Shown here: in pieces, positions 1 to 64,000 of the stretch
How the letters are laid out: every line of letters begins with the position of its first letter
How positions within the stretch are numbered: position 1 is the stretch's first letter
Program-made: the position numbers and the translations under genes
The notes under the pieces: model-generated
What the model was told of the DNA's origin: nothing
Databases searched by the model: none
The model's input: the letters and a program-made list of their open reading frames with translations, nothing else
DNA from: an uncultured Candidatus Saccharibacteria bacterium
GTDB lineage: Bacteria > Patescibacteriota > Minisyncoccia > Phycocordibacterales > UBA9973
DNA length: 64,000 bases
NCBI GenBank assembly: GCA_964554645.1
Contig: CAZKPK010000001.1
Coordinates: forward strand, 3,697-67,696
Direction: 5' to 3'

Positions 1-40
1 AATGCAGTGATGAGTGATGCGATGATTAATGTTTCCATAA

Positions 41-649
41 TTATTTTAGTGCTTCTATTTCTTTGATTAATTTTTCATTTGCCAAAGCCATATTCGGGTC
101 ATCCATTGTAAACCTGATTATTCCTTCTTTATCAATGACAAAATAAGTGTGGCCAGGCAAAGAGCCGCGATGCATAGATGAATTAAGATTGAGCGTATCA
201 TACGCTATAGACACGGAGCGCGCGGTGTCAAAAATAATTTTTGACTTTACTAAGTTGGTCGATTTACTTACGATATCAAGCCACTGACTTTTGGGGTCTG
301 TTACGATTGAGAAGGCTATTATACTTTCAGTGTCAAATCTAGAATCGTTGCCAAGTTCCGCTATCTGATTCCAGCAGGCCGGATAACACATTGACCCTTC
401 GTTAAAGAAAAGAACGACATTTTTACCGAGATAATCGCTTAATTTAACCGTTTCTCCGGTGATTGATTCAAGCTCAAAATCAGGCGCTTTTTGGCCCACT
501 GCTTCTTTGAAGTAAATTTTTTCTTTTATTTCCGGATTAACTGCGCTTTTTGTTTCGGAAGGTTCTTTGCTGCCGGTGAATAAAATTAATCCGCCGACAA
601 TAACTATCACCACTCCGCCGATAAGTATTTTATTGTTTAGTGTTTTCAT
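41..649 (-). CDS. membrane-anchored thiol-disulfide oxidoreductase, redoxin/TlpA-AhpC-like family
   Basis: N-terminal TM helix; thioredoxin-fold CxxC-type motif (SMCYPAC) and redoxin-like length. Confidence 0.65.
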   Translation of the reverse strand: MKTLNNKILIGGVVIVIVGGLILFTGSKEPSETKSAVNPEIKEKIYFKEAVGQKAPDFELESITGETVKLSDYLGKNVVLFFNEGSMCYPACWNQIAELGNDSRFDTESIIAFSIVTDPKSQWLDIVSKSTNLVKSKIIFDTARSVSIAYDTLNLNSSMHRGSLPGHTYFVIDKEGIIRFTMDDPNMALANEKLIKEIEALK

Positions 650-735
650 AATGATTGGTTTAAATTAAAATAGTAAAAAATCTCTTGAGGGGATTTTAAA
701 AGGCACAACCAAAAATTTTACGACAAAATTAAAAG

Positions 736-1140
736 CTATGCCTTGTATGAAAGAGACGGACTATTTATGAAAAGTGAAAGCCGTTTGATTATTTCTGTCG
801 GCAGAGTATATAATTTTTTGTTGTCCAGATAATATTTCCATTTATAAAAATACTGTTTTTGGTTCAAAAAGTTTTGTTTGCCGAAAAAATACAAGGCTAT
901 GCCTAAAAACAAGAATGAAAAGATAAAGAATGAAGAAAAAGTTGCATTAGAAAACTGCTGCCAGTTATTTATATGTTCAAGAGTGTTTTCGCACACAGAA
1001 AAGCCATTTTCCGAGTAGGGGCAATTTACCATCGGTGTTTCGGACATGTGGTTGAATTTAAACAAGCCAAAAACCCCAATGCTTATGTAAGCAAGTAAAA
1101 TAGAAAACCCTAAGAATAATTTTGCATTTCGTAAATTCAT
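736..1140 (-). CDS. hypothetical membrane protein
   Basis: ORF with two hydrophobic segments; no recognisable motif. Confidence 0.35.
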   Translation of the reverse strand: MNLRNAKLFLGFSILLAYISIGVFGLFKFNHMSETPMVNCPYSENGFSVCENTLEHINNWQQFSNATFSSFFIFSFLFLGIALYFFGKQNFLNQKQYFYKWKYYLDNKKLYTLPTEIIKRLSLFINSPSLSYKA

Positions 1141-1153
1141 GTTTTTAAAAATT

Positions 1154-1540
1154 TCATTTTATTTTAAACCATTCTTTAAGAGATTTAGGCCACCCGATTA
1201 TTAGAAGCAATGCTAAAGGAGCTCCCCAATTAGCCCACCTTTCAACGAAATCCCAAATCGGCATCCCGACAATAGGTCTCAAGAGCGCGGTCCAAAATCC
1301 CCAGAATACCATCCAGAGAAGCGCAAGGCGGATTGGTTTAATCAGAACAAGGATAGCCAATATAATATCTATGATCCCTAAAATAAATAACAATTGAGTT
1401 GCTGTTTCTGCATCAAAAACGCCAAATTGAGTAAACCAACCAATCCAGTCTTTCTTGCCTTGCAAAGCAAACACACCATGACCAATAAATTCACCAGCAA
1501 CCGAGACTCGCAAGACCCATTCAACAAGTTTCGTATTCAT
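1154..1540 (-). CDS. DoxX-family membrane protein
   Basis: about 128 aa with 4 TM segments; AGEFIGHG...G..K motif pattern typical of DoxX. Confidence 0.55.
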   Translation of the reverse strand: MNTKLVEWVLRVSVAGEFIGHGVFALQGKKDWIGWFTQFGVFDAETATQLLFILGIIDIILAILVLIKPIRLALLWMVFWGFWTALLRPIVGMPIWDFVERWANWGAPLALLLIIGWPKSLKEWFKIK

Positions 1541-1847
1541 GATTTTATTAAATCACTTACTTATTAATTTGTTTGTAAAGCCAGATGCCGAGCAGAATCA
1601 GGTCTATCACTACGATTGTCATAATGATGATACCCAACCCTCCGCCCATTATCCCGCTATACCCGTATCCATATCCCATCATATTGCCATTATATACTAT
1701 TATTTTAAATAAAGCGACCTTTTAAAGTTTCTTTTATTATCATTGTTTTTCTTAATCATACACAATTTTAAATATACGCCATGGCTGATATTGAGACAGT
1801 TTAGATTTTTGTTAATTTGATAAAAGTTTTTAATTAGCTGACAATGT

Positions 1848-4400
1848 TCAATTGTTTTTTAACCGTAATGAATTCAAAACCACGCTGATACTGCTAAAGG
1901 CCATGGCGACAGCGGCAAAAATCGGGTTGAGCAAAATTTTGAAAAATGGATATAGAATTCCGGCGGCGACAGGAATAAAGGCAATATTGTAAAAAAATGC
2001 CCAGAAAAGATTTTGTTTTATTATTCTCATTGTCCGTCTGGAAATTTTTATAACTTCCCAAATAAGCATCAGGTCGCCTCTCATTAAAGTGATATTAGCC
2101 GACTCCATCGCGATATCCGTGCCCTCTCCCATAGCGATGCCGATATTGGCTTGAGTAAGCGCTGGAGCGTCGTTGATACCATCGCCGATCATGGCCACAA
2201 TTTTTCCTTGATTTTGAAGCTCGCGAACTTTTTCTGACTTTTTATCGGGCAGAACTTCGCTCATTACATTGTTTATACCCACTTCCGCCGCAATCGCTCT
2301 GGCAGTGCGGTTGTTATCTCCGGTAATCATCCAGACGTCTATCTTGTTTTTTTGAAGAGCCTGAACCGCTTCTCTGGATTCCTTCTTTAACACATCGGCG
2401 ACAGCTAGTGCGCCCTTTATTTTTTTATCAACGGCAAGAATCATCACCGTTTTCCCTTCATTTTCAAGCTTGGCAATATCGATCTCATAGGGAGAAATGT
2501 CAAGATTAATATCTAAAATCAGGGTCCGGTTTCCCAAATACGCCTCAACTTTTTGAGATTCAATTTGCAAAATTCCCCGTAACCCTTTTCCAGAGATGGC
2601 CTTAAAATTTTCCAATTTATACAATCCAATTTTTTCTTTTATTACTTCATCCAAGATCGCTTGATCAAGAGGGTGGGAAGATTTTTGATCTAAACTTGCG
2701 GCATATTGCAATATGGCTTGCGCTAAAGGATGTTCCGATCGCTGTTCGAGCGAAGCGGCTAAATTAAGGATCTCCGTCCGATGGCCATTATTGAAAGCGA
2801 TAATATCAGTCAACTGTGGTTTCCCTTGAGTCAAAGTTCCAGTTTTATCCAAGATAATTGTATCTATCTTGCCTCCGATTTCGAGCGAAGTGGCGTCTTT
2901 AATCAAAATTCCTCTGGTAGCGGCGTTGCCAGAGGAAACCATAATAGCCATCGGAGTGGCAAGCCCGAGCGCGCAAGGGCAGGCAATTATCAGAACTGCC
3001 ACAAAATTAACAAGCGCAAAAGTGAAAGCGGGATTCGGTCCAAAGAAAAACCAAATAAGGAAAGTTAGAACAGCGACGATAAATACCGCCGGAACGAAAT
3101 AAGAAGAAACCAGATCGGCTAATCGCTGAATCGGCGCTTTAGAGCCTTGAGCCTCTTCCACCATTTTGATGATTTGCGAAAGCATCGTGTTTTTGCCAAT
3201 CTTGGTCGCGCGGAAGGTAAAGGCTCCGAATTTATTTATAGTGCTGCCGATGACCAAACCGCCAACTTTCTTGTGAACCGGCATGGATTCTCCGGTAATC
3301 ATTGATTCATCAATTTCTGATTCTCCTTCGGTTATTTTGCCGTCAACTGGAATTTTTTCTCCGGGTCGAACAACTATCAAATCCCCAACCTGCACTTCGG
3401 ATATCGGTATTTCAACTTCTTTGCCATCCCGCAGAATTTTTGCGGTTTTGGGCTGTAAGCCAATAAGTTTTTTAATAGCTTCGGAAGCCCTTCCTTTCAT
3501 CAAAATCTCAAAATATTTTCCCAAGAGAATTAAAACAATAATGATTGCCGAAGTGTCAAAATAGGTTGCCGGTGTTATTCCGCCCTTGGTGAAAAAAACG
3601 GGAAAGACTGTGACCGCTAGGCTGTAAAAATATGCCGCCAGCGTTCCGATGGCAATCAGGGTATTCATATCAGCCGTGCGGTATTTTATAAGAAGCTTCA
3701 GCCCGCTATAAAACTGAAAACCTACCCAAAACTGCACCGGCGTTGTCAGTAAAAGAAGCGTCCAATTGTTGTTCATAATTTTGGGCACAAAAGAAAACCA
3801 CTCCGGAAAACTGCCCAAAAATATAAAAAGCGAAAGAATGCCACCGATAATAAGTTTGCGTTTCATAATTTTTACCTGTCTTTCTCGCTCGATTTTTTCT
3901 TTATCCAAAATTTCTTCTGCCTCGCCTTCTTCTTTAATTGGCTTGTAGCCGGCGTCAGAAATAACCTTGAAAATTTGATCGATATTTACTAGAGAATAAT
4001 TAAAAATCACTTTGGCCCGCTGGTTTGAAAAATCTACATCAATATTTTTTATGCCCGATAATTTTTTGATAGCTCCCTGCACGACCATGGCGCAATGCGG
4101 AGAATCCATGCCTAAAACTTTTATTGAAATTGTTTTATTATCACCGCTAACAACGAGTTCGTCTTTTTTAGTAGAGCCAACATTAACATTTTTAGAAACT
4201 AAATGATATCCTGCTCCACTTACCGCCTTTTCAAGGCTTGATTCGGAAATAATATTTTCATCAAATTCAATTAAGGCTGATTCCGAAGCAAAATTGACCG
4301 AAGCTGAATGCACTCCGGCTGTCTTAGAAAGCACGCGCTCAATTGTCGCCACGCAACTCGCGCAATGCATTCCTTGAATTTTATATGTTTCCTTTTTCAT
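1848..4400 (-). CDS. copA: copper-translocating P-type ATPase with two N-terminal HMA domains
   Basis: two GMxCxxC heavy-metal-binding motifs (MHCASC, SPHCAMV); CPC membrane motif; DKTGTLT phosphorylation site; GDGINDAP. Confidence 0.92.
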
Positions 4401-4446
4401 TTTATGAGTTTTTGTTTATTTGTATGCATAGTTACAGTTCAAGTAT

Positions 4447-4481
4447 ATACCCCCTAGGGGTATTGTCAACAATACCTGTTG
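4447..4481. promoter_or_regulatory. overlapping GC-rich inverted repeats (ATACCCC-CTA-GGGGTAT and GGTATTG-TCAA-CAATACC) just upstream of copA; putative metal-responsive repressor operator
   Basis: perfect 7-3-7 and 7-4-7 palindromes in an AT-rich intergenic region 47 bp upstream of the copA start codon (minus strand). Confidence 0.4.
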
Positions 4482-4635
4482 AAAACTAAGAATTAACTCG
4501 AGGTAATATGGTATAATAACTTGGTCGGTCATTATAAACTTTTTAATCAAATCTATCCATGATTAAAGGAGATCATTAAGAAATAGTTTACTTGTTCTAA
4601 AAAGAGGCAGCATCAGCTGTCTCTTTTGTGTTATC

Positions 4636-5853
4636 ATGCTACAAATGAATGAACCATCTGTGAAAAAAAGTTCTTGCTCTTATTGTGGGGATGCTTCCAT
4701 CAATCATACTCTTTCTTTTTTAGAGAGCGTGATTTCAATTACTCTTGATAATCAGGCAAAGAAATTTATAAAATACGTTCCCTTTTTCATAAAAAATTTT
4801 GCTGACTTGGTTCCTGAATTTTTATTTAGAACTCTTGCCTTTTTGAAACTCGCCGAATTCTCGGGAGATATAAATAAAGCGAATACTTTTCGTTCCAGAA
4901 TTATCTGGGAAGAAGCAAAAAGAAGGGGAATAATAATGGAACAGGTGATATTTCTCGATAGGCCCTTAGATTATTATCGCGCAATAATAAAAATTAAAAA
5001 TAAGAAAAAAAATATTTATTTTGAGAGTCTTCCTGTAAAGCCAGAATTTTTAGATCTGAGTAAAAATTGGGATGATAAAGTTATACTCAAGCAGGAATTC
5101 AAGAAGCAGAATATCCCAGTTCCAGCTTATTTTGAGCTCTCTCCTTTTTCACTTTTTGGTTTCAAAAATAAAAATATAGAAAAAATATTTTCCAAATTAC
5201 CTAAGCCCATAGTGGTCAAACCGCGAGTAGGATCTCGTGGCAGGCATACTATCACCAATATTAATACCATCCAACAATTAGAAGAAGGTATTAATGTCGC
5301 CGGGCAAATATGCTCCTATCTTGTTGCTGAAGAGCATTTACAAGGTAGTGTTTGCCGGGCAACTTTTGTGAATGGAGTGCTTGCGGGATTTTATAAAGGC
5401 CACGCTCCAACTCTCTTGGGTGATGGGAAAAGGACGATTCAAGAACTTATTAAGGAAAAAGATAGTAGACGTCATAATCGAGTCGAGCCCATACGTGTTT
5501 CAAAAGAGTTACACGATCATATTTTACGATCAGGATTTACCATTCTTGATATTTTGCCCATTGGAGTTTCTTTATCTCTAACGCATCGCATCGGCCGATT
5601 ATTTGGAGGGAGAACTATAGAAATGATTGATGATCTTCACCCGAGCTTTATCTCTATTTTAGAAGAGGCTGCAAAAATTGTAGGCTTATCTGTGGTAGGA
5701 TTTGATTGCATTATACCTGACACAACCAAAGATGCTCATTCACAGAAGTGGGGGATTATTGAATGTAATTCTTTACCCTTTATAGATTTGCATTATTATG
5801 CCTTAGAGGGCAAACCTAGAAATATTGCCGGCATGATCTGGGACTTGTGGTGA
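4636..5853 (+). CDS. ATP-grasp family ligase (cyanophycin-synthetase / RimK-like ATP-grasp domain)
   Basis: VVKPRVGSRGRH, GDGKRTIQELI and downstream HP motifs, typical of ATP-grasp peptide ligases. Confidence 0.5.
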   Translation: MLQMNEPSVKKSSCSYCGDASINHTLSFLESVISITLDNQAKKFIKYVPFFIKNFADLVPEFLFRTLAFLKLAEFSGDINKANTFRSRIIWEEAKRRGIIMEQVIFLDRPLDYYRAIIKIKNKKKNIYFESLPVKPEFLDLSKNWDDKVILKQEFKKQNIPVPAYFELSPFSLFGFKNKNIEKIFSKLPKPIVVKPRVGSRGRHTITNINTIQQLEEGINVAGQICSYLVAEEHLQGSVCRATFVNGVLAGFYKGHAPTLLGDGKRTIQELIKEKDSRRHNRVEPIRVSKELHDHILRSGFTILDILPIGVSLSLTHRIGRLFGGRTIEMIDDLHPSFISILEEAAKIVGLSVVGFDCIIPDTTKDAHSQKWGIIECNSLPFIDLHYYALEGKPRNIAGMIWDLW

Positions 5854-5901
5854 GTTTGTCGAACCATATGTGGCAATAAATTTTACTAGTGAAATTTTTT
5901 T

Positions 5902-6471
5902 TTAAAAATAATTTTCGCCCTTTTTTGCGCTTTTCATATATTTTCGGATGAATGCAAACAATAGGATAGCTAATATAATCACGCTTACTATGGCTGCATA
6001 ATAATTCAAATATTTCTCTATGACCAGATACATGTTTCCGAAAAATATTCCAATAACGAACCAAACTGCATACTGGACAAGAGAAACCAGCCCGCAGGTT
6101 TTGAAATATCGCCCAAAAGGAATATGCAACGCGCCGGCGGCAACGAGTCCCGTGAATCCAATGCCATACACGAGCTTGGATACGACGATCGCCTGGCTGT
6201 GATTTTCACTGAAATATGCTTTTGCCTTTTCTAATTTTTCTTCGGTGATTTTGAAATAAGGCAGGAATCTTTTTCCGCAGTATCCGATATAGTATTGCGC
6301 AAAATCTCCGACAATGTCTCCTAAAACTATTATCACATAAACTAATAAGGGATTTAAAATGCCAAGCATGATCAAGGGTCCGGAGATTATCATCAAAATC
6401 GGACCCTCGATCAGGGAAAAAGGTATCAAGATCAGGTATTTATATGTCAGTAAAAGTTCAATTAAAGACAT
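5902..6471 (-). CDS. DedA/SNARE-associated (VTT domain) membrane protein
   Basis: about 190 aa polytopic membrane protein with DedA-like conserved core (VVSKLVYGIGFTGLVAAGALHIPFGRY). Confidence 0.65.
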   Translation of the reverse strand: MSLIELLLTYKYLILIPFSLIEGPILMIISGPLIMLGILNPLLVYVIIVLGDIVGDFAQYYIGYCGKRFLPYFKITEEKLEKAKAYFSENHSQAIVVSKLVYGIGFTGLVAAGALHIPFGRYFKTCGLVSLVQYAVWFVIGIFFGNMYLVIEKYLNYYAAIVSVIILAILLFAFIRKYMKSAKKGENYF

Positions 6472-6490
6472 TAACCAATACTATCATATT

Positions 6491-7150
6491 CTAATGCGCC
6501 ACGGTGAAAGCGATGATTTTTTTCACGCCAGATTGCTTTAAAATTTTTCGCGCTTCGCTCAAGGTCGCGCCGGTGGTGGTAATGTCGTCTATCAGAATTA
6601 TATTTTTATTCTTCAACAGCTCTCCGTTTTTTATAGCGAAAGAGCCGATGATGTTTTTCAGGCGTTCTGCGCGGTTCTCAATGCGCGCTTGATGTTTTGT
6701 TTCCTGCGGTTTGATTAAAATATTGTTTTCTAATTGCATAGCTATCTTTTCGCGCAAACTATTTATTCTTATCAATTCTCGGCAGATTAATTCCGCTTGA
6801 TTATAGCTGCGCTCTCGCCGTCTTTTCTTAGACAAGGGAATGGGAATTAGGATTGGTTCGCGGAAATTTTCCATTACGCTTAATTCTGAAAGCTCCTCCA
6901 AGATTTTTTCGTAAATAACTTTTGCAAATATGCTTGCCAATCTTTTTTTTCTCTTATACTTGAAGAGCAAGAGCGCTTTTTTAATGGGCGGGTGGCGATA
7001 ATCATATATGGGGAAAATCCATTTTGCGCTTTCGCGCTCCGCCGCCGGTGATTCGGAAAGACATTTAATGCACAAATCCGAACCAGCCTGACCGCACGAG
7101 ATGCATTTTACAGGAAAAACAAGGTCCAAGATGGTGTTTAAAAATCGCAT
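6491..7150 (-). CDS. comFC: competence protein ComFC-like phosphoribosyltransferase
   Basis: N-terminal CxxC..CxxC zinc finger plus C-terminal PRTase motif (LIDDITTTGATL). Confidence 0.75.
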   Translation of the reverse strand: MRFLNTILDLVFPVKCISCGQAGSDLCIKCLSESPAAERESAKWIFPIYDYRHPPIKKALLLFKYKRKKRLASIFAKVIYEKILEELSELSVMENFREPILIPIPLSKKRRRERSYNQAELICRELIRINSLREKIAMQLENNILIKPQETKHQARIENRAERLKNIIGSFAIKNGELLKNKNIILIDDITTTGATLSEARKILKQSGVKKIIAFTVAH

Positions 7151-7243
7151 CCCATTAGAAATTTTAATAATAATGTTTTATTGTTTATCTTATTCATATT
7201 GGATTTCTAATCGGGACATATTTATGATACAATATTAGCATAA

Positions 7244-8383
7244 ATGGATAATCCGTTTAAAAAAATATTTTCCAGTATAAGAAATCTCACAAAAAGTGGA
7301 GAAGATAGCGCTGTTGGCATTGATATTGGTTCTTCCGCAATCAAGGTGGTTGAGATAAAAAGGAAAAGAGGCAAAGTGGTGCTTGAAACCTATGGAGCAA
7401 TAGCTCTTGGTTCCTATGACGCCCTTGATGTGGGGCGTGTCACCAATCTCTCGGTTGAAAAGATGGCGGAAGCTCTCAAGGAGGTCTTGAAGCAGTCCGG
7501 GATTACCACTACTTCAGGGGCTTTTTCTATTCCCATCCAATCAAGTTTAATTTTTGCCGTTGAACTTCCGGTTCAGGCTAAAGAAAGCGAGATAGCGACA
7601 ATTATTCCCACTGAAGCTCGCAAGTATATTCCGGTGCCAATTACGGAAGTTTCTCTTGATTATTTTATCTTGCCTCAAAAAGAACCTTCTTTTGAAGAGA
7701 TGAATGCAGTTGTTGATAATCCCGACATTCCGCAAAAGCCGACAGATAAAACAAGCGTGCTTGTGGTGGCGACGCAAAATGACGCAATTTCCAAATATCG
7801 TTCCATCGTTTCTCAATGCTCTCTCTCCGCCTCTTTTTTTGAAATTGAAATATTTTCTTCAATCAGGGCGAATTTTGAACACGAACTTTCTCCAGTGCTG
7901 TTGATGGATTTCGGCGCCTCCCGCACGAAACTCTCTTTGGTTGAGTTTGGAATGGTCAAAAGTTACCATACGATAGATAAAGGGGGAGCCGATATAACCG
8001 ACTCTATTTCCAAATCTTTAAGTATTCCTTTCAGTGAGGCGGAAAAAATGAAAAAAGAATTTGGTCTCTTTGAAAATCCGGTGGAAAAAAGTTTGTCGGA
8101 TATCATCAGAATCCATATTGATTATATTTTTTCTGAAGCCAATAATGTGCTGTTGGAGCATGAGAAAAGATACAATAAAACTATAAGCAAAGTGATATTT
8201 ACAGGCGGCGGATCTCTTTTGAAGGGGCTGAAAGAAGTGGCGGCAAATAATTTTCGAGCGGAAATAGAAATCGGCCATCCTTTCAGCAAGGTCAATGCTC
8301 CAGCCTTTTTGGAAAAAGTTTTGGAAACGATGGGTCCCGAATTCGCCGTCGCCTTGGGACTGGCGTTGCGAAAGTTGCAGTAA
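7244..8383 (+). CDS. pilM: type IV pilus assembly protein PilM (actin-like ATPase fold)
   Basis: GIDIGSSAIKVVE N-terminus, length and first position in the pil operon. Confidence 0.85.
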   Translation: MDNPFKKIFSSIRNLTKSGEDSAVGIDIGSSAIKVVEIKRKRGKVVLETYGAIALGSYDALDVGRVTNLSVEKMAEALKEVLKQSGITTTSGAFSIPIQSSLIFAVELPVQAKESEIATIIPTEARKYIPVPITEVSLDYFILPQKEPSFEEMNAVVDNPDIPQKPTDKTSVLVVATQNDAISKYRSIVSQCSLSASFFEIEIFSSIRANFEHELSPVLLMDFGASRTKLSLVEFGMVKSYHTIDKGGADITDSISKSLSIPFSEAEKMKKEFGLFENPVEKSLSDIIRIHIDYIFSEANNVLLEHEKRYNKTISKVIFTGGGSLLKGLKEVAANNFRAEIEIGHPFSKVNAPAFLEKVLETMGPEFAVALGLALRKLQ

Positions 8384-8390
8384 AAAATTA

Positions 8391-8437
8391 TCCACCCCGT
8401 CCTTTGATTACAAAGTCCACCCCTCAAGAGGGGAATC
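8391..8437. repeat. Family-A palindromic repeat unit (TCCACCCCGTC-ctttgattacaaag-TCCACCCCTCAAGAGGGGAAT)
   Basis: 47 nt identical to the copy at 16013-16061; contains the CCCCTC-AA-GAGGGG hairpin. Confidence 0.85.
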
Positions 8438-8444
8438 AGAAAAA

Positions 8445-8945
8445 ATGAAAGAAACTACCCCAAAAAAAGAAAAGTTTAAAGAAGTAATTGTTTCAGATGA
8501 AATTAGAAAATATCTTTCAGAAGCTACATGGCTGAAAGAGGGGGAAGATGTTAGACTCCCGGATTATATAAGACTCAAAACTGAAATAAGAGATATTTTA
8601 GTCCGAGTTGGAATTTGGTCGGATGAATTTTCTAAATGGCTAGATATGAATCTTGACGGTGTAAGTTTGCTGGGCAAACAAATTGAGGCAGTAGGCCAAT
8701 GGATGGAACGCAAAGATAATAAATATAGAAAAGAAAACTTAGAACATTACCGTGCTGGTGCAAAAACAAGCCTAGAATATTTGGAAGGCTGGTCTCCAGC
8801 ATTTGAAAAGTGGCTTCTTGATGGTTTGCCAGGAGATCTGCAAAAAGTTGGTGAAAACATGGATTATATAGGGAGAGTGTCTAGCACTATCGGAGCTATT
8901 AATATGGCAAAAAGATTGCTTAAGAAAAAAAAAGATCAAAAGTAA
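8445..8945 (+). CDS. hypothetical protein (166 aa) inside a repeat-bounded insertion between pilM and pilN
   Basis: ORF 8295..8945 trimmed to the first ATG after repeat A1. The upstream 50 codons are repeat-derived (..HPSRGE..). Confidence 0.5.
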   Translation: MKETTPKKEKFKEVIVSDEIRKYLSEATWLKEGEDVRLPDYIRLKTEIRDILVRVGIWSDEFSKWLDMNLDGVSLLGKQIEAVGQWMERKDNKYRKENLEHYRAGAKTSLEYLEGWSPAFEKWLLDGLPGDLQKVGENMDYIGRVSSTIGAINMAKRLLKKKKDQK

Positions 8946-9009
8946 ACTATATTTCAACATGAGGAAGCGATATAAACAGAAAAGTAATAATCTAGATTAA
9001 AATAACTAT

Positions 9010-9522
9010 ATGCGCAATAGGCAACCATCCACCCCGTCTCGACTAAAGTCGAGTCACCCCTCAAGAGGGGAACGTCCACCCCGACGCAAGCGTCACCCCT
9101 CAAGAGGGGAATGGAATCCAAAATCTCTATATCCATATTGGGAAATTCCTAAAAACAAAATTTTGACTGATAGGGCAAAAGATTTAAGAAAGGCGGGTAA
9201 TTTATCTGAAGTTATTTTTTGGCAAACTTTTAAAGATAAAAATAAATTAGGTTTTGATATTGATAGACAAGTTATAATCGGCAATTATATTGTAGATTTT
9301 TTTATTCCCGAACTAGGTTTAGTTTTTGAGATAGACGGTTCAAGTCATGACGATAAGCTTGAATATGATGCTGAACGAGATGCTTTTATGAGAGATTTAA
9401 ATTTAAAAGTGGTTAGAATTCTTGATATTGATGTGAAGAAGAATCTAGGAAGTGTCTATCAATTTGTATTAGAAACAATACATAAAAGAAAAAAGGATGC
9501 ATTTGAATTATTCCCCTCTTGA
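9010..9522 (+). CDS. DUF559 / Vsr-like (very-short-patch-repair endonuclease fold) domain protein
   Basis: C-terminal 110 aa match the DUF559 architecture (IVDFFIPELGLVFEIDGSSHDD...YDAERDAFMRDLNLKVVRI). N-terminal 35 aa are a translation of repeat A2 (HPSRGE x2). The stop codon TGA lies inside repeat A3. The true start may be an internal TTG near 9160. Confidence 0.7.
   Translation: MRNRQPSTPSRLKSSHPSRGERPPRRKRHPSRGEWNPKSLYPYWEIPKNKILTDRAKDLRKAGNLSEVIFWQTFKDKNKLGFDIDRQVIIGNYIVDFFIPELGLVFEIDGSSHDDKLEYDAERDAFMRDLNLKVVRILDIDVKKNLGSVYQFVLETIHKRKKDAFELFPS
9027..9117. repeat. Family-A palindromic repeat, two tandem units
   Basis: ATCCACCCCGTC-TCGACTAAAGTCGAG-TCACCCCTCAAGAGGGGAA followed by GTCCACCCCGAC-GCAAGC-GTCACCCCTCAAGAGGGGAAT. 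Confidence 0.85.
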
Positions 9523-9598
9523 GGGGTACTCCGACTTCAGTCGGAGTGGGGTGGATGTATGAGGGGTGACCCGATGACCATCGGGTCGGGGTGGATAG
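9511..9598. repeat. Family-A palindromic repeat, inverted orientation (TTCCCCTCTTGAGGGGT-ACTCCGACTTCAGTCGGAGT-GGGGTGGAT plus a degenerate second unit)
   Basis: reverse complement of the A consensus; supplies the stop codon of the DUF559 gene. Confidence 0.85.
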
Positions 9599-9665
9599 CT
9601 GTAGAACCAGAGTTATGCACATTATATTTCACTTAAGTTTGTTTTTGTAATATAATTAAGATACG

Positions 9666-10271
9666 ATGGAGCAGAGTTTCCAAACATCATTTATACCTAA
9701 AAAACCGATAGTGAAAGAACGCGCCATTCCGGCGCGACCTATTGGTATTTTTATCATCATTACTATTTTTGTTTTATTCACCGTGCTTTTGGCAACCGTC
9801 GCTCTTTATTTCTATAAAGGGATTTTGGCAAAGAACATTACGCAAATGGAGAATGACTTAAATCTGGCTAAAAATCGTTTTGAACCTTCTAAAATAACGG
9901 AGCTCCAGCTATTAGACAAGCGTCTGCGCGCATCAAGTGAAGTTCTGTCTCATCATATAGCTATCACGCCTGTCTTTCAAGCATTGCAAGCCATTACTAT
10001 GAAAACTGTCCGTTATACTAAGTTCAGTTATGATTTTGGGAATACGAAAGATGCGAAAGATACGAAAGTGATTATCAAATTAAGCGGCCAGGCAGTCGGT
10101 TATCGCTCGGTTGCTCTGCAATCTGATCTTTTTGCTAAAAATAAAAATTTAATTGATCCAGTTTTTTCCAACCTGGCGCTTGATGACAAAGGCAATGTCC
10201 TTTTTGATCTGGAATTTTCGGTCGATCCGTCTTTGGTTGATTATAAGCAAATGCTCTTAACCCAAAGTTAA
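9666..10271 (+). CDS. pilN: type IV pilus assembly protein PilN-like (bitopic membrane protein)
   Basis: single N-terminal TM helix after a short cytoplasmic segment, about 200 aa, operon position after pilM. Confidence 0.6.
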   Translation: MEQSFQTSFIPKKPIVKERAIPARPIGIFIIITIFVLFTVLLATVALYFYKGILAKNITQMENDLNLAKNRFEPSKITELQLLDKRLRASSEVLSHHIAITPVFQALQAITMKTVRYTKFSYDFGNTKDAKDTKVIIKLSGQAVGYRSVALQSDLFAKNKNLIDPVFSNLALDDKGNVLFDLEFSVDPSLVDYKQMLLTQS

Positions 10272-10276
10272 TTTTT

Positions 10277-10897
10277 ATGATGCGATTTATTCTGCCAATT
10301 ATTTTGTTAGGAATCAGCGTGGCTGTTTTTATCATGTTCTCTAATCCTATTTACAATGATATTGGGGGATTGCGCGCGCAGACAGCGTCCTTCAATGAAG
10401 CGCTAAATAATTCCAAAATGCTTGAAAATGAACGAGATAAATTAACTTCCAAATATAATTCTATTGATATAGATAATTTAGCAAAACTCCAAAAGCTTTT
10501 GCCGGAAAATATTGACAATATACGCTTGATTCTTGAGATAGAACAGATAGCCTTGCCTTACGGCATGGCCTTGAAGGATGTAAAATACAATGCGACAGCT
10601 GACAAAGATAAAGCAAGCTCTGCGTCTCCTGTAGCCGGGGTTGCGCAAGGTGGCGAAACGGTCCAATCTTCTTCCAAAGATTATGGAGTTTGGGATTTGG
10701 AGTTTTCCACAACCGGTGCTTACAGCAATTTTCTTAATTTTACAAGAGATCTGGAAAGCAATCTTCGAATTGTCGATATATCATCAATTGCTTTTTCATC
10801 TGATACGAGTAGTGATTCCAGTTCGGCCCCCAAGTCTCCGTCTACCGAATCTTATAAATATAATTTTAAAATTAAGACTTACTGGCTAAAAAATTGA
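10277..10897 (+). CDS. pilO: type IV pilus assembly protein PilO-like
   Basis: N-terminal TM helix, coiled-coil region, operon position. Confidence 0.5.
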   Translation: MMRFILPIILLGISVAVFIMFSNPIYNDIGGLRAQTASFNEALNNSKMLENERDKLTSKYNSIDIDNLAKLQKLLPENIDNIRLILEIEQIALPYGMALKDVKYNATADKDKASSASPVAGVAQGGETVQSSSKDYGVWDLEFSTTGAYSNFLNFTRDLESNLRIVDISSIAFSSDTSSDSSSAPKSPSTESYKYNFKIKTYWLKN

Positions 10898-10973
10898 AAT
10901 AATTTCGCCCGAGCCGGAAAGGCTTTAGGGCTAAAAAATTAAAATTCCAATAGAGCGAACATAAAATAAAAAA

Positions 10974-11399
10974 ATGCCAAAAATAAGAAACATCATAATA
11001 TTTATAGCCATCGGAGCAGCCTTCGTTTTAATTTATGTTTTTTTTATAAAAAATCCTCCCGGTGATGATATAGCTCCCCTGATTTCCTCTTCGCAGACTT
11101 CGGCGATCTCGAATACAAATACAACAACGGGGAACGTAAATGGGATTGCCGCTCAAGATTTTCTAAGTTTGCTCTTGAGTGTTAAAAATATAAAATTAAA
11201 TGACACTATCTTTTCTGATGATGCATTTACCAGTTTGCGTGATTCTAGCATTACACTTACCCCGGATGGAAATGAAGGCAGACCAAATCCATTCGCTCCA
11301 ATCGGCGCTGATATTTTGCCGCCGGCGAATGCCAACACCCCAACGGGACAGACCGGAAGCGGAGGCGCTGGAACCGGAGTTCCCGCCTTGCCTCAATAA
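10974..11399 (+). CDS. hypothetical pilus-cluster membrane protein (Gly/Thr-rich C-terminus)
   Basis: N-terminal TM helix; located between pilO-like gene and pilB. Confidence 0.4.
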   Translation: MPKIRNIIIFIAIGAAFVLIYVFFIKNPPGDDIAPLISSSQTSAISNTNTTTGNVNGIAAQDFLSLLLSVKNIKLNDTIFSDDAFTSLRDSSITLTPDGNEGRPNPFAPIGADILPPANANTPTGQTGSGGAGTGVPALPQ

Positions 11400-11402
11400 A
11401 TT

Positions 11403-13151
11403 ATGAGTTTTTTAGAAGAACTAGCTAAAGAAGAGGTAATTAAAAAAAGCCAAATAGGCGAGATTAAAAACCGCGCGCAAGAGAAATTTGGAGGAGACAT
11501 AGATGAAGCCTTAATTGAATCCGGGATAACGGAGGAAAAAATTCTTGAAGTCAAAGGAAAATATCTGCAAATGCCGGTAAAGAAAGTGGCCAAGGATAAA
11601 TTGACTTTTGATGCTCTAAAATATATCTCGGAAGATTCAGCGACACACTATCATTTTGCTCCGATCGAGTTGCGAGAAGGAGTGCTAGAAGTGGGCGTTA
11701 CAAATCCGGAAAATATGCAAGCGATGAATGCGTTGCAATTTATCTCTGCCAAACTAGGCATTCCGTTCAAAGTGTATTTGATTTCTAAAAGTGATTACGA
11801 AAGCGTCATGGAGACTTATAAAGGCATAGGGAGCCAGGTGGAAGAAGCGCTCAGTGAGTTGGATCAAGAAGAGATAGCTAAAGCTGGAGGTCTGAGTGAA
11901 GAAAATTTAAGTAAAGAAATTAAGAATATAAAGCCGGGTGAAGAAACAAAAATAGTGGAAGATGCGCCAGTCATAAAAATCGTGGCGGTTATATTGCGTA
12001 ATGCCATAGAAGGCAATGCCTCCGATATCCATATTGAATACACTGGAGAAAAAGTGAAAGTGCGTTTTCGCGTGGATGGAAGTTTGCATACCACCATAGT
12101 GTTGCCTCCGAACATTTACGGCGGAATAATAGCACGTATAAAAATTTTGGCCAAGCTTCGACTGGACGAAAAAAGAAAACCTCAAGATGGATCGTTTAGC
12201 GCCAATATTGACGGACGCAAGGTTGATTTTCGCGTTTCTACCATGCCGGCGTATTATGGCGAGAAAGTTGCGATGCGTATTCTAGATTCCGAAAAAGGGG
12301 TCAAGCCTTTGGATCAATTGGGTTTATCAGAAACCAATCTCAAGATGATCCGAGAAGCGCTAAAATTGCCATACGGACTTATTTTAATCACTGGCCCAAC
12401 GGGATCAGGAAAATCTACGACCTTATATTCAATGATGAATGAACTCGATCGGGAAAAAAGCAATATTGTGTCTCTAGAAGATCCAGTGGAATATCATATG
12501 TCTGATATTAACCAATCGCAGATGATGCCGGAGATCGGATATACTTTCGCTTCCGGACTTCGTTCTATTCTCCGCCAGGACCCGGATATAATAATGGTTG
12601 GAGAAATTCGCGACAAAGAAACAGCCCAGCTGGCTATTCAAGCGGCTTTAACCGGGCACCTGGTTCTTTCTACGCTTCACACGAACAATGCTATTGGGGC
12701 AGTGCCTCGCCTGGTTGATATGGGGGTTGATCCGTATTTGATTGCGCCCACTCTTATTCTTTCCATTGCTCAACGTCTGGCCAGACTGACTTGCCCAAGT
12801 TCTCGAAAACTTATTCCGATGGACGAAAGCATTAAAATGCAGATCGAAGAGCAATTAAAAGATTTACCGAATGAATTTAAAAAAGAAATTGGAGTAAAGG
12901 GACAGATGTATGACACGGTTCCCTCGAACGAATGTCCTTCTGGCACCAGAGGGCGGATTGCTATTTTTGAAATGTTTAAAATAGACAAAGAAATGCAGAA
13001 TGTGATATTGAAAAGCCCGACGAATGGAGAAATCTACAGAGTCGCCCGCAAAAAAGGAATGCTAATGATGAAAGAAGATGCCATGCTTAAGTCCGTCAAA
13101 GGCATTATTCCTTTTACGGAAGTTTATAACTTTAGCAATGAGAATGAATAG
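11403..13151 (+). CDS. pilB: type IV pilus assembly ATPase PilB (GspE family)
   Basis: Walker A GPTGSGKST; Asp and His boxes; C-terminal Cys tetrad (CPSS...CPSG); N1/N2 domains. Confidence 0.92.
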   Translation: MSFLEELAKEEVIKKSQIGEIKNRAQEKFGGDIDEALIESGITEEKILEVKGKYLQMPVKKVAKDKLTFDALKYISEDSATHYHFAPIELREGVLEVGVTNPENMQAMNALQFISAKLGIPFKVYLISKSDYESVMETYKGIGSQVEEALSELDQEEIAKAGGLSEENLSKEIKNIKPGEETKIVEDAPVIKIVAVILRNAIEGNASDIHIEYTGEKVKVRFRVDGSLHTTIVLPPNIYGGIIARIKILAKLRLDEKRKPQDGSFSANIDGRKVDFRVSTMPAYYGEKVAMRILDSEKGVKPLDQLGLSETNLKMIREALKLPYGLILITGPTGSGKSTTLYSMMNELDREKSNIVSLEDPVEYHMSDINQSQMMPEIGYTFASGLRSILRQDPDIIMVGEIRDKETAQLAIQAALTGHLVLSTLHTNNAIGAVPRLVDMGVDPYLIAPTLILSIAQRLARLTCPSSRKLIPMDESIKMQIEEQLKDLPNEFKKEIGVKGQMYDTVPSNECPSGTRGRIAIFEMFKIDKEMQNVILKSPTNGEIYRVARKKGMLMMKEDAMLKSVKGIIPFTEVYNFSNENE

Positions 13152-13227
13152 ACGGAGTTGTTCACCAAGTGTTATTTGAAAGTAATTTGTAGTATAATTG
13201 ATTATTAGTTAATAGAGGTAAAAATAT

Positions 13228-13620
13228 ATGGAAAAAGAAAAAAGAAAAATTTTTATAGTTGATGACGATAGTTTTCTTCTAGATATGTATGCGCTTAAAT
13301 TTAGCCAAAATAATTTTGAAGTTTATACAGCAGTGAGCGGTGCGCAAGTAATAGAAAAGCTTCAGGGCGGACTCCGTCCGGATGTTATGCTGATAGATAT
13401 AATTATGCCGGAGATGGACGGTTTTGAGATGTTGGAAAAAATAAATGCCGACAAATTATCTCCGAATTCTGTCAAAATTATTTTGTCCAACAAAAGCCAA
13501 CAATCGGATATTGATCGAGGCAATAATTTGGGAGTAGCGGGCTATATTATAAAGGCTAATTCTACCCCAGTAGAAGTGATTAGTCAGATAACAAGCATTT
13601 TAGAGAAAAAAGCCAAGTAA
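13228..13620 (+). CDS. stand-alone response-regulator receiver (CheY/PilH-like REC domain)
   Basis: DDD acidic pocket, phospho-acceptor Asp in LIDIIMP, conserved Lys near C-terminus. Confidence 0.75.
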   Translation: MEKEKRKIFIVDDDSFLLDMYALKFSQNNFEVYTAVSGAQVIEKLQGGLRPDVMLIDIIMPEMDGFEMLEKINADKLSPNSVKIILSNKSQQSDIDRGNNLGVAGYIIKANSTPVEVISQITSILEKKAK

Positions 13621-13625
13621 GCCAT

Positions 13626-14684
13626 ATGGATTATAAGAAAAAACTTGAAGAACTTATTTTGACCGTTATTCGCGAAAACGGATCGGACTTGCATTTAGGC
13701 ACTGGAAGAGTGCCAGTTATTCGCGTGTCGGGAGAATTGATATTTCTTGCCAAGCAACCAGTTTTTACAAAAGAAGATATGATTGGAATTTTGAGTGAAG
13801 TGTTGGAGAAAGCGAAAGTCCAGAAATTTATGGAAAGTCAGGAAGCCGATTTCTCTTATGATTTCCGCGGGGAAGCGCGGTTGCGCGGCAATGCTTTTTT
13901 TCAGAAAGGTCTAATCTGCGTGGTTTTTCGATTGGTGCCGAAAGTAAAGACTATCGCCGAATTGCATTTACCTGCCATTGTTGCAGATCTTGCCCGTAAA
14001 AAGCAAGGTTTTTTTCTAGTAGTTGGTCCCGTTGGGCAGGGCAAGTCGACCACTCTGGCCGCGATGGTGGATCTAATCAACAATGAAAAGGCGCGCAATA
14101 TCATAACAATTGAAGACCCGATTGAACATGTCTATGTGCCCAATAAATCCATCATCAGCCAGCGCGAAGTCGGTATTGACACCGCCGACTTTCATCTGGC
14201 GCTTAAATCGGCTTTCCGAGAGGATGTAAATGTAATAATGATAGGCGAAATGCGCACGCCAGAAACGATAGCGACTGCCGTAACTGCCGCCGAAACCGGA
14301 CACCTGGTGCTTTCCACTTTGCACACCAATAACGCTTCTCAGACCATAGACAGGATTATCGACTCTTTTCCGGGCAGTCAACAAGATCAAATTCGCTCCC
14401 AGCTTGCCGCCTCGCTGCTGGGTATTTTTTCTCAAAGGCTGATCCCTCGAATTACCGGCGGACTTATTCCCGCCTTTGAGCTTCTTTTAAATAATAGCGC
14501 CGTGTCAAATTTAATTCGGGAGAAACGCACGCATGAAATAGACGTGGTCATAGAAACAGGGATGGAATCCGGCATGATTGACTTGAACCATTCCTTGATG
14601 GAGCTGGTGCGCGCCGGAGAAATTACGATTGAGAACGCTTACCAGTATTCTCTCAATCCTAAGGGTTTGGAACGGATGATTTAA
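13626..14684 (+). CDS. pilT: twitching-motility retraction ATPase PilT
   Basis: Walker A GPVGQGKST, PilT-specific motifs, about 350 aa. Confidence 0.9.
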   Translation: MDYKKKLEELILTVIRENGSDLHLGTGRVPVIRVSGELIFLAKQPVFTKEDMIGILSEVLEKAKVQKFMESQEADFSYDFRGEARLRGNAFFQKGLICVVFRLVPKVKTIAELHLPAIVADLARKKQGFFLVVGPVGQGKSTTLAAMVDLINNEKARNIITIEDPIEHVYVPNKSIISQREVGIDTADFHLALKSAFREDVNVIMIGEMRTPETIATAVTAAETGHLVLSTLHTNNASQTIDRIIDSFPGSQQDQIRSQLAASLLGIFSQRLIPRITGGLIPAFELLLNNSAVSNLIREKRTHEIDVVIETGMESGMIDLNHSLMELVRAGEITIENAYQYSLNPKGLERMI

Positions 14685-14687
14685 AAA

Positions 14688-14735
14688 GACCACAGGTCAG
14701 ACCTGTGGGATTCCCATAGGTCTGACCTATGGAAC
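14688..14735. repeat. Family-B REP doublet (CCACAGGTCAGACCTGTGG plus CCCATAGGTCTGACCTATGG)
   Basis: two adjacent imperfect-copy palindromes between pilT stop and pilC start; second unit matches the REPs flanking the RAYT gene at about 34.1-34.8 kb. Confidence 0.8.
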
Positions 14736-14744
14736 AATAAAGAT

Positions 14745-15953
14745 ATGTTATTCAAATACAAAGCGGTAGATCCTGAGGGTTTAAATAAAGAAGGAGAGAT
14801 TGACGCAACCAATCGCGATCTGGCGATAAGCGGTTTGCAGAGAAGAGGGTTGGTGATTATTTCCATCCAAGATGAAACAGAGCGCAAGTCTATTTTTTCA
14901 GTTTCTTTTTTTGAAAAAGTTTCCAATAAAGATGTAGTTATTCTTTCCCGCCAGATCGCGACTTTATTTGAAGCGCAAGTTTCGGCGCTGAAAGCCTTTA
15001 CGATGCTGGCGGCCAACGCGGAAAATAAGCTTCTGGGCCGCAAGCTGACCGTTATTGGCGATGATCTTCAAGCGGGGGTTTCCATTTCCGGCGCATTGGC
15101 GAAGCATCCGGATGTATTTTCCAGTTTTTATGTGAATATGGTCAAAGTGGGCGAGGAAACCGGAAAACTTGATCAGACCTTTCTATACTTGGCGGAGTAT
15201 TTAGATCGCCAATATTCCCTTACTTCCAAGACCAGAAATGCGCTTATTTATCCGGTTTTTGTGATTATTACGTTTTTTGTGGTTATGACTCTGATGTTTG
15301 TTGTGGTGATTCCAAAACTCTCTTCAATTATCCTGGATTCAGGGCAAGCAATACCGGTTTATACAAAAATAGTCATCGCAATTTCCAATCTTTTTGTTCA
15401 CTATGGTTTCTTTGTTTTGATTTTTTTGGTCTTGCTGGGCATCTGGGTTTGGAGATTATCTTCTACGGAAAAAGGGAAAGCGTATCTTGATTCATTAAAA
15501 CTCTCTACGCCGGCTGTAGGTAATTTATACAGGAAGCTTTTTCTTTCCAGAATGACGGACAGTTTAAATACCATGATTTCTTCCGGTATTCCAATAGTTC
15601 GGGCGATAGATATTACGGCCGAAGTTGTCGGCAGTCGCGTCTACAGAGGACTTCTAGGAGAGGTAGCGGATGAAGTAAAATCCGGTCTGGCGCTCTCTGT
15701 GGCGCTGGCCAGACATAAAGAAGAAATACCCAGTATTTTGGTGCAGATGGTGCAGGTGGGGGAGGAAACTGGTTCATTGGGGGCTATTTTAAAAACCTTG
15801 ACCAATTTCTATAAGCGCGAAGTGGATGATGCGATTGATACGTTAGTGGGCCTGATAGAACCGGTAATGATCGTGGTTTTGGGTCTCGGAGTGGGCATAC
15901 TCCTAGTTTCCGTATTAGGGCCAATTTACAATATGGCTGGAGGAATCAGTTAG
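14745..15953 (+). CDS. pilC: type IV pilus inner-membrane platform protein PilC (GspF family)
   Basis: two T2SS-F domains, 3 TM segments, about 400 aa. Confidence 0.9.
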   Translation: MLFKYKAVDPEGLNKEGEIDATNRDLAISGLQRRGLVIISIQDETERKSIFSVSFFEKVSNKDVVILSRQIATLFEAQVSALKAFTMLAANAENKLLGRKLTVIGDDLQAGVSISGALAKHPDVFSSFYVNMVKVGEETGKLDQTFLYLAEYLDRQYSLTSKTRNALIYPVFVIITFFVVMTLMFVVVIPKLSSIILDSGQAIPVYTKIVIAISNLFVHYGFFVLIFLVLLGIWVWRLSSTEKGKAYLDSLKLSTPAVGNLYRKLFLSRMTDSLNTMISSGIPIVRAIDITAEVVGSRVYRGLLGEVADEVKSGLALSVALARHKEEIPSILVQMVQVGEETGSLGAILKTLTNFYKREVDDAIDTLVGLIEPVMIVVLGLGVGILLVSVLGPIYNMAGGIS

Positions 15954-15960
15954 GATTGAT

Positions 15961-16077
15961 TCTCCTCTTGAGGAGTACTCCGACTCAGGTCGGAGGGAGG
16001 TGGATGAGTTTTTCCACCCCGTCCTTTGATTACAAAGTCCACCCCTCAAGAGGGGAATCGCTACCCCTGTGGATAAC
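15961..16077. repeat. Family-A composite repeat (degenerate inverted unit plus forward unit identical to A1)
   Basis: TCTCCTCTTGAGGAGTACTCCGACTCAGGTCGGAGGGAGGTGGAT followed by TTCCACCCCGTCCTTTGATTACAAAGTCCACCCCTCAAGAGGGGAATCG. Confidence 0.85.
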
Positions 16078-16241
16078 TTTCTTGCATGTTTTTTTGCCTC
16101 TATATGATATAATTACTCCATTAGAAAAATATTTCAGCCATAGGCTGATCCGCCTTAGGCGGAAAAAATAAGTCGAAAATATATTATTATTAGTTAATTA
16201 TTATTGACTTGCCCCGCTGGGGCGGGGTAGATAAATAAATT

Positions 16242-16706
16242 ATGAAGAATTTTAAAAAAGGTTTTACATTAATTGAACTCTTGGTCGTAGTAGCCATCAT
16301 CGGCATTTTGGCGTCGGTTGTCTTGGCGTCGTTGAATACAGCAAGGACAAAAGGTAAGGACGGAGCTGCACAAACATCCATAGCTAGTGTTAAAGCTCAA
16401 GCTGAAATTTTCTTTACTACTAATTATGGGACTGCGGGTACTATAACTGACGCATCTTCAGCTGGAACTACAAGTGCTTGTGATCAGGCCCAAGTTATAA
16501 ATATTCTTAAGTCTGTAAAAGGAAATACTGGTAGTACCGCAACTTGTGCAGTTGGTCTAGATGGTGCAACATGGGTAGCATGGAGTCAACTAGCTTCACA
16601 GACCTCACCAGCAAACTTCTGTGCGGATAGTACAGGTTTTAGTGGTTCTCGTACAGTTGCTCCTACGTCAGCAGTTACTGCTGCTGTGAGTTGTGCATCT
16701 AGTTAG
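16242..16706 (+). CDS. type IV major pilin (prepilin with class-III signal peptide)
   Basis: KGFTLIELLVVVAIIGILA N-terminal processing/methylation motif; Thr/Ser/Ala-rich globular part; strong terminator follows. Confidence 0.85.
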   Translation: MKNFKKGFTLIELLVVVAIIGILASVVLASLNTARTKGKDGAAQTSIASVKAQAEIFFTTNYGTAGTITDASSAGTTSACDQAQVINILKSVKGNTGSTATCAVGLDGATWVAWSQLASQTSPANFCADSTGFSGSRTVAPTSAVTAAVSCASS

Positions 16707-16747
16707 TAGTGCAAGTGCAAGCAAGGATAATCCTTGATATTTAGAAA

Positions 16748-16773
16748 AACCACCCCAAAAGGGTGGTTTTTTG
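16748..16773 (+). terminator. rho-independent terminator after pilin gene
   Basis: AACCACCC-CAAAA-GGGTGGTT stem-loop followed by T6. Confidence 0.7.
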
Positions 16774-16877
16774 TTTGCGTGTTATATTTGGGTTATGGTA
16801 TGATTAAGAGTAAGAATCAAATATGTTTAACTCGCTTACTAGAAAATATTAATAATTAATTTGTGGATACAAATTTT

Positions 16878-16967
16878 ATGATAAATGCATATATATTAGG
16901 AGCTTTAGTACTTATAGCCCTTATTCTTTTGGTTATTCTTGCAAAGAAAAACAATCAAGAAAAGTAG
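16878..16967 (+). CDS. candidate 29-aa hydrophobic small peptide (MINAYILGALVLIALILLVILAKKNNQEK)
   Basis: ATG-initiated ORF, single predicted TM helix with charged C-tail, bracketed by two near-identical terminators. Confidence 0.3.
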   Translation: MINAYILGALVLIALILLVILAKKNNQEK

Positions 16968-17021
16968 TTTGTTCTAGCTACGGACTAGCTACGGACGTTG
17001 GACGTCCGACGAAGATCAGAA

Positions 17022-17047
17022 AGACCACTCCCAAAAGGTGGTTTTTT
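17022..17047 (+). terminator. rho-independent terminator (near-duplicate of the one at 16748)
   Basis: ACCACTCCCAAAAGGTGG hairpin followed by T7. Confidence 0.5.
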
Positions 17048-17059
17048 TGTTTTCTTTGC

Positions 17060-17470
17060 TTGTGGTATAATCAAAAAATGAATATAAATGAGTTGCAATC
17101 AAAAATGATACCTTTGGCGGAAAAATACAATTTAAAATTAGTTGTTCTTTTTGGTTCGCAGGCTAGTGGACGGACACACAAAAGAAGCGACATAGATATA
17201 GCTGTTATTGGAAAAGTTGCTTTTGATATGACCAGACTCACAATTGATTTTTACAATCTTTTTAATAGAGAAGATGTAGAAATCGTTGATATCAGTAGCG
17301 CTTCGCCCACGACGATGTATGTAGTTGTCCGAGACGGAAAATTGTTATATGAAAGCGAATCCGGGGCTTTTTTGAAATGGAAACTTTATGCAATGTGGGT
17401 TTGGCGAGATACTGCATGGCTAAGAAGATTGCGCGATAAAAAATTGGTAGAGTGGGCCAAAACGGCATAA
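17060..17470 (+). CDS. MNT-type nucleotidyltransferase antitoxin
   Basis: GS-x9-SDIDI nucleotidyltransferase motif (GSQASGRTHKRSDIDIAV), about 135 aa, immediately upstream of HepT-like gene. Confidence 0.75.
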   Translation: MWYNQKMNINELQSKMIPLAEKYNLKLVVLFGSQASGRTHKRSDIDIAVIGKVAFDMTRLTIDFYNLFNREDVEIVDISSASPTTMYVVVRDGKLLYESESGAFLKWKLYAMWVWRDTAWLRRLRDKKLVEWAKTA

Positions 17471-17483
17471 TTCAATAATTCAT

Positions 17484-17912
17484 ATGATACAAAAAGACAC
17501 CATAAAAAAAATAGCTGTTATTCAAGATTATTTGAATGCTCTAGCTCTTTACTTGAAAATTCCTACGGAGGAATTATTGGAAAACAATGAAAAGCGAGCT
17601 GCCATGGAACGTTATTTTATTCTCATGGCAGATGAGGCTTTTGACATCAATAGTGCTTTGGCTTATCAACTCGGTAACAGGATTCCCGAATCAAATAAGT
17701 CAACGTTTTATGAAATAGCGAATTTGGATATAATCAGCAGAGAATTTGCGGATGAGATTTCATTATCCGCGAAGACGAGAAATAATCTCGTTCACGACTA
17801 TGAGAAGGTTCAAGAAAGCGTTCTCATTGAAGAAATGAAGAAATATGCGGAGTTATATAAAAAATATGTAAAGATTCTGATTGAAAAATTTGTGGCAGAT
17901 ATAGGGAAGTAG
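17484..17912 (+). CDS. HepT-like (DUF86) toxin of HepT/MNT type II toxin-antitoxin pair
   Basis: R-x4-H-x-Y catalytic motif (RNNLVHDY), about 140 aa. Confidence 0.75.
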   Translation: MIQKDTIKKIAVIQDYLNALALYLKIPTEELLENNEKRAAMERYFILMADEAFDINSALAYQLGNRIPESNKSTFYEIANLDIISREFADEISLSAKTRNNLVHDYEKVQESVLIEEMKKYAELYKKYVKILIEKFVADIGK

Positions 17913-17955
17913 TCTGATTTTGGTATTTTGTGGTTTAAAGTGATACAATATAACT

Positions 17956-18783
17956 ATGCTTTTTTTGCTTTTGGTTATTTTTTTCATCCTCGGTCTCATC
18001 ATCGGCAGCTTTTTGAATGTGATAATTTATCGGCTGAATACAGCCAGATCGTTCGGAGGCAGGAGCGCTTGTATGTCTTGTCAGAACAGGCTTTGCTGGT
18101 ATGAACTTATCCCACTCTTTAGTTTTTTGGGTCTTGGGGGGAGATGCCGAAGCTGTAAAACTAAAATTTCTATCCAATATCCGTTGGTGGAACTTGCGAC
18201 TGGCTTGATTTTCGCCTTGTTATTTTTTAAACTGCAAGATGTTTTTTATACTAATTCTCTGGTTTTTTTCATCACTTATGATTACTTTGCTTTATTGTTT
18301 TCACTTCTTCTAGTCATTGCCACTTATGATCTCAAACATAAAATAATTCCGGATATTTTGTCTTTTGCTTTTGGCGCGCTTGCTTTTATTGGCCTATTTT
18401 TCTTCTCCGCCCAAGGCGGATCCGCCTTTGGCGGAAATAATATTTTTTACCCCCATTTTCCCACAGTTTTAGAATTTTTGTCGGGTGGATTAATAGCGTT
18501 ACCTTTTGCTTTTTTTTGGCTTGTATCTTCCGGTCGGTGGATGGGGTTAGGGGATGCCAAGCTTGCGCTCGGCATTGGGTGGTTTTTAGGCATATCTTCT
18601 GCGCTCTCGGCTTTAGTGGTTGCTTTCTGGTCTGGAGCCATCGTCGGAATAATTCTCGTTATTTTTTCCAGAAATAGAAAAATTGGCAGGCTGGGGATGA
18701 AAAGCGAAATTCCTTTTGCCCCTTTCCTAGTTTTTGGCGCGTTTCTAGCTTTTATTTTTGGATTGAATCTTTTTGGAATTTAA
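17956..18783 (+). CDS. pilD: prepilin peptidase / N-methyltransferase PilD (A24 family)
   Basis: polytopic membrane protein with cytoplasmic CxxC...CxxC tetrad (CMSCQ...CRSCK) and conserved Asp residues. Confidence 0.9.
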   Translation: MLFLLLVIFFILGLIIGSFLNVIIYRLNTARSFGGRSACMSCQNRLCWYELIPLFSFLGLGGRCRSCKTKISIQYPLVELATGLIFALLFFKLQDVFYTNSLVFFITYDYFALLFSLLLVIATYDLKHKIIPDILSFAFGALAFIGLFFFSAQGGSAFGGNNIFYPHFPTVLEFLSGGLIALPFAFFWLVSSGRWMGLGDAKLALGIGWFLGISSALSALVVAFWSGAIVGIILVIFSRNRKIGRLGMKSEIPFAPFLVFGAFLAFIFGLNLFGI

Positions 18784-18792
18784 AAGAATTTT

Positions 18793-19383
18793 ATGTTTAA
18801 GTTGAGTAAAAAAATAAAAAATAACAAAGGAATGACTTATATAGAACTTATTGTTGTTCTCTCTATTTTTGCCATTATGTCTTCCATTATTCTTTATAAT
18901 TATGGAGAATTTCAGGCAAAAGTGGATATCAAAAATTTAGCCAGCGATATCGCTTTGAAAATTGTTGAGGCGCAGAAGTCAGCGCTTTCTGGAAAATGGA
19001 CTTCTGGCGCGGTGGATGGTTGGAAACCATCTTATGGTATATATTTTAATACTTCCAGTGCTGATGAAAAAAAGAAGTTTACTTATTTTGCAGATTTTAA
19101 TAACGATAAAATATATAACGATACTCCGCTAGATACAATAAGTATTACAAAAGGCAATTATATAGAAAAAATAGAAAGTTGCGCAGGTTCTCCCACTATT
19201 TGCGCTTTGGTCACAAACTCCTTTTTGTCAATCATTTTTACAAGACCAAATTCTGGCGCAGTTTTTAGTTCCTTGAGTGGCATACTAACTGGTTTTGATT
19301 ATATTCAAATCACTATTTCCTCACCCCAAGGTAAAACAGCCTTAATAAAAATCTATCCTTCGGGGAGGATACAAGTAAATTAG
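18793..19383 (+). CDS. minor pilin / pseudopilin with class-III signal
   Basis: KGMTYIELIVVLSIFAIM N-terminus. Confidence 0.75.
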   Translation: MFKLSKKIKNNKGMTYIELIVVLSIFAIMSSIILYNYGEFQAKVDIKNLASDIALKIVEAQKSALSGKWTSGAVDGWKPSYGIYFNTSSADEKKKFTYFADFNNDKIYNDTPLDTISITKGNYIEKIESCAGSPTICALVTNSFLSIIFTRPNSGAVFSSLSGILTGFDYIQITISSPQGKTALIKIYPSGRIQVN

Positions 19384-19414
19384 GTTTTAGGTTCTAGCTA
19401 CTAGGTTCTAGTAA
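19381..19414. repeat. CTAG-rich direct-repeat motif (TAGGTTCTAG x2) immediately after stop codon
   Basis: taggttttaggttctagctactaggttctag; related copies at 37583-37628, 45747-45771 and 16970-17011. Confidence 0.6.
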
Positions 19415-19423
19415 TACAAAAAA

Positions 19424-20044
19424 ATGCAAGATAAAAATAACAAACAAAAGAGGTTCACCCACCAAAATTTTCTAAAGAAAATTTCAGGCGGGTTCACTAT
19501 AATCGAAACAATGATTGCTATCTCTCTTTTTTTGGTTGTTGTCATGTCAGGCATGAACGCTCTTTTGAATGCTAATTTGCTTCATCAAAAATCGGGAGAC
19601 ATGCGTTCTATTTTGGATAATTTAAGTTTTATTATGGAAGATATGTCTAGAAATTTAAGGACGGGGTATGATTATTATTGTATCCTAGCTGGAGAAACAA
19701 TTCCCAGTGGGACAGTTAATCCTCGAAGTTGTACTGACGGAGTAGGAATTTCCTTCAAATCTGCTACTAGTGGTCAGTGGGTATATTATGTAGGTAATAA
19801 TCCTAATAGCGTGTATGGTATTTTTAGAAAAATTGGAGCAGAAACCGTTCAATTGACTCCCAATGAAGTTGTTATTACGTCAACTTCTCTTGTTTCAGTT
19901 TTAGGCGCAGAACCGCCACCGGGCAACAGCCAACAACCCTTTGTTACTATTAGATTAGTCGGAAAAATAATCTTAAAAAATAATGTTGAAACGCCATTTT
20001 CTTTGCAAACCTCGGTGTCCCAAAGGTTAATAGATGTTATATGA
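19424..20044 (+). CDS. minor pilin / pseudopilin
   Basis: GGFTIIETMIAISLFLVVV prepilin motif. Confidence 0.75.
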   Translation: MQDKNNKQKRFTHQNFLKKISGGFTIIETMIAISLFLVVVMSGMNALLNANLLHQKSGDMRSILDNLSFIMEDMSRNLRTGYDYYCILAGETIPSGTVNPRSCTDGVGISFKSATSGQWVYYVGNNPNSVYGIFRKIGAETVQLTPNEVVITSTSLVSVLGAEPPPGNSQQPFVTIRLVGKIILKNNVETPFSLQTSVSQRLIDVI

Positions 20045-20586
20045 GTAAATTTTTTAAACAAAAAAATACGGCTTTTACTTTAGTAGAAACGCTTGTGGCT
20101 ATTTCGATTTTTACCGTATCCTTGCTTGGAATAATGTCTGTTTTGGCTTCTGGTATTGCCAATACGAATTATGCCAAACAAAAAATGGTTGCCACCTATC
20201 TAGCGCAAGAGGGCATTGAATATATCAGGAATATGCGGGATACTAAGGTCTTGTATGGGTCGGGGGATAGTAATGCCAAATGGAATCAATTTAAATCTGA
20301 TCTTAGCCCATGCAATAATGATAGCGATCATGCATGTGGTTTTAATACAGTCTTTCCTTATGATGTTTCTACATGTCCTTCTCTTAATGATTGTAAATTA
20401 TATGTGAACAATGGGGGTTATAACACTAATTCAAGTGGTACGGACTCTGGTTTTGTTCGCAAAATTTGGATGGACACGGCCGGTCTAGGTTCAGACGAAG
20501 TAAAAATTTTTTCAAAAGTTGAATGGACTACAGGTTCTGGAGTTAAAAGTGTAACTTTTTCCGAAAATTTATTTAATTGGTGGTAG
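20041..20586 (+). CDS. minor pilin / pseudopilin
   Basis: AFTLVETLVAISIFTVSLLG prepilin motif; 4-nt overlap with upstream gene. Confidence 0.75.
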   Translation: MSKFFKQKNTAFTLVETLVAISIFTVSLLGIMSVLASGIANTNYAKQKMVATYLAQEGIEYIRNMRDTKVLYGSGDSNAKWNQFKSDLSPCNNDSDHACGFNTVFPYDVSTCPSLNDCKLYVNNGGYNTNSSGTDSGFVRKIWMDTAGLGSDEVKIFSKVEWTTGSGVKSVTFSENLFNWW

Positions 20587-20593
20587 AATAATC

Positions 20594-23222
<2,629 letters not shown>

Positions 23223-23233
23223 TTTCAATACAG

Positions 23234-23290
23234 GGAACCGTCGCATAGCGGTCAAGTGCCGAAGGGAATACAGACTTGGAAAGCGCTTTT
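23234..23290 (+). pseudogene. truncated tRNA-Ser-like fragment (5' half) followed by T-run
   Basis: shares the D-arm (TCGCATAGCGGTCAAGTGC) and CTTGGAAAGCG anticodon-loop segment with the tRNA at 23326-23410 but lacks the T-arm and 3' acceptor strand. Confidence 0.35.
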
Positions 23291-23325
23291 TTGTTTGTTA
23301 ATAAATATTCGAGTGAAATATCAGA

Positions 23326-23410
23326 GGAGGGTTCGCATAGCGGTCTAGTGCGCACGCTTGGAAAGCGTGTGTGGAGCAATCCACCAGGAGTCCGAATCTC
23401 CTACCCTCCG
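23326..23410 (+). tRNA. tRNA-Ser (anticodon GGA), class II with long variable arm
   Basis: manual fold: 7-bp acceptor GGAGGGT/ACCCTCC, 3-bp D-stem, anticodon stem CACGC/GCGTG with loop TTGGAAA, variable arm GTGGA-GCAA-TCCAC, T-stem AGGAG/CTCCT. Confidence 0.75.
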
Positions 23411-23445
23411 CACGAATAAAGTGTTATAATTATTCAACAAAATTT

Positions 23446-24654
23446 ATGTTAGATACGGATAAAATAAGAGCTGATTTCAGTATTTTAAAAAAGAAAAACG
23501 GCGCAACCCCGATCTATTTTGATAGCGCTTGTATGAGTTTAAAGCCCGATAAAGTTGTTGAAACGATGAACGATTATTACTTTAATTATCCGGCTTGCGC
23601 TGGTCGCAGTTCTCATAAAATGGGAGATAAGGTTACGAAGAAAATAAAAGAGACGAGGCAACTTATTGCAAAATTCATAAACGCCAATAGTGAAAATGAA
23701 ATAATTTTCACGCGCAACACAACTGAAGGCATAAACTTGCTTGCAAATTCTTTCGGTTTTAAAAAAGGGGAGGTGGTTTTAATTTCGAACAAAGAGCATA
23801 ATTCAAATTTAGTTCCTTGGTTGCTATTGAGAGACAAAATAGGCATTATCGTAAAAATAATTCCTACGAACGAAGATGGCACTTTTAATTTAAACAGCTT
23901 ACCCTCGTTAATTAAAGGCGCCAAACTTCTTTCAATAGTCCATACTTCCAATTTGGATGGGGTTACTAATCCCGCCAAAGAAATAATAAAAATTGCCCAC
24001 CAAAACAATGTCTTGGTTTTCTTGGATGCCGCGCAGAGCATTCCCCACCAAAAAATCAATGTTCAAGATTTAGAGGTTGATTTTTTGGCTTTTTCCGGAC
24101 ACAAAATGCTGGGTCCGACCGGCACCGGAGTTTTTTATGGCAAGTATCAATTATTAGAAAAGTTAGAACCGTTTATGGTTGGCGGAGATACGGTTTTGTC
24201 TTCCACTTATGAAAATTATAAATTTTTGCCTGCGCCGGAAAAATTTGAAGCTGGATTGCAAAATTACGCCGGAATTATCGGGCTGGGAGAAGCTGTCCGA
24301 TATTTGAGCCAGTTTGATTTTAATGACATAAGAGAACAGGAGCTTAAATTAAATTCTTATATCACGGCGGAATTGCAAAAAATTCCGCAAATAAAAATTA
24401 TCGGCCCCCAAGACGCCCAAGACAGATCCGGGATTATTGATTTTTATATTGATGATACAGATATGAATAAATTTGCGATTATGCTTGATGAAATGGCAAA
24501 TATCTCCATTCGTTCTGGACAACACTGCGTCCATTCTTGGTTTAATGGTAAAAAGATTTTTAATTCCGCCCGCGTTTCTTTATATTTTTACAACACGATG
24601 GAAGAGGCCGAAACATTTATCGCCAATTTAAAAAAGATTATAAAAATATTGTAA
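23446..24654 (+). CDS. sufS: cysteine desulfurase (class V aminotransferase, SufS-like)
   Basis: PLP-Lys motif FSGHKMLGPTG and conserved catalytic Cys region (SIRSGQHCVH). ORF-track start 23371 overlaps the tRNA, so trimmed to the internal ATG. Confidence 0.85.
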   Translation: MLDTDKIRADFSILKKKNGATPIYFDSACMSLKPDKVVETMNDYYFNYPACAGRSSHKMGDKVTKKIKETRQLIAKFINANSENEIIFTRNTTEGINLLANSFGFKKGEVVLISNKEHNSNLVPWLLLRDKIGIIVKIIPTNEDGTFNLNSLPSLIKGAKLLSIVHTSNLDGVTNPAKEIIKIAHQNNVLVFLDAAQSIPHQKINVQDLEVDFLAFSGHKMLGPTGTGVFYGKYQLLEKLEPFMVGGDTVLSSTYENYKFLPAPEKFEAGLQNYAGIIGLGEAVRYLSQFDFNDIREQELKLNSYITAELQKIPQIKIIGPQDAQDRSGIIDFYIDDTDMNKFAIMLDEMANISIRSGQHCVHSWFNGKKIFNSARVSLYFYNTMEEAETFIANLKKIIKIL

Positions 24655-24658
24655 ATTC

Positions 24659-25597
24659 ATGCCCTGCCTATTAGCTTTAATTATATTTTCAATCTTGGGC
24701 ATATTCAGCGCTTCTCATAGAGCTTTCGCGAAAGAGGCTTTTGATTGCGTGTTCAGAAGAATAACTTTTCGTCCTTGCAACGCTAGTTTTCAAGAAAAAA
24801 TAAAAGGAAAAATTTTATCAAAATTGATTGTTCGTTCAATTTTTCTCGCTAAAATGGTCAATAAACATTATGAAATATTATCTTGGATATTTTTTATCTT
24901 AATGGTAGGCAGTACCCTTTGGGTTTTACGGGGCGGGTATAATTTCTATGTTTATGGCAGTTGCAATGGACTTAACCAAAGCGGATTCTGCGCTTTTGAT
25001 CCAAGCGGGGAAAATAATAAGGTAACAACAATCGGAGACAGTTCTGCTTGCGGTCTTACGCAAAATTCAGAAGAAAATTTGACATTAGAGAATGTTAATC
25101 TCTCTATTTTCCCGACTCAAAATACTGGGTCAAAAGACACCGTGGTTTTTGTTGGTTGTTATGCTTGCGATTATTCCAGAAAGGCTTATCCGGATATTCA
25201 AAAATTAGTAAAAAATAAACAAGCCAACTATGTTTTTGCTCATTATCCAGCCAAAGGTGATACTACTTTTTTAGCCGAGATAGGATATTGTGTGTCTAAA
25301 GATTACAAAAATGAATATTGGGATTTAAATAATTATCTGTTCACCGCCGATAAGGATTTTATTTTGAACAAACTAAATGCTAATAAAATACTGGAGAGCT
25401 TCAATTTTGATGTAAAAAAAGTGAACGAATGCGCGAATAACATTGAAACAAAAAACATTGTGCAAGATCAAGTTATCGAACTCAAGAAGACCAATCTTTA
25501 TGGCACGCCTACTATTTTTATAAATGGCAAGGCATTTGTAGGACCCAAGCCGTATAGAGTCTACCGAAACGCTCTAAATAAATTTATTTTCTTCTAA
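24659..25597 (+). CDS. membrane-anchored DsbA-like thiol-disulfide oxidoreductase
   Basis: N-terminal TM segments, CxxC (CYAC) in a thioredoxin-like C-terminal domain, TPTIFINGK cis-Pro loop. Confidence 0.55.
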   Translation: MPCLLALIIFSILGIFSASHRAFAKEAFDCVFRRITFRPCNASFQEKIKGKILSKLIVRSIFLAKMVNKHYEILSWIFFILMVGSTLWVLRGGYNFYVYGSCNGLNQSGFCAFDPSGENNKVTTIGDSSACGLTQNSEENLTLENVNLSIFPTQNTGSKDTVVFVGCYACDYSRKAYPDIQKLVKNKQANYVFAHYPAKGDTTFLAEIGYCVSKDYKNEYWDLNNYLFTADKDFILNKLNANKILESFNFDVKKVNECANNIETKNIVQDQVIELKKTNLYGTPTIFINGKAFVGPKPYRVYRNALNKFIFF

Positions 25598-25645
25598 AAA
25601 TAGAGTAGAACGAACAAATGATATTCTCGGCAATAGTTTTAAAAT

Positions 25646-28639
25646 ATGAAAAAATTTGAAGGAGAATACAGCAGTGAATATAAAAAACTCAATCCGGCTC
25701 AAAAAAAAGCGGTAGATACTATTGATGGACCGGTCATGGTGGTGGCCGGTCCGGGAACGGGCAAGACGCAGATTTTGGCCTACCGTATAGCTGAAATTCT
25801 AAAAAGGACGGATACCAAACCGGAGAACATTCTCGCGCTTACATTTACTAACGCGGGAGTTATATCAATACGCGAGAGACTTCTCGAAATGATGGGAGAC
25901 ACGGCTTACAGAATAAATATTTTCACATTCCATGCATTTTGTGAGCACATTATTAAAGAATTTCCTTTTTATTTTAAAGAATTAGAAAGTGCGCGAGTGA
26001 TTAGCGATTTGGAGCGAGTCCAGCTTGTAGAAAAAATAATTAAAGACAATAAATTTAAAGATCTTGTATCTTTTCATGATGAATTCTTTTTCTTAAACAA
26101 AATAGTAAGTGGGATTTTGTCTATCAAGAAAGAAGGATTTTCGCCAAAAGAATTTATTGACAAATTACCTGAATGGAAAAAGAATCTTCTTTCTGGTGAC
26201 GATTTGTATTACAAGAAAGATTTTGGTAAGTACAAAAAGGGGGAGCTCAAGCCGACTGAAGCAGAAAAAGTAAATCAAAAAATTCACAAGGCAGAGGAGC
26301 TGGGTGAAATATTTGCTTTGTATCAGGCAGAGCTCAAGAAGTTTGGCTTCTATGATTTCTCCGACATGGTGCTATATGTCTTGGAAGAGTTATCCAAAAA
26401 CAGAGACCTAAAAGCTGACATCCAAGAGAAATATCAATATATTTTAGTGGATGAGCACCAAGATACAAATGAAGGACAGAATGCTCTGCTCGAATTTCTC
26501 ACTGATGCTCCACATTTAGAAGGCAAGCCGAACATTTTTGTAGTGGGAGACGAAAAGCAATCCATTTACAGATTTCAGGGTGCGAGTGCAGAGACTTTTT
26601 CTAGATTTCAAAAAATGTATAAAGATATTTATATGGTGGTTCTGTCCGAGAATTATCGCTCTACACAAAATATTTTAGACGGAGCCCACAGCACAATTGT
26701 AAAAGGAAAGAAAATGCGGGATAGTAGTGAACTTCTTGCAAATACAAAAGAGAATGAAAAGATTACTGTGCGTGAATTTTCTAATTATAAATTCGAGCTT
26801 CTTTTTCTGGCGGAAGAAATAAAGAGGAAAATCGACGATGGAGTTTCCCCTTCAGAAATAGCAGTCTTGTATCGCGCAAACAAAAATGTCTCAGACATAA
26901 AGGCCGCCTTCGACTTTTACAAGGTAGATTACACCATATTTAGTAGAGACAAGATTTTAGATGATCCCAATATTCGAAATTTAATACATATATTGAAAGT
27001 AATCTACAATTTGAACGACGATCACAACCTTAGTAAAGCATTTTTCGCCAAATTTCTAGGCTTCGATGCTTATGACATCGTCCGAATATTGGATAAATTT
27101 AAGTCCTTACGCAAAATGGAGAAGAAGCATGTTTTTTCCATCATAGAGGACAAAGCAACATTAAAAGAAATCGGGGTTAAGAACATTGAAATGTTTATAA
27201 ATTTTGCGAAAGTATTAAAGGAGATTCAGTTAGAATCTAAGAATCAATTTTTTTCAGATTTCTTCAAAATATTTCTAGCGAAGATTGGATATATAAAATA
27301 TATGCTCTCGTCTTTGGACAGCCGGCTTCAAATTGTAAAACTCGATAAAATTTTAGATGAAATAAAAAAACAAAATAGTGCAAAGAGAGATTATGGACTT
27401 CATGACTTTGTGTATTTCGTAGATGCCTTTGCTAAATATAACTTGGATATTAATAGTGCCGACCCAGAGATCATCGAAGGTGTGTCGCTGATGACAGCGC
27501 ATGGCTCCAAGGGTCGCGAGTTCGAATATGTCTACATTATAAACGCTATTCGTAGAAGTTGGGAGGCAAGTCGAGGTGGTGGTGGAGCGATTGCATTACC
27601 TATTTATCAATACGATGGCGATATCGAAGACGAAAGACGCCTTTTCTATGTGGCGATGACGCGCGCAAAGAAGGTTTTGAATATTTCATATGCTCGCATC
27701 GACAACGATGGTAGAGAGCATGAAGCATCAGAGTTTGTAAAAGAAATTAATGCTAAATATAAAAAAGAGCAGAAGATGGATAAATTTGAGGAAAAAAATG
27801 TAGAAAAATTAAGTGCATTTTTGAATGTAAGTGACAAGTCTGCTTCACTCTTCGAACCGAAATATTTGAAGCTACTTTTCTTTGAAAGGGGATTGAATGT
27901 CTCTGCGCTCAACAACTATCTAGAATGTCCAAAGAAATATCTTTTCAAAAATCTTATACGAATTCCAGATGTTTATTCACCAACTTTAAAATTTGGAGAC
28001 CTTATACACAAATCACTCGAATTATTTTTTACTGAGTCTGCACGGGCGGAGAAGATTCTACCAAAAAAGTTTCTTTTGCAGATTTTCAAAAAAGAATTAC
28101 TGAAGACCTACTTCTCGGAGAAAGATGAAGAAAAATTTAGAGAGCGTGGAGAGAAGACATTGTCCGAGTATTATGACGACTATTGGAAGACCTGGACTTA
28201 TAAAGTGAAGACGGAGTTTAATCCAAAAAGAAATTTCGAACTCGACAATAAAGAAATTTTAAAAATTACTGGTTTTATTGACAAAATAGAGCAAGACGAA
28301 GATGACGGCATAATAAACATCGTAGACTATAAGACCGGGAGGACTTTTTCAGAGAAAGATAAAGAAGAAAAAGCAGAATATGAAAGGCAAATTGTCTTCT
28401 ATCATCTTTTACTCGAGGAATATGATGAAGGAAATCTCACAGTGAACAAAAGCATGCTCGATTTCGTCGAAAAAAATAAAAAAGGAAAATTTGAACAATA
28501 CTCCTTTACAGTTACCAAAGAGCACCTAAAAAGATTAAAGGAGGAAATAAATCTTTGCGCTACGGAAGTTATTTCTCTAGAATTTCTTAAAAAAGGCTGT
28601 AATAAAAAAGACTGCGAATGGTGCCATATATTGAATTAA
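25646..28639 (+). CDS. UvrD/PcrA-family helicase fused to C-terminal PD-(D/E)xK (RecB/Cas4-like) nuclease with Cys cluster
   Basis: helicase motif I AGPGTGKT, motifs II-VI, and C-terminal IVDYKTG plus CEWC. Confidence 0.8.
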   Translation: MKKFEGEYSSEYKKLNPAQKKAVDTIDGPVMVVAGPGTGKTQILAYRIAEILKRTDTKPENILALTFTNAGVISIRERLLEMMGDTAYRINIFTFHAFCEHIIKEFPFYFKELESARVISDLERVQLVEKIIKDNKFKDLVSFHDEFFFLNKIVSGILSIKKEGFSPKEFIDKLPEWKKNLLSGDDLYYKKDFGKYKKGELKPTEAEKVNQKIHKAEELGEIFALYQAELKKFGFYDFSDMVLYVLEELSKNRDLKADIQEKYQYILVDEHQDTNEGQNALLEFLTDAPHLEGKPNIFVVGDEKQSIYRFQGASAETFSRFQKMYKDIYMVVLSENYRSTQNILDGAHSTIVKGKKMRDSSELLANTKENEKITVREFSNYKFELLFLAEEIKRKIDDGVSPSEIAVLYRANKNVSDIKAAFDFYKVDYTIFSRDKILDDPNIRNLIHILKVIYNLNDDHNLSKAFFAKFLGFDAYDIVRILDKFKSLRKMEKKHVFSIIEDKATLKEIGVKNIEMFINFAKVLKEIQLESKNQFFSDFFKIFLAKIGYIKYMLSSLDSRLQIVKLDKILDEIKKQNSAKRDYGLHDFVYFVDAFAKYNLDINSADPEIIEGVSLMTAHGSKGREFEYVYIINAIRRSWEASRGGGGAIALPIYQYDGDIEDERRLFYVAMTRAKKVLNISYARIDNDGREHEASEFVKEINAKYKKEQKMDKFEEKNVEKLSAFLNVSDKSASLFEPKYLKLLFFERGLNVSALNNYLECPKKYLFKNLIRIPDVYSPTLKFGDLIHKSLELFFTESARAEKILPKKFLLQIFKKELLKTYFSEKDEEKFRERGEKTLSEYYDDYWKTWTYKVKTEFNPKRNFELDNKEILKITGFIDKIEQDEDDGIINIVDYKTGRTFSEKDKEEKAEYERQIVFYHLLLEEYDEGNLTVNKSMLDFVEKNKKGKFEQYSFTVTKEHLKRLKEEINLCATEVISLEFLKKGCNKKDCEWCHILN

Positions 28640-28678
28640 AATCTTGTAATTTTGTCTGTTTTTCGTTAAGATAGCTAT

Positions 28679-29437
28679 ATGAATGAGGGAAATAAAAAAG
28701 GAACCATACATCCGTTGTCTCTTTTGGCCAATCAAGCTTATGAAGCTTTTACCGAGATGGGTTTTGAAATTGTGACCGGACCGGAGCTTGAAAGCGACTG
28801 GTATAACTTTTACGTTTTAAATTTTCCTAAAGATCATCCGGCGCTTGATATGCAGGACACATTCTGGCTAAAACCTCCACGAGGTGAAGGTTCGCCCGAT
28901 CATTTTTCAAATGATTTAGGGACAAAAGAAAATAAACATGTTCTGCGCACCCATACCACGACCGTCACAGCTCGCGCGATTGAGGAAGCAGGGAAAGCTA
29001 GCCGAATACCTTGCGCCTTCATTTCCATCGGAAAGGTTTTTAGAAATGAAGCGACGGATATGACTCACGAGATGCAATTTTTTCAGATAGATGGGGCAAT
29101 GGTCGGAAAAAATATTTCCATCGCTGATTTAAAAGGAGTGCTTACTCATTTTTATAAAAAAATGCTGGGAAAAGAAGTAGAGATAGAATTCCGACCGAGT
29201 TTTTTTCCTTTTACCGAACCTTCCATTGAAGTATTTGCTAAATTCAATGGCAAATGGCTGGAAATGATGGGGGCGGGAATGCTCCACCCAAATGTTTTGC
29301 GCAATCTCGGCCTTGATCCTGCCAAAATGCAAGGCTTTGCTTTCGGTGGCGGGCTGGATCGCATTGCAATGATTAAATGGAATATTTCCGATGTGCGACT
29401 TTTTTATCAGGGAGATTTGCGTTTGAATCAGTTTTAA
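28679..29437 (+). CDS. pheS: phenylalanine--tRNA ligase alpha subunit (short form)
   Basis: class II motifs: FRPSFFPFTEPS, GFAFGGGLDRIAM. Confidence 0.9.
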   Translation: MNEGNKKGTIHPLSLLANQAYEAFTEMGFEIVTGPELESDWYNFYVLNFPKDHPALDMQDTFWLKPPRGEGSPDHFSNDLGTKENKHVLRTHTTTVTARAIEEAGKASRIPCAFISIGKVFRNEATDMTHEMQFFQIDGAMVGKNISIADLKGVLTHFYKKMLGKEVEIEFRPSFFPFTEPSIEVFAKFNGKWLEMMGAGMLHPNVLRNLGLDPAKMQGFAFGGGLDRIAMIKWNISDVRLFYQGDLRLNQF

Positions 29438-29438
29438 T

Positions 29439-31367
29439 ATGAAAATTTCTTATAATTGGCTCAAATGGTATATACCGGAAGCGCCTCCCGCAAACAAACT
29501 TGCGGATATTTTTAATTACCATATTTGCGAAGTGGAGAGTGTCCAACACCGAGTGTTGGACAAAGATAAAGATTGGATTTTTGATTTAAAAGTTTTGCCG
29601 AACCGCGCGCATGATTTACTTTCACATCAGGGAGTCGCTCGCGAGCTTGCTTCACTTTTAGATATCAAATATGTAGATCCCACGCCGAAATATAAAATTC
29701 CCGCCTCCGCCAAGGCTGCCCCCTTCGCTGAAGTGGCTACGAAGGCCAAGTCGGCGGGCAAGCCGGAATTAAAAATTGATGTTCAAACGCCTTTATGCAG
29801 GCGATATATGGGCAGAATTATAAGGGGAATAAAAATCGGTCCCAGTCCGGAGTGGATGGTGAAGCATTTAGAATCAATAGGACAGAGAAGTATAAATAAT
29901 ATTGTAGATGCCGCCAATATTGTAATGTTTGATTGCGGACAGCCGACTCATGCTTTTGATCTGGATAAAATGAATAGCAAGATAATAGTGCGCGAGGCAG
30001 AAAATGACGAAGACATAACCACTTTAGATAATCAGGGAATAAAATTAAAAAGTTCAAATATGGTGATTGTAGATTCTAAAAATATTTTAGCGATTGCCGG
30101 AATAAAAGGCGGGAAGATTGCGGAAGTGGACAATAATACAAAAAATATAATTCTTGAGGTTGCTAATTTTGATCCGGTTTCGGTGCGGAAAACAGCTCAA
30201 GCCTTTAATCTATTTACCGACGCGCGAAAGAGGTTTGAAAATGACCTGTCGCCAGAATTGGCACCATATGCCATGCGCGAACTCTCGGCTCTCATTTTTG
30301 AAATGTGTCCGGACGCTATTTTTGAAGATGTTGTGGATGTTTACCCCCACACCAATGATATTGGTGTGGGGGTTTATCCTGAAAAACAAAAGGAGAAAAA
30401 ACTTTCTTTTTCGGCTGAAAGAATTTCAAAAATTTTAGGACTCAAAGTTTCAGTTAAAGAAATAGAAAATATTTTGCAGAGATATAATTTTAGGTATAAA
30501 GAAAATAAAGGGAAATTTGAGGTTGTTGTGCCACCGATGCGTCTTGATTTAGCAATAGAAGAAGATATGGCGGAAGAGATAGGTAGAATTCTGGGATATG
30601 ATAAAGTAAAACCACAAATTCCCCACATGTCTGACATGTGGGAACCACAGGTTAATGAGATTTATGCAAAAATTTCCTGGGTCAGAAATAAATTATTGGC
30701 TGATGGATATTCCGAAGTGATGACTTATACTTTTCGAGAAAAGGGAGAAATAGAAGTGCAAAATAGCGCTTCCGATAAAAAGTTTTTGCGAACGAATTTA
30801 ACTGATGGATTGAAAGAAAGCGTTAAATTAAATCACGCCAATGCCCCGCTGTTAGGAATTGACGAAATTAAAGTTTTTGAAATTGGAACTGTTTTCAAAA
30901 AAGATAAAGAGCAGATAAATATTTGTTTTAGTGACAAAAAAAATATCACAGAAGTTTCTTTAAATGATTTTTGTAAAGATATGCTTTCTAGTGATTCTCC
31001 TCTTGAGGAGTACCCTTTAGGGGGAGGTGGAAAATTTATCCACCCCGTCGCAAGCGCCACCCCTCAAGAGGGGAATAGATTCAAGATGTGGTCTTTGTTT
31101 CCTTTCATTGCGCGCGATATCGCTGTCTTTGTGCCGGAAAAAATTAAGAGTTTGGAAATAGAAAAAATAATAAAAAAGAATATGGGAAATATGGTGATTC
31201 GAGGTCCGGAACTTTTTGATGAATTCAAAAAAGGCAATCAGATTTCTTATGCCTTCAGATTGGTTTTTCAATCTTACGATCGGACACTGACAGACGCAGA
31301 AGTGAATGAAATTATGGATAAAATAACTGACAAAATTAAGAAGAATAAAGGTTGGCAAGTAAGGTAA
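29439..31367 (+). CDS. pheT: phenylalanine--tRNA ligase beta subunit with in-frame Family-A repeat insertion
   Basis: B3/4, B5 and FDX-ACB-like domains. Residues ..SPLEEYPLGGGGKFIHPVASATPQEGN.. are encoded by the repeat at 30997-31078. Confidence 0.9.
   Translation: MKISYNWLKWYIPEAPPANKLADIFNYHICEVESVQHRVLDKDKDWIFDLKVLPNRAHDLLSHQGVARELASLLDIKYVDPTPKYKIPASAKAAPFAEVATKAKSAGKPELKIDVQTPLCRRYMGRIIRGIKIGPSPEWMVKHLESIGQRSINNIVDAANIVMFDCGQPTHAFDLDKMNSKIIVREAENDEDITTLDNQGIKLKSSNMVIVDSKNILAIAGIKGGKIAEVDNNTKNIILEVANFDPVSVRKTAQAFNLFTDARKRFENDLSPELAPYAMRELSALIFEMCPDAIFEDVVDVYPHTNDIGVGVYPEKQKEKKLSFSAERISKILGLKVSVKEIENILQRYNFRYKENKGKFEVVVPPMRLDLAIEEDMAEEIGRILGYDKVKPQIPHMSDMWEPQVNEIYAKISWVRNKLLADGYSEVMTYTFREKGEIEVQNSASDKKFLRTNLTDGLKESVKLNHANAPLLGIDEIKVFEIGTVFKKDKEQINICFSDKKNITEVSLNDFCKDMLSSDSPLEEYPLGGGGKFIHPVASATPQEGNRFKMWSLFPFIARDIAVFVPEKIKSLEIEKIIKKNMGNMVIRGPELFDEFKKGNQISYAFRLVFQSYDRTLTDAEVNEIMDKITDKIKKNKGWQVR
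30997..31078. repeat. Family-A composite repeat (degenerate inverted unit plus forward unit) inside pheT, in-frame
   Basis: CTCCTCTTGAGGAGTAC..GGAGGTGGA followed by ATCCACCCCGTCGCAAGCGCCACCCCTCAAGAGGGGAAT; same composite arrangement as 15961-16077. Confidence 0.85.
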
Positions 31368-31379
31368 AACCTGCTATAA

Positions 31380-33488
<2,109 letters not shown>

Positions 33489-33507
33489 ATTTATTATATT
33501 GCGCTTT

Positions 33508-34095
33508 ATGAAAAAATTAATCTTAGCTTCAAGTTCAAGCACAAGGAAAAATTTGCTTACAGAAGCCGGCTTGAATTTTGAAATTGATCCAAGTAGTTAC
33601 GAAGAAGATATAACATTATTAATGTCTCCAAAAGAATTAGTGGCTCATTTATCTTACGGTAAAGCAAAAGATGTAGCATCGAGGCACCAAGAAGCCATAG
33701 TTCTAGGAGCTGATACAATTATTGTCTATCAAGATAAAATTCTCGGTAAACCTCATACATCGGAAAGAGCTAAAGAAATGTTAAAAATGTTAAGTGGTAG
33801 GGCACACTTAGTTGTTACTGGTTTTACAATAATTGATACGAAAAATAATCATAGCATCTCCAAAGTTGTAGAAACAGAAGTGTTTTTCAAAAATCTCACA
33901 GATAGAGAAATAGATAATTATGTAGCTACCGGTGAACCACTGAATAAAGCAGGGGCTTATGCAATTTTAGAGAATGGTGGCAAATTTGTTAAAAAGATCG
34001 AAGGAAGTAGAACAAATGTGTCAGGTTTACCCATGGAGGAGTTAATGAATGTTCTAAAAAATTCCCATAGGTCAGACCTATGGGATGTGTTATAA
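33508..34095 (+). CDS. maf: Maf-like nucleoside-triphosphate pyrophosphatase; C-terminus encoded by a REP element
   Basis: KLILASSSSTRKNLL...GKP...; final residues ..NSHRSDLWDVL are a translation of REP copy B2. Confidence 0.85.
   Translation: MKKLILASSSSTRKNLLTEAGLNFEIDPSSYEEDITLLMSPKELVAHLSYGKAKDVASRHQEAIVLGADTIIVYQDKILGKPHTSERAKEMLKMLSGRAHLVVTGFTIIDTKNNHSISKVVETEVFFKNLTDREIDNYVATGEPLNKAGAYAILENGGKFVKKIEGSRTNVSGLPMEELMNVLKNSHRSDLWDVL
34063..34086. repeat. Family-B REP (TTCCCATAGGTCAGACCTATGGGATG)
   Basis: perfect palindrome; 5' flank of RAYT gene and 3' end of maf. Confidence 0.85.
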
Positions 34096-34102
34096 TAGCA
34101 GT

Positions 34103-34780
34103 ATGAGTCTCAGAGATTCGAATTTAGTGGAAAAAGAGTATTATCATATTTACAATCGCGGTAATGGAAAAAATAAAATTTTTAATTCCATAGAAGATTA
34201 CGATCGTTTTTGTAAACTTCTTTTTATTTGTAATTCTGAAAGAAGTTTTACATTCAGAGATTCAGTCGTAGATCAAAAAATTGATGCCTGGGATTTTGAA
34301 AGGGGAGAACCGCTTGTGGAAATATGTGCATGGGTTTTAATGCCTAATCATTTCCATATAATTTTAATTTCCCATAGGTCGGACCTATGGGATGAGAAGT
34401 ATAATCCAATAACGGAATTTATGAGAAAACTTTCTACGGCTTACGCTATGTATTTTAATAAGAAATATAACCGCACTGGATCTCTTTTTGAAGGAAAGTT
34501 TAAGTCTAAACATATTAGCAAAGATAATTATTTCCATTATTTATTTTCTTACATTCATCTTAATCCAATTAAATTAATCCAACCAGATTGGAAAGAAAAT
34601 GGTATCAAGAATAAAAAAGAAGCGATTGCTTATCTTATGAATTTTAAATATTCAAGTTTTCAAGATTTTTATGGTGTCTCTAGAAAAGAAGGAAAGATAA
34701 TAAATAAGAATTCGTTACCAGAAGATTTTAAATACAATCATGTTGAGGAACTTTTTGAATGGATAACTGATTCCCCATAG
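34103..34780 (+). CDS. REP-associated tyrosine transposase (RAYT; IS200/IS605-like Y1 HuH transposase)
   Basis: HIYNRG motif, HuH motif (PNHFHIIL), catalytic Tyr region (YIHLNP); flanked by, and interrupted in-frame by, Family-B REPs; stop codon TAG lies inside REP B4. Confidence 0.8.
   Translation: MSLRDSNLVEKEYYHIYNRGNGKNKIFNSIEDYDRFCKLLFICNSERSFTFRDSVVDQKIDAWDFERGEPLVEICAWVLMPNHFHIILISHRSDLWDEKYNPITEFMRKLSTAYAMYFNKKYNRTGSLFEGKFKSKHISKDNYFHYLFSYIHLNPIKLIQPDWKENGIKNKKEAIAYLMNFKYSSFQDFYGVSRKEGKIINKNSLPEDFKYNHVEELFEWITDSP
34369..34394. repeat. Family-B REP inserted in-frame inside the RAYT gene (encodes SHRSDLWD)
   Basis: TCCCATAGGTCGGACCTATGGGATG immediately after the HuH motif codons. Confidence 0.85.
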
Positions 34781-34799
34781 GTCAGACCTATGGGGAATC
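34769..34799. repeat. Family-B REP, extended perfect palindrome (GATTCCCCATAGGTC-a-GACCTATGGGGAATC)
   Basis: 15-bp arms; overlaps RAYT stop codon. Confidence 0.85.
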
Positions 34800-34834
34800 A
34801 CTTCTTGAAATTCTCAAAAAAGAAAGGAAATAAA

Positions 34835-35521
34835 TTATTTCTTGTTTATAGTTTCTAACTTTTCTCCTTTCCAGAATTCATATAGCGGTGAAATAAACAT
34901 TCCTGTCACAAAGAACCAGACCAAATCTTCAACTGGAATATTTAAAAGCATTATGCCAGAAATATTTTTATGTATCCAAAAATTTATCGCTGTCGGGTCG
35001 AAAGAGAAAATTATATAATAAATAGGTATAGAAATTAAGGTAATGATCACTCCACTCGTTAAAGACAGGATGATTAAATCTTTTCTGTAAAAATAAATTA
35101 CTAGCGTTGGAATTAACATTGTAAATAATGATGAATAGAAAGAGTGTATATTTATATAGAAAAATGTAAAATTTCCAATGAATGTTGACAACAATATCAC
35201 AATTATAAAATGTTTTAGATGAGTATTCTTTTTTCCACGAATTTTAACTAATTTATCCTTAAAGATTTCTTCATATATTGAAACTATTATTCCTCCGACA
35301 AAGAAACCAAAAAGAATATCTTCTATACCCACAATTGTTCCTGTTATGGTGGTAGGTTTCCACCAATCCTTTGTCCAGATAAAAGCTTCCATAAAAGTAG
35401 CCACTATGGCAACTAGACTACCCATCAATAATATTTCTTTTCTAAGATCTTTACGATATATATACAGAATCAACCAAACCGGAAAATACATTAAAACTCC
35501 AATTAAATATGTTGAATTCAT
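34835..35521 (-). CDS. hypothetical polytopic membrane protein
   Basis: about 7 hydrophobic segments; start overlaps thrS stop (operonic). Confidence 0.4.
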   Translation of the reverse strand: MNSTYLIGVLMYFPVWLILYIYRKDLRKEILLMGSLVAIVATFMEAFIWTKDWWKPTTITGTIVGIEDILFGFFVGGIIVSIYEEIFKDKLVKIRGKKNTHLKHFIIVILLSTFIGNFTFFYINIHSFYSSLFTMLIPTLVIYFYRKDLIILSLTSGVIITLISIPIYYIIFSFDPTAINFWIHKNISGIMLLNIPVEDLVWFFVTGMFISPLYEFWKGEKLETINKK

Positions 35522-37284
35522 TATTTTTTATCCTTCATTTCTTCCAAAAGTTTTTTAATTAGTTCTTCTTTTGATATTTGTCCGAGGTTACCGGTGCCCG
35601 CCTTGGTGGGTAAATCGCGGGATTCAAGGGTCACTTTTTTGGCTTCAATTTCTTTGTCACCGAGGACAATCCAATACGGGATTTTGTTTGTTTTTGCATC
35701 GCGGACTTTCTTGCCAAGATTTTCATCTCCGTCATCCAGCTCTGCGCGAATATTATTTTCTTTTAATAATTTAAAAATTTCTTTGGCGTATTCGTTATGA
35801 TTTTCTCGCACTGGAATTATCTTTACTTGTGTTGGTGACAACCAAAGAGGGAAAGCACCAGCGGTGTGCTCGATTAAAATAGAAAGAAATCTTTCAATTG
35901 ATCCCATAATCGCTGCGTGAATCATTACGATGCGTTCTTGTTGTCCTTTTTCGTTGATACAATATAAATCGAATCTTTCAGGCATATTCATATCGATCTG
36001 AATAGTAGCTACTTGATGTTCTCTGCCAATAGCGTCTTTGGCCATGAAATCTATCTTTGGTCCATAAAAAGCTGCTTCTCCTATAGCTTCAATCGCTTTT
36101 TCACCATTCTTTTCAATTATTTTTCTTAAAGCATTTTCTGAATTTACCCATATTTCAGAAGTGCCTAAGTATGCCTTCATATTTTTCGGATCGTGGAGGG
36201 AAAGACGGGGTTTTAGAATAAAACCAAAAGAACCATAGAAAGTTTTTATAATATTATAAATTTTACCCATTTCATCGCCCGCTTGATCTAATCGACAGAA
36301 TACGTGCGCGTCATCTTGAGTAATGGAACGTACTCTAGAAAGCCCAGATAGTTCTCCTGTTTGCTCATCGCGATAAACTTTCGTAGTCGAGGCATATCTT
36401 TGAGGGAGTTCTTTATAGCTCCACTGACGTCTGTTGTAAATCTGAGTATGATGCGGACAATTCATCGGCTTTATTGTAAATGTGTGTTTTTCTCGGGTAG
36501 TTATTCTAAACAAATCATCCCTGAATTTATCCCAGTGCCCAGACTTCTCGTAAAGCTCCTTCTTGGTTATGTGTGGAATATCCACTCTTTCATAACCGGC
36601 GATTTCACGCAGTTCCCAGACAAAACCGTCCAGCAAGTCTCTTAGCATTGTGCCTTTTGGGGTGAAGAGGGGAAGTCCTGCGCCTACTAGTTCTGAGAAA
36701 GTAAATAAATCAAGTTCTTGGCCGATCTTTTTATGGTCTCTTTTTTCTGCTTCTTCTCGCTGTTTTATATATACATCGAGTTCTTCCTTTGTTTCAAAAG
36801 CGAGTCCATAAATACGCGTGAGCATTTTGTTTTTCTCATCTCCACGCCAATAAGCTCCGGCTACACGGTCTAGCCTGAAAGCATCTACTGGCAGTTCTTT
36901 ATTTGGATGTTCCAAGTGCCCGCCTTTACACAGGTCCACCAAAGTTCCAGATGTATAGAAAGTTAATTTTTTTCCATCTTTAGCAAATTCCTCAAGTAGT
37001 TCGGTTTTGTATTCATTCCAGGCAAATTCTTTTCTAGCTTCTTCTAGTGTTACTTCGCGGCCGGTAAACGTATTCCAAGTCTTTATAATTTCCCGCATTT
37101 TCTTTTCTATTTTAGGGAAATCTTCAACAGAAACTGCTTTTGGTAAATCAAAATCTTGGTAAAAACCATCATCAATAGCTGGACCGATAGCATTTTTGGC
37201 TCCTGGATATAGTTCTTTTATGGCTGTTACCAAAAGGTGTGCTAAGGTGTGTCTGATCTTGTATGCGTTGTCCACTTTTTCCAT
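35521..37284 (-). CDS. thrS: threonine--tRNA ligase
   Basis: second-additional-domain HxxxH motif (RHTLAHLL), class II core motifs, C-terminal anticodon-binding domain. Confidence 0.9.
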   Translation of the reverse strand: MEKVDNAYKIRHTLAHLLVTAIKELYPGAKNAIGPAIDDGFYQDFDLPKAVSVEDFPKIEKKMREIIKTWNTFTGREVTLEEARKEFAWNEYKTELLEEFAKDGKKLTFYTSGTLVDLCKGGHLEHPNKELPVDAFRLDRVAGAYWRGDEKNKMLTRIYGLAFETKEELDVYIKQREEAEKRDHKKIGQELDLFTFSELVGAGLPLFTPKGTMLRDLLDGFVWELREIAGYERVDIPHITKKELYEKSGHWDKFRDDLFRITTREKHTFTIKPMNCPHHTQIYNRRQWSYKELPQRYASTTKVYRDEQTGELSGLSRVRSITQDDAHVFCRLDQAGDEMGKIYNIIKTFYGSFGFILKPRLSLHDPKNMKAYLGTSEIWVNSENALRKIIEKNGEKAIEAIGEAAFYGPKIDFMAKDAIGREHQVATIQIDMNMPERFDLYCINEKGQQERIVMIHAAIMGSIERFLSILIEHTAGAFPLWLSPTQVKIIPVRENHNEYAKEIFKLLKENNIRAELDDGDENLGKKVRDAKTNKIPYWIVLGDKEIEAKKVTLESRDLPTKAGTGNLGQISKEELIKKLLEEMKDKK

Positions 37285-37357
37285 AGTTCGTATGATAACA
37301 CACTTTAAATTTTTTCAAAATTGCTTTTCATCCATAATATGCTAGAGTGTATTCATT

Positions 37358-37582
37358 ATGGTAGTCCGAATGAGAAGCACAAAATCGCATACGAAAAATA
37401 GACGTTCGCATCATGCGTTGGCTAAGGCTAATTTTTCAAAGTGCGAGCATTGCAAAGCCTTGAAAAAACGCCATACAGTATGTTCTGCTTGCGGGTTTTA
37501 TCGAGGAAAAAAAGTTTTGGATCTAGTTAAGAAAACAGAAAAGAAACAGAAGAAAGAAAAAGCGGCTCAAGCAAAGAATTAG
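37358..37582 (+). CDS. rpmF: 50S ribosomal protein L32
   Basis: KSHTKNRRSHHAL ... CxxC ... CSACGFYRGKKV zinc-ribbon L32 signature. Confidence 0.8.
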   Translation: MVVRMRSTKSHTKNRRSHHALAKANFSKCEHCKALKKRHTVCSACGFYRGKKVLDLVKKTEKKQKKEKAAQAKN

Positions 37583-37628
37583 TTACTAGGGGCTAGTGGC
37601 TAGGGACTAGAACCTAGAAGCTATAACC
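37583..37628. repeat. CTAG-rich motif (ttactaggggctagtggctagggactagaacctagaagctat)
   Basis: member of the TAGGTTCTAG / CTAGAACCTAG motif family found immediately after stop codons. Confidence 0.55.
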
Positions 37629-37636
37629 TAATTTTT

Positions 37637-38593
37637 ATGGCCAATAGGCACCTTTCCAGATCAATAGTGCTCCAAACGCTTTTTGAGTGGGATTTTATGT
37701 CCGCTGGGAAAGAGAGTATCAGTTCTATTAATGGCGAGATTAAGAAAGTATTGGACAGAAATTTAAAAGAATTTGCTCCCGGACTCGAAGATGACAGTTT
37801 TGTTTTTTCGCTTTTAAATGAAGTGTTAAAAAATTGTGTTCGGGTTGATCAAATTATAGAAACATCAGCGCCGGATTGGCCGATAAATAAAATTTCTGTC
37901 GTTGATAGAAATATTCTCCGAATCGGATTAACGGAACTTCTTTTCAGCGACCGATCGCAAGTGCCCCCAAAAGTGGCGATTAACGAAGCGATTGAATTGG
38001 CAAAAACTTTTGGCGGAGAGAATTCCAGTAAATTTATAAACGGCGTACTCGGAGCAGTTTATAAAGAAATGGGTGAACCTGGCAAGGAGCAAACGAGCAA
38101 AAAGAAAAATCGCAATCAATCCAAAGAACAGGGAAAAACGTTGGACCTCACCAAACTGCCGGTTGAAAACTTGGGCGGCGCGTTAGTTTATGCAACAAAA
38201 GATGGGAATATTTTATTTGCGCTTGTGCATGATGTTTTTGGCTACTGGACTCTTTCTAAAGGCAAAGTCGAAAAAAAGGAAAGTGTTCAGGAAGGGACAG
38301 TAAGAGCAATCAAGAAGGAAATCGGGCTTGATGTTGTGCTAGAAGAAAAACTTGGGGAAAATGAATATGTTGCAACCCACCCAGAAAAAGGAAAAAGCCT
38401 GAAGAAAGTTATATATTTTTTGGCGTATAGCGAATACAAGGAGCTTATTTTGGAAAAATCCGGCGGACTCGATGGGGCCAGATGGTTTGAAATGATGGAG
38501 GTGCCGGAACTTCGCATTTATAATGACATTATTCCGCTTATTGAAAAGGCGGTCGAAATATTGAGCAGTAAAAAACAAAAGAACAGTCAATAA
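37637..38593 (+). CDS. NusB-like N-terminal domain fused to a C-terminal NUDIX hydrolase domain
   Basis: NusB-like helix bundle (HLSRSIVLQTLFEWDF ... AINEAIELAK) plus Nudix box-like GKVEKKESVQEGTVRAIKKEIG. Confidence 0.6.
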   Translation: MANRHLSRSIVLQTLFEWDFMSAGKESISSINGEIKKVLDRNLKEFAPGLEDDSFVFSLLNEVLKNCVRVDQIIETSAPDWPINKISVVDRNILRIGLTELLFSDRSQVPPKVAINEAIELAKTFGGENSSKFINGVLGAVYKEMGEPGKEQTSKKKNRNQSKEQGKTLDLTKLPVENLGGALVYATKDGNILFALVHDVFGYWTLSKGKVEKKESVQEGTVRAIKKEIGLDVVLEEKLGENEYVATHPEKGKSLKKVIYFLAYSEYKELILEKSGGLDGARWFEMMEVPELRIYNDIIPLIEKAVEILSSKKQKNSQ

Positions 38594-38617
38594 GTTTATA
38601 AGATAAAAAATAAAATT

Positions 38618-39313
38618 ATGATTCAACTTTCAAATTTTGAGAAAAAAACAAAAATAATTTTTAGGGATAAGAATTTGCTCAAACAAGCTTTTATTCATCG
38701 TTCTTACATAAATGAAAATCCGTCGACCACTCTTTCGCACAATGAACGCTTAGAATTTCTGGGAGATGCCGTGCTGGAACTTATTGTCACAGATTTTCTT
38801 TATAAAAAATACCCGAATTATACGGAAGGGGAACTGACTGCTCTGCGTTCAGCTTTAGTTAATGCTGTCATTATTTCTGAAGTTGCCGCCAAAATCGGCA
38901 TGAATGATTATTTGCTTTTATCTAAAGGAGAAGCCAAAGATGGCGGCAAAGCCAGACAGTATATTTTGGCAAACACATACGAAGCCTATATTGGAGCCAT
39001 ATATTTGGATCAAGGAATAAATATCGCGGATAAATTTGTCAGGAAAACCCTTTTGCTCAAAACGGATGAAATAGTAAATAAAAAACTTTGGCGGGATGCG
39101 AAATCTCTAGTGCAAGAAAAAGCGCAGGAGTTAGTGAATGTTACGCCTGCCTATAAAGTGCTAAAAGAATCCGGTCCCGATCACGATAAAAATTTTACAG
39201 TTGGTATTTATTTTGGCGGGAGTTTGATAGCCGAAGGCAAAGGTCAATCCAAGCAAGAAGCAGAACAATCTGCCGCCCTGAATGCGTTAAAGGTAAAAAA
39301 TTGGCTGGATTGA
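38618..39313 (+). CDS. rnc: ribonuclease III
   Basis: RNase III signature ERLEFLGDAVL and C-terminal dsRBD. Confidence 0.92.
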   Translation: MIQLSNFEKKTKIIFRDKNLLKQAFIHRSYINENPSTTLSHNERLEFLGDAVLELIVTDFLYKKYPNYTEGELTALRSALVNAVIISEVAAKIGMNDYLLLSKGEAKDGGKARQYILANTYEAYIGAIYLDQGINIADKFVRKTLLLKTDEIVNKKLWRDAKSLVQEKAQELVNVTPAYKVLKESGPDHDKNFTVGIYFGGSLIAEGKGQSKQEAEQSAALNALKVKNWLD

Positions 39314-39316
39314 AAG

Positions 39317-39595
39317 GTGTTGAACTGGCTCAAAGTTGAGTTGCCTTCTCAAGCCCTTTTTGTTATTATATACATTATGAATACTATTACTGTGTCTAAA
39401 AACAAAATAGAAAAAGAGGGTGGAGTAGTACTTCTTTCCCTTAGGGAGTATCGAAAAATTCAAATGTCTTCGATGCCTATTTATTACTTGCAAAGCAAAG
39501 AAGCAAGGAATTTGGATAAATTGGTAAAAAACGGGCTCAAGAGTTATAAAGATGGTAAAACTAAAGTTCTGAAATCTTTTGCGGATTTTGATTAA
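39317..39595 (+). CDS. putative antitoxin of RelE-type TA pair
   Basis: small ORF directly upstream of, and nearly abutting, a RelE-like toxin gene; no recognisable motif of its own. Confidence 0.4.
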   Translation: MLNWLKVELPSQALFVIIYIMNTITVSKNKIEKEGGVVLLSLREYRKIQMSSMPIYYLQSKEARNLDKLVKNGLKSYKDGKTKVLKSFADFD

Positions 39596-39599
39596 TTTT

Positions 39600-39866
39600 A
39601 TGAAGATACGAGAGGTGCGGATTAATGCCAGATTTGAAAAGAATTATAAAAAACTTCCCTATAAAATAAAGGGCAAAGCGAAAGTCAAAGAAAGAATTTT
39701 TAGAGAAAATGTTTTTCATTCGATTCTTCGCACTCATAAATTGCACGGTGAGGAAAAAGAAGCTTGGGCCTTTTGGATTGATTACACTTATCGCATTAAG
39801 TTTATTTTTCTTAGTGAAGGAGTTGTGCTTTTTCTAGATGTTGGCACTCATGATATTTATAATTAA
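39600..39866 (+). CDS. RelE/YoeB-family mRNA-interferase toxin
   Basis: LHGEEKEAWAFWIDYTYRIKFIF...LFLDVGTHDIY pattern typical of RelE/ParE-fold toxins. Confidence 0.6.
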   Translation: MKIREVRINARFEKNYKKLPYKIKGKAKVKERIFRENVFHSILRTHKLHGEEKEAWAFWIDYTYRIKFIFLSEGVVLFLDVGTHDIYN

Positions 39867-39948
39867 TTATTCATTCCAATGTTCTATAGAATGTTGGAGT
39901 TAAAAAGTTTTGAAGCTTTTGTGACAAAATAAATGCTATAATCACCCA

Positions 39949-42117
39949 ATGCGACTCAAAACTCTTGAACTGAATGGCTTTAAATCTTTTTCTCAAAAAA
40001 CAGTTTTGGAGTTTGATAACAGTATTGTCTGCATTGTCGGTCCGAACGGTTCAGGAAAATCAAATGTAGTAGAAGCCATCCGTTTTGTCTTGGGCGAGCA
40101 ATCAATGAAATCAATGCGTGGCAAGACGGGCGTTGATCTCATTTTCAAAGGATCCAAAAATTTGCCTAGGAAAACGCGGGCGGCCGTTACAATATATTTC
40201 AATAACTCTGACAAAATTTTTAGGCTTGAGGATGGTGTAGGAGAAAACATGAATTTGAATTATGACACTATCAGCATAACGCGCCAGGTTTTCCCTGACG
40301 GACTCAATAAATATATTTTAAATGGGACAGAAGTGCGCCTGAAAGATATTCACCACCTTCTGGCCTCGGTTAACATAGGTTCTTCCGGGCATCATATTAT
40401 TTCCCAGGGCGAGGCTGATAGGATTCTGAATGCCAGCCCAAAAGATAGGAAGGAAATGGTGGAAGATGCGTTGGGGCTCAAAATTTACCAGTATAAAATA
40501 AAAGAATCTGAGAGAAAACTGGAAAGAACAGAGAACAATATGAAAGAAGTGACCATGTTGCGCAGAGAAAATGCTCCGCACCTTAATTTCTTAAAGAAAC
40601 AAGTAGAAAAATTTGAAAGGGCGAAAGAAATGCAGGCAGAGTTAGCAATTCTCTACCAAGAATATTTAAAAAAAGAAAACGTTTATTTAAATAAAGAGAA
40701 GGAAAATTTTCTCGCAGAAAGAAATAAAATAGCCAAAGAACTGGAAAGTGTTGTTAGTAAAATTTCTCTGACTGAAGACAGTGGTTCAGCTAAGGGAAAT
40801 CAAAAAATAGAGGAGCTAAGAACTATTGAGCAAAAATTAAATGAAATCCGCAGCGCCAAGGGAGAAATGAACAGAAAACTGGGAAGAATTGAAGGGATGA
40901 TAGAGGCCAAACAGAATAGAGTTAAAATTTCTGGCCGGTGTCCCATGTGTGGCAGAGAGTGGGGGGAAATGAGCAAAGAACAACTCGAAAACAGAGAAAA
41001 CAATCAGCAAGAATTAGCAGAATTGAAAAATTCTCAAGCTGGTATTCTAACGCAGGTGCAGGAAATGGAAAATAAAGAGAAAGAGCTTGTCGATCAGATA
41101 GAAGAATTGAAGCAGGAAATAAATAAACAGATGGAAACCTTGCGCGATTTGGAGCGGGAGAAGTTCAGCTTTAAGGTTAGGCATCAGGAATTGTCTTCAG
41201 CTTTGGAACTGGTGCGCATCAAAGAAACGAATTTAAAAGGCAGGCTTGAAGCCTTTGAAAGTGAGATCAAAGAAGGTGTAGCGCTTATAGGTCAAGAGAT
41301 TTTGTCCTATCCGCCCGAGGCGGACCAGCCTTGGGCTGGTAAAGAAATAGATGAAACAAGGCAAGCTGAGTTAAAGAAAAAAATTGAGCGTTTGAAAATA
41401 AAATTGGAAGATGCCGGTCTTGGCGGCGGAGCGGAAGTTTTGAAAGAATTCAAAGAAGTTTCGGAGAGGGATAATTTTTTAGCGAAAGAAATGGAAGATT
41501 TATCTAAAAGCATGGTGGCGTTGCAAAAGCTCATAGAAGATTTAAAGGAAAAGATAGACACAGAATTCAAGGAGGGTATCAAAAAAATAAACAAAGAATT
41601 TCAAGAATTTTTCTCCTTAATGTTTGGCGGGGGGACGGGATCTCTTGCGATAGTGGTGGAGAATAAAAAGAGACGAAGTATGAGCGAAGAAGAGGCTAAA
41701 TTCAGCGAAGCTGAATCGCCCGACGCTTCTGAAGAAGCGTTTAGGGAAGAGATTGTTTTTGAACAGGGCATAGAAATAAATGTTTCACTTCCTCATAAAA
41801 AGGTCAAAGAGCTTCAGGCGCTCTCGGGCGGGGAGCGATCACTCACTTCTATTGCTCTTCTCTTTGCGATGTCGCAAGTGAATCCTCCGCCATTTTTGGT
41901 GCTTGATGAAACCGATGCTGCGCTGGACGAAGCCAACTCGCGCAAATATGGAGATATGTTGGAAAAACTTTCCAAACATTCTCAGCTTATTGTTGTTACC
42001 CACAACCGCGAGACGATGTCCCGCGCCGGCGTGCTCTATGGCGTAACGATAGGCGGAAATGACACCTCCAAGCTTCTTTCTGTTAAATTCGAAGAAGCCA
42101 CCCAAATTGCGAAATAA
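39949..42117 (+). CDS. SMC-family ATPase, short form (722 aa) with CPxCG zinc-hook-like motif in place of a hinge
   Basis: SMC N-head (LELNGFKSF...IVGPNGSGKSNVVEAIRFVLGEQS..S.RG), SMC C-head (LSGGERSLTSIALLFAM..PPPFLVLDETDAALDEAN; VLYGVT), long coiled-coil heptads, central ISGRCPMCGREWGE. Confidence 0.8.
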   Translation: MRLKTLELNGFKSFSQKTVLEFDNSIVCIVGPNGSGKSNVVEAIRFVLGEQSMKSMRGKTGVDLIFKGSKNLPRKTRAAVTIYFNNSDKIFRLEDGVGENMNLNYDTISITRQVFPDGLNKYILNGTEVRLKDIHHLLASVNIGSSGHHIISQGEADRILNASPKDRKEMVEDALGLKIYQYKIKESERKLERTENNMKEVTMLRRENAPHLNFLKKQVEKFERAKEMQAELAILYQEYLKKENVYLNKEKENFLAERNKIAKELESVVSKISLTEDSGSAKGNQKIEELRTIEQKLNEIRSAKGEMNRKLGRIEGMIEAKQNRVKISGRCPMCGREWGEMSKEQLENRENNQQELAELKNSQAGILTQVQEMENKEKELVDQIEELKQEINKQMETLRDLEREKFSFKVRHQELSSALELVRIKETNLKGRLEAFESEIKEGVALIGQEILSYPPEADQPWAGKEIDETRQAELKKKIERLKIKLEDAGLGGGAEVLKEFKEVSERDNFLAKEMEDLSKSMVALQKLIEDLKEKIDTEFKEGIKKINKEFQEFFSLMFGGGTGSLAIVVENKKRRSMSEEEAKFSEAESPDASEEAFREEIVFEQGIEINVSLPHKKVKELQALSGGERSLTSIALLFAMSQVNPPPFLVLDETDAALDEANSRKYGDMLEKLSKHSQLIVVTHNRETMSRAGVLYGVTIGGNDTSKLLSVKFEEATQIAK

Positions 42118-42193
42118 AATATTAGTTATAAAAATTAAATTGTGCTAAGTGACGCTATAACGTAACTGTAAACAATTTTTATATTTTATACTT

Positions 42194-44149
42194 TTATAGG
42201 AGTAAATAGTCTATCGTCTTTTTCTCCAAATCCACTCCTTGCACTTTTATTTTAATTTTGTCGCCGAGGCGGTATGTTCTGTGTTTTTTTTGTCCAACTA
42301 GTTCCAGTTTCTTTTTATTGAAAATATAAAAGTCGTCTTTCATATCTCGCACTCGCACCAAGCCTTCGCATTTCGTTTCCATTTCCTCAACATATATGCC
42401 CCACTCAGTGATTCCGCTTATAATTCCTTCAAAATTTTTTCCGAGCCGTTTGCTCATATATTCAACCTGCTTATATTTAATGGAAGATCTTTCAGCATCC
42501 GAGGCGCGCTTTTCTTGTTCGGATGAAATAATGGCAGTTCTTTCATATTCTCGCAAATACTCTTTGCCTATTTTTTTGTGAGCTAGATAATTTGCCAAAA
42601 GCCTATGCACCATAATATCCGGATATCTTCTGATTGGTGAGGTGAAGTGGGTATAATATTCAAATGCGAGTCCATAATGCCCGATATTTTTAGTGGAATA
42701 AATTGCTTTGGCCATAGATCGAATTACTGCCCGATGCACGGTATCCGCTTCGTTTTTTCCTTCTAGTTGTTTCAAAAGATTATTTATTTCATTATTGGGA
42801 ATGATTCCATCTCGGAGCGTTATTTTATATCCCAAACTTCGCAAGAAAAATGCCAGGTCAGCCATTTTTTCCTGGCTCGGAAAATCATGAATGCGATAGA
42901 TGGATACACTGTCATCTTTTTTACCCTCGGTTGTCTTTGGGGAAAGTGTCTCGGCCACCTTTTTATTGGCTAAAAGCATAAATTCTTCAACTAGTCTATT
43001 TGAATCACCGCGTTCTTTGGTGATTACTTTTATCGGCGTGCCGTTTTTATCCAGCACAAACTTTACTTCTTCCTGATCGAGCGAGATGGCGCCCTTTCTA
43101 AATCGTTCGGTTGTGAGGAGCTTTGCTAAATTATTTAGAATGAACAATTCTTTGTGAAATGGCGCGTCTGTTTTTTTGATCGATTCTTCTGCTTCTTCGT
43201 AGGTAAATCTTTTTTGAGAATGTATAACTGTGCGGCCAAACCATTCGCTTTTTACTTTGGCATTTTTGTCTATAACAAAAATCGCGCTCATCGTAAGTCT
43301 GTTCTTATTCGGCACTAAACTGCATAAGTCATTTGAAAGTTCTTCCGGGAGCATGGGGATTGTCCTATCTACCAGATAAACCGAAGTGCCGCGCTGTTTT
43401 GCCTCCATATCGATAACACTACCCGCTTTTACATAATGCGAAACGTCTGCGATGTGAACACCTATTTCGTATTTTTCCCTATTTAACTCTTTAAACGAAA
43501 TTGCATCGTCAAAATCTTTCGCATCCGATGGATCAATAGTGAAAGTCAAAGTCTTTCTGAAATCCCTGCGTCCTTCATAATCACTTGCTCTGATATCGTT
43601 TTTCTTTATTGTTTTTGCTTCGTCTTCTACTTTTTTAGGGAACTCCGAATCAAAACCTTTTTCCATTGCGATGGCCTGCATTTCAGTATTATTGTCTCCC
43701 GGTTGCCCTAGAATTTTGATTACTTTTCCCTCCGGCGCTTTACGCGCGTCTTTCCAGGAAACTATTTCTACAAAAACCTTCTGTCCCGCTTTAGCCCCAT
43801 TTAATGATCCCTCGGGTATTAAAATGTCTGTGTACATTTTCGGATCGTCTGGTTTCAAAAAGAATATATTGTTTCTTGACCCGAGCGTAGTCGAGGGTTC
43901 TTTTTCTAAAACCCCAGCAAAGCGCATTTTAGCCCGCGATATTATTTTTAACACTTCGGCTGTTTGGCGCCCCTTACTCTTAGGGTGGAGAAGTATTTCC
44001 ACCGTATCTCCATGCATAGCCGTATTCAAATGCCTTGCGTCAATTTCCGGGTCCTGCGCATCTTTTTTATCTCCAACCGCGACATATCCAGTGCCTTTGG
44101 AAGTAATGGATATAATGCCTTGTAGTCTGTTTATCTGTCTATTTGACAT
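42194..44149 (-). CDS. rnr: ribonuclease R (RNB-family 3'-5' exoribonuclease)
   Basis: cold-shock/OB N-terminus, RNB catalytic motifs (TIDPSDAKDFDDAIS), C-terminal S1 domain. Confidence 0.9.
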   Translation of the reverse strand: MSNRQINRLQGIISITSKGTGYVAVGDKKDAQDPEIDARHLNTAMHGDTVEILLHPKSKGRQTAEVLKIISRAKMRFAGVLEKEPSTTLGSRNNIFFLKPDDPKMYTDILIPEGSLNGAKAGQKVFVEIVSWKDARKAPEGKVIKILGQPGDNNTEMQAIAMEKGFDSEFPKKVEDEAKTIKKNDIRASDYEGRRDFRKTLTFTIDPSDAKDFDDAISFKELNREKYEIGVHIADVSHYVKAGSVIDMEAKQRGTSVYLVDRTIPMLPEELSNDLCSLVPNKNRLTMSAIFVIDKNAKVKSEWFGRTVIHSQKRFTYEEAEESIKKTDAPFHKELFILNNLAKLLTTERFRKGAISLDQEEVKFVLDKNGTPIKVITKERGDSNRLVEEFMLLANKKVAETLSPKTTEGKKDDSVSIYRIHDFPSQEKMADLAFFLRSLGYKITLRDGIIPNNEINNLLKQLEGKNEADTVHRAVIRSMAKAIYSTKNIGHYGLAFEYYTHFTSPIRRYPDIMVHRLLANYLAHKKIGKEYLREYERTAIISSEQEKRASDAERSSIKYKQVEYMSKRLGKNFEGIISGITEWGIYVEEMETKCEGLVRVRDMKDDFYIFNKKKLELVGQKKHRTYRLGDKIKIKVQGVDLEKKTIDYLLL

Positions 44150-44154
44150 ATAAT

Positions 44155-44433
44155 TTATTCTAATAACTTTGGATGCGAGCCTATGTCTACCAAAAGCAAC
44201 ACTAATTCTTTTTCTAAAATTTTATATATTAACAAAACATTCGGATATATATGACATTCGCGCGCGCCTTCCAATTTGCCTTTTAATTTATGGTCTCTAT
44301 ATGCTGGGTCTAGGGGAATTTGTTTCTGAATTAATAATATTATTTTTTCAAGTTTAAAAATAGAAAAACTCTCATGCCTTAAGTATATTTTCAAAGACTT
44401 TTGATATTTCTTTGATTTAATTACCGAGAGCAT
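44155..44433 (-). CDS. YafQ/RelE-family toxin
   Basis: RDHKLKGKLEG.RECHI.PN.LLIY....L.L...GSH pattern. Confidence 0.7.
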   Translation of the reverse strand: MLSVIKSKKYQKSLKIYLRHESFSIFKLEKIILLIQKQIPLDPAYRDHKLKGKLEGARECHIYPNVLLIYKILEKELVLLLVDIGSHPKLLE

Positions 44434-44721
44434 TTATTTCTTGTTTAAAATAGTAGAATGCAATTCTCTAATGCTTTTATAAGATTTTATTTTTTTATTT
44501 TTAAGATCATTCACGGTATTTTCTATTTCTTTGGCAAGCTCGGACTCATATTCATCAGTATATCCATTTATAGTTTTTAGTTCAAAGGGAATGCGCTGTT
44601 GTTCCACACTTTGGTGCAAAAAGAGCTTCACTGCACTCGATATATCGAGTCCCATGCGCGCAAAAGTCTTACGGGCGTCTTCTTTTATCTTTTCGTCAAT
44701 TCGTATATTTAATGTAGTCAT
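44434..44721 (-). CDS. DinJ/RelB-family antitoxin (RHH)
   Basis: MTTLNIRIDEKIKEDARKTFARMGLDISSAVKLFL ribbon-helix-helix N-terminus; trimmed from ORF 44434..44895 to the internal Met that sits 7 nt after a sigma70-like promoter. Confidence 0.65.
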   Translation of the reverse strand: MTTLNIRIDEKIKEDARKTFARMGLDISSAVKLFLHQSVEQQRIPFELKTINGYTDEYESELAKEIENTVNDLKNKKIKSYKSIRELHSTILNKK

Positions 44722-44728
44722 AGAATTT

Positions 44729-44756
44729 AGTATATACATTGTGCGCACAAAGTCAA
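44729..44756 (-). promoter_or_regulatory. sigma70-like promoter of the DinJ/YafQ operon with palindromic operator in the spacer
   Basis: minus strand TTGACT-16 nt-TATACT, 7 nt before ATG; spacer contains perfect palindrome TTGTGCGCACAA (44739-44750). Confidence 0.5.
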
Positions 44757-44892
44757 GTCTTGACAATAGGGTCAAGATATGCGATACTATCAGAGATATG
44801 TTTTTACCTTTGTTGATAGTTATAGCTATCATCATGCTATGCGTGACGATGGCGTGGTTGAAGGACGAGGATAGGTAATTCTCGTCCAAGTT

Positions 44893-44933
44893 CAAAAAGC
44901 TGGCACGTCCAAGGTCGTGCTAGCTTTTTTGTT
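44893..44933. terminator. bidirectional stem-loop terminator-like structure
   Basis: AAGCTGGCACG-tccaaggt-CGTGCTAGCTT hairpin with T-runs on both strands. Confidence 0.45.
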
Positions 44934-44966
44934 TGCAATTTTTCATTTTTATGTTAGACTTACTAA

Positions 44967-45287
44967 ATGTTGAAAATAAGATTACAGAGAATAGGTAGAA
45001 AGAACGATCCGGCGTTTCGGGTAGTTTTAACCGATTCCAAAAACAGCACCAAGAGCGGTAAATTTTTGGAAATACTCGGCACTTATAATCCAAAGGCGAC
45101 AGACAAGAAGTTGAGAGCAAATTTTACCAATGACAGGACAAAATATTGGCTATCCAAAGGGGTAAAACTTTCGGACACAATGCATAACTTTTTAGTTAAC
45201 GACAAAATCATAGAAGGTAAGAAGATAAATGTATTGCCAAAGAAAATGCCAACAGTTAAAAGAAAGGAGTTGAAAATGAAGAAGTAA
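44967..45287 (+). CDS. rpsP: 30S ribosomal protein S16
   Basis: MLKIRLQRIGRKNDPAFRVVLTDS N-terminus. Confidence 0.9.
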   Translation: MLKIRLQRIGRKNDPAFRVVLTDSKNSTKSGKFLEILGTYNPKATDKKLRANFTNDRTKYWLSKGVKLSDTMHNFLVNDKIIEGKKINVLPKKMPTVKRKELKMKK

Positions 45288-45403
45288 TTATATACAATAC
45301 AGATATGGAGCAGTGCATCCGGTCGTAAAACTGCTAAACATTTCCACCTGAGGTGGATTCGCCTTTGGAGGAAAAAATTAAAAGTAATTTACTGAAATAA
45401 CAT

Positions 45404-45745
45404 ATGCAAGACGCTGATAAGATATTTTTGGAATATGTGGTGAAAGCTCTTGTTGACAATCCGAACGATGTGAAGATTGAAAGGACTGTTGATGAGATGG
45501 GCGTGCTTATCTCGCTGACTGTGAATCCGGCCGATATGGGCAAAATTATCGGAAGAATGGGGAACACCGCTAAAGCTATTCGTACTTTGTTGCGAATTAT
45601 CGGTATGAAAAATAACGCCCGGGTGAACTTGAAAATCAACGAACCAGAAGGAAGCACCAGAGGACAAGGGTCCATAACCTCTCCGAGTGTTCCAAGTTCG
45701 CTGAAGACAGTAGATCAGGCAATGGAAGACCTGAAAGGAATTTAA
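45404..45745 (+). CDS. KH-domain RNA-binding protein (YlqC-like)
   Basis: GKIIGRMGNTAKAIRTLL KH GxxG loop; conserved position between rpsP and trmD. Confidence 0.8.
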   Translation: MQDADKIFLEYVVKALVDNPNDVKIERTVDEMGVLISLTVNPADMGKIIGRMGNTAKAIRTLLRIIGMKNNARVNLKINEPEGSTRGQGSITSPSVPSSLKTVDQAMEDLKGI

Positions 45746-45746
45746 T

Positions 45747-45771
45747 TAGGTTCTAGTGACTAGGTTCTAGG
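45747..45771. repeat. CTAG-rich direct repeat (TAGGTTCTAG-tgac-TAGGTTCTAG)
   Basis: starts 2 nt after the KH-gene stop; followed by a terminator. Confidence 0.6.
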
Positions 45772-45774
45772 AAA

Positions 45775-45801
45775 AGGCTCAGAGTAATCTGGGCTTTTTT
45801 G
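45775..45801 (+). terminator. rho-independent terminator
   Basis: AGGCTCAG-agtaat-CTGGGCTT (G-U tolerant) plus T6. Confidence 0.5.
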
Positions 45802-45874
45802 TTTGCTTTTTTCAGCCAGAAGCTATAATCTAGCAAGATAGTGCTTAAAGCACTATCTTGAAGAACTTAATTTT

Positions 45875-46573
45875 ATGCGTTTCCATATAATCACAATTTT
45901 CCCCGAGATATTTGATTCTTATCTTAAAGAGTCGATTATTGGGCGGGCGATCAGAAACAAAATTATTTCAGTAAAGTTTTATAATCCCAGAGATTATGTA
46001 AAAGGAAATAAAAGTAATTACAAACCCGTAGATGGCAAACCTTACGGCGGGGGTGCAGGTATGGTGCTTCAAGCGGAACCGATTTTGCAAGCATTTTTAG
46101 AGGCTGAAAAAAAGGTAAAGAGCAAAAAGAAAAAAGTTGTCATATTTTCAGCCAAGGGGAAATTTTTCAATCAAAAAATTGCATATGATTGGGCGCAAAA
46201 GTATGAAGAAATCATTTTTATTACCGGCCGTTATGAGGGGATTGACGAACGAGTTAAACAGGCGCTCAAAGCGGAAGAAATTTCTGTTGGTCCATATGTG
46301 TTGACTGATGGTGATGTTGCCGCGATGGCCGTTTCTTCTGCCGTAATTCGACTGATACCCGGAGTAATTCGCCTGGAATCTTTAAAGGAAGAGTCCTATT
46401 GGAATTTGCTGTTAAAAAAAGAAAAAGACGGAAAAGTAGGGGAGGATGGTCTAGAATATCCGCACTATACTCGTCCAGAAGTTTTAAAATACAAAGGCAA
46501 AAATTACAAAGTTCCCAAAGTTTTATTGTCCGGGAATCATAAGAAGATAGAGGAATGGAAACAGAGGAAATAA
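45875..46573 (+). CDS. trmD: tRNA (guanine37-N1)-methyltransferase
   Basis: MRFHIITIFPEIF N-terminus, SPOUT-fold motifs. Confidence 0.9.
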   Translation: MRFHIITIFPEIFDSYLKESIIGRAIRNKIISVKFYNPRDYVKGNKSNYKPVDGKPYGGGAGMVLQAEPILQAFLEAEKKVKSKKKKVVIFSAKGKFFNQKIAYDWAQKYEEIIFITGRYEGIDERVKQALKAEEISVGPYVLTDGDVAAMAVSSAVIRLIPGVIRLESLKEESYWNLLLKKEKDGKVGEDGLEYPHYTRPEVLKYKGKNYKVPKVLLSGNHKKIEEWKQRK

Positions 46574-46895
46574 TTCTCAGTATCTGAGCAAGGGGAGTCC
46601 TTACTAAACTTTGTCTACCATCTTGAACATATGTAAAAGATAGTGGATAAATTGGCAAACTACTTTTTCCACATTCCGCATTTGACAAAAAAAGTAAAAT
46701 AGAGTAGGCTGTTTTGGATTCATTGATTGAGTATCGGATGCAATCTTGGTGTTATATTACTAGGGTTTTAACTTAATCATCTAAATAAATTTTAAGAATC
46801 TGCCTGCGCCAGACAGGGCTAAAGAAAAACATTTTTGCCTTGTTTCTCTTGTGTTTTTCTTTCGCTTTTTCTTGTCTTATTTGGATTAAATAGAT

Positions 46896-49800
46896 ATGCA
46901 TCTAGAAACAAAATTTCCGAAAAAATATTTTTCAAGATATAAAAAACCTCTGGTAGAATTTCCAAATTTAATTGAAGCGCAACTTAAATCTTTTAAATGG
47001 CTAATAGAAAGCGGCATTGGCGAAGTGTTCAAAGAATTTTCTCCTATCAGCGATTACTTCGCAAAAAAATTCCAGCTCGAATTTGCATCTTTTTCTCTCG
47101 GCGAGTCAAAAACTGACGAAAATAATTCAAAAATAAATAAACTTTCCTACCAGGGATTGCTTAAGGCTCGGGTAAAACTGACTAATAAAATTTTAGGCAC
47201 TGTGAAAGAGCAGGAAATTTTTTTATCGGAGTTTCCTTTGATGACCTCTCATGGAACTTTCATTATAAACGGCGTGGAGCGTGTGATTGTGCCGCAGCTT
47301 GCTAGAAGCTTCGGAGTTTTTTTTACAGAGTCTGAAAATAAAGGCAATCGATATTTCGGCGCTAAAATTATACCGGCTCGCGGAGTTTGGATCGAAATAG
47401 AATCTGAGTCAGATGGCGGTATTTATGTGAGAATAGACAAAAAGAGAAAATTTTCTGCGACCGCGCTTCTGCGAGTGATGGGTTATGAAACTAGTGAAGC
47501 GATATTGAAAGGTTTTTCTGCCCAAAGCGTTGCGTCCAAAGATGGACAAGGATCAGTTTCAAATTTGGAAACAACAATCAAAGCTTGTTTGGCGAAAGAT
47601 GGAATTAAGAATTTAAATGACTCATATATTGAAATCTACAAGCGTCTAAGAGATGGCGATATGGCAACGGCTGAAAACGCCAAAGAGTTTATTAATTCTT
47701 TATTTACTACTGAAAGATATGACCTTTCTCCGGTTGGTCGTTTTAGGTTTAATCAACGTTTCAACAAACCTATGGATGAAGCGGCGCTGGCCAGGAGAAC
47801 TATTTCTAAAGAAGATCTGGTAACGGTGATTATGAACATTATTGCTCTGAACAATGACCCCGATGCCAAATCTGACGATATAGATCATTTAGGCCAAAGG
47901 CGGGTGAGGTTTGTCGGTGAAATTTTTCAACAGAAAATACGTACCGGCATGATGCAAATCAAGAGGAATATTCAAGATCGAATGTCTATCGTTGATGTTG
48001 ATACCGCGATGCCCATCGCTATTATCAATCAACGCCCGCTTCAGGCTCGAATAAAAGAATTTTTCACCACCAATCAGCTTTCCCAATTTATGGCGCAAGA
48101 AAATGTGCTTTATGAAATAGAACACTTGCGCACTCTCTCGGCTTTGGGACCCGGAGGTCTTACCCGCGAGCGCGCGGGTTTGGAAGTTCGCGATGTGCAT
48201 CCTTCCCATTACGGAAGAGTTTGTCCGATTCACACTCCGGAAGGTCCGAACATCGGTCTTATTTTACACCTTTCCACTTACGCCAAGATAAATGAGTTTG
48301 GCATTATTGAAACTCCATACATAAAAGTCAAAAATGGCAAACTGACCAAAGAGATAGTTTATTTAAATGCGCTGGAGGAAGAAAAATATAATATTGCGCA
48401 TGCCGGAATTTCTTATGATGAAAATGGGAAAATAACGGAAGAAAAAGTAGAGGCTCGGATTAAGACGGAACCGGGCGCAATTTCCCGCGAGGAAGTTGAT
48501 TTTATCGATGTTTCTCCCAATCAGGCTTTTTCCATAGCAACCTCAATGATTCCGTTTTTGGAACACAATAATGCCAATCGGGCATTGATGGGATCTAACA
48601 TGCAGAAGCAGGCTGTGCCTTGCGTGTTGCCCGAGGCGCCTATGGTGGCGACAGGTATTGAAGAATTGGCGGCGCGGGATTCAGGCAGATTAGTTATAGC
48701 GCTGGAGGATGGTGTGGTTTCTTATTTAGACGCAAGAAAAATAATTGTTAAAGGAAAAAATGAACAGACCTATCCTCTCGTTAATTTTATGAGAAATAAT
48801 AACTTTGCTGTATTTCACCAGCGCCCGTTGGTTAATGTCGGAGATAAAGTAAAAAAAGGCGATATCTTGGCGGATACCAGCAGTACCGTCGGCGGACAAA
48901 TTTCTTTGGGACAGAACATCTTTGTAGCCTTTTTGTCTTGGTCTGGATCAACCTATGAGGATGCAATAGTAATTTCAGAGCGTTTAGTTAAAAAAAGTAA
49001 ATTTACAAGCGTTTATGTTGAAGAATTCACTTGCGTAGTTCGCGATACAAAACTTGGACCTGAAATTACCACTCGCGATATACCGAATGTCGGAGAACTC
49101 AAACTCAAAGATCTGGATGAAGATGGTATTGTCCGCATTGGAGCGGAGGTCAGAGAAAATGATATTTTAGTCGGTAAAATTACTCCGAAAGGCGAGACGG
49201 AACTTACTCCGGAAGAACGGCTTTTGCGCTCAATTTTTGCCGAAAAAGCGCGGGATGTGAAAGACACCTCCTTGCGAGTAGAACACGGCAAGCGCGGTCG
49301 CATTATTGGCGTAAAAATTTTTTCCCGCGACTTAGGACATACGCTGGAAGCGGGAATTATCAAAAAAATTGTGATTGAAGTTGCCCAGATCAGAAATATT
49401 TCAGTTGGGGATAAGCTTTCTGGACGGCATGGAAACAAAGGAGTTATTTCAACAATTCTGCCGGAAGAAGATATGCCTTACATGGCGGACGGCACGCCAA
49501 TTGATATCATACTTTCGCCACTCGGTGTTCCTTCTCGTATGAACTTGGGACAAATTTTTGAAATGCATCTCGGGATGGCGGCCAATAGTCTTGGTTACCA
49601 GGCAATTGTTCCGCCATTTTTGGGAGCCAAACACGAAGAAATTAGAGAAGAATTAAAAAAGGCCGGACTGCCAGAGAATGGCAAATTGAAACTTTTTGAT
49701 GGACGCACCGGAGAGGCTTTTGAACAAGATGTTGCCGTTGGTTATATGTATATGTTGAAACTTCACCATATGGTGGAAGACAAGATTCATATGCGTTCAA

Positions 49801-50102
49801 TCGGACCTTACTCCCTCATCACTCAACAGCCTCTTGGTGGAAAAGCTCAAGGCGGAGGGCAGAGATTCGGAGAAATGGAAGTCTGGGCGTTGGAAGGCTA
49901 CGGCGCGGCTTATACTTTGCGCGAGATGCTGACTATTAAGTCTGACGATATTCTCGGCCGATCGGCCACCTTTGATTCTATTATAAAAAATGAAAAAATT
50001 AGACCGCCAAATTCCCCGGCCTCATTTAATGTGCTCTTAAACTATCTGCGAGGGTTGGCGCTGGATGTGAATTTAAGGAAAGACACAAGTAAAGAAGCTT
50101 AA
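46896..50102 (+). CDS. rpoB: DNA-directed RNA polymerase beta subunit
   Basis: full-length conserved rpoB blocks (e.g. GRHGNKGV, MHLGMAANSLGY). Confidence 0.97.
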   Translation: MHLETKFPKKYFSRYKKPLVEFPNLIEAQLKSFKWLIESGIGEVFKEFSPISDYFAKKFQLEFASFSLGESKTDENNSKINKLSYQGLLKARVKLTNKILGTVKEQEIFLSEFPLMTSHGTFIINGVERVIVPQLARSFGVFFTESENKGNRYFGAKIIPARGVWIEIESESDGGIYVRIDKKRKFSATALLRVMGYETSEAILKGFSAQSVASKDGQGSVSNLETTIKACLAKDGIKNLNDSYIEIYKRLRDGDMATAENAKEFINSLFTTERYDLSPVGRFRFNQRFNKPMDEAALARRTISKEDLVTVIMNIIALNNDPDAKSDDIDHLGQRRVRFVGEIFQQKIRTGMMQIKRNIQDRMSIVDVDTAMPIAIINQRPLQARIKEFFTTNQLSQFMAQENVLYEIEHLRTLSALGPGGLTRERAGLEVRDVHPSHYGRVCPIHTPEGPNIGLILHLSTYAKINEFGIIETPYIKVKNGKLTKEIVYLNALEEEKYNIAHAGISYDENGKITEEKVEARIKTEPGAISREEVDFIDVSPNQAFSIATSMIPFLEHNNANRALMGSNMQKQAVPCVLPEAPMVATGIEELAARDSGRLVIALEDGVVSYLDARKIIVKGKNEQTYPLVNFMRNNNFAVFHQRPLVNVGDKVKKGDILADTSSTVGGQISLGQNIFVAFLSWSGSTYEDAIVISERLVKKSKFTSVYVEEFTCVVRDTKLGPEITTRDIPNVGELKLKDLDEDGIVRIGAEVRENDILVGKITPKGETELTPEERLLRSIFAEKARDVKDTSLRVEHGKRGRIIGVKIFSRDLGHTLEAGIIKKIVIEVAQIRNISVGDKLSGRHGNKGVISTILPEEDMPYMADGTPIDIILSPLGVPSRMNLGQIFEMHLGMAANSLGYQAIVPPFLGAKHEEIREELKKAGLPENGKLKLFDGRTGEAFEQDVAVGYMYMLKLHHMVEDKIHMRSIGPYSLITQQPLGGKAQGGGQRFGEMEVWALEGYGAAYTLREMLTIKSDDILGRSATFDSIIKNEKIRPPNSPASFNVLLNYLRGLALDVNLRKDTSKEA

Positions 50103-50119
50103 TTTTATAAAAAACACAT

Positions 50120-53100
50120 ATGAAAACTTTAAACACAACTGAATTTAATTCGATCGCCCTACGGCTTGCGTCTCCGGAACAAATCAAGGAGTGGTCATTC
50201 GGGGAAGTGACGAAGCCCGAGACGATAAATTATCGCACTGGCCGATCCGAACGTGGAGGTCTCTTTGATGAAAAAATATTTGGACCGGAAAAAGATTACG
50301 AATGTTATTGCGGAAAATACCGCCGGATTCGTTATAAAGACATCATTTGCGAGAAATGCGGAGTGGAAGTTACCCGTTCGATAGTGCGCCGAGAGCGAAT
50401 GGGACACATCGAGCTTGGAACTCCCGTCTCGCATATTTGGTTTCTGCGCGGGGTGCCTTCTCGGATGAGCATTCTGCTTAATATATCCGTGACGGATCTG
50501 GAAAAGGTAATATATTTTGCCGGATATATAATTACTAAAGTTCACGAGGATGAGAAAGAAGCTGTTATTGCCAATTTAGATAAGGAATACAAATCTAAAT
50601 TAAAAAATGCGACCGATGATGATACTCGAGAAAAATTGAAAAATCTGCTTTCTATTACCAAGAAAGAAATTGGGGAAATTTATGAAGGGAAAGTTCTGAA
50701 TGAAATTTCTTTTCATCACTATTCTTTGAAATACGGAACTTGTTTTGAGGCCAATATAGGCGCTGAAGCTATTTATTCCATTTTTAAAAATTTAGATTTA
50801 GATAAATTAAAGACCCATACCGAAAAGATGATCGAAAAAGCCAGCGTGGCTGAAAAAGAGAAATTACAGAAAAGGCTTTCTCTTATTCGCGCTATGACCT
50901 ATGCCGGAATTCGTCCGGAATGGATGTTTTTGACCGTTTTTCCAGTTATTCCTCCTGTCTTGCGCCCGATGGTCGCTTTAGATGGAGGTCGGCACGCGAC
51001 TTCCGACTTGAATGATCTTTATCGTCGAGTTATTAATCGAAACAATCGCTTGAAGAAGTTGAAAGAAATCAATGCGCCGGATGTAATTTTGCGAAATGAA
51101 AAAAGAATTATTCAAGAAGCGGTTGATGCGCTGATCGATAATTCAATTGCCAAACAGAATGATTCTGCCGCCATGAGTCAGTCTCAAAAGCGTCCCCTAA
51201 AATCGCTGTCAGACAATTTAAAATCAAAACAAGGTCTTTTCCGCCAAAATTTGCTTGGAAAAAGAGTAGATTATTCAGGACGTTCAGTGATTGTCGTTGG
51301 TCCCGAGCTTAAGCTTAATCAATGCGGATTGCCAAAACACATGGCGCTGGAACTTTTTAGGCCATTTGTAATTTCCAAAATCTTGCAAGCGGAATTGGCG
51401 TTTAATATTCGCGGGGCAAACAAGCTGATAGAAGAACGAGGGGGGGAAGTCTGGGCAATGCTGGAAGAGGTTATTGCCGGAAAATACGTTCTCTTGAACC
51501 GCGCGCCGACCCTCCATCGTTTAGGTATCCAAGCTTTTAATCCGATTTTAATCGAGGGAAATGCTATTCAAGTTCACCCTCTTGTCTGCCAAGCTTTCAA
51601 CGCTGACTTTGATGGAGACCAAATGGCAGTCTATGTTCCTTTGCTTGAAGAAGCGCAATGGGAGGCAAAAGAGTTCATGGCTTCGAACAAGAATTTACTA
51701 AAACCCCAAAATGGCGATCCGATCGTGCATCCGCGCATGGATATGGTGCTTGGAAGTTTTTGGATGACGAAATCAATAGAAGGAGAAGTGGGTGAAGGCA
51801 AGTATTTTTCTAGGCCCAACACCGCCGTCACGGCCTATGATTATGGGATTATTTCTATGCGGGCCAAAATAAAAGTTCTTCCAATGGATAAACCCAAGTA
51901 TAAGAAATTTAATGGAGAAATTTTTGAAACGACCGTCGGCAGAATCATATTCAATAGTATTTTGCCGGATGATTTTCACTATGTAAATGATGAAATGACT
52001 CAAGATAGGTTGTCTTCTCTCTTGGATGAATTGATTATGCACTCGGGAGTTGAAAATATTCCCCATATTTTGGATACAATTAAAGCTTTTGGTTTTAAAT
52101 ATTCTACTATCTCCGGCACCACTTGGGGGTTGGATAATGTTTCTGTGTCTTCCGAGAAACCGAAAATTATAGCCGAAGGCAAGAAACTTGAAAAAGAAAT
52201 AATCTCCCAGTGGCAGGAAGGTCTTTTATCTGAGGAAGAAAAATATCAAAAAGTTATTGAAGTTTGGACGCATATGAAGAAAAATTTGGAAAAAGTTTTA
52301 CCCAAGACGGTTGACAAACACAGTTCCACTTACGATATATTTACTTCTAAAGCCAGAGGCACGATGAGTTCTTTGATGCAGATGACTGGAATGATCGGGC
52401 TGATTCAAAATAACCAAGGCAAAACCCTGGAATTTCCGATTATCCCTTGCTATCAAGAAGGGCTTTCCCCAATTGAATATTTCGTTATTACTCATGGCGC
52501 TCGCAAAGGCGCTTCCGATACCGCGTTAAATACCGCCAAAGCTGGATATCTAACTCGCAGATTGGTTGATGTGGCGCAGGATGTGGTTATCACTGAAGTA
52601 GATTGCGGAACCAAAGAGGGCAGGATAGTTACCAAAGAAAATATTTCTGGAATTGAAATTCCGCTTTCAAAAAATATCCGCGGGCGGGTATTGGCGGGAG
52701 ATCTTAAAAACAAAAATGGCAAGGTAGTTTATAAAAAAGGGTTTTTAGTCACGAAAGAGGAGGCCTACAATATTGAAGGAGCAGGTTTTACGGAAGTATT
52801 TGTCCGTTCTCCTTTAACCTGCCGCACTGTTCATGGTCTGTGTGTCATGTGTTATGGACTTGACTTAGGACGAAATCGTTTAGTGGAGCTTGGCGAAGCG
52901 GTCGGCATTATCGCGGCTCAGGCCATCGGAGAACCGGGAACTCAGCTTACGCTTCGCACCTTTCACGCTGGGGGCGTTGCCGGCACTGATATTACCACCG
53001 GTCTTCCGCGTGTCGAAGAAATATTTGAAAGGAGAATTCCTAAAAATCCGGCCATTATTTCTGAAACCGATGGTGAAGTGATCGAAATAAAAATAAAAGA

Positions 53101-53791
53101 TCCCGCCTCTGGCGGGACAGGTGTAAAATCTGCTCACTCCCGCGATATTTCAGGATCCGGCGGGGAAAAAATAATCAAAGTGCTTTCAGATCTGGAAGAT
53201 AGTAAGGCGGGGGCTAAAAACGAAATAGAATATCTTGTTCCGTTTCACAGAATGCCTACCGTTAAAGCAGGTGATCACATAAAGAAAGGGGATCTCCTAA
53301 CTGACGGGTCAGCGGATATTGCTGAAATGTTTAAATTTGGCAACAAGGAATTAGTCGAAAATTATATAATTCGGGAAATAAACAAAGTTTATGAATTGCA
53401 AAGCGCTTCAATTTCCAGAAAGCATACGGAAATAATTATCCGCCAAATGTTTTCGCGCCGAAAAATAAAAGACGCGGGCGACACTAATTTTTCCATCGGC
53501 GATATTGTTGAGAATACCGCATTTATAGAAGAAAATCAGAGAGTTGCGCGCTTGGCGGTTAAACCGCCAAGCGCGCTTGGCGGTTTAACCGCCAAAGCAG
53601 AAACAGTGGTGCTTGGTATCACGGAAGTGTCGCTTCGCACTAAAAGTTGGCTCTCGGCGGCTTCGTTCCAAAACACCAATCGCGTTCTTATTGAAAACGC
53701 GGTCAAGGGCGGGGTAGATTCTTTGAGAGGGTTAAAAGAGAATGTTATAATCGGTAGGTTAATTCCGGCTGGAACTGGATTTAAAAAATAA
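50120..53791 (+). CDS. rpoC: DNA-directed RNA polymerase beta' subunit, with in-frame Family-C repeat near the C-terminus
   Basis: Zn-binding CxxC..CxxC, NADFDGD catalytic motif, trigger loop, C-terminal VIVGRLIPAGTG; residues RLAVKPPSALGGLTAKAE encoded by repeat 53547-53598. Confidence 0.97.
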   Translation: MKTLNTTEFNSIALRLASPEQIKEWSFGEVTKPETINYRTGRSERGGLFDEKIFGPEKDYECYCGKYRRIRYKDIICEKCGVEVTRSIVRRERMGHIELGTPVSHIWFLRGVPSRMSILLNISVTDLEKVIYFAGYIITKVHEDEKEAVIANLDKEYKSKLKNATDDDTREKLKNLLSITKKEIGEIYEGKVLNEISFHHYSLKYGTCFEANIGAEAIYSIFKNLDLDKLKTHTEKMIEKASVAEKEKLQKRLSLIRAMTYAGIRPEWMFLTVFPVIPPVLRPMVALDGGRHATSDLNDLYRRVINRNNRLKKLKEINAPDVILRNEKRIIQEAVDALIDNSIAKQNDSAAMSQSQKRPLKSLSDNLKSKQGLFRQNLLGKRVDYSGRSVIVVGPELKLNQCGLPKHMALELFRPFVISKILQAELAFNIRGANKLIEERGGEVWAMLEEVIAGKYVLLNRAPTLHRLGIQAFNPILIEGNAIQVHPLVCQAFNADFDGDQMAVYVPLLEEAQWEAKEFMASNKNLLKPQNGDPIVHPRMDMVLGSFWMTKSIEGEVGEGKYFSRPNTAVTAYDYGIISMRAKIKVLPMDKPKYKKFNGEIFETTVGRIIFNSILPDDFHYVNDEMTQDRLSSLLDELIMHSGVENIPHILDTIKAFGFKYSTISGTTWGLDNVSVSSEKPKIIAEGKKLEKEIISQWQEGLLSEEEKYQKVIEVWTHMKKNLEKVLPKTVDKHSSTYDIFTSKARGTMSSLMQMTGMIGLIQNNQGKTLEFPIIPCYQEGLSPIEYFVITHGARKGASDTALNTAKAGYLTRRLVDVAQDVVITEVDCGTKEGRIVTKENISGIEIPLSKNIRGRVLAGDLKNKNGKVVYKKGFLVTKEEAYNIEGAGFTEVFVRSPLTCRTVHGLCVMCYGLDLGRNRLVELGEAVGIIAAQAIGEPGTQLTLRTFHAGGVAGTDITTGLPRVEEIFERRIPKNPAIISETDGEVIEIKIKDPASGGTGVKSAHSRDISGSGGEKIIKVLSDLEDSKAGAKNEIEYLVPFHRMPTVKAGDHIKKGDLLTDGSADIAEMFKFGNKELVENYIIREINKVYELQSASISRKHTEIIIRQMFSRRKIKDAGDTNFSIGDIVENTAFIEENQRVARLAVKPPSALGGLTAKAETVVLGITEVSLRTKSWLSAASFQNTNRVLIENAVKGGVDSLRGLKENVIIGRLIPAGTGFKK
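53102..53118. repeat. GC-rich hairpin TCCCGCC-TCT-GGCGGGA inside rpoC
   Basis: perfect 7-3-7 palindrome in otherwise AT-rich coding sequence; a second related GGCGGGG at 53153-53163; similar CCCGCC...GGCGGGC pair in pheT at 29701-29759. Confidence 0.4.
53547..53598. repeat. Family-C palindromic repeat (GCGCGCTTGGCGGTTAAACCGCCAAGCGCGC plus TTGGCGGTTTAACCGCCAA) in-frame inside rpoC
   Basis: 31-nt perfect palindrome followed by second unit; same core as ligA copy. Confidence 0.85.
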
Positions 53792-53838
53792 GGTATTGTA
53801 TAATTATGGCGTTAGTATTTTTTTAGACTAATTAAATT

Positions 53839-55080
53839 ATGATGAAGATCAATAATTCTCTCGTTTTCTTTATTGTTTTAATCGCAGTTCTCATCAGTGG
53901 CGCGCTTTTGTTGAACAATGGCGCCAAAGAATTATCGGATGGTTTTTCGCCAAACTATAATCTCGCCAAACCGCCTAGTTCCTCTGAAAAAGAAGTGAAA
54001 GTGTCGGCTGAACACGACAGCGACAAAGGGCTCAATATCACTCGTTTGGACGACAACGTGAAATTTACCGATTACGCTTCGTGTCTGCATCCAGATTATC
54101 TAAAAACTTATACTACATACCCCGGCATTCTTTCTAAAAACAATGCGTGTGTTAATAAAAGAATGCAACACGATATTTTACTCCAAAAACTGACAACTGC
54201 AGAAGGAAGCGCTCGGTTGGCAAAAGATAAAGCCGATATGGTGCAAGAAACCCTGGATTATATCAACGCTCATGAAAATGATGATCAAGTTACCTCATTG
54301 ATGTTTTTTAAAGGAATTGAAGATACCGCTTATTACGAGAAAGCCAGTTTTTCACCGCAATGTTTGGTTCAAGGAGGAGAAAAAGATGGTCCAAAGTTCG
54401 CGGGAATGTTAAAGCCAAAAGGGGATTCGTCCAGCGCGTTTGTTGATTCTACTCCTGCCACCCAAGCAAGCAAGAAATCGCTTCTTCTTAATCTTGAAGC
54501 TTTTCAAAATGGGACGATGGGATTTCTGAAAAAGGCGGCATTTGGACTTGAATTTATTGGTGGTAATTTATTCGACCTTTATATTTTTGTGGAGCCTGAA
54601 GTGGCGAAAAAACATGTCTTAATGCCAGCAGGTCTGAAGACATATGCAAATTTTATAGAAGCAGGTGTGACATTTTCCTCATCGTTAAAATGTAAAAAAG
54701 CAGGCGAAGTTCTAGCTGTGACAACGCTTATTTGGTTTGACCCTGATTTTTCCATGAGTGTTGCCAAATCTTTTAAAGAAGAAAACTGTGTCAACAAGGC
54801 AGATAAGATAAAAAAAGCGAAAGATGATGCAATCTCAAAGCTGAAATATTTGCGAGATATTCAGGCAAAATACGAAAAACAAGCGGTTGCGTATGCTTTA
54901 TCTATGAAAAAGCTGGAAGGAAGCGATCTTGAATGTTTCAATTTGCCGTCCAGCGGAGAAATCGCGAATGATGATGAAGAAACCACACCGCCAGCCACAC
55001 CGCCAACCGCGCCAGCAAAACCATCTTCTTTTCCTTCTTATCAAAATCCTATCCAGTCCGACTATCCAGTTCTGTATTAA
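53839..55080 (+). CDS. hypothetical secreted/membrane-anchored protein with Pro/Thr-rich C-terminal tail
   Basis: N-terminal hydrophobic helix; TTPPATPPTAPAKP low-complexity tail. Confidence 0.45.
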   Translation: MMKINNSLVFFIVLIAVLISGALLLNNGAKELSDGFSPNYNLAKPPSSSEKEVKVSAEHDSDKGLNITRLDDNVKFTDYASCLHPDYLKTYTTYPGILSKNNACVNKRMQHDILLQKLTTAEGSARLAKDKADMVQETLDYINAHENDDQVTSLMFFKGIEDTAYYEKASFSPQCLVQGGEKDGPKFAGMLKPKGDSSSAFVDSTPATQASKKSLLLNLEAFQNGTMGFLKKAAFGLEFIGGNLFDLYIFVEPEVAKKHVLMPAGLKTYANFIEAGVTFSSSLKCKKAGEVLAVTTLIWFDPDFSMSVAKSFKEENCVNKADKIKKAKDDAISKLKYLRDIQAKYEKQAVAYALSMKKLEGSDLECFNLPSSGEIANDDEETTPPATPPTAPAKPSSFPSYQNPIQSDYPVLY

Positions 55081-55213
55081 ATTAACCATTTTACGAGATA
55101 TTAATATTTTACCTGATGAGTTTTGTAAATTACGGTGCTTTTCCTTAAACCATTGACATTGTCAATCAAAAGTATATACTTTAGATATTATTATTATAAT
55201 AATAAAAAACGCC

Positions 55214-55486
55214 ATGCAAACAATGTTAAGTGTAAAAATTGATAAGAGGTTGAAGGAAAAAGCCCATGAGGTGGCTCATGCTCTTGGGGTGTCTTTGAAC
55301 GCGGTTATCAATCAGAATATCAAGGAGTTTATAGATGTGCGACAAGTGACTTTTACTGACCATCCCATGCCAAACAAAAAAACTCAGAGACTTCTAGATC
55401 GTCTTCTGGCGGATTCGAAAGCAAATAGAAATTTTGTAGGGCCATTTAATACGGCCGAAGAAATGATTAAAAGTCTTAATTCCTAA
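55214..55486 (+). CDS. DinJ/RelB-family antitoxin
   Basis: MLSVKIDKRLKEKAHEVAHALGVSLNAVINQNIKEF RHH-type N-terminus. Confidence 0.7.
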   Translation: MQTMLSVKIDKRLKEKAHEVAHALGVSLNAVINQNIKEFIDVRQVTFTDHPMPNKKTQRLLDRLLADSKANRNFVGPFNTAEEMIKSLNS

Positions 55487-55495
55487 TATTATTAT

Positions 55496-55753
55496 ATGCA
55501 AGTTGATTTTCATAACCATTTTAGAAAACAGTACAAAAAATTGTCTATGAAAATAAAAGAAAAATTTAATGAGAGGTTAATTGTTTTCAAAAATAATCCA
55601 TTCACATCAGAATTGAACAACCATACTCTTCATGGGAAATATTCAGGATGTAGAAGTATAAATGTGACGGGAGACATTCGAGCGATATATGAAGTTAGAG
55701 AAAAAGGAGTTAGGTTTCTGGATATCGATACGCATAGCAATTTATATAAATAA
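55496..55753 (+). CDS. YafQ/RelE-family toxin
   Basis: HTLHGKYSGCRSINVTGDIRAIYEV..VRFLDIDTHSNLY pattern. Confidence 0.7.
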   Translation: MQVDFHNHFRKQYKKLSMKIKEKFNERLIVFKNNPFTSELNNHTLHGKYSGCRSINVTGDIRAIYEVREKGVRFLDIDTHSNLYK

Positions 55754-55761
55754 AACATATT

Positions 55762-57579
55762 ATGTCCTCATCAGTTGACCAAATTAAATCACGAATAGAC
55801 ATCCTCTCGCTTGTAAGCTCTTATATCAAGCTAGATAAGGCAGGAGCGAGTTGGAAAGCCAAATGTCCGTTTCATAATGAAAAAACACCCTCATTTTTTG
55901 TCTCGCCGGAACGGGGGAGTTATTATTGTTTTGGTTGCGAGGCTTCGGGAGACATTTTCACTTTTGTGGAAGAATTTGAAGGGTTGGATTTTAAGGGCGC
56001 TCTGAAACTTTTAGCAGATCGCGCAGGAGTGGTGCTTGAAGTTTACAGTCAGGAAAAGAAAGAAGTAGGTGAATTGATTTTTTTGGAGAAAGAAAAATTA
56101 TATCGAGTGATGGAAGAAACCACGAAGTTTTTTGAAAATAATTTTCCGCCCAAGGCGGATCAGCCTCGAGCTGAAAAGGAAATAAAAGAAGCATTAGAGT
56201 ATCTGAAATCGCGTGGTTTAACCGATAAAACTATCAAAGATTTTAGAATAGGTTATGCCATTCTTGATTGGCGAACACTTTATGATTACCTAAAGTCTAA
56301 GAATTTTTCTGATGAAGAAATAGAGCTTGCCGGATTGGCCAAGAAACCGGAAGACAAGACAAAAGCAATGTATGACCGCTTTCGCGGACGCATAATGTTC
56401 CCAATTTCCGATTCCAGTGGCCGGATTATTGCTTTTTCGGGAAGAATTCTGATTGATGATGGAAAATCGGCGAAGTATTTAAATAGTCCGGAAACCCCGA
56501 TATTTAATAAATCTTCCGTGCTTTTTGGCATAGATAAAGCAAAAGATTCCATCCGCAAAAATAACTTTTCCATTTTAGTTGAAGGGCAGATGGATTTAGT
56601 TTTATCGCATCAGGTCGGTTTTAAAAATACTGTTGCATCTTCTGGCACGGCGATGAATGATTCGATAATATCTAAAGAGAACATTATAAATAATTTAGGG
56701 CTTGTTTGCAGATTATCTAAAAATATCGTTCTGGCTTACGATGCTGACAAAGCGGGAGTGAATGCTTCCAATCGTTTTGCAAAAATCGCATTATCTTTAG
56801 GGATGGATGTGAAAGTGGCCAGTATGAGAGAGGGTGTCGATCCAGCCGATATTATCTCCAAAGAGGGTAAAGATGCGTGGCATCAAGCAATCCGAGATTC
56901 AAAACATTTTATTCCATTTATGCTAGAGCGAATCTTGAAAGATGCATCTGGTGATGGAAGAAAAGTGGGCAGAGGAATTCAAGAACGTCTTTTGCCTTTT
57001 CTGAAGGATTTAGACAGCGCGATGGAAAAATCCCATTTTATCAAACTTATTAGCGATAAATCCGGCATAGCTGAAAAAGCTCTAATGGAGGATTTGCAGA
57101 AAGTAGAGTCAGAATTGAAATATGAAACAGAAGAAATCAAAATCGCGAAAGAAAATGTGGACAAAAAATTGAGAAAAGATCCGATTGAACGCAGACTGCT
57201 GGGAATAGCTTTTTGGCAGGAAAGTGTTAAAAGTAAGATCGTAGATCCAGAAATCATTTTTGCGAAACTAGGTAAAGTGAAGGAATATTATAAAGACAAA
57301 AAAGAAGATTTAATTTTCGAAGCGGAAGCTTTTTATTCCAATAGCGAAAACTTACAAAAAGATGTGCGAGAGATGCTACTTTCGATTGAAGAAGAATATC
57401 TTAATGAGGAGCTTGTTAAGAAAATGATAGAACTTAAAAATCTGAAAGATGAAAAGGCTAAATCCAATGTAATTGGATCGCCCGACACTTCAGCAAAAGT
57501 GTTTAGGGACGAAGCAGAAATTTTAAAAAGAATAAATGAAATAAATAAGAGGAAAGAAGAAATTAAAAATAGTCGCTAA
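55762..57579 (+). CDS. dnaG: DNA primase
   Basis: CHC2 zinc finger ([30 protein letters not shown]), TOPRIM ([10 protein letters not shown]), DnaG core. Confidence 0.9.
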
Positions 57580-57583
57580 AAAA

Positions 57584-58762
57584 ATGAAAAAAAAGAAAAT
57601 AAAAAAAGTAAATAAGAAGAAAACTATCAAGAAAATAAAAAAGTCCCGACCGAAAGCGTCGGGAAAAAAAGTTGCGAAATTATCTTCTCTAGAAAAAAAA
57701 GCGGAAAATTTGACTCGTATTTCAGATGAGCTTATAGAAAAAGGGCGCAAAAGGGGATTTATTACTTATGATGAAATATTAAAAACTTTTCCTGATGTTG
57801 AAAATAATATTTTATTTCTCGACGAGCTTTATGAGAAATTTGCGATTGCCGGCATTGATGTGTTGGAGGGGGGGAATTTACTCAATCTTAATGTGGATTT
57901 AGCCGATAAAGATTTGGGAAAGTCTGGTATGTATGATTCGATCCAAATGTATCTGAAGGAAATAGGCCAATATCCGCTGATTCACGCGAGTGACGAAAAA
58001 GAACTTGCCAAACGCATTGAACATGGCGATGAAGAAGCAAAAAATCTGCTGGCTCGCGCAAACTTGCGTCTGGTGGTTTCCATTGCCAAAAAATATGTCG
58101 GAAGATCTGCCAATTTAACTCTTCTTGATCTGATTCAGGAAGGCAATTTAGGCCTATTCAAGGCAGTGGAAAAATTTGATTGGACTAAAGGATACAAATT
58201 TTCCACTTACGCGACTTGGTGGATTCGCCAGTCTATTACTCGCGCGTTGGCGGATCAATCCCGCACCATCCGCATACCGGTTCATATGGTGGAAACAATT
58301 TCCAAATATAAGCAAACGCACCGTCGGCTTTCTCAGGATTTGGGCCGGGAACCATTAGCCGAAGAAATTGCCACCGAAATGGGTATTCCAGTGGAAAAAA
58401 TTCACATAATTGAAAATATTAGCCAAGAAACTGTCTCTTTAGAACAGCCAGTCGGGGATGATGACGACAAATCAACTCTCGAAAATTTTATTCCGGATGA
58501 TAAAATCTTGCGCCCAGATCAAGAATCTTCACGCCGGATTCTTTCCGACCAAATTCGCGAAGTTTTAAGTGAACTCAATCCCAAAGAGCGTAAAATACTT
58601 GAAATGCGTTACGGACTTCTTGACGGCATCCAACACACTCTTGAACGGGTAGGAGAAGAATTTGGCGTGACGCGCGAGCGTATCCGCCAAATTGAAGCGA
58701 AAGTTCACGAAAAACTTCGCCAGCATGACAAAATTGCGAGGTTGAAAAACTATTTTGACTAG
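57584..58762 (+). CDS. rpoD: RNA polymerase primary sigma factor (sigma70)
   Basis: regions 1.2, 2 ([13 protein letters not shown]), 3 and 4.2 ([11 protein letters not shown]); directly downstream of dnaG as in the conserved MMS operon. Confidence 0.95.
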
Positions 58763-58788
58763 TTAAACTAGATAACAAAATCATTCAA

Positions 58789-59316
58789 ATGATAAAACTT
58801 ATTTTAATAGTTGGATTAATTGTAAATTATGTACCTAAATTTAGACTTAGTGTTTTTAAACAATTAAAATCTTTAAGAAAGATTTCGTTGATACTTTTTG
58901 AAATCATAATACCTTTGGTAGCCATAATTCAATTATATTTATTAAATCCAAAAAATAATTTCATTACATATATGGGAATTATAATTTTTTCTATTGGAAT
59001 TGTATTAGGAACAATCGCTCGTTTACAGCTACGAGAAAATTATCTACCCATCTTAGCCACAAGTCCTTCAAGCAGAATTATTACTAACGGTATTTATGCA
59101 TATATCAGACATCCGATTTACTTTGGTACGATATTAACTATCATGGGTTTTGAATTAGTTCTCTTTCCTTTTCTGTCTTTAATGATTTTAATCATAATTC
59201 CAATACTTGTTTGGCAAATTAACAAAGAAGAAAAGCTTCTTTTTAAACATCTCAAAAAAGAATGGGAAATATATATTTTAAGAACTCCTTTTAAATTAAT
59301 ACCTTTTGTATATTAA
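58789..59316 (+). CDS. isoprenylcysteine carboxyl methyltransferase (ICMT/PEMT) family membrane methyltransferase
   Basis: NGIYAYIRHPIYFG...E.EE..L motif block. Confidence 0.7.
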   Translation: MIKLILIVGLIVNYVPKFRLSVFKQLKSLRKISLILFEIIIPLVAIIQLYLLNPKNNFITYMGIIIFSIGIVLGTIARLQLRENYLPILATSPSSRIITNGIYAYIRHPIYFGTILTIMGFELVLFPFLSLMILIIIPILVWQINKEEKLLFKHLKKEWEIYILRTPFKLIPFVY

Positions 59317-59542
59317 CAACCAAAACAACAGCTAGATTTTACTTAGCCAAAAGGTTAAATTTTTTTACAGCTTAAAATAAATTTTTAAGACCCTTTTTTA
59401 CTTTACTTAAATTTTTAGCATCCAATTTTTTTTATGTCTATTTGTTTATGCTTGATATCTTTAACCGAATAAATTTCCGGTTCATCAGCTAAAAAATCAA
59501 AACTCTTTGAATATGCGTTTATATTCGTTATTAATGAAAAGA

Positions 59543-59587
59543 CGCGTTAAAATTCCCCTCTTGAGGGGTGGCTCGGTAATCCGAGAC
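59543..59587. repeat. Family-A palindromic repeat, inverted orientation
   Basis: TTCCCCTCTTGAGGGGTG-GCTCGGTAATCCGAGAC-GGGGTGGAT. Confidence 0.85.
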
Positions 59588-59601
59588 GGGGTGGATGTAT
59601 T

Positions 59602-60330
59602 TTATTTCAACGCATTATCAATTTTTGGTTTTACCATTGTCCAAGATTCAGCGCCGTCGATGGTGGCGACAATTTTGCCGTTTTTCAAAATAAATCCTTT
59701 CGGGGTGCCTGTGACCCCCGCAGTCGTTCCTTCTTTTTTAGAATCAGCCACGGCTTGCGCGTATTTACTTTGATCTAAACACTGGTCAAACTGAACAACA
59801 TTTAATCCCAAATTTTTGGCAAAATATTTTAAATTCGGATCAGAAAAATTTCCCTTGTTTTCTCCATTTTGGTGAGTATAGAGATAATCATGATATTCCC
59901 AGAATTTACCCTGATCTCCAGCGCATCTCGCAGCCTCGGCTGATCTTACGGATTCCGGTCCCAAAAACGCGAAGTCTCGATACACAAATTGCACATTCCC
60001 GTTTTTTACATAATCATTAATACCAATCATAAACGGAGTCCAGCTTGGATCGATTTGTTTTAAGTATTTAATAACATCTGTATCAGACACTAAACCGGAA
60101 ACTGCTCCACAGAAAGGGCATTGAAAATCTTCATATAAAATAAGCGCAACCTTCGCATTTGAATTTCCAAGCACTCGATCTTCTTTTTCAACTGGGGCTA
60201 AAGATGTTATAGAAACCCCATTATCTACCGGATTCTGCGCCCCGCTGTCTTTTAGCAGAATCGCTCCGGCTATAATGATTCCGGCTACAATTATTGCTCC
60301 GGCTATTTGTTTTTGGTTGTCATTTTGCAT
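59602..60330 (-). CDS. DsbA-family thiol:disulfide oxidoreductase, membrane-anchored
   Basis: N-terminal TM helix; CPFC active site (FQCPFCG); thioredoxin fold with cis-Pro region (GTPKGFILKNGK). Confidence 0.75.
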   Translation of the reverse strand: MQNDNQKQIAGAIIVAGIIIAGAILLKDSGAQNPVDNGVSITSLAPVEKEDRVLGNSNAKVALILYEDFQCPFCGAVSGLVSDTDVIKYLKQIDPSWTPFMIGINDYVKNGNVQFVYRDFAFLGPESVRSAEAARCAGDQGKFWEYHDYLYTHQNGENKGNFSDPNLKYFAKNLGLNVVQFDQCLDQSKYAQAVADSKKEGTTAGVTGTPKGFILKNGKIVATIDGAESWTMVKPKIDNALK

Positions 60331-60434
60331 TTGCGCATTATAGCATTGTTTTTAAAAATGTGCTATATTAAGGACATTAAAATTATTGTCTGATAGTCGT
60401 TCGGACAAATTATTTATTATTAATTTTAAAATGT

Positions 60435-60728
60435 ATGTGTAATTCAATAAATGGTTGTTGCAAGGGTGGCTGCACTTCATCTTTGATTGGTAAAATCTTG
60501 CTAATCGTTGGAGGCGTCAACTGGGGTCTGGTTGGTGTTGGAATGTTGCTAGGTAGCAATTGGAATGTCATTAACCTGATTTTAGGATCCATTCCAACTC
60601 TTGAGGCTGTAGTTTACTTATTGGTAGGTATCGCAGCTGTCATGAATATTTTTGGCTGCAAATGCAAGAAATGCGTGGAGGCATGCGCTTCATGTGGCTC
60701 TGGCAATAAATCAGAAGGAGCTATGTAG
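60435..60728 (+). CDS. DUF378-family small membrane protein with Cys-rich C-terminal extension
   Basis: IGKILLIVGGVNWGLVG...IPTLEAVVYLLVGIAAV matches the DUF378 two-helix core; unusual tail GCKCKKCVEACASCG. Confidence 0.55.
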   Translation: MCNSINGCCKGGCTSSLIGKILLIVGGVNWGLVGVGMLLGSNWNVINLILGSIPTLEAVVYLLVGIAAVMNIFGCKCKKCVEACASCGSGNKSEGAM

Positions 60729-60825
60729 TTCATTTTTTCTATTGAATTTTTTTTCAAAAAAGTCCCTATTTTAGGGGCTTTTTCGTTGCCTAAGGGCTTA
60801 TTTTAATGTATATTTAAATTCTCGC

Positions 60826-62364
60826 ATGAATTTTAAAAATAGCATATATTATCAAGTGGGCAGGGCAAGCGATCTTGCTGACGCAGACCGTTTTATATAT
60901 AGAATTTTAGAAATAATTCCTGGTTTTTTAGCATGGTTTACCATCATCGGTGTTTTTCTGTTATCTTTTTACGCGCCATTTTATTCCGCTATTTTTATTA
61001 TTGTTTTTGATATTTATTGGATTCTAAAAACAATTTACCTTTCTATCTTTCTAAGGCAAAATTGGAAAAAAACAAAATATAATTTGTCTATAAATTGGAA
61101 ACAAAAACTTTCTAATTTGAAATATAATAGGGTGTATCATTTAATCTTGTTGCCTTTTTATAATGAATCATATGAAATCATCCAAAAAAGTATCACTTCG
61201 CTTGTTTTGTCCGAATACGATAAGAAAAAATTCATTGTCATTATTGCGGGTGAGGAAAGGAATAGGGCACATTACGAAAATACAAAACAAAAAATAGAAA
61301 AAGAATTTCCTAATATTTTTGGTAATATACTGTTTACCATGCATCCGAGCAATGTTCCGGGTGAAATGCCAGGCAAGGGATCCAATATTTCATATGCGAT
61401 AGATATGGCTCGAGTGAAGATTCTAGATACACTGAAAATAAAATATGAGGATGTGCTGGTTTCCGCTTTTGATATTGATACTGTCATATATCCGCAATAT
61501 TTTGAATGCTTGACTTGGTATTTTTTGACCACAGAGGATCCATTAAAATCTTCTTTCCAACCTATTCCAGTTTTTAATAATAATATATGGGAATCTCCAG
61601 CTTTTTCCCGAGTAGTGGCTTTTTCTGCTACATTTTGGCAGATGATTCAACAAGAAAGACCGAAAAGATTGACCACCTTTTCTTCTCACTCAGTATGTTT
61701 TAAAACATTATATGATGCTGGTTATTGGCAAAAAAATGTGGTTTCGGAGGATTCTAGAATATTTTGGAATTTACTTTTGGCGCATGATGGAGATCACAAA
61801 GTAGTTCCTCTGTGTTATCCAATATCTATGGATGCAAATTTAGCCCATAACTTTTGGCATACTACTAAAAATGTTTACAAACAACAAAGGAGATGGGCTT
61901 GGGGCGTGGAAAATGGTCCGTATGTTTGGTTTGGTTTTTTAAAGAATAGAAATATTTCAATAATTAAAAAGATTAGATTCACTTTTATTTTATTAGAAGG
62001 CTATTGGTCTTTGTCAACTAATCCCTTGATACTTTTTTTTCTTGGATGGCTTCCAGTTATTTTAGGCGGAAGAGTTTTTAATAGCACTATTCTTTCATAT
62101 AATCTGCCTTTATTTACCAAAGTTCTTATGACTATATCAATGAGTGGTTTATTTTTATGTGTCCTGATTTCTATGAGTTTTCTTCCAAAACCTCCCCAAG
62201 GGTATGGTAGACTTAATAAATTATCAATGATTGTCCAATGGATTATGATACCTGTTACGATTATATTATTTGGCGCACTGCCCGGATTGGATGCTCAAAC
62301 AAGGCTTTTGCTGGGTAAGTATATGGGTTTTTGGGTTACGCCGAAATATAGAAAGATAAAATGA
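60826..62364 (+). CDS. membrane-embedded family-2 glycosyltransferase, processive synthase type (QxxRW)
   Basis: GT-A fold motifs (LLPFYNES, DIDTVIYP) plus QQRRW motif and flanking TM helices, as in cellulose/chitin/hyaluronan-synthase-like enzymes. Confidence 0.7.
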   Translation: MNFKNSIYYQVGRASDLADADRFIYRILEIIPGFLAWFTIIGVFLLSFYAPFYSAIFIIVFDIYWILKTIYLSIFLRQNWKKTKYNLSINWKQKLSNLKYNRVYHLILLPFYNESYEIIQKSITSLVLSEYDKKKFIVIIAGEERNRAHYENTKQKIEKEFPNIFGNILFTMHPSNVPGEMPGKGSNISYAIDMARVKILDTLKIKYEDVLVSAFDIDTVIYPQYFECLTWYFLTTEDPLKSSFQPIPVFNNNIWESPAFSRVVAFSATFWQMIQQERPKRLTTFSSHSVCFKTLYDAGYWQKNVVSEDSRIFWNLLLAHDGDHKVVPLCYPISMDANLAHNFWHTTKNVYKQQRRWAWGVENGPYVWFGFLKNRNISIIKKIRFTFILLEGYWSLSTNPLILFFLGWLPVILGGRVFNSTILSYNLPLFTKVLMTISMSGLFLCVLISMSFLPKPPQGYGRLNKLSMIVQWIMIPVTIILFGALPGLDAQTRLLLGKYMGFWVTPKYRKIK

Positions 62365-63257
62365 TTATGATTAAAAAATACACCAAATTAGCTATATTTT
62401 GTCTCGCTTTTATTGTCATTTCTCCGATTATTGTTTTATATGCCAAAGGAGATATTTTTACCAGTGGTTGGAATATATTAAAAACCGGAGGAATATATAT
62501 AACTAGTGCTCCTATTGGGTCTGAAATTTTTATCAATTCCCAACTAAAAGGTTTAACCAGTTTTTTCTCTAGGAATGTTCTGATTAAAAGCTTGAGACCG
62601 AATACTTATGAGGTGTTGGTAAAAAAGGAAGGCTATAACGCTTGGACCAATAAAATAAAAGTTTCTGATAATTTTGTTTCTGATGCTAATGTTTTTATGT
62701 TGCCGACCGAGATTAAGTTAGAGGAAATAAAAAAATTTGATCTTACTCAAAAAGATAGTGAAAAAATAACTATACCCGCGTCAGTTAAAAATAAAGAGTA
62801 TGAAGATGTCAATCTGGTTTTTTCCAGTCCATCAGTTTTGACACAAAAAACTTCAGCAAACACTACTCCTAAAATTGATTTTAAGGGCAATTTAGGAACA
62901 AAAAATTCGCCGATTATGGATGGCAAACTGGGTGTGTGGCGAGAGGGTGGTGAAGTGTTTGTGGCTTGGTTTGGCAGAAACGATACGGCGCCGAAATATC
63001 TCTGCCGAGAGTCCGATTGCATGCAGACGATAAGCGTATTTAATTTCGGAAAGCCAGTGCGTAACATTAATTTTTTTCCGGAATATGATGGTGTTATAAT
63101 TGTTGCTCTAGAAAATAAAATAGAAGCTTTTCAGGCAGATCCGCATATTACGAAATTATTCCAAAAAATATATGTTGGCCAAAGTCCTGATTTCAGGATT
63201 ATTGATGAAGTTTTGTATATAAAAGATAGAGATTTTATCGCGAAGGTGACTTTATAA
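62361..63257 (+). CDS. PEGA-domain protein with N-terminal TM anchor
   Basis: ITSAPIGSEIFINSQLKGLT...NTYEVLVKKEGYNAW matches PEGA repeat; start overlaps GT2 stop by 4 nt. Confidence 0.55.
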   Translation: MIMIKKYTKLAIFCLAFIVISPIIVLYAKGDIFTSGWNILKTGGIYITSAPIGSEIFINSQLKGLTSFFSRNVLIKSLRPNTYEVLVKKEGYNAWTNKIKVSDNFVSDANVFMLPTEIKLEEIKKFDLTQKDSEKITIPASVKNKEYEDVNLVFSSPSVLTQKTSANTTPKIDFKGNLGTKNSPIMDGKLGVWREGGEVFVAWFGRNDTAPKYLCRESDCMQTISVFNFGKPVRNINFFPEYDGVIIVALENKIEAFQADPHITKLFQKIYVGQSPDFRIIDEVLYIKDRDFIAKVTL

Positions 63258-63273
63258 ATTATGAATAATTAAA

Positions 63274-64000
63274 ATGTTGTCGAATCGAAAATTGAAGCAA
63301 AAAGAATTATTTGTCTTTGATCTGGATGGTACAATTATCGAGACAAAGTCGCCGATGGAGCCGGAGATGTCCAAGCTCATAACTCGGTTGATTAAGACAA
63401 AGAAAGTGGCCATTATAGGCGGAGGCAAATACTCCGTTTTTCAAGAACTGTTTGTGTGCAAACTTAAATGCAAGCAAGAGCTTTTTAAAAATCTTTTCCT
63501 GTTTCCCGCCACTTCCACTATCTTTTATAAATATCACCATGGATGGAAAAAAATCTATGCCCTACATCTTTCCTCTGGTGAAATAAAAAAAATTAAACAA
63601 GCATTCCAGGATGTATTTAAGGAAATTGGGTATAAGCACCCCAAAAAAACTTATGGAAAAATCATTGAAGATCGAGGTACCCAGGTATCTTTTTCGATAT
63701 ACGGGCAAGATTTGGTCAAAGTGCTGGGGAGAAAGGGGGTGCGGATGAAAAAAGAATGGCTGAAAAAAAACCTGAAATTAAAAATGAAAATTGCCAGATT
63801 GGTGGGGAAGAAGCTTCCCGGCCTAGAAGTTCGGGCAGCGGGGTTTACGACGATAGATGTGACTAGGCGTGGAATCGACAAGGCTTATGGTATACATCAA
63901 ATTGAGAAACATTTGAGAATTCCGATTAGAAAAATGTTTTTCATTGGAGATGGGATTTTTCCCGGGGGAAATGATTATGCCATTGTTAAAACTGGGATAG
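63274..64000 (+). CDS. HAD-superfamily hydrolase (phosphomannomutase/Cof-like), 3'-partial at window edge
   Basis: motif I FVFDLDGTIIE near N-terminus; reading frame continues to end of window. Confidence 0.55.
   Translation, partial: MLSNRKLKQKELFVFDLDGTIIETKSPMEPEMSKLITRLIKTKKVAIIGGGKYSVFQELFVCKLKCKQELFKNLFLFPATSTIFYKYHHGWKKIYALHLSSGEIKKIKQAFQDVFKEIGYKHPKKTYGKIIEDRGTQVSFSIYGQDLVKVLGRKGVRMKKEWLKKNLKLKMKIARLVGKKLPGLEVRAAGFTTIDVTRRGIDKAYGIHQIEKHLRIPIRKMFFIGDGIFPGGNDYAIVKTGI

Follow-up and report, generated by a model that had tools for sequence, protein, structure and literature searches.

The pilM-pilN junction

The analysed stretch of 64,000 nucleotides (the window) belongs to a Nomurabacteria-type genome and carries a cluster of pil genes. 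The pilM gene (7244-8383, + strand), which forms the upstream border of the insertion described here, was identified by clear matches to Pfam PilM_2 (2.1e-39) and NCBIfam TIGR01175 (3.6e-46). The downstream border is an ORF with a single transmembrane segment (9666-10271, + strand) that had no family match in Pfam or NCBIfam; it was named pilN-like from this segment and from its position before pilO, a synteny kept in 74 relatives' loci. The pilO gene (10277-10897) gave a weak match to Pfam PilO (E 2e-7, no single stretch passing), and pilB (11403-13151) lies 3' of pilO. The pilM stop codon (8381-8383) is separated from pilN by 1282 nt containing two ORFs on the same strand, ORF1 and a DUF559 nuclease gene, as well as five repeat units, which confirmed the two-gene, repeat-bearing stretch noted in the first-pass annotation. 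The first unit begins 6-7 nt past the pilM stop and not 8 nt as proposed, whereas 68 nt separate the end of the last unit from the pilN ATG, in agreement with the proposed distance of about 70 nt. The claim that only the pilM-pilN junction is interrupted was true from pilM to pilB, but further downstream the pilT-pilC and pilC-pilin junctions also hold repeats, those at pilT-pilC being two REPs of another family (14690-14732).

Synteny was compared in 80 relatives' loci, 74 of which contain both pilM and pilN (PilM 67-85% identical). In about 64 of these 74 loci pilN follows 22-150 nt after pilM, and neither ORF1 nor the DUF559 gene is present in any of these. Thus the two genes are not shared, free of repeats, by all relatives, as an ancestral arrangement would imply, and the comparison supported the insertion suggested previously. 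The DUF559 gene with the same repeats occupies this junction in four further loci (L011, L021, L095, L104), and the complete pair of ORF1 and DUF559 is common to the window and L104, which represents a different species (PilM 80.5%, ORF1 79%). Synonymous sites are saturated between the cassette copies of the window and its relatives. The target-site duplication suspected at 8384-8391 and 9598-9660 was absent, the left flank being AAAATT and the right flank AGCTGTAGAACCA, and no shared direct repeat was detected at the cassette or at the pilC-pilin pair, the pheT pair, the dsbA solo unit and the hsdS insertion described below. With neither a recent copy nor a target-site duplication, there is no sign that the cassette has moved recently. 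By these comparisons the stretch separating pilM from pilN is a genuine insertion, and an old rather than a recent one. In other relatives the same junction is occupied by a RAYT gene with its own REPs (L030, L044, L074), HicAB (L076), a PemK-like gene (L050) or an 85-nt MITE. Because these occupants are unrelated, pilM-pilN appears to be a general hot spot.

The first gene of the cassette, ORF1 (8445-8945, + strand), encodes an orphan all-helical protein of 166 amino acids and represents variable cargo. It had no match in Pfam, NCBIfam, PADLOC or PHROGs, and only 10 relatives were found among 1.84 billion representatives. Its AF2 model is a helical bundle (pLDDT 84.7), and despite this confident model no fold match was obtained in the PDB (best E 0.42). 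The L104 homologue occupies the same place, and that of L108 adjoins a RAYT-like gene. Between ORF1 and DUF559 lies a truncated remnant of 13 codons (8959-9000, + strand); its translation, MRKRYKQK..., corresponds to the beginning of a 45-aa product whose ORF is complete in L104 (4515-4652). The cargo ORFs found upstream of DUF559 in different loci (other than L011 and L047) share no mutual homology. The space between the outer and inner repeats of the DUF559 gene has filled with orphan genes, ORF1 among them, that are not related to one another.

It had been left open whether transcription of the downstream pil genes reads through the cassette or restarts behind it. A promoter-like element of pilN was located outside the insert (9612-9656, + strand); it consists of GTTATGCACA followed by TTCACT-17-TATAAT and scored 10 of 12 matches in the promoter scan. 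This element (GTTATRCACA...TTCACT-17-TATAAT) is kept at 46 loci of relatives regardless of whether an insert is present, and all inserts at pilM-pilN lie upstream of it, so that a restart at pilN is likely. Read-through, the less likely of the two, would also be possible, as no intrinsic terminator was predicted on the + strand of the cassette. Since the conserved promoter-like element separates the cassette from pilN, pilN-pilB are probably still transcribed in spite of the insert. The consequence for the pilus cluster would be modest: with its own promoter very probably serving pilN and the genes after it, the cassette appears to be tolerated and not disruptive.

A dispersed family of structured repeats

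The repeat unit is about 47 nt long and consists of two invariant boxes, CCACCCCG and CACCCCTCAAGAGGGGAAT, flanking a hairpin whose sequence varies freely whereas its pairing is kept. Unit 1 (8389-8437, + strand, 60.6 bits with the covariance model) is canonical, with ATCCACCCCG, the variable hairpin and CACCCCTCAAGAGGGGAAT, and forms the left outer end of the cassette; a unit of the same type is present at the same junction in L095 and L104. Two further canonical units stand side by side, unit 2 (9026-9072, + strand, 51.4 bits), with an in-frame translation ending in STPSRLKSSHPSRGE, and unit 3 (9073-9113, + strand, 59.3 bits), which has a short hairpin and is translated in frame as RPPRRKRHPSRGE. 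The inverted unit 4 (9509-9557, - strand, 61.7 bits) holds the DUF559 stop codon behind the final residues ELFPS, and the likewise inverted unit 5 (9558-9597, - strand, 19.3 bits, E 5e-6), with a degenerate tail box, forms the right end of the cassette. The best inverted match is that of 9026-9072 with 9511-9557 (81% complementary). The repeats inferred earlier to flank the whole 1.28 kb are real, but the best-matching inverted pairs bracket the DUF559 gene alone. No known RNA family was detected in 8200-9800 at E <= 1.

The window contains 9 copies of the 18-nt core CACCCCTCAAGAGGGGAA, compared with 0.02 expected from shuffles. All 8 pairs of hairpin 1 were found changed on both sides, with 54 double-change cells against 17 in shuffles (none of 500 reached 54), and 91.7% of the hairpin 1 cells are paired against 36-63% when the partners are slid. 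Among 158 units from metagenomes 92 different hairpins were present. The boxes, in turn, are identical across genomes whose DUF559 synonymous sites have diverged (dS 0.6-2.2).

The units occur either solo or as head-to-head pairs of a canonical and a variant unit, mostly just past stop codons. In the metagenome loci 31 head-to-head pairs combined canonical with variant units whereas only 2 combined two canonical ones, and all 7 pairs in the window and the relatives' loci were mixed. The pairs have TTCYCCTCTTGAGGRG and CYCCTCAAGAGGRGAA as outer ends. As single-stranded DNA, the pair at 15958-16059 is predicted to adopt a four-way-junction-like fold (-29.1 kcal/mol, z -6.5).

With the covariance model, 11 units at 5 loci were detected in the 64-kb window. 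Besides the cassette these include the head-to-head pair just mentioned (15958-16059, variant -, canonical +), which lies between pilC and the pilin gene and is missing from the same junction in L089 and L096, and a second head-to-head pair (30993-31077) in frame inside pheT, at a site that is also filled in L176 and L146. A solo unit (59551-59597, - strand) at the 3' end of a DsbA-like gene has the position of the 3' unit of the DUF559 cassette in other genomes (compared with L088, L098 and L102). Similarly, a solo unit in L044 between pilB and a response regulator gene stands at the place of the cassette's 3' unit in other genomes. The metagenome survey yielded 158 units in 120 loci, 139 of the 158 in stretches without a DUF559 gene, the detection by regular expression favouring conserved copies. 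About 23% of the clusters are situated within long open frames, where they are read in frame as part of apparent coding genes, examples apparently being pheT, uvrB, purD, tgt and a uvrD-like helicase gene (all but pheT named by reading the translations). Orthologues from different genomes share the position of these in-frame insertions. In the genome scan, repeat cores were present in 4 of the 80 relatives' loci (about 800 kb), namely in L011, L021 and L047, all with DUF559, and in L044 as the solo unit. Viral contigs contained one repeat unit, in a single 4-kb contig.

The DUF559 gene and its repeat-encoded ends

The second gene of the cassette (9010-9522, + strand) encodes a Vsr-like PD-(D/E)xK nuclease of the DUF559 family (Pfam DUF559 1.5e-21, 76.8 bits with a cut-off of 20.6). 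Repeat units supply the codons for residues 1-35, the core comprises approximately residues 50-167, and the TGA stop codon (9520-9522) again falls within a unit. AF2 modelled the first 48 residues as disordered and the core as folded. Four residues (D96, E107, D109, and H113) are invariant in 43 DUF559 sequences. The sole sequence-level match in the PDB was the uncharacterised protein 3hrl (1e-12). Foldseek returned 3hrl and the homing endonuclease I-Bth0305I (PDB 3r3p; probability 1.0, TM 0.70), the latter being the closest characterised structure, with resolvase-type PD-(D/E)xK enzymes lower in the list. Defence-system and phage libraries (PADLOC, PHROGs), searched with ORF1 and DUF559, gave only weak nuclease-domain echoes, and no DUF559 relatives were found in viral contigs. 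Between copies dN/dS amounted to 0.02-0.18 at dS 0.6-2.2. By these measures the DUF559 gene is intact and under strong purifying selection, and the low dN/dS together with the invariant catalytic-type residues indicates that the predicted nuclease is functional and old.

The ATG just upstream of an in-frame (+) unit and the TGA inside a (-) unit are common to the window and the loci L011, L021, L047, L088, L089, L095, L096, L098, L102, L104, and L165. Of the 120 best homologues, at least 91 start with a repeat-encoded stretch, and about 85 have (K/L)FPS as their last residues. Four intergenic sites of the DUF559 cassette were found, pilM-pilN, pilB-response regulator, rpoD-dsbA and upstream of map. 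Moreover, DUF559 and its units are inserted in frame inside an hsdS-like ORF in L162 and L151. The orientation of the units depends on the subfamily: the pil loci show [+]gene[-], the hsdS insertion [-]gene[+]. Compared by identity, the DUF559 sequences do not group according to insertion site, nor clearly according to host.

Proposed relationship of the nuclease to the repeats

REPs and BIMEs (REPINs) are structured palindromic repeats found mainly just downstream of genes, with Y and Z REPs paired in inverted orientation, and RAYT (TnpA-REP) is a conserved, repeat-flanked and vertically inherited gene of the IS200/IS605-like Y1 type. The family described here resembles them in its dispersed, mostly extragenic structured repeats mainly just downstream of genes and in the inverted pairing of two types, and the DUF559 gene resembles RAYT in being conserved, flanked by repeats and apparently vertically inherited, with one copy in the 64-kb window. 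The flanked gene, however, is not an HUH Y1 transposase of the IS200/IS605-like type but a DUF559 / Vsr-like PD-(D/E)xK nuclease; the repeats overlap its start and stop and are translated, a hypervariable central hairpin lies between invariant boxes, and many copies stand in frame inside coding genes. The REP/RAYT concept itself has been described (PMC3116915). The searched literature contained no link of DUF559 or ycjD to REP, mobile elements or inverted repeats, and none of the Candidate Phyla Radiation to RAYT. Inverted units do bracket the DUF559 gene as terminal inverted repeats would, but neither a target-site duplication nor a cognate transposase (DDE or similar) of a MITE/TIR transposon was found. 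The window does encode a RAYT-like protein (34085-34780). As this gene is flanked by a different REP, CCATAGGTCRGACCTATGG, the DUF559-type repeat is not its cognate REP, and this RAYT was rejected as the owner of the units.

We consider, with moderate confidence, that the best reading is an old REP/RAYT-like module which uses a DUF559 nuclease dedicated to its repeat family. The link between enzyme and repeats is inferred. The substrate would be the folded unit, or the four-way-junction-like structure of a pair, which the DUF559 protein would recognise and nick or cut; through host repair or recombination, units and occasionally the DUF559 gene itself would subsequently be copied, made uniform or moved. 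The sole gene bounded by the repeats encodes a nuclease core of about 120 residues without an integrase or transposase domain, and because such a small nuclease cannot perform strand transfer, spreading is assumed to use host recombination.

A free-standing homing endonuclease would explain several of these observations differently. A selfish DUF559 gene would cut at or near units, or at a few preferred intergenic sites, and be copied in by recombination, with the repeats serving as landing pads and homology arms that were spread by another process and not made by the nuclease. A small nuclease ORF between conserved genes, patchy among close relatives, is what this explanation predicts; a few sites recur, solo units mark the same sites in genomes without the gene, the fold is closest to I-Bth0305I among characterised proteins, and a copy stands in frame inside the hsdS-like ORF. 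Homing genes typically pass through a cycle of gain, decay and loss, though, and saturated dS with dN/dS of 0.02-0.18 fits long residence under selection instead. The window contains no second DUF559 gene, degraded copy or pseudogene, and homing leaves both the genome-wide identity of the boxes and the canonical-variant pairing rule unexplained, so that it appears unlikely. Nuclease and repeats could also be independent neighbours, with REP/MITE-like repeats moved by RAYT, another transposase or host processes and piling up in permissive intergenic spots, and with DUF559 as a host repair-type nuclease whose ends were overwritten. The hot-spot character of pilM-pilN with its unrelated occupants, the RAYT-like protein in the window and the entry of units into many genes without DUF559 nearby are consistent with such a coincidence. 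It is nevertheless quite improbable, as chance would not place both gene ends in units at four sites and in the majority of the 120 best homologues; moreover, three of only four relatives' loci (among 80) with repeat cores carry DUF559, and the RAYT is flanked by its own, different REP.

The remaining possibility, that both genes are ancestral and were lost elsewhere or that the arrangement is an assembly artefact, is contradicted by the relatives' synteny and by independent assemblies, and we regard it as extremely improbable. In the host tree, a rough NJ tree without support values, the four relatives with DUF559 at pilM-pilN all fall in one subclade, so that one old event followed by losses is conceivable. 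Clades outside this subclade, however, have pilM and pilN 22-40 nt apart without gene traces, ORF1 is confined to the lineage of the window and L104, and independent assemblies, namely the NCBI MAG, the Logan contigs L004 and L006 and L104-L107 of another species, show the same arrangement.

The proposed module also shares features with other known systems. Like the Vsr-like (EDxHD) homing endonucleases such as I-Bth0305I, DUF559 is a small, patchy nuclease ORF between conserved genes with a similar catalytic fold, but it resides in the chromosome and not in a phage, intron or intein, has long persisted under purifying selection, and is linked to a repeat family spread over the genome. Rickettsia palindromic elements (RPE) are likewise palindromic repeats in frame in conserved genes, at linker positions, and kept across species. 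They have no sequence relationship to the units and occur in a different host phylum, and to our knowledge no cognate nuclease gene accompanies them, whereas a candidate one is present here. Integron attC sites and gene cassettes similarly combine conserved boxes around a variable centre of kept pairing with small unrelated ORFs separated by sites of one orientation. Inspection by eye, however, did not reveal the R/L box consensus of attC in the units, and the integron reading was set aside on this ground; no integrase was found in the Pfam-annotated cassette neighbourhoods, the cargo ORFs apparently have their own promoter-like sequences, and the units are dispersed genome-wide and not arrayed.

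A distant parallel was found in E. coli, where the DUF559 gene ycjD also has its stop codon inside an inverted repeat copy, in this case a partial one. The repeat concerned is palindromic, GC-rich and dispersed, with a median of 16 places per genome, and a duplicated fragment of the 3' end of ycjD and a full repeat copy follow just downstream of the gene. The repeat sequence differs from ours and the parallel is confined to a single locus. By its copy number, this repeat is probably BoxC. For BoxC, 22-32 copies have been described (PMC2267715), and a relationship between YcjD and Vsr has been reported (PMC1189080). We tentatively suggest that DUF559 proteins may be the dedicated structure-specific nucleases of dispersed, junction-forming palindromic repeats and would thus constitute a second, non-HUH partnership of the REP/RAYT type. 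The E. coli counterpart would be YcjD with a BoxC-like repeat; in Patescibacteria the partners would be the DUF559 nuclease and the CCACCCCG-hairpin-CACCCCTCAAGAGGGGAAT units, the latter also seeding in-frame insertions in apparent housekeeping proteins.

If this link holds, a function would be assigned to DUF559, a widespread and very large family annotated only as "endonuclease-like", and the REP/RAYT principle of a domesticated nuclease keeping structured repeats would have emerged on another enzyme scaffold, unrelated to the first. The link would also offer a testable origin for repeat families without a known spreading enzyme, possibly including E. coli BoxC, and could explain the repeat-placed peptide insertions in conserved proteins of the reduced Patescibacteria genomes.

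Insertion at the pilM-pilN junction

In the window, pilM (7244-8383, + strand; Pfam PilM_2, 2e-39) is separated by 1282 nt from a pilN-like ORF with a single TM segment (9666-10271, +), which is followed by pilO, a 141-aa ORF, pilB, a response regulator gene, pilT, pilC and a pilin gene. The interval contains two ORFs on the same strand, ORF1 (166 aa; 8445-8945, +) and a DUF559 ORF (9010-9522, +; Pfam 1.5e-21). The repeat-flanked insert of two genes described in the first-pass annotation was confirmed, with minor corrections to its coordinates. Synteny was assessed in species-level relatives (80 loci; PilM 67-85% identical), in which pilM, pilN, pilO, pilB, ORF1 and DUF559 were placed by tblastn. 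Among the 74 loci having both genes, about 64 have pilN starting 22-150 nt past pilM, which upholds the reading as an insertion; the relatives do not all carry the same two genes without repeats. The gap is larger in 10 loci, two of which (the relatives' loci L011 and L021) hold the same repeats and a DUF559 with 83-88% identity to that of the window.

Two further loci reached through protein look-ups, L095 and L104 (GW2011_GWB1_36_5), likewise carry DUF559 at pilM-pilN. The cargo of L095 is a different ORF of 101 aa, and L104 holds ORF1 (79% identical), an intact Cys-containing 45-aa ORF and then DUF559; a 13-codon remnant of the 45-aa ORF (MRKRYKQKSNNLD and a stop codon) is left in the window at 8959-9000. 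The cassette arrangement was recovered in several independent assemblies, and the short contigs L002, L005 and L007 end within repeats, as expected because the repeats are multi-copy. In a rough neighbour-joining host tree of PilM, PilN and PilB, the four members with DUF559 at this junction share one subclade, mixed among 10 relatives without it, a pattern that fits a single old insertion lost several times, or else a gene gained repeatedly. The insertion event is old, because dS between DUF559 copies amounts to 0.6-2.2; their dN/dS is 0.02-0.18. The cassette is an old module under selection, not a recent hop.

The pilM-pilN junction is a hot spot and general landing site. RAYT-like genes, encoding Y1 (IS200/IS605-like) transposases of REP/REPIN systems, are found there with their own REP hairpins in L030 (7499-8203), L044 (7187-7867) and L074 (2069-2752), HicAB in L076 (7179-7607), a PemK-like gene with others in L050 (7128-9373) and an uncharacterised 168-aa ORF in L032. 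A MITE-like element of ~85 nt with terminal inverted repeats GGATCCCGTTAGAAAT lies at the pilN ATG in L009, L013, L024, L047 and L050, and ATGGA is regenerated at its far end. ORF1 gave no match in four family libraries, and 10 relatives were found among 1.84 billion representatives; its model is confident and all-helical, with no fold match in the PDB. A distant homologue in L108 adjoins a RAYT-like gene whose REP hairpins bracket it. We interpret ORF1 as an orphan gene carried as a passenger at repeat hot spots of this kind.

According to the first-pass annotation, transcription of the downstream pil genes must either read through the cassette or restart. Every insert at this junction lies upstream of a promoter-like element, AGTTATRCACA ... 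TTCnyT-17-TATAAT, which is conserved before pilN in 46 loci (window 9612-9656); therefore pilN-pilB very probably has its own promoter, and restart is favoured. Since no intrinsic terminator was predicted on the + strand of the cassette, read-through is also possible. The cassette probably does not isolate pilN-pilB from transcription. The stretch GTTATRCACA before pilN (9612-9621), conserved among the 46 relatives' loci, fits the DnaA-box pattern TTATNCACA, and TGTGGATAA upstream of the pilin promoter (16072-16080), conserved among relatives, is a perfect reverse DnaA box; these two matches may represent a regulator site or chance.

Structure, pairing and dispersal of the repeat

The cassette contains five units, i.e., copies of ~47 nt of a dispersed hairpin repeat: units 1 (8389-8437), 2 (9026-9072) and 3 (9073-9113) on the + strand, unit 4 (9509-9557) and the degenerate unit 5 (9558-9597) on the - strand. 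The window contains 9 copies of an 18-nt core (0.02 expected by chance). Alignment of 31 units from 12 genomes revealed an invariant left box TCCACCCC-G, a hairpin 1 with a stem of 4-8 bp, and an invariant right part CACCCC-TCAAGA-GGGG-AAT that forms a short hairpin too. In the 31 units, 91.7% of the cells of this structure are paired, as against 77% in shuffles and 36-63% with the partners slid. Changes on both sides occur at each of the eight pairs of hairpin 1. Double-change cells number 54, compared with 17 in shuffles, and none of 500 shuffles attains 54. In 15 of the 31 units, pairing is missing at the second position counted from the stem base.

Hairpin 2 shows a compensated change from C-G to U-A in a variant unit type, CCACCTCC ... 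TACTCCTCAAGAGGAGAA. Head-to-head pairs combine a canonical with a variant unit in seven of seven cases in the window and relatives' loci, and in at least 31 cases versus two canonical-canonical pairs among the metagenome matches listed. For the pair at 15958-16059, folding as single-stranded DNA (-29.1 kcal/mol, z -6.5) predicts a shape like a four-way junction, in which an outer and an inner stem are combined with two arm hairpins. In pairing done by hand, the differences between the canonical and variant types give rise to T.G and A.C oppositions within both stems.

A covariance model detected 11 units at five loci in the window; besides the cassette, they occupy the pilC-pilin junction, the interior of pheT and the 3' end of a DsbA-like gene. 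Also among them is a degenerate unit with left box and hairpin and without tail box (16199-16233), directly upstream of the pilin start codon. L089 and L096 lack the pilC-pilin pair at this junction. Scanning metagenome contigs with a 20-nt core yielded at least 120 stretches. Among the matches listed, at least 158 units were counted, whose hairpins are of 92 different sequences; 139 of these 158 fall in stretches without a DUF559 gene, and 22 of 95 well-flanked clusters lay in long stop-free frames. Within pheT (29439-31367), a head-to-head pair (30993-31077) is inserted in frame directly ahead of the C-terminal anticodon-binding domain, adding ~27 residues (..DSPLEEYPLGGGGKFIHPVASATPQEGN..), and two more genomes (L176, L146) have an insertion at this site. 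In L146 a different repeat-encoded peptide (..FPSPLQGEGLGVRS..) lies between the two units, which hints at one more translated repeat family in these genomes. Further in-frame hosts, in L111, L182, L124, L134, L208, L158 and L226, are presumably uvrB, purD, a uvrD-like helicase gene and tgt (translations judged by eye); the presumed uvrB insertion has the same site in two genomes and the presumed purD insertion in three.

The DUF559 gene and its association with the repeat

The DUF559 start codon closely precedes an in-frame translated unit (..HPSRGE..) in all loci read, and in nearly all the stop codon is a TGA within an inverted unit (..FPS and stop). The exceptions are L021 and L165, with an in-frame (+) unit after the gene, and L089, where the stop just precedes the unit. 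Of 518 homologues, the best 120 include at least 91 with the repeat-type N-terminus and about 85 ending in (K/L)FPS. Disorder is predicted for the repeat-encoded N-terminal 48 residues and a confident fold for the core. PDB 3hrl is matched by the core both in sequence (1e-12) and in fold; further fold matches are the Vsr-like homing endonuclease I-Bth0305I (probability 1.0, TM 0.70), PvuRts1I/AbaSI and, more weakly, Vsr. Residues D96, E107, D109 and H113 are invariant.

The DUF559 gene is found at few genomic sites: pilM-pilN (window, L011, L021, L095, L104), pilB-response regulator (L047, L089-L094, L096/L097), rpoD-dsbA (L088, L098/L099, L102/L103) and upstream of map (L100/L101). Solo units occupy two of these sites in genomes without the gene there (window 59551-59597; pilB-response regulator in L044). 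In L162 (860-1560) and L151 (1800-2460), the entire gene with flanking units lies in frame within an hsdS-like ORF (type I restriction specificity), giving one stop-free frame of 612 codons with units at the module's outer ends. Small ORFs just upstream of DUF559 showed no mutual relatedness among the five compared (those other than the L011 and L047 ORFs).

One DUF559 gene is present in the window, and no remnants of further ones were found there. The RAYT-like gene of the window (34085-34780; 44% identity to the RAYT of L044) is flanked at 34065 and 34775 by a different REP hairpin, CCATAGGTCRGACCTATGG (whole region 34061-34798), with a third copy in frame within its ORF (34372-34390; ..SHRSDLWDE..). 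The window therefore holds two repeat families, each bracketing its own nuclease gene. Two tandem CCATAGGTCRGACCTATGG copies lie at pilT-pilC (14690-14732), so that the pilus cluster holds repeats of two families at three junctions. Mainly because of this separate bracketing and because the DUF559 ends are embedded in units, we prefer a cognate relationship between gene and repeat to chance neighbourhood.

The module was compared with REP/REPIN-RAYT systems (PMC3116915). It resembles them in its dispersed structured repeats, two-type inverted pairs and conserved repeat-flanked nuclease gene, but lacks their defining Y1 transposase. Placement and fold of DUF559 recall free-standing homing endonuclease genes, from which its long persistence under selection sets it apart. 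The in-frame insertions of units are like those of Rickettsia RPEs, and the module's TIR-like ends recall TIR elements; no transposase was found in the module and no target-site duplication for the cassette. The DUF559 gene ycjD of E. coli K-12 (region 1351029-1351839 of NC_000913.3; L109) has its stop codon within an incomplete, inverted copy of a dispersed, GC-rich repeat; just downstream follow a 39-nt duplicate of the 3' end of ycjD and a full repeat copy. Across 5426 E. coli genomes, this repeat, which we take to be probably BoxC, is present at 16 places per genome (median). BoxC is 56 bp long, with 22-32 copies (PMC2267715). The ycjD locus may be regarded as a distant parallel to the DUF559-repeat module.

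Literature searches retrieved nothing tying DUF559 to repeats or mobility. The association of the DUF559 gene with the repeat, the interesting part of the case, is well supported as such, and a mechanistic link between them is putative.

Follow-up and report, generated by a model that had tools for sequence, protein, structure and literature searches.

Known systems that pair a palindromic repeat with an enzyme include REP/REPIN-RAYT, in which an inverted doublet with a short spacer, the REPIN, is the replicating form and the enzyme, RAYT, is an HUH/Y1 transposase. For many other bacterial palindromic repeat families we know of no mobilising enzyme. Conversely, DUF559 is among the larger bacterial families annotated as 'endonuclease domain-containing protein', and to our knowledge it has no accepted function. 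A Caulobacter DUF559 protein is reported to cause DNA damage in vivo, and a role in very-short-patch repair has been proposed for it (PMC12907096), and one paper equates DUF559 with the EDxHD family (PMC9403480). In the open-access literature, papers mentioning DUF559 describe no link to repeats, the core sequence of the repeat studied here appears in no paper, and nothing relevant was found on Vsr with MITEs, on palindromic repeats of Patescibacteria, on mosaic elements with an endonuclease or on REPIN/RAYT with an endonuclease.

Here we analyse such a pairing in a 64,000-nucleotide stretch of a Patescibacteria genome (the window), from a member of the candidate phyla radiation (CPR), where a repeat, family A, and a DUF559 gene look like an undescribed counterpart of REP/RAYT repeat-plus-enzyme systems. 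We put the probability that the units and the gene form a co-inherited selfish system of REPIN/RAYT type, with a Vsr-like nuclease as its enzyme, at roughly 0.68. A selfish system of this kind had been proposed in a sequence-only reading, and every comparative test run supports it.

Family-A units and the cassette in the pil operon

Read directly from its sequence, the window contains ten family-A units at the six loci named in the sequence-only reading (Table 1). Their form is (A)TCCACCCCG, variable hairpin, CACCCCTCAAGAGGGGAA, and the roughly 36-48 nt of the unit comprise three parts: a C-box (TCCACCCCG), a variable hairpin in which pairing is kept and sequence is free, and a second hairpin, CACCCCT-CAAG-AGGGG-AA, with a 5′ arm that repeats the C-box. 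Allowing up to three mismatches, we found nine copies of CACCCCTCAAGAGGGGAA in the window, where shuffled sequence predicts 0.02; for TCCACCCCG the count is 19 and the expectation 4.9. Across 204 distinct units there are 188 distinct variable sequences, and 151 units form a hairpin of at least 4 bp in this part, nearly all of the pairs being Watson-Crick. The T subtype shifts its C-box, arm and G-run together, from CCCC/CCCC/GGGG to CTCC/CTCC/GGAG. Many units carry CCCCGTC before the variable hairpin, and GCC, GGC, GAC and GCT are also found there. Unit 1 and the unit at 16010-16059 share 98% identity, and unit 3 and that at 31039-31082 share 91%.

Table 1. Coordinates of the repeat units and associated genes in the window
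Feature	Position	Strand	Description
orf166, hypothetical protein, 166 aa	8445-8945	+	between direct units 1 and 2
DUF559 / Vsr-like PD-(D/E)XK endonuclease gene (170 aa)	9010-9522	+	Pfam PF04480
Family-A unit 1	8390-8436	+	ATCCACCCCGTC, hairpin CTTTGATTACAAAG, TCCACCCCTCAAGAGGGGAAT; left outer end of composite
Family-A unit 2	9027-9072	+	inside DUF559 ORF, translation STPSRLKSSHPSRGE
Family-A unit 3	9075-9111	+	short hairpin GACGCAAGCGTC; translation PPRRKRHPSRGE
Family-A unit 4	9511-9556	-	inverted; gives DUF559 ORF its last codons and TGA stop (9520-9522)
Family-A unit 5	9560-9596	-	inverted, partial, without AAGAGGGGAA end; right outer end of composite
Dispersed inverted pair	15960-16006 with 16012-16057	- and +	between pilC and pilin gene
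Dispersed inverted pair	30995-31033 with 31037-31075	- and +	in frame within pheT (ORF 29439-31367)
RAYT-like Y1 example with other repeat family	34064-34794		Y1-like gene at 34085-34780, flanked by other palindrome family
Solo unit	59553-59596	-	adjoins 3′ end of dsbA-like gene

As single-stranded DNA, unit 1 gives two adjacent hairpins (z -2.7) and the inverted pair at 15960-16057 a cloverleaf (-30 kcal/mol, z -7.2). Wobble pairs in the hairpins have no strand bias (GT 7, TG 9), giving no sign of a strand-specific RNA structure. A known RNA was rejected as the identity of the units, Rfam covariance models giving no match at E≤1 over 8200-9800, and so was a terminator, the units having no T-tails and not being terminator-like in a terminator/promoter scan.

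Within 8390-9596, five units bracket orf166 and the DUF559 gene with the outer units mutually inverted, as had been noted, and the resulting cassette splits a pilM / pilN-like / pilO operon, unit 1 lying directly 3′ of the pilM stop codon. Also as first read, the DUF559 ORF runs through the middle repeat and takes its TGA stop from the downstream one. The N-terminus of the protein, MRNRQPSTPSRLKSSHPSRGERPPRRKRHPSRGEW, is the translation of units 2 and 3, which is why HPSRGE occurs in it twice, and the final codons, TTC CCC TCT TGA, are supplied by the end of the inverted unit downstream. Units 2 and 4 lie in an inverted repeat with 47-nt arms (9026-9072 and 9511-9557) that are 81% complementary. 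Some 30 of 33 aligned homologues likewise start ..STPS..HPSRGE and finish ..FPS*.

The other gene of this cassette proved not to belong to the system. orf166 has no Pfam match and only four homologues, three of them in the same pilM-pilN cassette; the fourth (L180, 56% identity) lies at another location without units, and in other genomes the position of orf166 is taken by unrelated membrane ORFs of about 90 aa. We therefore rejected orf166 as a second component; it is variable cargo and no constant part of the system.

In the nuclease, Pfam PF04480 matches residues 52-157 (E 1.5e-21; 76.8 bits, cut-off 20.6 bits) and is the sole domain found in the ORF, Y1_Tnp giving no Pfam match there; the same profile also matches PDB 3HRL at 1.9e-12. 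D96, E107, D109 and H113 are invariant across 33 homologues. An AF2 model (pLDDT 80-95 over residues 50-167) predicts a folded domain at about 50-167 and disorder in the unit-encoded N-terminal 35 residues. Foldseek matched this model to 3HRL, I-Bth0305I (3R3P, probability 1.0), PvuRts1I/AbaSI (4OQ2/4PAR) and Vsr (1CW0, 1VSR), the nearest characterised structural relatives being the homing endonuclease I-Bth0305I, PvuRts1I/AbaSI and Vsr. The model and the alignment point to a Vsr-like fold with conserved acidic and His residues predicted to be catalytic.

A gene lying between inverted repeats could also be the target of a programmed inversion switch, with the inverted units as arms that flip it, and a genome-wide survey of predicted programmed-inversion targets does find 'DUF559 domain-containing protein' enriched, with an odds ratio of 14.3 (PMC9881135). 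However, no recombinase adjoins the gene in the window or at any inspected locus, and inversion between the arms would recreate the same ORF-unit fusions on the other strand and therefore change nothing. Since a switch would also leave the dispersed pairs and the insertion polymorphism described below unexplained, we regard it as very improbable.

Gene-to-unit association across phyla

The selfish-system reading draws support from the company that the gene keeps. At all 48 loci that encode relatives of the window protein in reference genomes, units lie beside the gene (by a strict pattern at 42, as variants recognised by eye at 6). At least ten phyla are represented, the loci belonging to Paceibacteria, Gracilibacteria, Brocadiales, Fibrobacteria, Limisphaerales, Hyphomicrobiales, Ignavibacteria, Kapabacteria, Nitrospirota and Pedobacter. 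In the 19 kb of sequence lying no more than 200 nt from the gene we counted 92 units, and in 595 kb farther away 26, so that units are enriched 110-fold beside it; where units lie on both sides they are inverted at 28 of 32 loci. In most phyla the gene sits inside one inverted pair and the units stay outside its ORF, whereas in Paceibacteria, including the window, it sits between two pairs and the ends of the ORF are fused to units. Units face inward in one architecture and outward in its opposite, and one cleavage model does not fit both.

The design extends to distant homologues (30-37% identity) in cultured bacteria: all eight, from Deinococcus (2), Pseudanabaena, Synechocystis, Picosynechococcus, Sinorhizobium, Sphingobium and Sphingomonas, are flanked by inverted units of C-box plus hairpin with other sequence. 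The sequence of the unit shifts along with the protein lineage and the flanking design is kept. The case that the sequence-only reading had set against its own proposal, related genomes with the identical DUF559 gene and no flanking repeats, was not encountered among the 48 relatives. As to its other adverse case, a repeat unassociated with DUF559, only 8 of 120 metagenome loci with the core motif adjoin a DUF559 gene (about 7%) and some 93% of copies are non-adjacent, whereas from gene to repeat the association is universal at the 48 loci. That test was mis-specified, because most REPs likewise do not adjoin a RAYT gene; the informative direction is from gene to repeat.

The settings of the gene are diverse, with at least three kinds of intergenic site in Paceibacteria and, elsewhere, positions beside hsdS, RHS and DUF1156 methylase genes and in the sufB-sufC gap, where the Sphingomonas module interrupts the operon. 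Proteins of CPR bacteria and Brocadiales are 62-66% identical, from which we infer horizontal transfer. Phage carriage was rejected: the core has one exact match among 2.9 million viral contigs, and phage records hold one weak protein match.

We weighed whether the units are instead REP- or MITE-like repeats moved by another enzyme, a Y1/RAYT or insertion-sequence transposase, with DUF559 as a passenger or as a preferred landing site around which they accumulate. The roughly 93% of core-motif loci without DUF559 nearby would fit, as would the RAYT-like Y1 proteins encoded in CPR genomes including the window and the unlikelihood of a nuclease alone being a transposase; moreover, CGTC-tagged REPs exist, and the CGTC before the variable hairpin of many units resembles them. 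Yet when ORFs within 400 nt of units were clustered across the 120 metagenome loci, DUF559 and the adjacent hsdS were the only real recurrent family, and no transposase-like family recurred. A passenger, further, would not keep its flanking design over at least ten phyla and at protein identities as low as 30%, nor does that role account for a unit sequence that changes with the protein lineage. The RAYT-like gene of the window was rejected as mobiliser of family A because the palindrome that flanks it, and that it also carries, is a different one, CCCATAGGTCnGACCTATGGG, with homologues elsewhere having palindromes of their own. On this evidence we consider another mobilising enzyme unlikely. 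The RAYT-like gene also serves as an internal control for the pairing of family A with DUF559.

Constraint, polymorphic sites and dispersed pairs

Constraint on the repeat is visible in its DNA. Among the 13 close (group-1) genes amenable to codon alignment, the third base does not vary in any of the 12 codons of the unit core, compared with 7% of codons in the gene body. The nuclease is under purifying selection (gene body dN/dS 0.10, dS about 1.3). In most close homologues the units leave the ORF open, so that the similarity might be thought to reside in protein-level repeats, functional HPSRGE motifs, rather than in a DNA element. The invariance of synonymous sites in the 18-mer core refutes this, as do copies of unit DNA on both strands, in non-coding DNA and in other frames (TPQEGN and SPLEEY in PheT); the predicted disorder of the unit-encoded N-terminus and the position of units outside the ORF in other phyla count against it too, and we give it practically no credence.

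In related Paceibacteria the module occupies three different intergenic sites, each of them unoccupied in other relatives. At the pilM-pilN site the window, L006, L007 and L009 have the module and L012 lacks it; between pilB and a response-regulator gene it is present in L012 and L017 and missing from the window (13151-13228), L006 and L007; and after the homologue of window gene 57584-58762 it is present in L003, L004, L008, L011 and L133 and missing from L067. At the locus of the solo unit of the window, related genomes carry the whole DUF559 module. Neither a target-site duplication nor sharply defined element ends were seen in the three occupied/empty comparisons and the flanks of 46 pairs, the sites being too diverged (70-85% identity) for base-level junctions; the flanks of the 46 pairs show a preference for A|...|T and AT-rich sequence. 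L035/L046, the only intragenomic duplicate that aligned cleanly, was rejected as a clean transposition because the shared RHS sequence extends beyond the units. In L033/L048 similarity stops inside the units, which is compatible with transposition and not decisive.

Away from the gene, the element usually comes as a pair. The single unit had been taken as the element; among 319 units in 1.48 Mb of locus sequence, 46 of 61 adjacent unit pairs are -/+ doublets, and an inverted pair of 80-115 bp, with terminal inverted repeats TTCYCCTCTTGAGGRG ... CCCCTCAAGAGGGGAA, is the commonest dispersed form. The pair at 15960-16057, which is the analogue of a REPIN, combines a T-subtype unit on the minus strand with a G-subtype unit on the plus strand, TTCTCC...GGGGAA ends outward, and L007 has a unit pair at the syntenic position. 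The pheT pair lies in the linker ahead of the FDX-ACB domain; homologues with a short linker have no pair there, whereas in P0135 the position is taken by a different pair. The pair of the window is in frame in a continuous ORF, and pairs can therefore arrive without the gene. L049 and L050, which retain a 5′-truncated DUF559 gene between units, are decay intermediates.

Some of these observations could be accommodated by a domesticated host nuclease, for example a Vsr-type mismatch nickase or a hairpin/cruciform processor, whose flanking units are operator/autoregulatory sites or GC-rich mRNA stabilisers and whose dispersed copies are serviced sites. Strong purifying selection (dN/dS 0.10) and the long retention of orthologous positions would suit such a nuclease, as would the repair role proposed for the Caulobacter protein (PMC12907096) and the argument of one paper that RAYTs are domesticated (PMC8266576). 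Presence or absence of the module at three loci among close relatives speaks against it, and so do the interruption of operons (pilM-pilN in the window, sufB-sufC in Sphingomonas), pairs within coding sequences such as pheT, the horizontal transfer suggested by 62-66% identity between CPR bacteria and Brocadiales, units that are not terminator-like and have no T-tails, and the neighbourhood of the window gene (pilM, orf166 and a pilN-like gene), which contains no cytosine-5 methyltransferase. We judge a domesticated host nuclease improbable. One point does count against the selfish-system reading: the window and L007 share insertion positions at 80% DNA identity. Such orthologous insertions are old and stable, so the system may be partly domesticated or have very little activity.

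Proposed mechanism and comparison with known systems

In the mechanism that we propose, the Vsr-like nuclease would recognise the conserved module of C-box and terminal hairpin, probably when extruded or single-stranded, and nick or cut at unit ends; host replication and repair would then copy the unit-bounded DNA. The gene would be copied by homing-like gene conversion between unit-bearing sites, and pairs would be copied to new AT-rich sites. What disperses through the genome, also in frame into genes, is the inverted pair. A hydrolytic PD-(D/E)XK nuclease alone is incapable of strand transfer, and for that reason the copying step is without precedent and is left here to unspecified host functions.

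If correct, the partnership would assign a testable role to DUF559 and give the long-lived intragenomic replicators of REPIN/RAYT type a second class of enzyme, in which a hydrolytic Vsr-like nuclease stands in place of an HUH transposase. It would also account for peptides of the HPSRGE and PLEGCPKGGV types that extend ORFs through mis-annotation, and for the in-frame insertions that essential genes carry in the streamlined genomes of CPR bacteria, and a nuclease with a structured recognition element of 18 nt or longer could serve as a reagent. More tentatively, and at somewhat less than even odds, much or all of the very large DUF559 family, across Bacteria, could be the trans-acting nuclease of an unrecognised class of small mobile palindromic elements, each built as a C-box with a C-run/G-run hairpin. 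Their autonomous copies would be only about 0.5 kb long and spread by the nuclease only, through structure-specific nicking followed by copying by host repair or replication, and their non-autonomous pairs would explain repeat families that lack a known mobilising enzyme, for example in rhizobia, Deinococcus, cyanobacteria and CPR bacteria. Homologous modules are carried by cultured hosts (Pedobacter miscanthi, Sinorhizobium meliloti, Deinococcus proteolyticus, Sphingomonas and Picosynechococcus), so the hypothesis is open to direct bench testing.

Several known systems share parts of this design. An integron-cassette (attC) reading was rejected because the units are inverted and the neighbourhood gene lists contain no integrase. 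The Vsr repair endonuclease has the superfamily and fold in common with the DUF559 protein (1CW0 and 1VSR being among its matches), but belongs to PF03852 rather than PF04480, and the gene described here has no adjacent cytosine-5 methyltransferase and a repeat-flanked mobile context unlike that of a repair gene. EDxHD homing endonucleases such as I-Bth0305I share the predicted catalytic fold and, as proposed here, the strategy of a nuclease-only selfish gene that depends on host repair; they reside in introns or inteins or target one gene, whereas the DUF559 gene lies at intergenic sites of various kinds, enclosed by multicopy palindromes of its own that also disperse without it.

MITEs resemble the 80-115 bp pairs in their terminal inverted repeats (TTCCCCTCTTGAGGGG...), and the pairs look like internal-deletion derivatives of the gene-bearing form as an autonomous parent, with L049 and L050 as intermediates; the parent of a MITE, however, encodes a transposase (DDE, serine/tyrosine recombinase or HUH), whereas DUF559 is the only constant gene here and no target-site duplication is visible at the diverged sites. 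Rickettsia palindromic elements, for which we know of no enzyme partner, share in-frame residence in essential genes.

The closest likeness is to REP/REPIN-RAYT. The RAYT enzyme is replaced by a Vsr-like PD-(D/E)XK hydrolytic nuclease, the unit is composite (C-box, variable hairpin and conserved hairpin) and often fused to the ORF, and pairs also lie in frame within genes. At the hairpin foot, where REPs have a conserved GTAG or CGTC, many family-A units have CGTC and others a different sequence. REPs have no target-site duplication, and here none was visible at sites too diverged for base-level junctions. Common to both are short, GC-rich palindromes scattered mainly over intergenic DNA, a putative replicating form of two inverted repeats separated by a short spacer (here the -/+ pair), one small enzyme gene with inverted flanking repeats, and a repeat family that matches the lineage of its own gene.

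Family-A units and their insertion sites

The 18-nt core of family A (≤3 mismatches) occurs nine times in the window against 0.02 expected, and the six loci described in the sequence-only reading are all present, resolving on inspection into ten units of one common design; each point of that description is right. The design is (A)TCCACCCCG, then a sequence-variable hairpin, then (C)CACCCC-TCAAGA-GGGG-AA(T). Five units fall between pilM and a pilN-like gene. There, as had been proposed, an ORF that is DUF559 by Pfam (E 1.5e-21) runs through repeat units and takes its TGA stop from the downstream inverted unit. The NCBI entry identical to this protein is named Candidatus Nomurabacteria (CPR/Paceibacteria lineage).

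Positions of family-A units, modules and other repeats (window positions unless a locus handle, L, for another genome or plasmid is given; U, unit)
Feature	Position	Strand	Context
pilM	7244-8383
Unit 1		+	Between pilM and orf166
DUF559 ORF	9010-9522
Units 2 and 3		+	Within 5′ end of DUF559 ORF
Units 4 and 5		-	Unit 4 gives DUF559 ORF its last codons and TGA stop
AT-rich segment	9597-9665		Region between last unit and pilN, with ~50 nt AT-rich segment
TTCACT-17-TATAAT	9628-9656		Promoter-like
pilN-like gene	9666-10271
Inverted pair	15960-16057		After pilC
Inverted pair	30995-31075		In frame within pheT
Solo unit	59553-59596		Beside dsbA-like gene
pilM-pilN site			Occupied: window, L006, L007, L009; empty: L012 (stop codon, 22 nt, start codon)
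pilB-response regulator site			Occupied: L012, L017 (U+, small ORF, U+, DUF559, U-); empty: window (13151-13228), L006, L007
Site after homologue of gene 57584-58762			Occupied: L003, L004, L008, L011, L133; empty: L067
RAYT-like ORF	34085-34780		231 aa
CCCATAGGTCnGACCTATGGG	34064, 34774		Flanking RAYT-like ORF
CCCATAGGTCnGACCTATGGG	34371		In frame in RAYT-like ORF
CCCATAGGTCnGACCTATGGG	14689, 14713, 30618		30618 inside pheT
Family D1	16134, 18406, 41310, 45343, 56145		TCCGCC..GGCGGA-TCCGCC..GGCGGA
Family D3	21354, 21764, 21783, 53551, 53576		CTTGGCGGTTTAACCGCCAAG
75-nt direct repeat	41676-41750, 57438-57512		Inside ORFs 39949-42117 and 55762-57579
Deinococcus aetherius			Inverted arms 35 nt
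D. proteolyticus			Arms 56 nt, 95% complementary
Pseudanabaena galeata pPg_02	L173 418-3351		Nested arms 55 and 44 nt, inside annotated 1621-aa CDS
Synechocystis and Picosynechococcus plasmids			Both adjoin DUF1156 methylase genes
S. meliloti pSymB			Arms 114 nt, 96% complementary
Sphingobium			Arms 46 nt
Sphingomonas parapaucimobilis plasmid	L185 377-787		Arms 33 nt, gene wedged between sufB and sufC

When unit flanks were compared between loci by BLAST, the module (DUF559 gene plus flanking units) proved to occupy, in related Paceibacteria, three distinct intergenic positions, each of them empty in other relatives; at the third, the window retains a solo unit only. No target-site duplication is visible in these occupied/empty comparisons, the sites having diverged to 70-85% identity. 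The AT-rich segment before pilN, ~50 nt of extra sequence containing a promoter-like motif, is common to genomes with the pilM-pilN insertion and missing from the empty site in L012 (4020-4042), and the downstream operon may gain a promoter that is carried in, or newly formed, by the inserted DNA.

The two-gene cassette bracketed by repeats stands as an arrangement, but orf166, its 166-aa hypothetical gene, is ruled out as a system component and is cargo, because the small companion ORF differs between genomes: the window and three close relatives have orf166, and L007, L012 and L017 have unrelated membrane ORFs of ~90 aa.

The linker that holds the pheT pair is hypervariable: homologues with a short linker have no such pair, and the PheT homologue P0135 carries another one at this position. 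Window pheT is one continuous 642-aa ORF, which the stop codons of a full module would have broken, and pairs must therefore be capable of inserting on their own, with no gene between them. Across Paceibacteria this linker, before FDX-ACB (window 30990-31080; homologues P0121-P0240), is a hot spot of in-frame palindromic insertions, many homologues carrying a different element, translated ..AFALGDIGQGTHDALN... Separately, one Ignavibacteria MAG holds two module copies (L035 2900-3620, L046 790-1510) that are 93% identical; since the duplication reaches into flanking RHS-core-like sequence (..YANNNPISFKDPTGL..), it is probably RHS paralogy, not transposition.

Association of units and DUF559 genes across phyla

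A protein search with the window DUF559 gave 522 homologues, the closest of which (70-88% identity) are all from Parcubacteria. About 30 of 33 aligned homologues start ..STPS-x-HPSRGE and finish ..LKFPS-stop, both being translated units. When the alignment was used to scan GTDB, with each species represented by one genome, it yielded 48 loci, in Paceibacteria, Gracilibacteria, Brocadiales, Fibrobacteria, Limisphaerales, Hyphomicrobiales, Ignavibacteria, Kapabacteria, Nitrospirota and a cultured Pedobacter. The 18-mer (≤3 mismatches) is present at 43, and a strict whole-unit pattern places units beside the gene at 42, the other six having unit variants that visual inspection recognises, such as those with a TCAAAGA or TCAACGA loop. 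Unit density ≤200 nt from the gene is 110-fold that of the remaining 595 kb of flanks. At 32 loci the gene has units to its left and right, and at 28 of these the gene-proximal units are inverted. Units accompany the DUF559 gene generally, and other DUF559 genes are indeed flanked by the repeat, an association that is essentially complete from the gene side.

Two module architectures are equally numerous among the loci. In the window and its CPR relatives (group 1), the order is U+ gene U-, with GGGGAA ends toward the gene and the ORF fused to the units; in most other phyla (group 2) it is U- gene U+, with TTCCCC...GGGGAA ends outward and the gene a separate ORF just inside. Modules lie repeatedly beside or between restriction-modification genes (L021-L027 from Brocadiaceae/Kuenenia; L029, L030, L172, L184), and in anammox bacteria between two hsdS-like frames, with the DUF559 frame open back into the upstream hsdS.

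Homologues at 30-37% identity were recovered by tblastn against plasmids of cultured bacteria. In all eight that were inspected, inverted units flank the gene; they share the design, a CACCCC-like C-box and then a C-run/loop/G-run hairpin, but differ in sequence. In Sphingomonas, gene and inverted units interrupt the conserved suf operon. The Pseudanabaena CDS is labelled 'DUF559 domain-containing protein' because the frame is open through hairpin units on both sides of DUF559; this reflects either misannotation or a real insertion in frame.

From the repeat side, scanning metagenome contigs for exact core matches gave at least 120 loci. Among the matches listed, DUF559 lies ≤300 nt away in only 8 of 120, and it adjoins 8 of the 114 units that have ≥700 nt of sequence on each side; most family-A copies are dispersed, as for REPs. 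The expected positional association thus holds for genes but not for most repeats (~93% of the matches listed have no DUF559 nearby). Many copies with few beside the gene had been named as a refutation; this is mis-specified as a test, because ~7% adjacency among the matches listed is orders of magnitude above chance and nearly every gene has its units.

An inverted -/+ pair of 78-116 bp is the dominant dispersed form (46 of 61 adjacent pairs) and has the architecture of a group-2 module without the gene; 34 of the 46 combine one G-subtype and one T-subtype unit (CCACCTCC...TACTCCTCAAGAGGAGAA). Two Nitrospirota loci (L049 6455-6767, L050 7964-8257), in which a 5′-truncated DUF559 keeps only its C-terminal half (residues ~95-163) between intact inverted units, are plausible decay intermediates toward such pairs.

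Conservation of the unit and of the nuclease

For the 13 group-1 genes that allowed codon alignment, the gene body has a median dN/dS of 0.10 at dS ~1.3, and the protein is therefore functional and old. In the same genes, third positions are invariant in 12 of 12 codons overlapping unit cores, but in only 7% of codons in the gene body, so that conservation of the core acts on the nucleotides themselves. The variable part, by contrast, takes 188 different sequences among 319 units and forms a hairpin of ≥4 bp in 151 of 204 distinct units, with nearly all pairs Watson-Crick and no G-T strand bias among those 204. In the T subtype, C-box, 5′ arm and G-run shift jointly (CCCC/CCCC/GGGG to CTCC/CTCC/GGAG), a sign of covariation that is suggestive, not statistical, because the subtype may be a single lineage. 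Folding, which the sequence-only reading had called for, predicts two adjacent hairpins for a single-stranded DNA unit and a cloverleaf for a pair (z -6 to -7).

The AF2 model of the protein is confident at residues 50-167, with the unit-encoded first 35 residues disordered. The structures that it matches best are 3HRL (a functionally uncharacterised DUF559 protein), the homing endonuclease I-Bth0305I, PvuRts1I/AbaSI, R2 retrotransposon endonuclease domains and Vsr, and D96, E107, D109 and H113 are invariant in the 33 aligned homologues. DUF559 has been equated with EDxHD homing endonucleases (PMC9403480), and a Caulobacter DUF559 protein damages DNA in vivo (PMC12907096).

Enzyme partners and comparison with REPIN/RAYT

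Clustering all ORFs ≤400 nt from units at the metagenome loci listed (at least 120) yielded three recurrent groups, namely DUF559 together with the hsdS beside it, its antisense frame, and repeats in translation, and no other recurrent enzyme family. The window also encodes a RAYT-like Y1 protein, found via a neighbour of an orf166 homologue, with a weak Pfam Y1_Tnp match and an HUH-like motif, NHFH. A palindrome differing from family A, CCCATAGGTCnGACCTATGGG, flanks its gene and recurs in frame directly after that motif; its homologues in L180, L080 and L078 have different palindromes of their own at their flanks. This REP/RAYT-type pair (34064-34794) serves as an internal control, each of the two repeat families having its own flanked enzyme gene in one genome; that of family A is DUF559. 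Two further palindromic families, the double hairpin D1 and D3, have several copies inside long ORFs and no associated gene seen within the window, and a direct repeat with small hairpins (75% identity) lies inside two different long ORFs.

Open-access papers mentioning DUF559 yielded no link to repeats, and the family-A core was found in none of the open-access papers searched. A programmed-inversion survey reports, without comment, an enrichment of 'DUF559 domain-containing protein' (odds ratio 14.3; PMC9881135) among genes that have inverted repeats; the units flanking DUF559 genes explain it. Inverted units acting as an inversion switch, an unknown mobiliser moving units with DUF559 as passenger, and a host nuclease that has been domesticated and whose repeats are operator-like all fit less well with a gene and repeat that co-vary across phyla, with the insertion polymorphism and, among the metagenome matches listed, with the lack of any other recurrent neighbour. 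The earlier hypothesis is supported, and the best-supported reading is that family A and DUF559 form a selfish repeat-plus-nuclease system that would work like REPIN/RAYT. In the mechanism we favour, the Vsr-like nuclease would nick structure-specifically at unit ends, and host repair or replication would then copy the unit. Such a system is not a member of the REPIN/RAYT family, because the HUH transposase that defines that family is absent here.

Follow-up and report, generated by a model that had tools for sequence, protein, structure and literature searches.

The 64,000-nucleotide stretch of DNA analysed here (the window) carries on its forward strand the gene pheT (29439–31367), which encodes a phenylalanyl-tRNA synthetase beta subunit of 642 residues. 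The assignment is based on the open reading frame (ORF), on Pfam matches to the B3_4 (residues 120–290), B5 (residues 323–387), CLM (residues 405–491, partial), and FDX-ACB (residues 552–642) domains, and on 100% identity to the NCBI entry [quoted passage not shown] (P0001). Positions 30994–31076 of this gene (83 nt) read ATTCTCCTCTTGAGGAGTACCCTTTAGGGGGAGGTGGA-aaattta-TCCACCCCGTCGCAAGCGCCACCCCTCAAGAGGGGAAT, and an inverted-repeat search resolved them into two inverted units of a repeat that we designate family A. This composite includes (i) a left half on the reverse strand (30994–31031), which is a CTCCTC..GAGGAG variant of the unit with the small variable hairpin CCCTTTAGGG and specifies the peptide (D)SPLEEYPLGGGG; (ii) a 7-nt spacer, AAATTTA (31032–31038), which varies between orthologs; and (iii) a right half on the forward strand (31039–31076), which is a canonical unit specifying (I)HPVASATPQEGN and is 91% identical to the repeat at 9075–9118. 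The frame of pheT is intact through the composite, which encodes D519–N546 (..SSDSPLEEYPLGGGGKFIHPVASATPQEGNR.., about residues 519–546), including the stretches DMLSSDSPLEEYPLGGGGK and FIHPVASATPQEGNR. The sequence-only reading had described a composite repeat inside pheT that leaves the frame unbroken, at 30997–31078; the locus and the frame agree with our analysis, and the ends differ by at most 3 nt.

The insert is located between the truncated core-like (CLM) domain and the C-terminal anticodon-binding FDX-ACB domain, outside every Pfam domain. In the AlphaFold model, residues 517–554 have pLDDT values below 50 and are without secondary structure, and PheT chains of the PDB align only to residues 45–436 and 552–634, leaving the insert outside both ranges. 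The linker is thus predicted to be disordered. Alignment of orthologs revealed that the insert stands in place of about 12 residues of an ancestral linker, and the segment is consequently not the simple addition of about 27 residues that had been proposed. The description of the rest of the protein as conserved was also overstated, as the window PheT gene has three further perfect palindromes, two of which are covered by low-confidence segments of the model and the third of which adjoins one. One of them is a perfect 14-bp palindrome (30343–30373) with no second copy in the window. The predicted folding energy of the composite as single-stranded DNA is −19.2 kcal/mol (z = −3.4 relative to shuffled sequences).

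The family A unit consists of TCCACCCCG, a short hairpin of free sequence, and CACCCCTCAAGAGGGGAAT; units measure 38–46 nt and composites about 80–100 nt. The 16-mer core CCCCTCAAGAGGGGAA has 10 matches in the window with at most 3 mismatches, against 0.39 expected, and none of 100 shuffles reached 10, confirming family A as a real repeat. Apart from the pheT copy, units lie at 8391–8436, 9028–9073, 9075–9112, 9510–9555, 9560–9595, 15959–16005, 16013–16058, and 59552–59595. The unit at 8391–8436 is a solo forward-strand copy between pilM and the next ORF, and the pair at 15959–16058, downstream of a T2SS-F/PilC-like gene, forms an intergenic composite of a reverse and a forward unit whose asymmetric architecture is that of the pheT copy. 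Beyond the window, an exact unit was found in no fewer than 120 stretches of metagenome DNA. The usual mobile form joins two units head to head, one of which is the compensated CTCCTC..GAGGAG variant; this variant half is present in 38 of 42 composites elsewhere. Among 222 collected units, we found 136 different variable regions, and a perfect stem of at least 5 bp is formed by 47% of the variable regions compared with 3.6% after shuffling.

About 18% of the units are deep inside ORFs, and intergenic units occur on either strand. Genes with in-frame copies include uvrB, purD, uvrD, rsmA, trmD, tatD, hsdS, and the gene of an AIRS-domain protein, and the translation of these copies is nearly always SPLEEYP...TPQEGN. 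Each of the 9 composites located deep within ORFs has the same orientation relative to the reading frame (SPLEEYP..TPQEG). Eight of the 9 have the same length modulo 3; for composites outside ORFs, the three classes are split 14/11/8. The same site is occupied by family A across species in pheT, uvrB, and purD.

The same composite was found at the same pheT site in at least 9 other Paceibacteria/Nomurabacteria genomes (orthologs P0002, 3, 4, 15, 29, 37, 92, 99, and 100; loci L001, L003, L007, L015, L030, L034, L035, L121, and L154). The view that the peptide is specific to one lineage is contradicted by these copies, in which the same peptide is encoded by the same palindromic DNA; relatives free of the repeat that encode the same peptide by non-palindromic DNA, which would have spoken against an inserted repeat, were not encountered. 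The 56 conserved nucleotides of the composite are 96–100% identical between pheT copies (mean 98.9%), whereas synonymous sites of the flanks are saturated, with third positions at identical amino acids only about 50% identical even in the best-conserved flanks. Therefore, the composite does not evolve as neutral linker DNA. The left junction follows DFCKDMLSS(D) in the window and EFCx(D/N) in other loci, which indicates at least two insertion events. Composites in pheT are 79, 82, 88, 91, or 124 nt long, in steps of three and with no stop codons.

At least eight other, unrelated classes of GC-rich hairpin elements (GC 0.41–0.64, compared with 0.32–0.45 for the locus) occupy the same site in other pheT genes. 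The presence of eight unrelated classes at one site identifies the linker as an insertion hotspot with turnover, and the A composite of locus L121 has a further palindrome nested within its spacer. A neighbour-joining tree of PheT was star-like with long terminal branches, and the element classes were scattered over it; given this topology, recurrent insertion is argued mainly from the junction differences and from the contrast in identity. Shorter linkers exist among the orthologs, but a true empty site, which the sequence-only reading had proposed to look for in sister genomes, was not clearly found among them: even the shortest (..LEPRSYNLE..) consist of a heptamer-periodic CTAG repeat. In L029 and L037, 21 nt of this CTAG repeat match intergenic DNA of the window exactly, and in L029 the match extends to the whole 23-nt pattern.

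Family A units also enclose a gene. An ORF on the forward strand (9010–9522) encodes a DUF559 protein, a Vsr-like PD-(D/E)xK nuclease (PF04480, E = 1.5e-21; PDB match 3hrl_A, E = 4e-9), which is a candidate autonomous partner of the repeat. The first 34 codons of this ORF read through two tandem forward units, A(+) (9028–9112, comprising 9028–9073 and 9075–9112), and its TGA stop codon lies within the first of two reverse units, A(−), at 9510–9555, which is followed by a partial A(−) unit at 9560–9595. The inverted repeat flanking the ORF has 47-nt arms that are 81% complementary. Catalytic-type residues (D, E-x-D-G-x-x-H, and R) are kept across 120 DUF559 homologues and in distant copies. Among the best 120 homologue clusters, which are 73–91% identical compared with 60–70% for PheT, the xFPS end generated by a stop in the A(−) unit is present in 84 and an A(+)-encoded peptide at the start in at least 74. 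Taken together, units run into the ends of the DUF559 gene, as they do in the window (9010–9595), in more than 100 homologous clusters. Close homologues abutted by units were found in 9 of 120 loci selected for family A, in at least 5 genomic contexts, whereas 1.27 Mb of pheT loci used for comparison hold one 41-residue DUF559 fragment only. One of the 9 unit-abutted cases uses TGA as Gly. Two further DUF559 genes, 33–35% identical to that of the window, each lie between inverted copies that belong to other palindromic families; the element nested in the pheT composite of L121 is one of these families.

The association extends to a second site in the window. A solo A(−) unit (59552–59595) is preceded by a relic of the DUF559 3′ coding end (..KDALKFPS*; whole feature 59535–59595), and a complete DUF559 element lies between rpoD and dsbA in L201, where the window keeps this solo unit and relic. 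The usual order of a gene-bearing element is (+)ORF(−), as opposed to (−)(+) in solo composites; thus, a composite is not a simple internal deletion of the gene-bearing form. In hsdS of L126 and L141, DUF559 is itself inserted in frame. The idea that the pheT composite is the footprint of such an in-frame insertion was unsupported: no PheT with an embedded DUF559 was found among the best 120 matches to a chimeric query joining the PheT C-terminus and DUF559, which were all at most 643 residues long, none with PF04480. The same-site occupancy and the stronger conservation of the nuclease relative to host genes are indirect signs, taken from sequence comparison, that may point to homing.

We consider it probable, at roughly 0.7, that the 83-nt pheT segment is a non-autonomous, MITE-like, translated copy of the mobile family A repeat associated with DUF559. 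A head-to-head pair of units would have landed in the disordered linker just before the FDX-ACB domain and displaced about 12 codons of older linker. The resulting peptide, rich in Pro, Gly, and Glu, would be translated as a harmless loop, as the conservation of the frame suggests, and the insert is probably neutral; it would persist because this orientation and frame contain no stop codon and the loop does no harm. The linker would be hit repeatedly because it is among the few insertion-tolerant places in PheT, and successive palindromic elements may replace or nest in one another there. Full-length members of the family are about 0.5 kb long, with A units overlapping both ends of the DUF559 gene. 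We infer that the nuclease may act on the units and spread them by cutting DNA that is then repaired or copied, as homing endonucleases do, and that solo composites may need it in trans. The analogy with homing is incomplete, since one nuclease would hardly recognise so many different empty target sites. At junctions in pheT, in intergenic DNA, and in other genes, we found no target-site duplication, that is, no direct repeat beyond the ATTC..GAAT ends of the element itself, so that classical cut-and-paste transposition is not evident.

The recurrence of one peptide at one site in about 10 species, always in frame, could instead mean that the segment has long been inherited vertically within PheT and is kept for its peptide or as a flexible tether of that length, with the intergenic copies being secondary. 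No further A unit lies within about ±10 kb of the pheT copy in seven other genomes, so that local activity of the family there is at most putative, and the pheT copy could be old and conserved for some other reason. We regard vertical inheritance as very unlikely. Among equally close orthologs, the site is taken by any of eight unrelated peptides or by a linker of 16 residues, and no particular sequence is therefore required there; the DNA of the blocks, beyond the peptide, is about 99% identical between hosts with saturated synonymous sites; the same DNA recurs in many unrelated genes, in intergenic regions, and around DUF559 genes; and the segment is predicted to be disordered.

The hairpins raise two other explanations. 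A functional nucleic-acid structure in the pheST mRNA, whether a regulatory, stabilising, or excised RNA for which the frame is incidental, would account for the strong predicted folding, for small hairpins that vary in sequence and keep their pairing, and for the compensated changes in the stems. This explanation is more unlikely still, because units lie on either strand of intergenic DNA, pheT composites differ in length by multiples of three and never contain a stop, as if translated, and Rfam gave no match at the gathering score across the whole window and none at E ≤ 1 in 30900–31180. A sense-strand wobble bias was also not found: where the long stems of the pheT inserts have single mismatches, these are 14 G:T and 24 A:C among 1295 Watson–Crick pairs (p = 0.14), and the outer stems are without G-U intermediates, which indicates that pairing is kept at the DNA level. 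DNA-level pairing could also arise locally within a variable linker, through intra-strand template switching (quasi-palindrome correction), with no mobile element involved. Many inserts indeed have location-specific, perfectly complementary outer stems, the stem in L004 extends into the conserved F-R codons, and the 14-bp palindrome of the window pheT is unique within the window. Nevertheless, other genes, intergenic DNA, and other phyla-level lineages contain identical copies of the A blocks, a pattern that local templating cannot produce. Template switching is accordingly the least likely origin of the composite, and it may be a source of outer-stem growth in the other element classes.

With a mobile repeat as the preferred reading, the composite can be compared with known systems. 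In-frame palindromic repeats in essential genes are already known from Rickettsia, Coxiella, and organelles; no report of such elements in the Candidate Phyla Radiation (CPR)/Patescibacteria was found in the literature searched, and nothing specific on DUF559/Vsr-like genes with inverted repeats. The sequence-only reading had compared the insert to Rickettsia palindromic elements (RPEs). Like them, family A is a short dispersed palindromic repeat of a small genome that stands in frame in conserved protein genes without inactivating them. Ogata and co-workers reportedly described RPEs in frame within protein genes in 2000, and we know of no mobilising enzyme for RPEs. The analogy is apt for how the element works and too narrow otherwise, as it missed the hotspot, the turnover, and the link to DUF559. 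The likeness is treated as one of architecture, since the host here, a Nomurabacteria bacterium, belongs to a phylum (Patescibacteria/CPR) unrelated to that of Rickettsia; moreover, the family A unit is shorter (38–46 nt) and modular, with conserved boxes and a free hairpin, its pheT site holds many families, and it is physically tied to a nuclease gene. In-frame RPEs occur in protein genes including housekeeping genes, and the inserted peptide is expected on the protein surface (PMC10969869, PMC1779305).

Bacterial MITEs with an insertion-sequence parent (Correia elements, Coxiella QMITEs; PMC5896051) are likewise small non-coding inverted-repeat elements with many copies, some in frame, and have longer same-ended relatives with a gene overlapping the terminal repeats (PMC5896051). 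Family A agrees in its size (83 nt in pheT), its two inverted units, its copy number, and its gene-bearing relative with the same units at both ends. A classical MITE is ruled against by the lack of target-site duplication; in addition, the solo unit order is opposite to that of the gene-bearing form, and the partner gene encodes a DUF559/Vsr-like PD-(D/E)xK nuclease of 120–170 residues rather than a known transposase of the DDE, HUH, or serine type. REP/BIME repeats with RAYT (TnpA-REP) genes share GC-rich hairpins of 20–40 nt in a low-GC background, inverted pairs, and a flanked putative mover gene. REPs are extragenic by definition and have a GTAG or CGTC head (PMC3733652), whereas family A units start with TCCACCCCG, end in GGGGAAT, have no GTAG/CGTC head, and are frequent inside ORFs; the gene they flank is PF04480 DUF559, not a Y1/HUH transposase (a comparison of the flanked gene only). 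An intein was also rejected: the insert has 27–28 residues against at least about 130, and after its terminal ..EGN comes R, K, E, or L, so that both the His-Asn pair and the Cys/Ser/Thr nucleophile at +1 are missing.

Vsr-like (EDxHD) homing endonucleases such as I-Bth0305I belong to the same nuclease fold clan as the window protein, in which the clan domain and its catalytic-type residues are intact. Vsr-like nucleases are established homing endonucleases and also occur as stand-alone gene inserts (PMC2677866; PMC3424549, clan VSR/DUF559/DUF2726). Shared traits are small selfish genes inside conserved genes, stand-alone inserts that are in frame or fracture the gene, a patchy distribution, and a nuclease more conserved than the host genes. 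Known Vsr-like homing genes, most of them from phages, are housed by group I introns or inteins or separate the two halves of a gene, and their ends lack repeat units, whereas the window gene is bracketed by structured repeats that are also present as hundreds of solo copies.

These features point to family A and DUF559 as a previously undescribed kind of mobile DNA. We further propose, tentatively and at somewhat less than even odds, that A-unit/DUF559 modules of about 0.5 kb are an unrecognised minimal mobile class of Patescibacteria, whose nuclease subfamilies pair with repeat families and whose nuclease-less derivatives spread. The ends of the DUF559 ORF would lie inside structured palindromic terminal units, and two-unit derivatives would cross species into the same permissive loops (pheT, pheS, uvrB, purD, and others), where they would be translated and would compete for the position, their perfect palindromes being preserved by templating at the DNA level. 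If true, such modules would give a role to DUF559, a very common domain of "unknown function," and explain much of the loop-length variation in CPR proteins. The coupling to DUF559 in any case offers a candidate mover for such repeats, which is an open question for RPEs, and a candidate function for the domain. In related species, no fewer than nine different palindromic families share the linker of one essential enzyme as a landing site, and an identical element in hosts with saturated synonymous sites shows that short elements continue to pass between genomes regarded as streamlined. Such inserts inflate the apparent protein divergence and loop content of CPR proteomes, an effect that pipelines for annotation and alignment should take into account.

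A parallel for the pairing itself is organellar. Yeast var1 contains GC clusters, which are GC-rich hairpins in an AT-rich mitochondrial genome. As in family A, such hairpins appear in AT-rich genomes with pairing kept at the DNA level; they are mostly locus-specific and without a nuclease gene, whereas family A is dispersed and its cores are shared across species. Mitochondrial coding palindromes of Nematomorpha, which share these likenesses and differences, are perfect inverted repeats in translated genes, with both arms coding (PMC6649704). In many of the pheT inserts, perfect, location-specific stems without wobble bias similarly point to a DNA-level, palindrome-maintaining process inside coding sequence.

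The pheT gene of the window (29439–31367), which has pheS directly upstream and gyrB directly downstream, is a 642-aa ORF whose product is identical to a PheT of Candidatus Nomurabacteria in NCBI. According to Pfam, it includes the domains B3_4 (residues 120–290), B5 (323–387), a partial core-like CLM (405–491), and FDX-ACB (552–642). A repeat search revealed that positions 30994–31076 (ATTCTCCTCTTGAGGAGTACCCTTTAGGGGGAGGTGGA / aaattta / TCCACCCCGTCGCAAGCGCCACCCCTCAAGAGGGGAAT) comprise 2 inverted copies of a single unit of the dispersed palindromic repeat family A. This A composite leaves the frame unbroken and encodes the peptide D519–N546 (..SSDSPLEEYPLGGGGKFIHPVASATPQEGNR..). The 16-nt core of the A repeat matches the window 10 times, versus 0.39 expected, so this palindrome cannot be put down to chance. 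Further units start at 8391, 9028, 9075, 9510, 9560 (partial), 15959, 16013, and 59552; these core matches and full units confirm the sequence-only reading, which had placed an A repeat in frame within pheT at coordinates that agree with ours within 3 nt. The composite follows the final helix of the core-like domain (H508–515) and precedes the anticodon-binding domain's first strand (E556). In the AlphaFold model built on 40 orthologs, residues 517–554 have no secondary structure and pLDDT values below 50, and solved PheT structures align only on both sides of the insert, not across it. Comparison with the shortest orthologs revealed that the insert is not a pure addition: it takes the place of an older linker stretch of approximately 12 residues (..FSLEPRSYNLEA..). 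No target-site duplication was found at the composite.

The insert had been taken as specific to this lineage, which was not borne out by comparison with 120 PheT orthologs (60–70% identical) and 80 genomic loci: about 10 further species have this same A composite at the identical pheT site. Among A-bearing pheT genes, the 56 conserved element nucleotides are 96–100% identical, versus only 50% identity at third codon positions (identical amino acids, most conserved flanks). The left junction follows DFCKDMLSS in the window and EFCx in the others, which implies at least 2 insertion events. Other orthologs have 8 further recurring, mutually unrelated insert classes at this linker, each of which folds as one long hairpin with a GC content of 0.41–0.64 (0.32–0.45 for the locus). 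These classes are dispersed across the PheT tree, which is star-like and thus weak evidence. In one locus (L121), the spacer of the pheT A composite itself harbours a second, nested palindromic element. The identity contrast, the differing junctions, and this nesting are stronger evidence than the tree. The pheT linker is therefore best read as a permissive site that was struck repeatedly, with element turnover. In 7 other genomes, no A units were found near pheT besides the pheT copy itself.

The shortest linkers of other species (LEPRSYNLE) are a heptamer-periodic CTAG repeat (..GGGCTAG TGGCTAG GGACTAG AACCTAG AAGCTAT AACCTAA..), which in the window lies just upstream of 2 genes (19377–19411 and 37570–37634). 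A 21-nt exact match is present in the pheT linkers of loci L029 (6642–6662) and L037 (6273–6293), reaching 23 nt in L029; thus, no truly repeat-free "empty site" was identified. A second PheT insertion site in the core-like domain, just after FEIGTVF.K, was observed in 3 loci (L020, L023, and L075) and in the protein matches P0079 and P0088, with peptides of the ..KPARNAS..AGG.. or GSASGG type encoded by GC-rich DNA. Four PheT C-terminal fragments on short contigs (P0247, P0250, P0269, and P0275; 257–271 aa) are separate proteins with CLM and FDX-ACB only, and may be contig-end truncations or genes split near the hotspot.

In the (+) orientation, the A unit consists of TCCACCCCG, a short hairpin with free sequence, and (T)CACCCCTCAAGAGGGGAAT. 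The 222 units collected from the window and the fetched loci have 136 distinct middle regions, 47% of which form a perfect stem of 5 bp or longer (3.6% when shuffled). Units most often occur as head-to-head (−)(+) pairs spaced by approximately 10 nt. Of 42 such pairs, 38 have the box CTCCTC..GAGGAG, doubly changed yet still self-complementary, in exactly one half; the pheT composite and its intergenic counterpart at 15959–16058 both have this asymmetric form. No Rfam family matches the A repeat.

Solo composites are ordered (−)(+), and the usual gene-bearing module is ordered (+)ORF(−). In the window, the ORF is a DUF559 gene (PF04480; 9010–9522), the start of which reads through 2 A(+) units and the TGA stop of which lies inside an A(−) unit. 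The A-bracketed module was found in 9 of 120 A-selected loci in at least 5 genomic contexts: (i) after rpoD; (ii) before map; (iii) at the window's own site; (iv) in frame in hsdS; and (v) in an organism reading TGA as Gly. Between rpoD and dsbA, L201 has the whole element; at this position, the window shows a solo A(−) unit, ahead of which 8 codons remain as a relic of the 3′ end of DUF559. In 3 loci (L126, (−) strand; L141, 307–2142; and L192), the central conserved region of HsdS, the type I restriction-modification specificity subunit, contains an in-frame A(−)-DUF559-A(+) insertion, yielding one 596–612-aa ORF with Methylase_S and DUF559 domains. A DUF559 copy adjoining A units in L118 (1895–2173) has in-frame TGA where relatives have Gly (..RKQ*ILSEV.. 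and ..KKL*WDID..). These codons suggest a code-25 (Gracilibacteria/Absconditabacteria-type) host, which would mean that the module has spread among deep lineages of the CPR. DUF559 is almost absent from the pheT loci (1.27 Mb), and a separate protein search found no PheT with an embedded DUF559 among its best 120 hits.

The search with the window DUF559 yielded 799 homologues. Nuclease-type residues are conserved, and among solved structures 3hrl is the nearest relative. Identity in the best 120 clusters is 73–91%, making them more conserved than PheT of the same genomes (for example, 85% versus 65% in contig JARLIG010000009.1). Of these clusters, 84 end in xFPS, which places the stop codon within the A(−) box, and at least 74 have the A(+)-encoded N-terminal peptide (..STPS..HPSRGE or ..PPLKRG). 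Inverted copies of other palindromic families flank each of 2 DUF559 genes that share only 33–35% identity with that of the window; one such family is that of the element nested in the L121 pheT. The Vsr/DUF559 clan includes proven homing endonucleases, some of which are stand-alone inserts in genes (PMC3424549; PMC2677866). Judged from these sequence associations, DUF559 is a candidate mobilising gene for A repeats. On the best reading, the pheT segment is a MITE-like copy of a DUF559-associated palindromic element that lacks the nuclease, and it would be tolerated and translated within the permissive linker. Weighing against this reading are the missing target-site duplication, the (−)(+) order of solo composites, the lack of further A units around pheT in 7 other genomes, and the failure to find a PheT with an embedded DUF559. 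The proposed analogy to Rickettsia palindromic elements holds for this behaviour; the findings depart from that first reading in that the insert is not lineage-specific, lies in a hotspot with turnover, and has a candidate mobiliser. In-frame insertion by itself is a known phenomenon; what stands out is mainly the link to DUF559 and the occupation of one site by many families.

Exact-pattern matching against metagenome contigs revealed at least 120 A-bearing stretches; approximately 18% of the A units among the matches listed lie deep within long ORFs, assigned by Pfam to UvrB, PurD, RsmA/KsgA, UvrD, TrmD, TatD, an AIRS-domain protein, and HsdS. The element occupies the same site in UvrB of 2 organisms and PurD of 3 organisms. 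All 9 composites deep in ORFs read the CTCCTC half first, as SPLEEYP...TPQEG, and 8 of 9 fall in one length class modulo 3, versus a 14/11/8 split outside ORFs. The pheT composites (79, 82, 88, 91, and 124 nt) differ only by multiples of 3. Such patterns are expected from a translation filter.

In several insert classes, the core is conserved and the outer 10–25 bp of the stem are location-specific yet perfectly complementary in pheT, pheS, and elsewhere. The class-E element, present in the pheT linkers of L004 and L008, also occurs in frame at the homologous pheS site between DTFxIK and LVLRTH (about 9437–9465 and 9442–9469, respectively) and in a third gene (about 2265–2292 and 3323–3350), with an outer stem of 15–25 bp that differs per copy and is perfectly complementary. 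Among only 6 class-G sequences, 13 of 31 pairs have changes on both sides, and the outer stem has no G-U intermediates. Excluding the short class, the pheT inserts have 14 G:T and 24 A:C mismatches among 1295 Watson–Crick pairs (symmetric count). This lack of a G:T excess argues that complementarity is kept at the DNA level and not via sense-RNA selection; templating or arm-to-arm correction could maintain it.

The window pheT contains 3 further perfect palindromes. The one at 30343–30373 (14-bp stem, ACCCCCACACCAAT-gat-ATTGGTGTGGGGGT) was seen only once in the window and adds 11 residues (HTNDIGVGVYP) missing in the 29 other orthologs displayed; the VYP codons are duplicated on both sides, and the segment maps to a low-confidence loop (305–316) of the AlphaFold model. 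The other 2 have 10-bp stems: that at 30622–30642 resembles the CCCATAGGTCnGACCTATGGG family (72–76% to reference copies) and encodes HMSDMW, 2 residues more than most orthologs and common to P0003, and that at 29540–29562 marks an N-terminal site where other orthologs have ..PLLSEEGVGGG.. inserts. Palindromes of other families, including CTTGGCGGTTTAACCGCCAAG and TCCGCCnnAGGCGGA pairs, leave uninterrupted the ORFs of ligA (21045–23222; palindromes at 21353–21375, 21533–21555, and 21763–21804), rpoC (50120–53791; 53552–53595), a SMC/RecN-like gene (39949–42117; 41310–41346 and 41723–41740), and dnaG (55762–57579; 56145–56181). Given these essential replication and transcription ORFs, in-frame palindromes are genome-wide here and not peculiar to pheT. 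Copies of the CCCATAGGTC-n-GACCTATGGG family (14685–14733, 34060–34084, 34367–34391, and 34770–34794), some in tandem pairs, are situated at gene boundaries or span them (maf and its neighbours).

Follow-up and report, generated by a model that had tools for sequence, protein, structure and literature searches.

We have found, in a 64-kb stretch of DNA (the window, meaning that whole stretch), a gene for a RAYT-like Y1 HuH enzyme that carries one palindrome, TCCCATAGGTC-N-GACCTATGGGA, on the 5' side of its open reading frame (ORF), within the ORF and over its stop codon. The most probable explanation is a RAYT/REP unit ('REPtron') that has been domesticated and inherited vertically in a Patescibacteria (Paceibacteria/Nomurabacteria-like) genome; within the unit, the internal palindrome has been kept in concert with the flanking ones. 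The unit, together with a further pair of copies elsewhere in the window, comprises:

14690..14732, no strand assigned: dispersed REP doublet, CCACAGGTCAGACCTGTGG and CCATAGGTCTGACCTATGG, located in the 60 nt that separate the pilT-like from the pilC-like gene
34063..34085, no strand assigned: 5' REP copy, TCCCATAGGTC-A-GACCTATGGGA, perfect, with 11-bp arms
34085..34780, forward strand: RAYT-like Y1 HuH gene, as given in the ORF list, 231 aa from the first ATG
34088..34096, forward strand: extended -10-like box TGTTATAAT, 6 nt upstream of ATG 34103
34370..34392, no strand assigned: internal REP copy, TCCCATAGGTC-G-GACCTATGGGA, in frame, perfect, with 11-bp arms
34768..34800, no strand assigned: 3' REP copy, TGATTCCCCATAGGTC-A-GACCTATGGGGAATCA, perfect, with 16-bp arms

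A search of the window with the pattern CCATAGGTCNGACCTATGG gave matches at 14690, 14714, 34065, 34372 and 34775, the first of them with 2 mismatches (variant CCACAGGTC..), and gave 0 matches in 100 dinucleotide-preserving shuffles (chance expectation 0). The gene-linked copies are all perfect palindromes and lie where an earlier note on this DNA had placed them, at both ends of the gene and, within the ORF, behind the HuH motif; the 3' copy does lie over the TAG stop codon (34778-34780), which it provides, but its arms are 16 bp long and not the 15 bp given there. As single-stranded DNA each of the three is predicted to fold, at -9.4 to -15.7 kcal/mol and z = -4.4 to -7.8, with the 3' copy the most stable (-15.7 kcal/mol, z -7.8), and the putative hairpin substrate is TCCCATAGGTCNGACCTATGGGA, or TTTCCCATAGGTCNGACCTATGGGAAA in its 27-mer form. 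An Rfam scan of 33900-34900 returned sub-threshold chance matches only, so the hairpins are explained by no known RNA family. Within the window the palindrome is symmetric except for its single central base (A, G and A in the 5', internal and 3' copies, respectively). An alignment of 53 copies likewise yielded a fully symmetric consensus, TTTCCCATAGGTC-N-GACCTATGGGAAA; neither an asymmetric tag nor a target motif was found next to it, and the hairpin foot bears no conserved 5' GTAG or CGTC tetranucleotide. The outer arms are extended symmetrically, copy by copy (e.g., GGCAGTTTCCC..GGGAAACTGCC), and because these extensions are copy-specific they suggest a contribution from purely mutational symmetrisation.

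The 5' copy encodes the tail NSHRSDLWDVL* of Maf, as had been noted earlier, beyond a Pfam Maf domain that stops at residue 195 of 205, and it scores as terminator-like for the gene upstream. It also occupies the expected -35 position, immediately upstream of the -10-like box. In about 19 of 20 relatives (62-87% identity) a TATAAT-like hexamer precedes the start codon by 6-7 nt, and the TGTTATAAT box may be the promoter of a leaderless mRNA; it was not called in a simple sigma-70 -35/-10 scan, because the scan demands a -35 match. Since most homologues begin at the residue aligned with M7, the true start of the gene is likely ATG 34103, which gives a protein of 225 aa with the N-terminus MSLRD.

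The ORF, the one RAYT-like gene copy in the window, is intact (..NHFHIILI-SHRSDLWD-EKYNP..), with its HuH motif (H-F-H) at 34349-34357 (residues 89-91) and a catalytic-type tyrosine, Y156, in YIHLNP (codon at 34550-34552). Its placement among RAYT-like Y1 HuH genes in the earlier note is supported, with sequence scores that fall below the curated cut-offs. Against NCBIfam NF047646 (REP_Tyr_transpos) it scores 45.8 bits (E 5.5e-12), below the equivalog cut-off of 80, a score that marks it as a remote relative and not an equivalog; against Pfam Y1_Tnp (PF01797) it scores 20.6 bits (E 5e-4), below the gathering cut-off of 23, while a precomputed PF01797 match is present in some close homologues. 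Searches of PDB chains by sequence, with the single protein and with a family profile, matched no Y1 transposase, and Y1 membership draws its support from fold comparison and not from that search. The top PDB fold match of an AF2 model (pLDDT 72, pTM 0.76) was 4er8_A, E. coli TnpA-REP with a REP hairpin (E 1.4e-5, TM-target 0.64), and further matches were to the IS608, ISDra2 and IS200 TnpA proteins (2a6o, 2vjv, 2xm3). Taken together, the modelled fold and the profile scores identify the gene product as a remote RAYT-like Y1 HuH enzyme. It is probably active, given strong purifying selection (dN/dS 0.08-0.12, with dS 0.8-2.5) and the retention of both the HuH motif and the tyrosine.

The internal copy encodes S96-H-R-S-D-L-W-D103 right behind the HuH beta-strand, and in the AF2 model residues 99-104 fold into a short helix that links strand 90-96 to helix 108-127. 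The in-frame addition of SHRSDLWD had been recognised in the earlier note, and it is indeed an extra segment. Among 83 homologous genes from Patescibacteria, whose HuH regions were located by tblastn and MAFFT, an insert at exactly this site is found in 56, which form a monophyletic clade reaching down to about 50% identity, and a neighbor-joining (NJ) tree computed without the insert columns splits these cleanly from the 27 genes of a sister clade; the span from HFHxxx to the next helix is 13-14 residues in the insert clade versus 7 in the sister clade. We give almost no credence to a recent, disruptive REP insertion that has left the enzyme inactive or decaying, which was the concern raised by the earlier note: the segment next to the HuH motif is extra relative to both the sister clade and classical RAYTs, but its presence across the clade, the purifying selection and the intact ORF contradict such an insertion. 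An alignment of 24 homologues, moreover, has 74 invariant columns, HuH and Y156 among them, which contradicts the decayed pseudogene without a conserved tyrosine that the note had also envisaged. The GTC-N-GAC-type internal copies all share one reading frame (..S-D..), while copies in other genes use two; the comparison across the clade establishes an ancient, single origin for the insert.

At the insert site, a perfect GC-containing palindrome with a stem of 8 bp or more is present in 46 of the 56 insert-clade genes and in 0 of the 27 sister-clade genes. The 46 palindromes have stems of 8-15 bp (mean 10.6 bp) that amount to 486 Watson-Crick pairs, and eight of the remaining 10 genes hold near-palindromic remnants. 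The peptide, by comparison, changes freely across the clade (SPRTVLGE, SPRQGLGE, NAEARLPQ, NPGDQVTG, SPIPGIGE and others). Codon choice was examined in the 19 genes that encode S[HP][RK]SDL[WG] at the insert. There, Asp is always GAC (19/19 inserts) and Arg always AGG (15/15 inserts), as against 13% and 20%, respectively, in the rest of these genes, and the third base of Leu always complements that of His/Pro (CAT/CTA, CAT/TTA, CAC/TTG, CCA/CTT), while the unpaired central base is free to be A, C, G or T. A change of His to Pro is coupled with one of Trp to Gly, that is, with a base-pair swap, and at one locus (L008) the palindrome is still perfect after two double changes that leave the peptide SPRTVLGE. 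On the strength of this codon usage and synonymous covariation, it is the DNA palindrome and not the peptide that the sequences prove to be under conservation, with compensatory change. The converse, with SHRSDLW as a functional peptide motif from which the palindromes elsewhere derive as fragments or by-products, could appeal to the invariance of R98, S99, D100 and L101 in the 24 closest homologues; peptide turnover and the codon data contradict it, as does the reading of the same DNA in another frame in other genes, and we regard it as exceedingly unlikely.

Comparison of the internal copies with their own flanks showed that the 7-nt arm core equals the 5' and/or 3' flank core in 38 of the 46 genes, against 3.9% of between-locus pairs, and that 29 distinct cores occur (examples of palindrome types among relatives are CCCCTAGGTC, CCTAAGTC and GGAAGC-AAG-GCTTCC). 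The 5' and 3' flanks have a core in common in 36 of the 56 insert-clade genes and in 16 of the 27 sister-clade genes. Where the loops of relatives are asymmetric, those of the sister clade are mostly TCTTG/CTT at the 5' side versus CAAGA/AAG at the 3' side, i.e., inverted; the 3' copies of the insert clade vary. At 10 or more loci (the window, L002, L004, L007-L010, L087, L088 and L109, L-numbers denoting related loci) the gene keeps its place between gyrB and thrS; the orthologues there are 60-87% identical, and the palindrome type nonetheless varies. Because the synteny is fixed while the types vary, these loci demonstrate vertical inheritance with change of the palindrome in situ, and they document concerted change of the palindromes at syntenic loci.

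The conserved position also bears on whether the unit is an autonomous IS200-like insertion sequence, with the 5' and 3' palindromes as its left and right end hairpins. The Y1 fold, including the matches to IS608 and ISDra2 TnpA, the subterminal hairpins at both ends and the occasional presence of several copies per genome would all fit such an element. The paralogues found in one metagenome-assembled genome (MAG; L007, L017, L034 and L044) are divergent, however, and differ from one another in palindrome type; near-identical copies were not seen among the loci compared, and the palindrome also occurs alone, away from any RAYT-like gene. We therefore consider an autonomous element very improbable.

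Away from the gene, the doublet lies where the earlier note had put it, between the stop codon of the pilT-like gene for a T2SSE ATPase (13626-14684) and the beginning of the pilC-like T2SSF gene (14745-15953), and is predicted to fold into one long hairpin of -18.2 kcal/mol. The restriction of the palindrome to four sites, a possibility raised in that note, is literally true of the 64-kb window but does not extend beyond it: the exact 23-mer is present in 30 metagenome contigs, and its occurrence on 17 that lack a RAYT gene makes it a dispersed repeat. On other contigs the same REP is found in frame within the genes for MiaA, MnmA, RNase HII, LigA, an XerC/D-like protein and TsaD, where it is translated in two frames, as SHRSDLWE and as FPIGxTYGK. 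At the orthologous MnmA site the REP type varies by genome (TTCCCATAGGTC.. in L089/L101 versus AGCCCTAAGTCGGACTTAGGGCT in L040), and REP positions in LigA are not the same in the window and in L091/L104. Other palindrome families were found in LigA, PheT and RpoC of the window. Cognate copies off the genes are sparse: the 64-kb window has 2, and 1.23 Mb of related loci have 17. This scarcity, the sub-cut-off profile scores, the failure of the family profile to match a solved Y1 transposase by sequence and the untagged, symmetric form of the palindrome count against the REPtron reading.

We suggest that the unit works as follows. The gene product would be an intact Y1 HuH ssDNA nuclease/transferase whose cognate substrate is the hairpin of the 23-27-nt palindrome (TT)TCCCATAGGTC-N-GACCTATGGGA(AA), copies of which lie over the promoter region, across the stop codon and at a few places elsewhere, intergenic or in frame. 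One copy entered the ORF of the enzyme in the ancestor of the large clade, at a permissive segment after the HuH strand, and has since been kept perfect, changing together with both flanks while the encoded peptide was free to vary. Acting mainly in cis, the enzyme may recognise and process the three gene-linked copies as it would any REP, which would keep them matched, and the internal and promoter-proximal copies might serve as its handle on its own expression, by negative feedback or attenuation. The internal copy itself may be a cis substrate, a feedback operator or a homogenised passenger.

Selection of the internal copy purely as an mRNA hairpin (an attenuator, an RNase site or a ribosome pause), independent of any DNA specificity, appears improbable. 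REPs in E. coli reportedly hinder translation or nucleases as mRNA hairpins, and a stable GC-rich hairpin in an AT-rich ORF would slow translation or block a nuclease. Any hairpin would serve that end, however, yet 38 of the 46 internal copies match their own flanking palindromes, and this strict identity with the flanking DNA repeats counts against RNA as the sole explanation; the stems are strictly Watson-Crick, and G:T at the first non-paired stem position is at chance level (10/46), with no enrichment.

A neutral passenger deserves more weight, and we give it a somewhat less than even chance. On this account the internal palindrome is functionless and sits in a peptide-tolerant loop, its perfection maintained by quasi-palindrome correction (intra-strand template switching), while enzyme-mediated or recombinational conversion acting on all genomic REPs keeps the copies alike. 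The high variability of the insert peptides, the symmetric arm extensions peculiar to each copy, the in-frame palindromes in many other genes and the switching of the MnmA REP at its orthologous site all accord with it. So does the decay or loss of the internal copy in about 10 of the 56 lineages while the flanking copies are still perfect, from which it follows that the internal copy is, among these lineages, dispensable, and this weakens the feedback idea. Against a passenger stand its retention at one site across a clade with saturated synonymous sites, in contrast to the differing REP positions in LigA, and the matching of the gene-linked copies in particular, which the account leaves unexplained unless a preference for acting in cis is added.

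That the internal palindrome is instead a functional cis element, through which the enzyme reads the hairpins of its own gene and promoter and sets its dosage, is a tentative and rather doubtful proposal. If true, it would mean that the three gene-linked copies stay the 'master' versions of the family, that the enzyme rewrites palindromes in situ across the genome, even in essential genes (MnmA), and that the repeat family, the specificity of the enzyme and short stretches of host proteins co-evolve.

A standing problem in the field is by what means REPs are copied and stay uniform and matched to their RAYT; to our knowledge, RAYT activity has been demonstrated for a few proteobacterial enzymes and in vitro only. 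The loci described here are a natural experiment on this problem, with three palindromes per syntenic locus, one of them constrained by the reading frame, switching in concert among at least 29 types; as the enzyme is under purifying selection throughout the switches, they supply enzyme variants paired with cognate hairpins that can be tested directly. They also present a candidate autoregulatory layout, a REP over a putative leaderless-mRNA promoter plus one within the ORF. In these genomes, which have almost no intergenic space, REPs are largely intragenic. Annotation and protein alignments of Patescibacteria are affected, in that short inserts resembling 'SHRSDLWE' are repeat-encoded.

Among known systems, IS200/IS605 TnpA proteins are Y1 HuH enzymes of the same type that recognise subterminal DNA hairpins, and in IS200 stem-loops near the 5' end restrict tnpA expression. 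The Patescibacteria unit differs in not being an autonomous mobile element, as judged from its syntenic position, and, unlike in IS200, its hairpin lies within the coding sequence and is identical to a dispersed repeat. Classical REPs number more than 100 per genome, whereas the Patescibacteria REP has a low copy number. The closest parallel is with the REPtrons, RAYT (TnpA-REP) genes with REP flanks (Nunvar 2010, PMC2817692; Ton-Hoang 2012, PMC3333891; Messing 2012, PMC3479197, PDB 4ER8; Bertels 2017, PMC5581495). Like these, the unit has a Y1 HuH fold with the HuH motif and one catalytic-type tyrosine, a palindrome both on the two gene flanks and dispersed in the genome, and a single syntenic copy that is vertically inherited under purifying selection, and divergent paralogues with their own REP types may share one genome. 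Unlike them, it has a third cognate copy inside the ORF, conserved across a clade, its REP is a perfect symmetric palindrome without the GTAG/CGTC tag, and its protein is about 70 residues longer at the C-terminus and falls under the curated RAYT and Y1_Tnp thresholds. The literature, of which our coverage is incomplete, yielded neither an account of a REP within a RAYT gene nor one of REPs in Patescibacteria.

In-frame intragenic palindromes are known as the Rickettsia palindromic elements and as GTAG/CGTC REPs in Opitutus terrae, Thauera and others (Di Nocera 2013, PMC3733652), and no case of a REP inside the gene of its own mobilising enzyme was found in that paper. As in those systems, the palindromes described here are short, in frame and add peptides to functional genes, often of DNA/RNA metabolism. 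Unlike in those systems, the host gene is that of the putative mobilising enzyme itself, the site has stayed fixed over deep divergence, and the copy within it co-varies with its flanks.

The palindrome TCCCATAGGTC-N-GACCTATGGGA, a REP, occurs five times in 64 kb of the AT-rich window (31-45% G+C), at 14690 (a variant), 14714, 34065, 34372 and 34775; shuffled sequence gives an expectation of 0. Three copies are associated with a RAYT-like gene, and folding predicts strong single-strand DNA hairpins for all three:

34063-34085: 5' REP copy, ending at the first ATG of the RAYT-like ORF and encoding the tail of Maf
34085-34780, + strand: RAYT-like ORF, 231 aa, containing EYYHIYNRGN, LMPNHFHIIL and SYIHLNP
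34088-34096: TATAAT-like box TGTTATAAT, preceding the ATG at 34103 and predicted from conservation
34370-34392: internal REP copy, encoding SHRSDLWD immediately after HFHIILI
34768-34800: 3' REP copy (16-bp arms) that includes the TAG stop of the RAYT-like ORF
14690 (variant) and 14714: REP doublet in the spacer separating a pilT-like ATPase gene from a pilC-like gene

The earlier note had described this anatomy, from the 5', internal and 3' copies to the pilT/pilC doublet, correctly in all particulars but one, having put the arms of the 3' palindrome at 15 bp.

Judged from sequence and a predicted structure, the protein is a remote, RAYT-like Y1 HuH enzyme. It hits both Pfam Y1_Tnp and NCBIfam REP_Tyr_transpos, with scores under their curated cut-offs, and among PDB chains no solved relative was found by sequence, either for the single protein or for the family profile. 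The top PDB match of an AlphaFold model built with 24 homologues (pLDDT 72, pTM 0.76) is 4er8_A, the E. coli TnpA-REP with bound REP hairpin, followed by the IS608, ISDra2 and IS200 transposases. The family comprises more than 7,800 database proteins (E <= 1e-5), the named sources being Patescibacteria, Parcubacteria, Nomurabacteria or Paceibacterota. Two of the defining RAYT features were tested for and are absent, namely a passing score on the curated model and a GTAG/CGTC tag; we therefore label it RAYT-like and place it outside the curated RAYT family.

In about 19 of 20 relatives (regions of the compared loci and contigs L001-L009 and L083-L109) a TATAAT-like box lies 6-7 nt 5' of the start codon aligned with M7. 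This arrangement points to a leaderless transcript that would yield a 225-aa product, with the 5' palindrome over the -35 region. The window's box was missed by a simple promoter scan; it also includes the stop codon of maf (34093-34095).

From GTDB species representatives, 80 genomic loci were taken, and 83 genes were aligned. A neighbor-joining tree with the insert columns left out splits them cleanly into two clades. The 27 genes of the sister clade have 7 residues from HFHxxx to the ISKFMQKL helix, and the 56 of the insert clade have 11-24 (7 in one gene). A perfect, GC-containing palindrome (stem 8-15 bp, loop 1-5 nt) makes up the extra segment in 46 of these 56, and no gene of the 27 in the sister clade has one at the HuH-adjacent site; among the other ten insert-clade genes, eight keep a near-palindromic remnant and in two (L024, L037) the palindrome is gone. 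The simplest history would be a single insertion in the ancestor of the insert clade. The earlier note had raised the possibility that the internal REP is an inactivating interruption. This is contradicted by its occupying the same site across the 56-gene clade, by HuH and Y156 being invariant in 24 close homologues (64-87% identity) and by a dN/dS of 0.08-0.12, and the enzyme is very probably functional. R98, S99, D100 and L101 are also invariant in these 24, together with about 70 further columns.

Conservation acts on the DNA palindrome; the peptide is not conserved. The encoded peptides are highly diverse (SHRSDLW, SPRSDLG, SHKSDLW, SPRTVLGE, SPRQGLGE, SPKPGLGE, SPTPGVGE, SPIPGIGE, NPGDQVTG, NAEARLPQ, KTEALLPS and more), and every variant is the translation of its own, different perfect palindrome. 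Substitutions come as base-pairing couples, His to Pro with Trp to Gly, and in the locus L008 two pairs have changed simultaneously. Among 19 genes encoding S[HP][RK]SDL[WG], the Asp codon is GAC in 19/19 (13% in the remainder of the same genes) and the Arg codon AGG in 15/15 (20% in the remainder), the third base of Leu is always complementary to that of His/Pro, and the lone unpaired central base may be A, C, G or T. Outside the palindrome, the gene's synonymous sites approach saturation (dS 0.8-2.5). The stem ends of the internal palindromes have no G:T excess, and thus nothing specific to RNA-level selection.

The three gene-linked copies, moreover, change in concert. In 38 of 46 genes the internal copy shares its 7-nt arm core with a flanking palindrome of the same gene (<=150 nt from its start or stop), compared with 3.9% between loci, across 29 distinct cores; matches number 34 on the 5' side, 28 on the 3' side and 24 on both. 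The window-subclade gene is flanked by gyrB and thrS in at least 10 loci, which marks these genes as orthologues at a fixed chromosomal site, and their palindromes differ: CCCATAGGTC, CCCCTAGGTC, ACATAGGTC, CCCCTAGG-loop, GCCTAGGAC and CCCTAGGC-AAG. A frameshifted, pseudogenised RAYT-like gene on a metagenome contig (L088, 1047-1823) still has all three perfect palindromes.

We interpret the unit as a domesticated RAYT/REP system, one in which the cognate palindrome has colonised the ORF of the enzyme itself. With modest confidence we prefer to read the internal copy as a substrate or operator; by acting on it in cis, the enzyme would regulate itself and keep the three linked copies matched. 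It could instead be a tolerated passenger whose perfect symmetry and match to the flanks are maintained by homogenising processes common to all REPs (quasi-palindrome correction and conversion), an account that we rate a little short of evenly probable. Its loss in a minority of lineages with the flanks intact fits a passenger, as does the REP at an orthologous site in MnmA, which likewise switches type in situ; retention at a single site over saturated divergence, while LigA REP positions vary among genomes, favours the substrate or operator reading.

The MnmA site reads AGCCCTAAGTCGGACTTAGGGCT (SPKSDLG) in L040 (~19219-19251) and TTCCCATAGGTCNGACCTATGGGAA (SHRSDLWE) in L089 (~1518) and L101 (~720), suggesting that REP type changed in situ within this housekeeping gene; the palindrome is absent from the more distant orthologues L064 and L068. 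Around RAYT genes the cognate palindrome is rare: the 80 genome loci (1.23 Mb) hold 17 copies, mostly intergenic. A metagenome scan found the exact 23-mer in 30 contigs, of which 17 have the repeat and no RAYT-like gene. The other 13 do have one, and there the copies are typically three, at the window's spacing of ~310 and ~405 nt. The usual dispersed form is 27 nt, TTTCCCATAGGTC-N-GACCTATGGGAAA, and alignment of copies revealed no asymmetric tag. Outer-arm extensions are often copy-specific and mutually complementary, e.g. AAAGAGTTTCCC..GGGAAACTCTTT (L085 1605, L090 1284, L103 5969, L107 3041), a pattern that resembles local symmetrisation or extension of each palindrome.

On the metagenome contigs, twelve solitary copies lie in frame within recognisable genes, named from sequence motifs and in part profile-checked: MiaA, MnmA (two contigs), RNase HII (four), LigA (two), a XerC/D-like recombinase and TsaD. 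The contigs with REPs in housekeeping genes are L084, L089, L101, L090, L092, L099, L102, L091, L104, L096 and L082. The 27-nt unit equals nine codons, with TAG in the third frame; inside other genes either open frame is used (SHRSDLWE or FPIGxTYGK), and all GTC-N-GAC-type internal copies share one frame.

Other window genes also hold in-frame palindromes. LigA (NAD-dependent DNA ligase, 21045-23222) has four GC-rich perfect ones at 21353-21375, 21533-21555 and 21763-21804, at least one in the adenylation domain, of two kinds: family A, ACTTGGCGGTT(T/A)AACCGCCAAGT (one single and a doublet), and CCCTCCCCTTAATAAGGGGAGGG. In RpoC (50120-53791) a family-A doublet, GCGCGCTTGGCGGTTAAACCGCCAAGCGCGC + TTGGCGGTTTAACCGCCAA (53546-53595), is translated as ..ARLAVKPPSALGGLTAKAE.. 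near the C-terminus of this RNA polymerase beta' subunit. PheT (phenylalanyl-tRNA synthetase beta chain, 29439-31367) has three different perfect palindromes (29540-29562, 30343-30373, 30622-30642), the last being CCCACATGTCTGACATGTGGG (PHMSDMWE), the type flanking RAYT genes in L014, L016 and L020; the window has no RAYT gene with such flanks. A further family, core AGATAGTGC(N)3-5GCACTATCT, occurs in the window (45834-45860, apparently intergenic) and at several unrelated loci (L006 20604-20644; L012 7591-7617; L029 10084-10131).

A literature search of incomplete coverage found no report of a REP within a RAYT ORF, nor of Patescibacteria REP/RAYT systems. RAYT genes with REPs on their flanks or overlapping their ends are already known, as are REPs/RPEs inserted in frame within genes (PMC2817692, PMC3333891, PMC3733652, PMC5581495). 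The sister-clade genes, with 5' and 3' copies only, mostly inverted as judged from asymmetric loops, have the classical REPtron arrangement.
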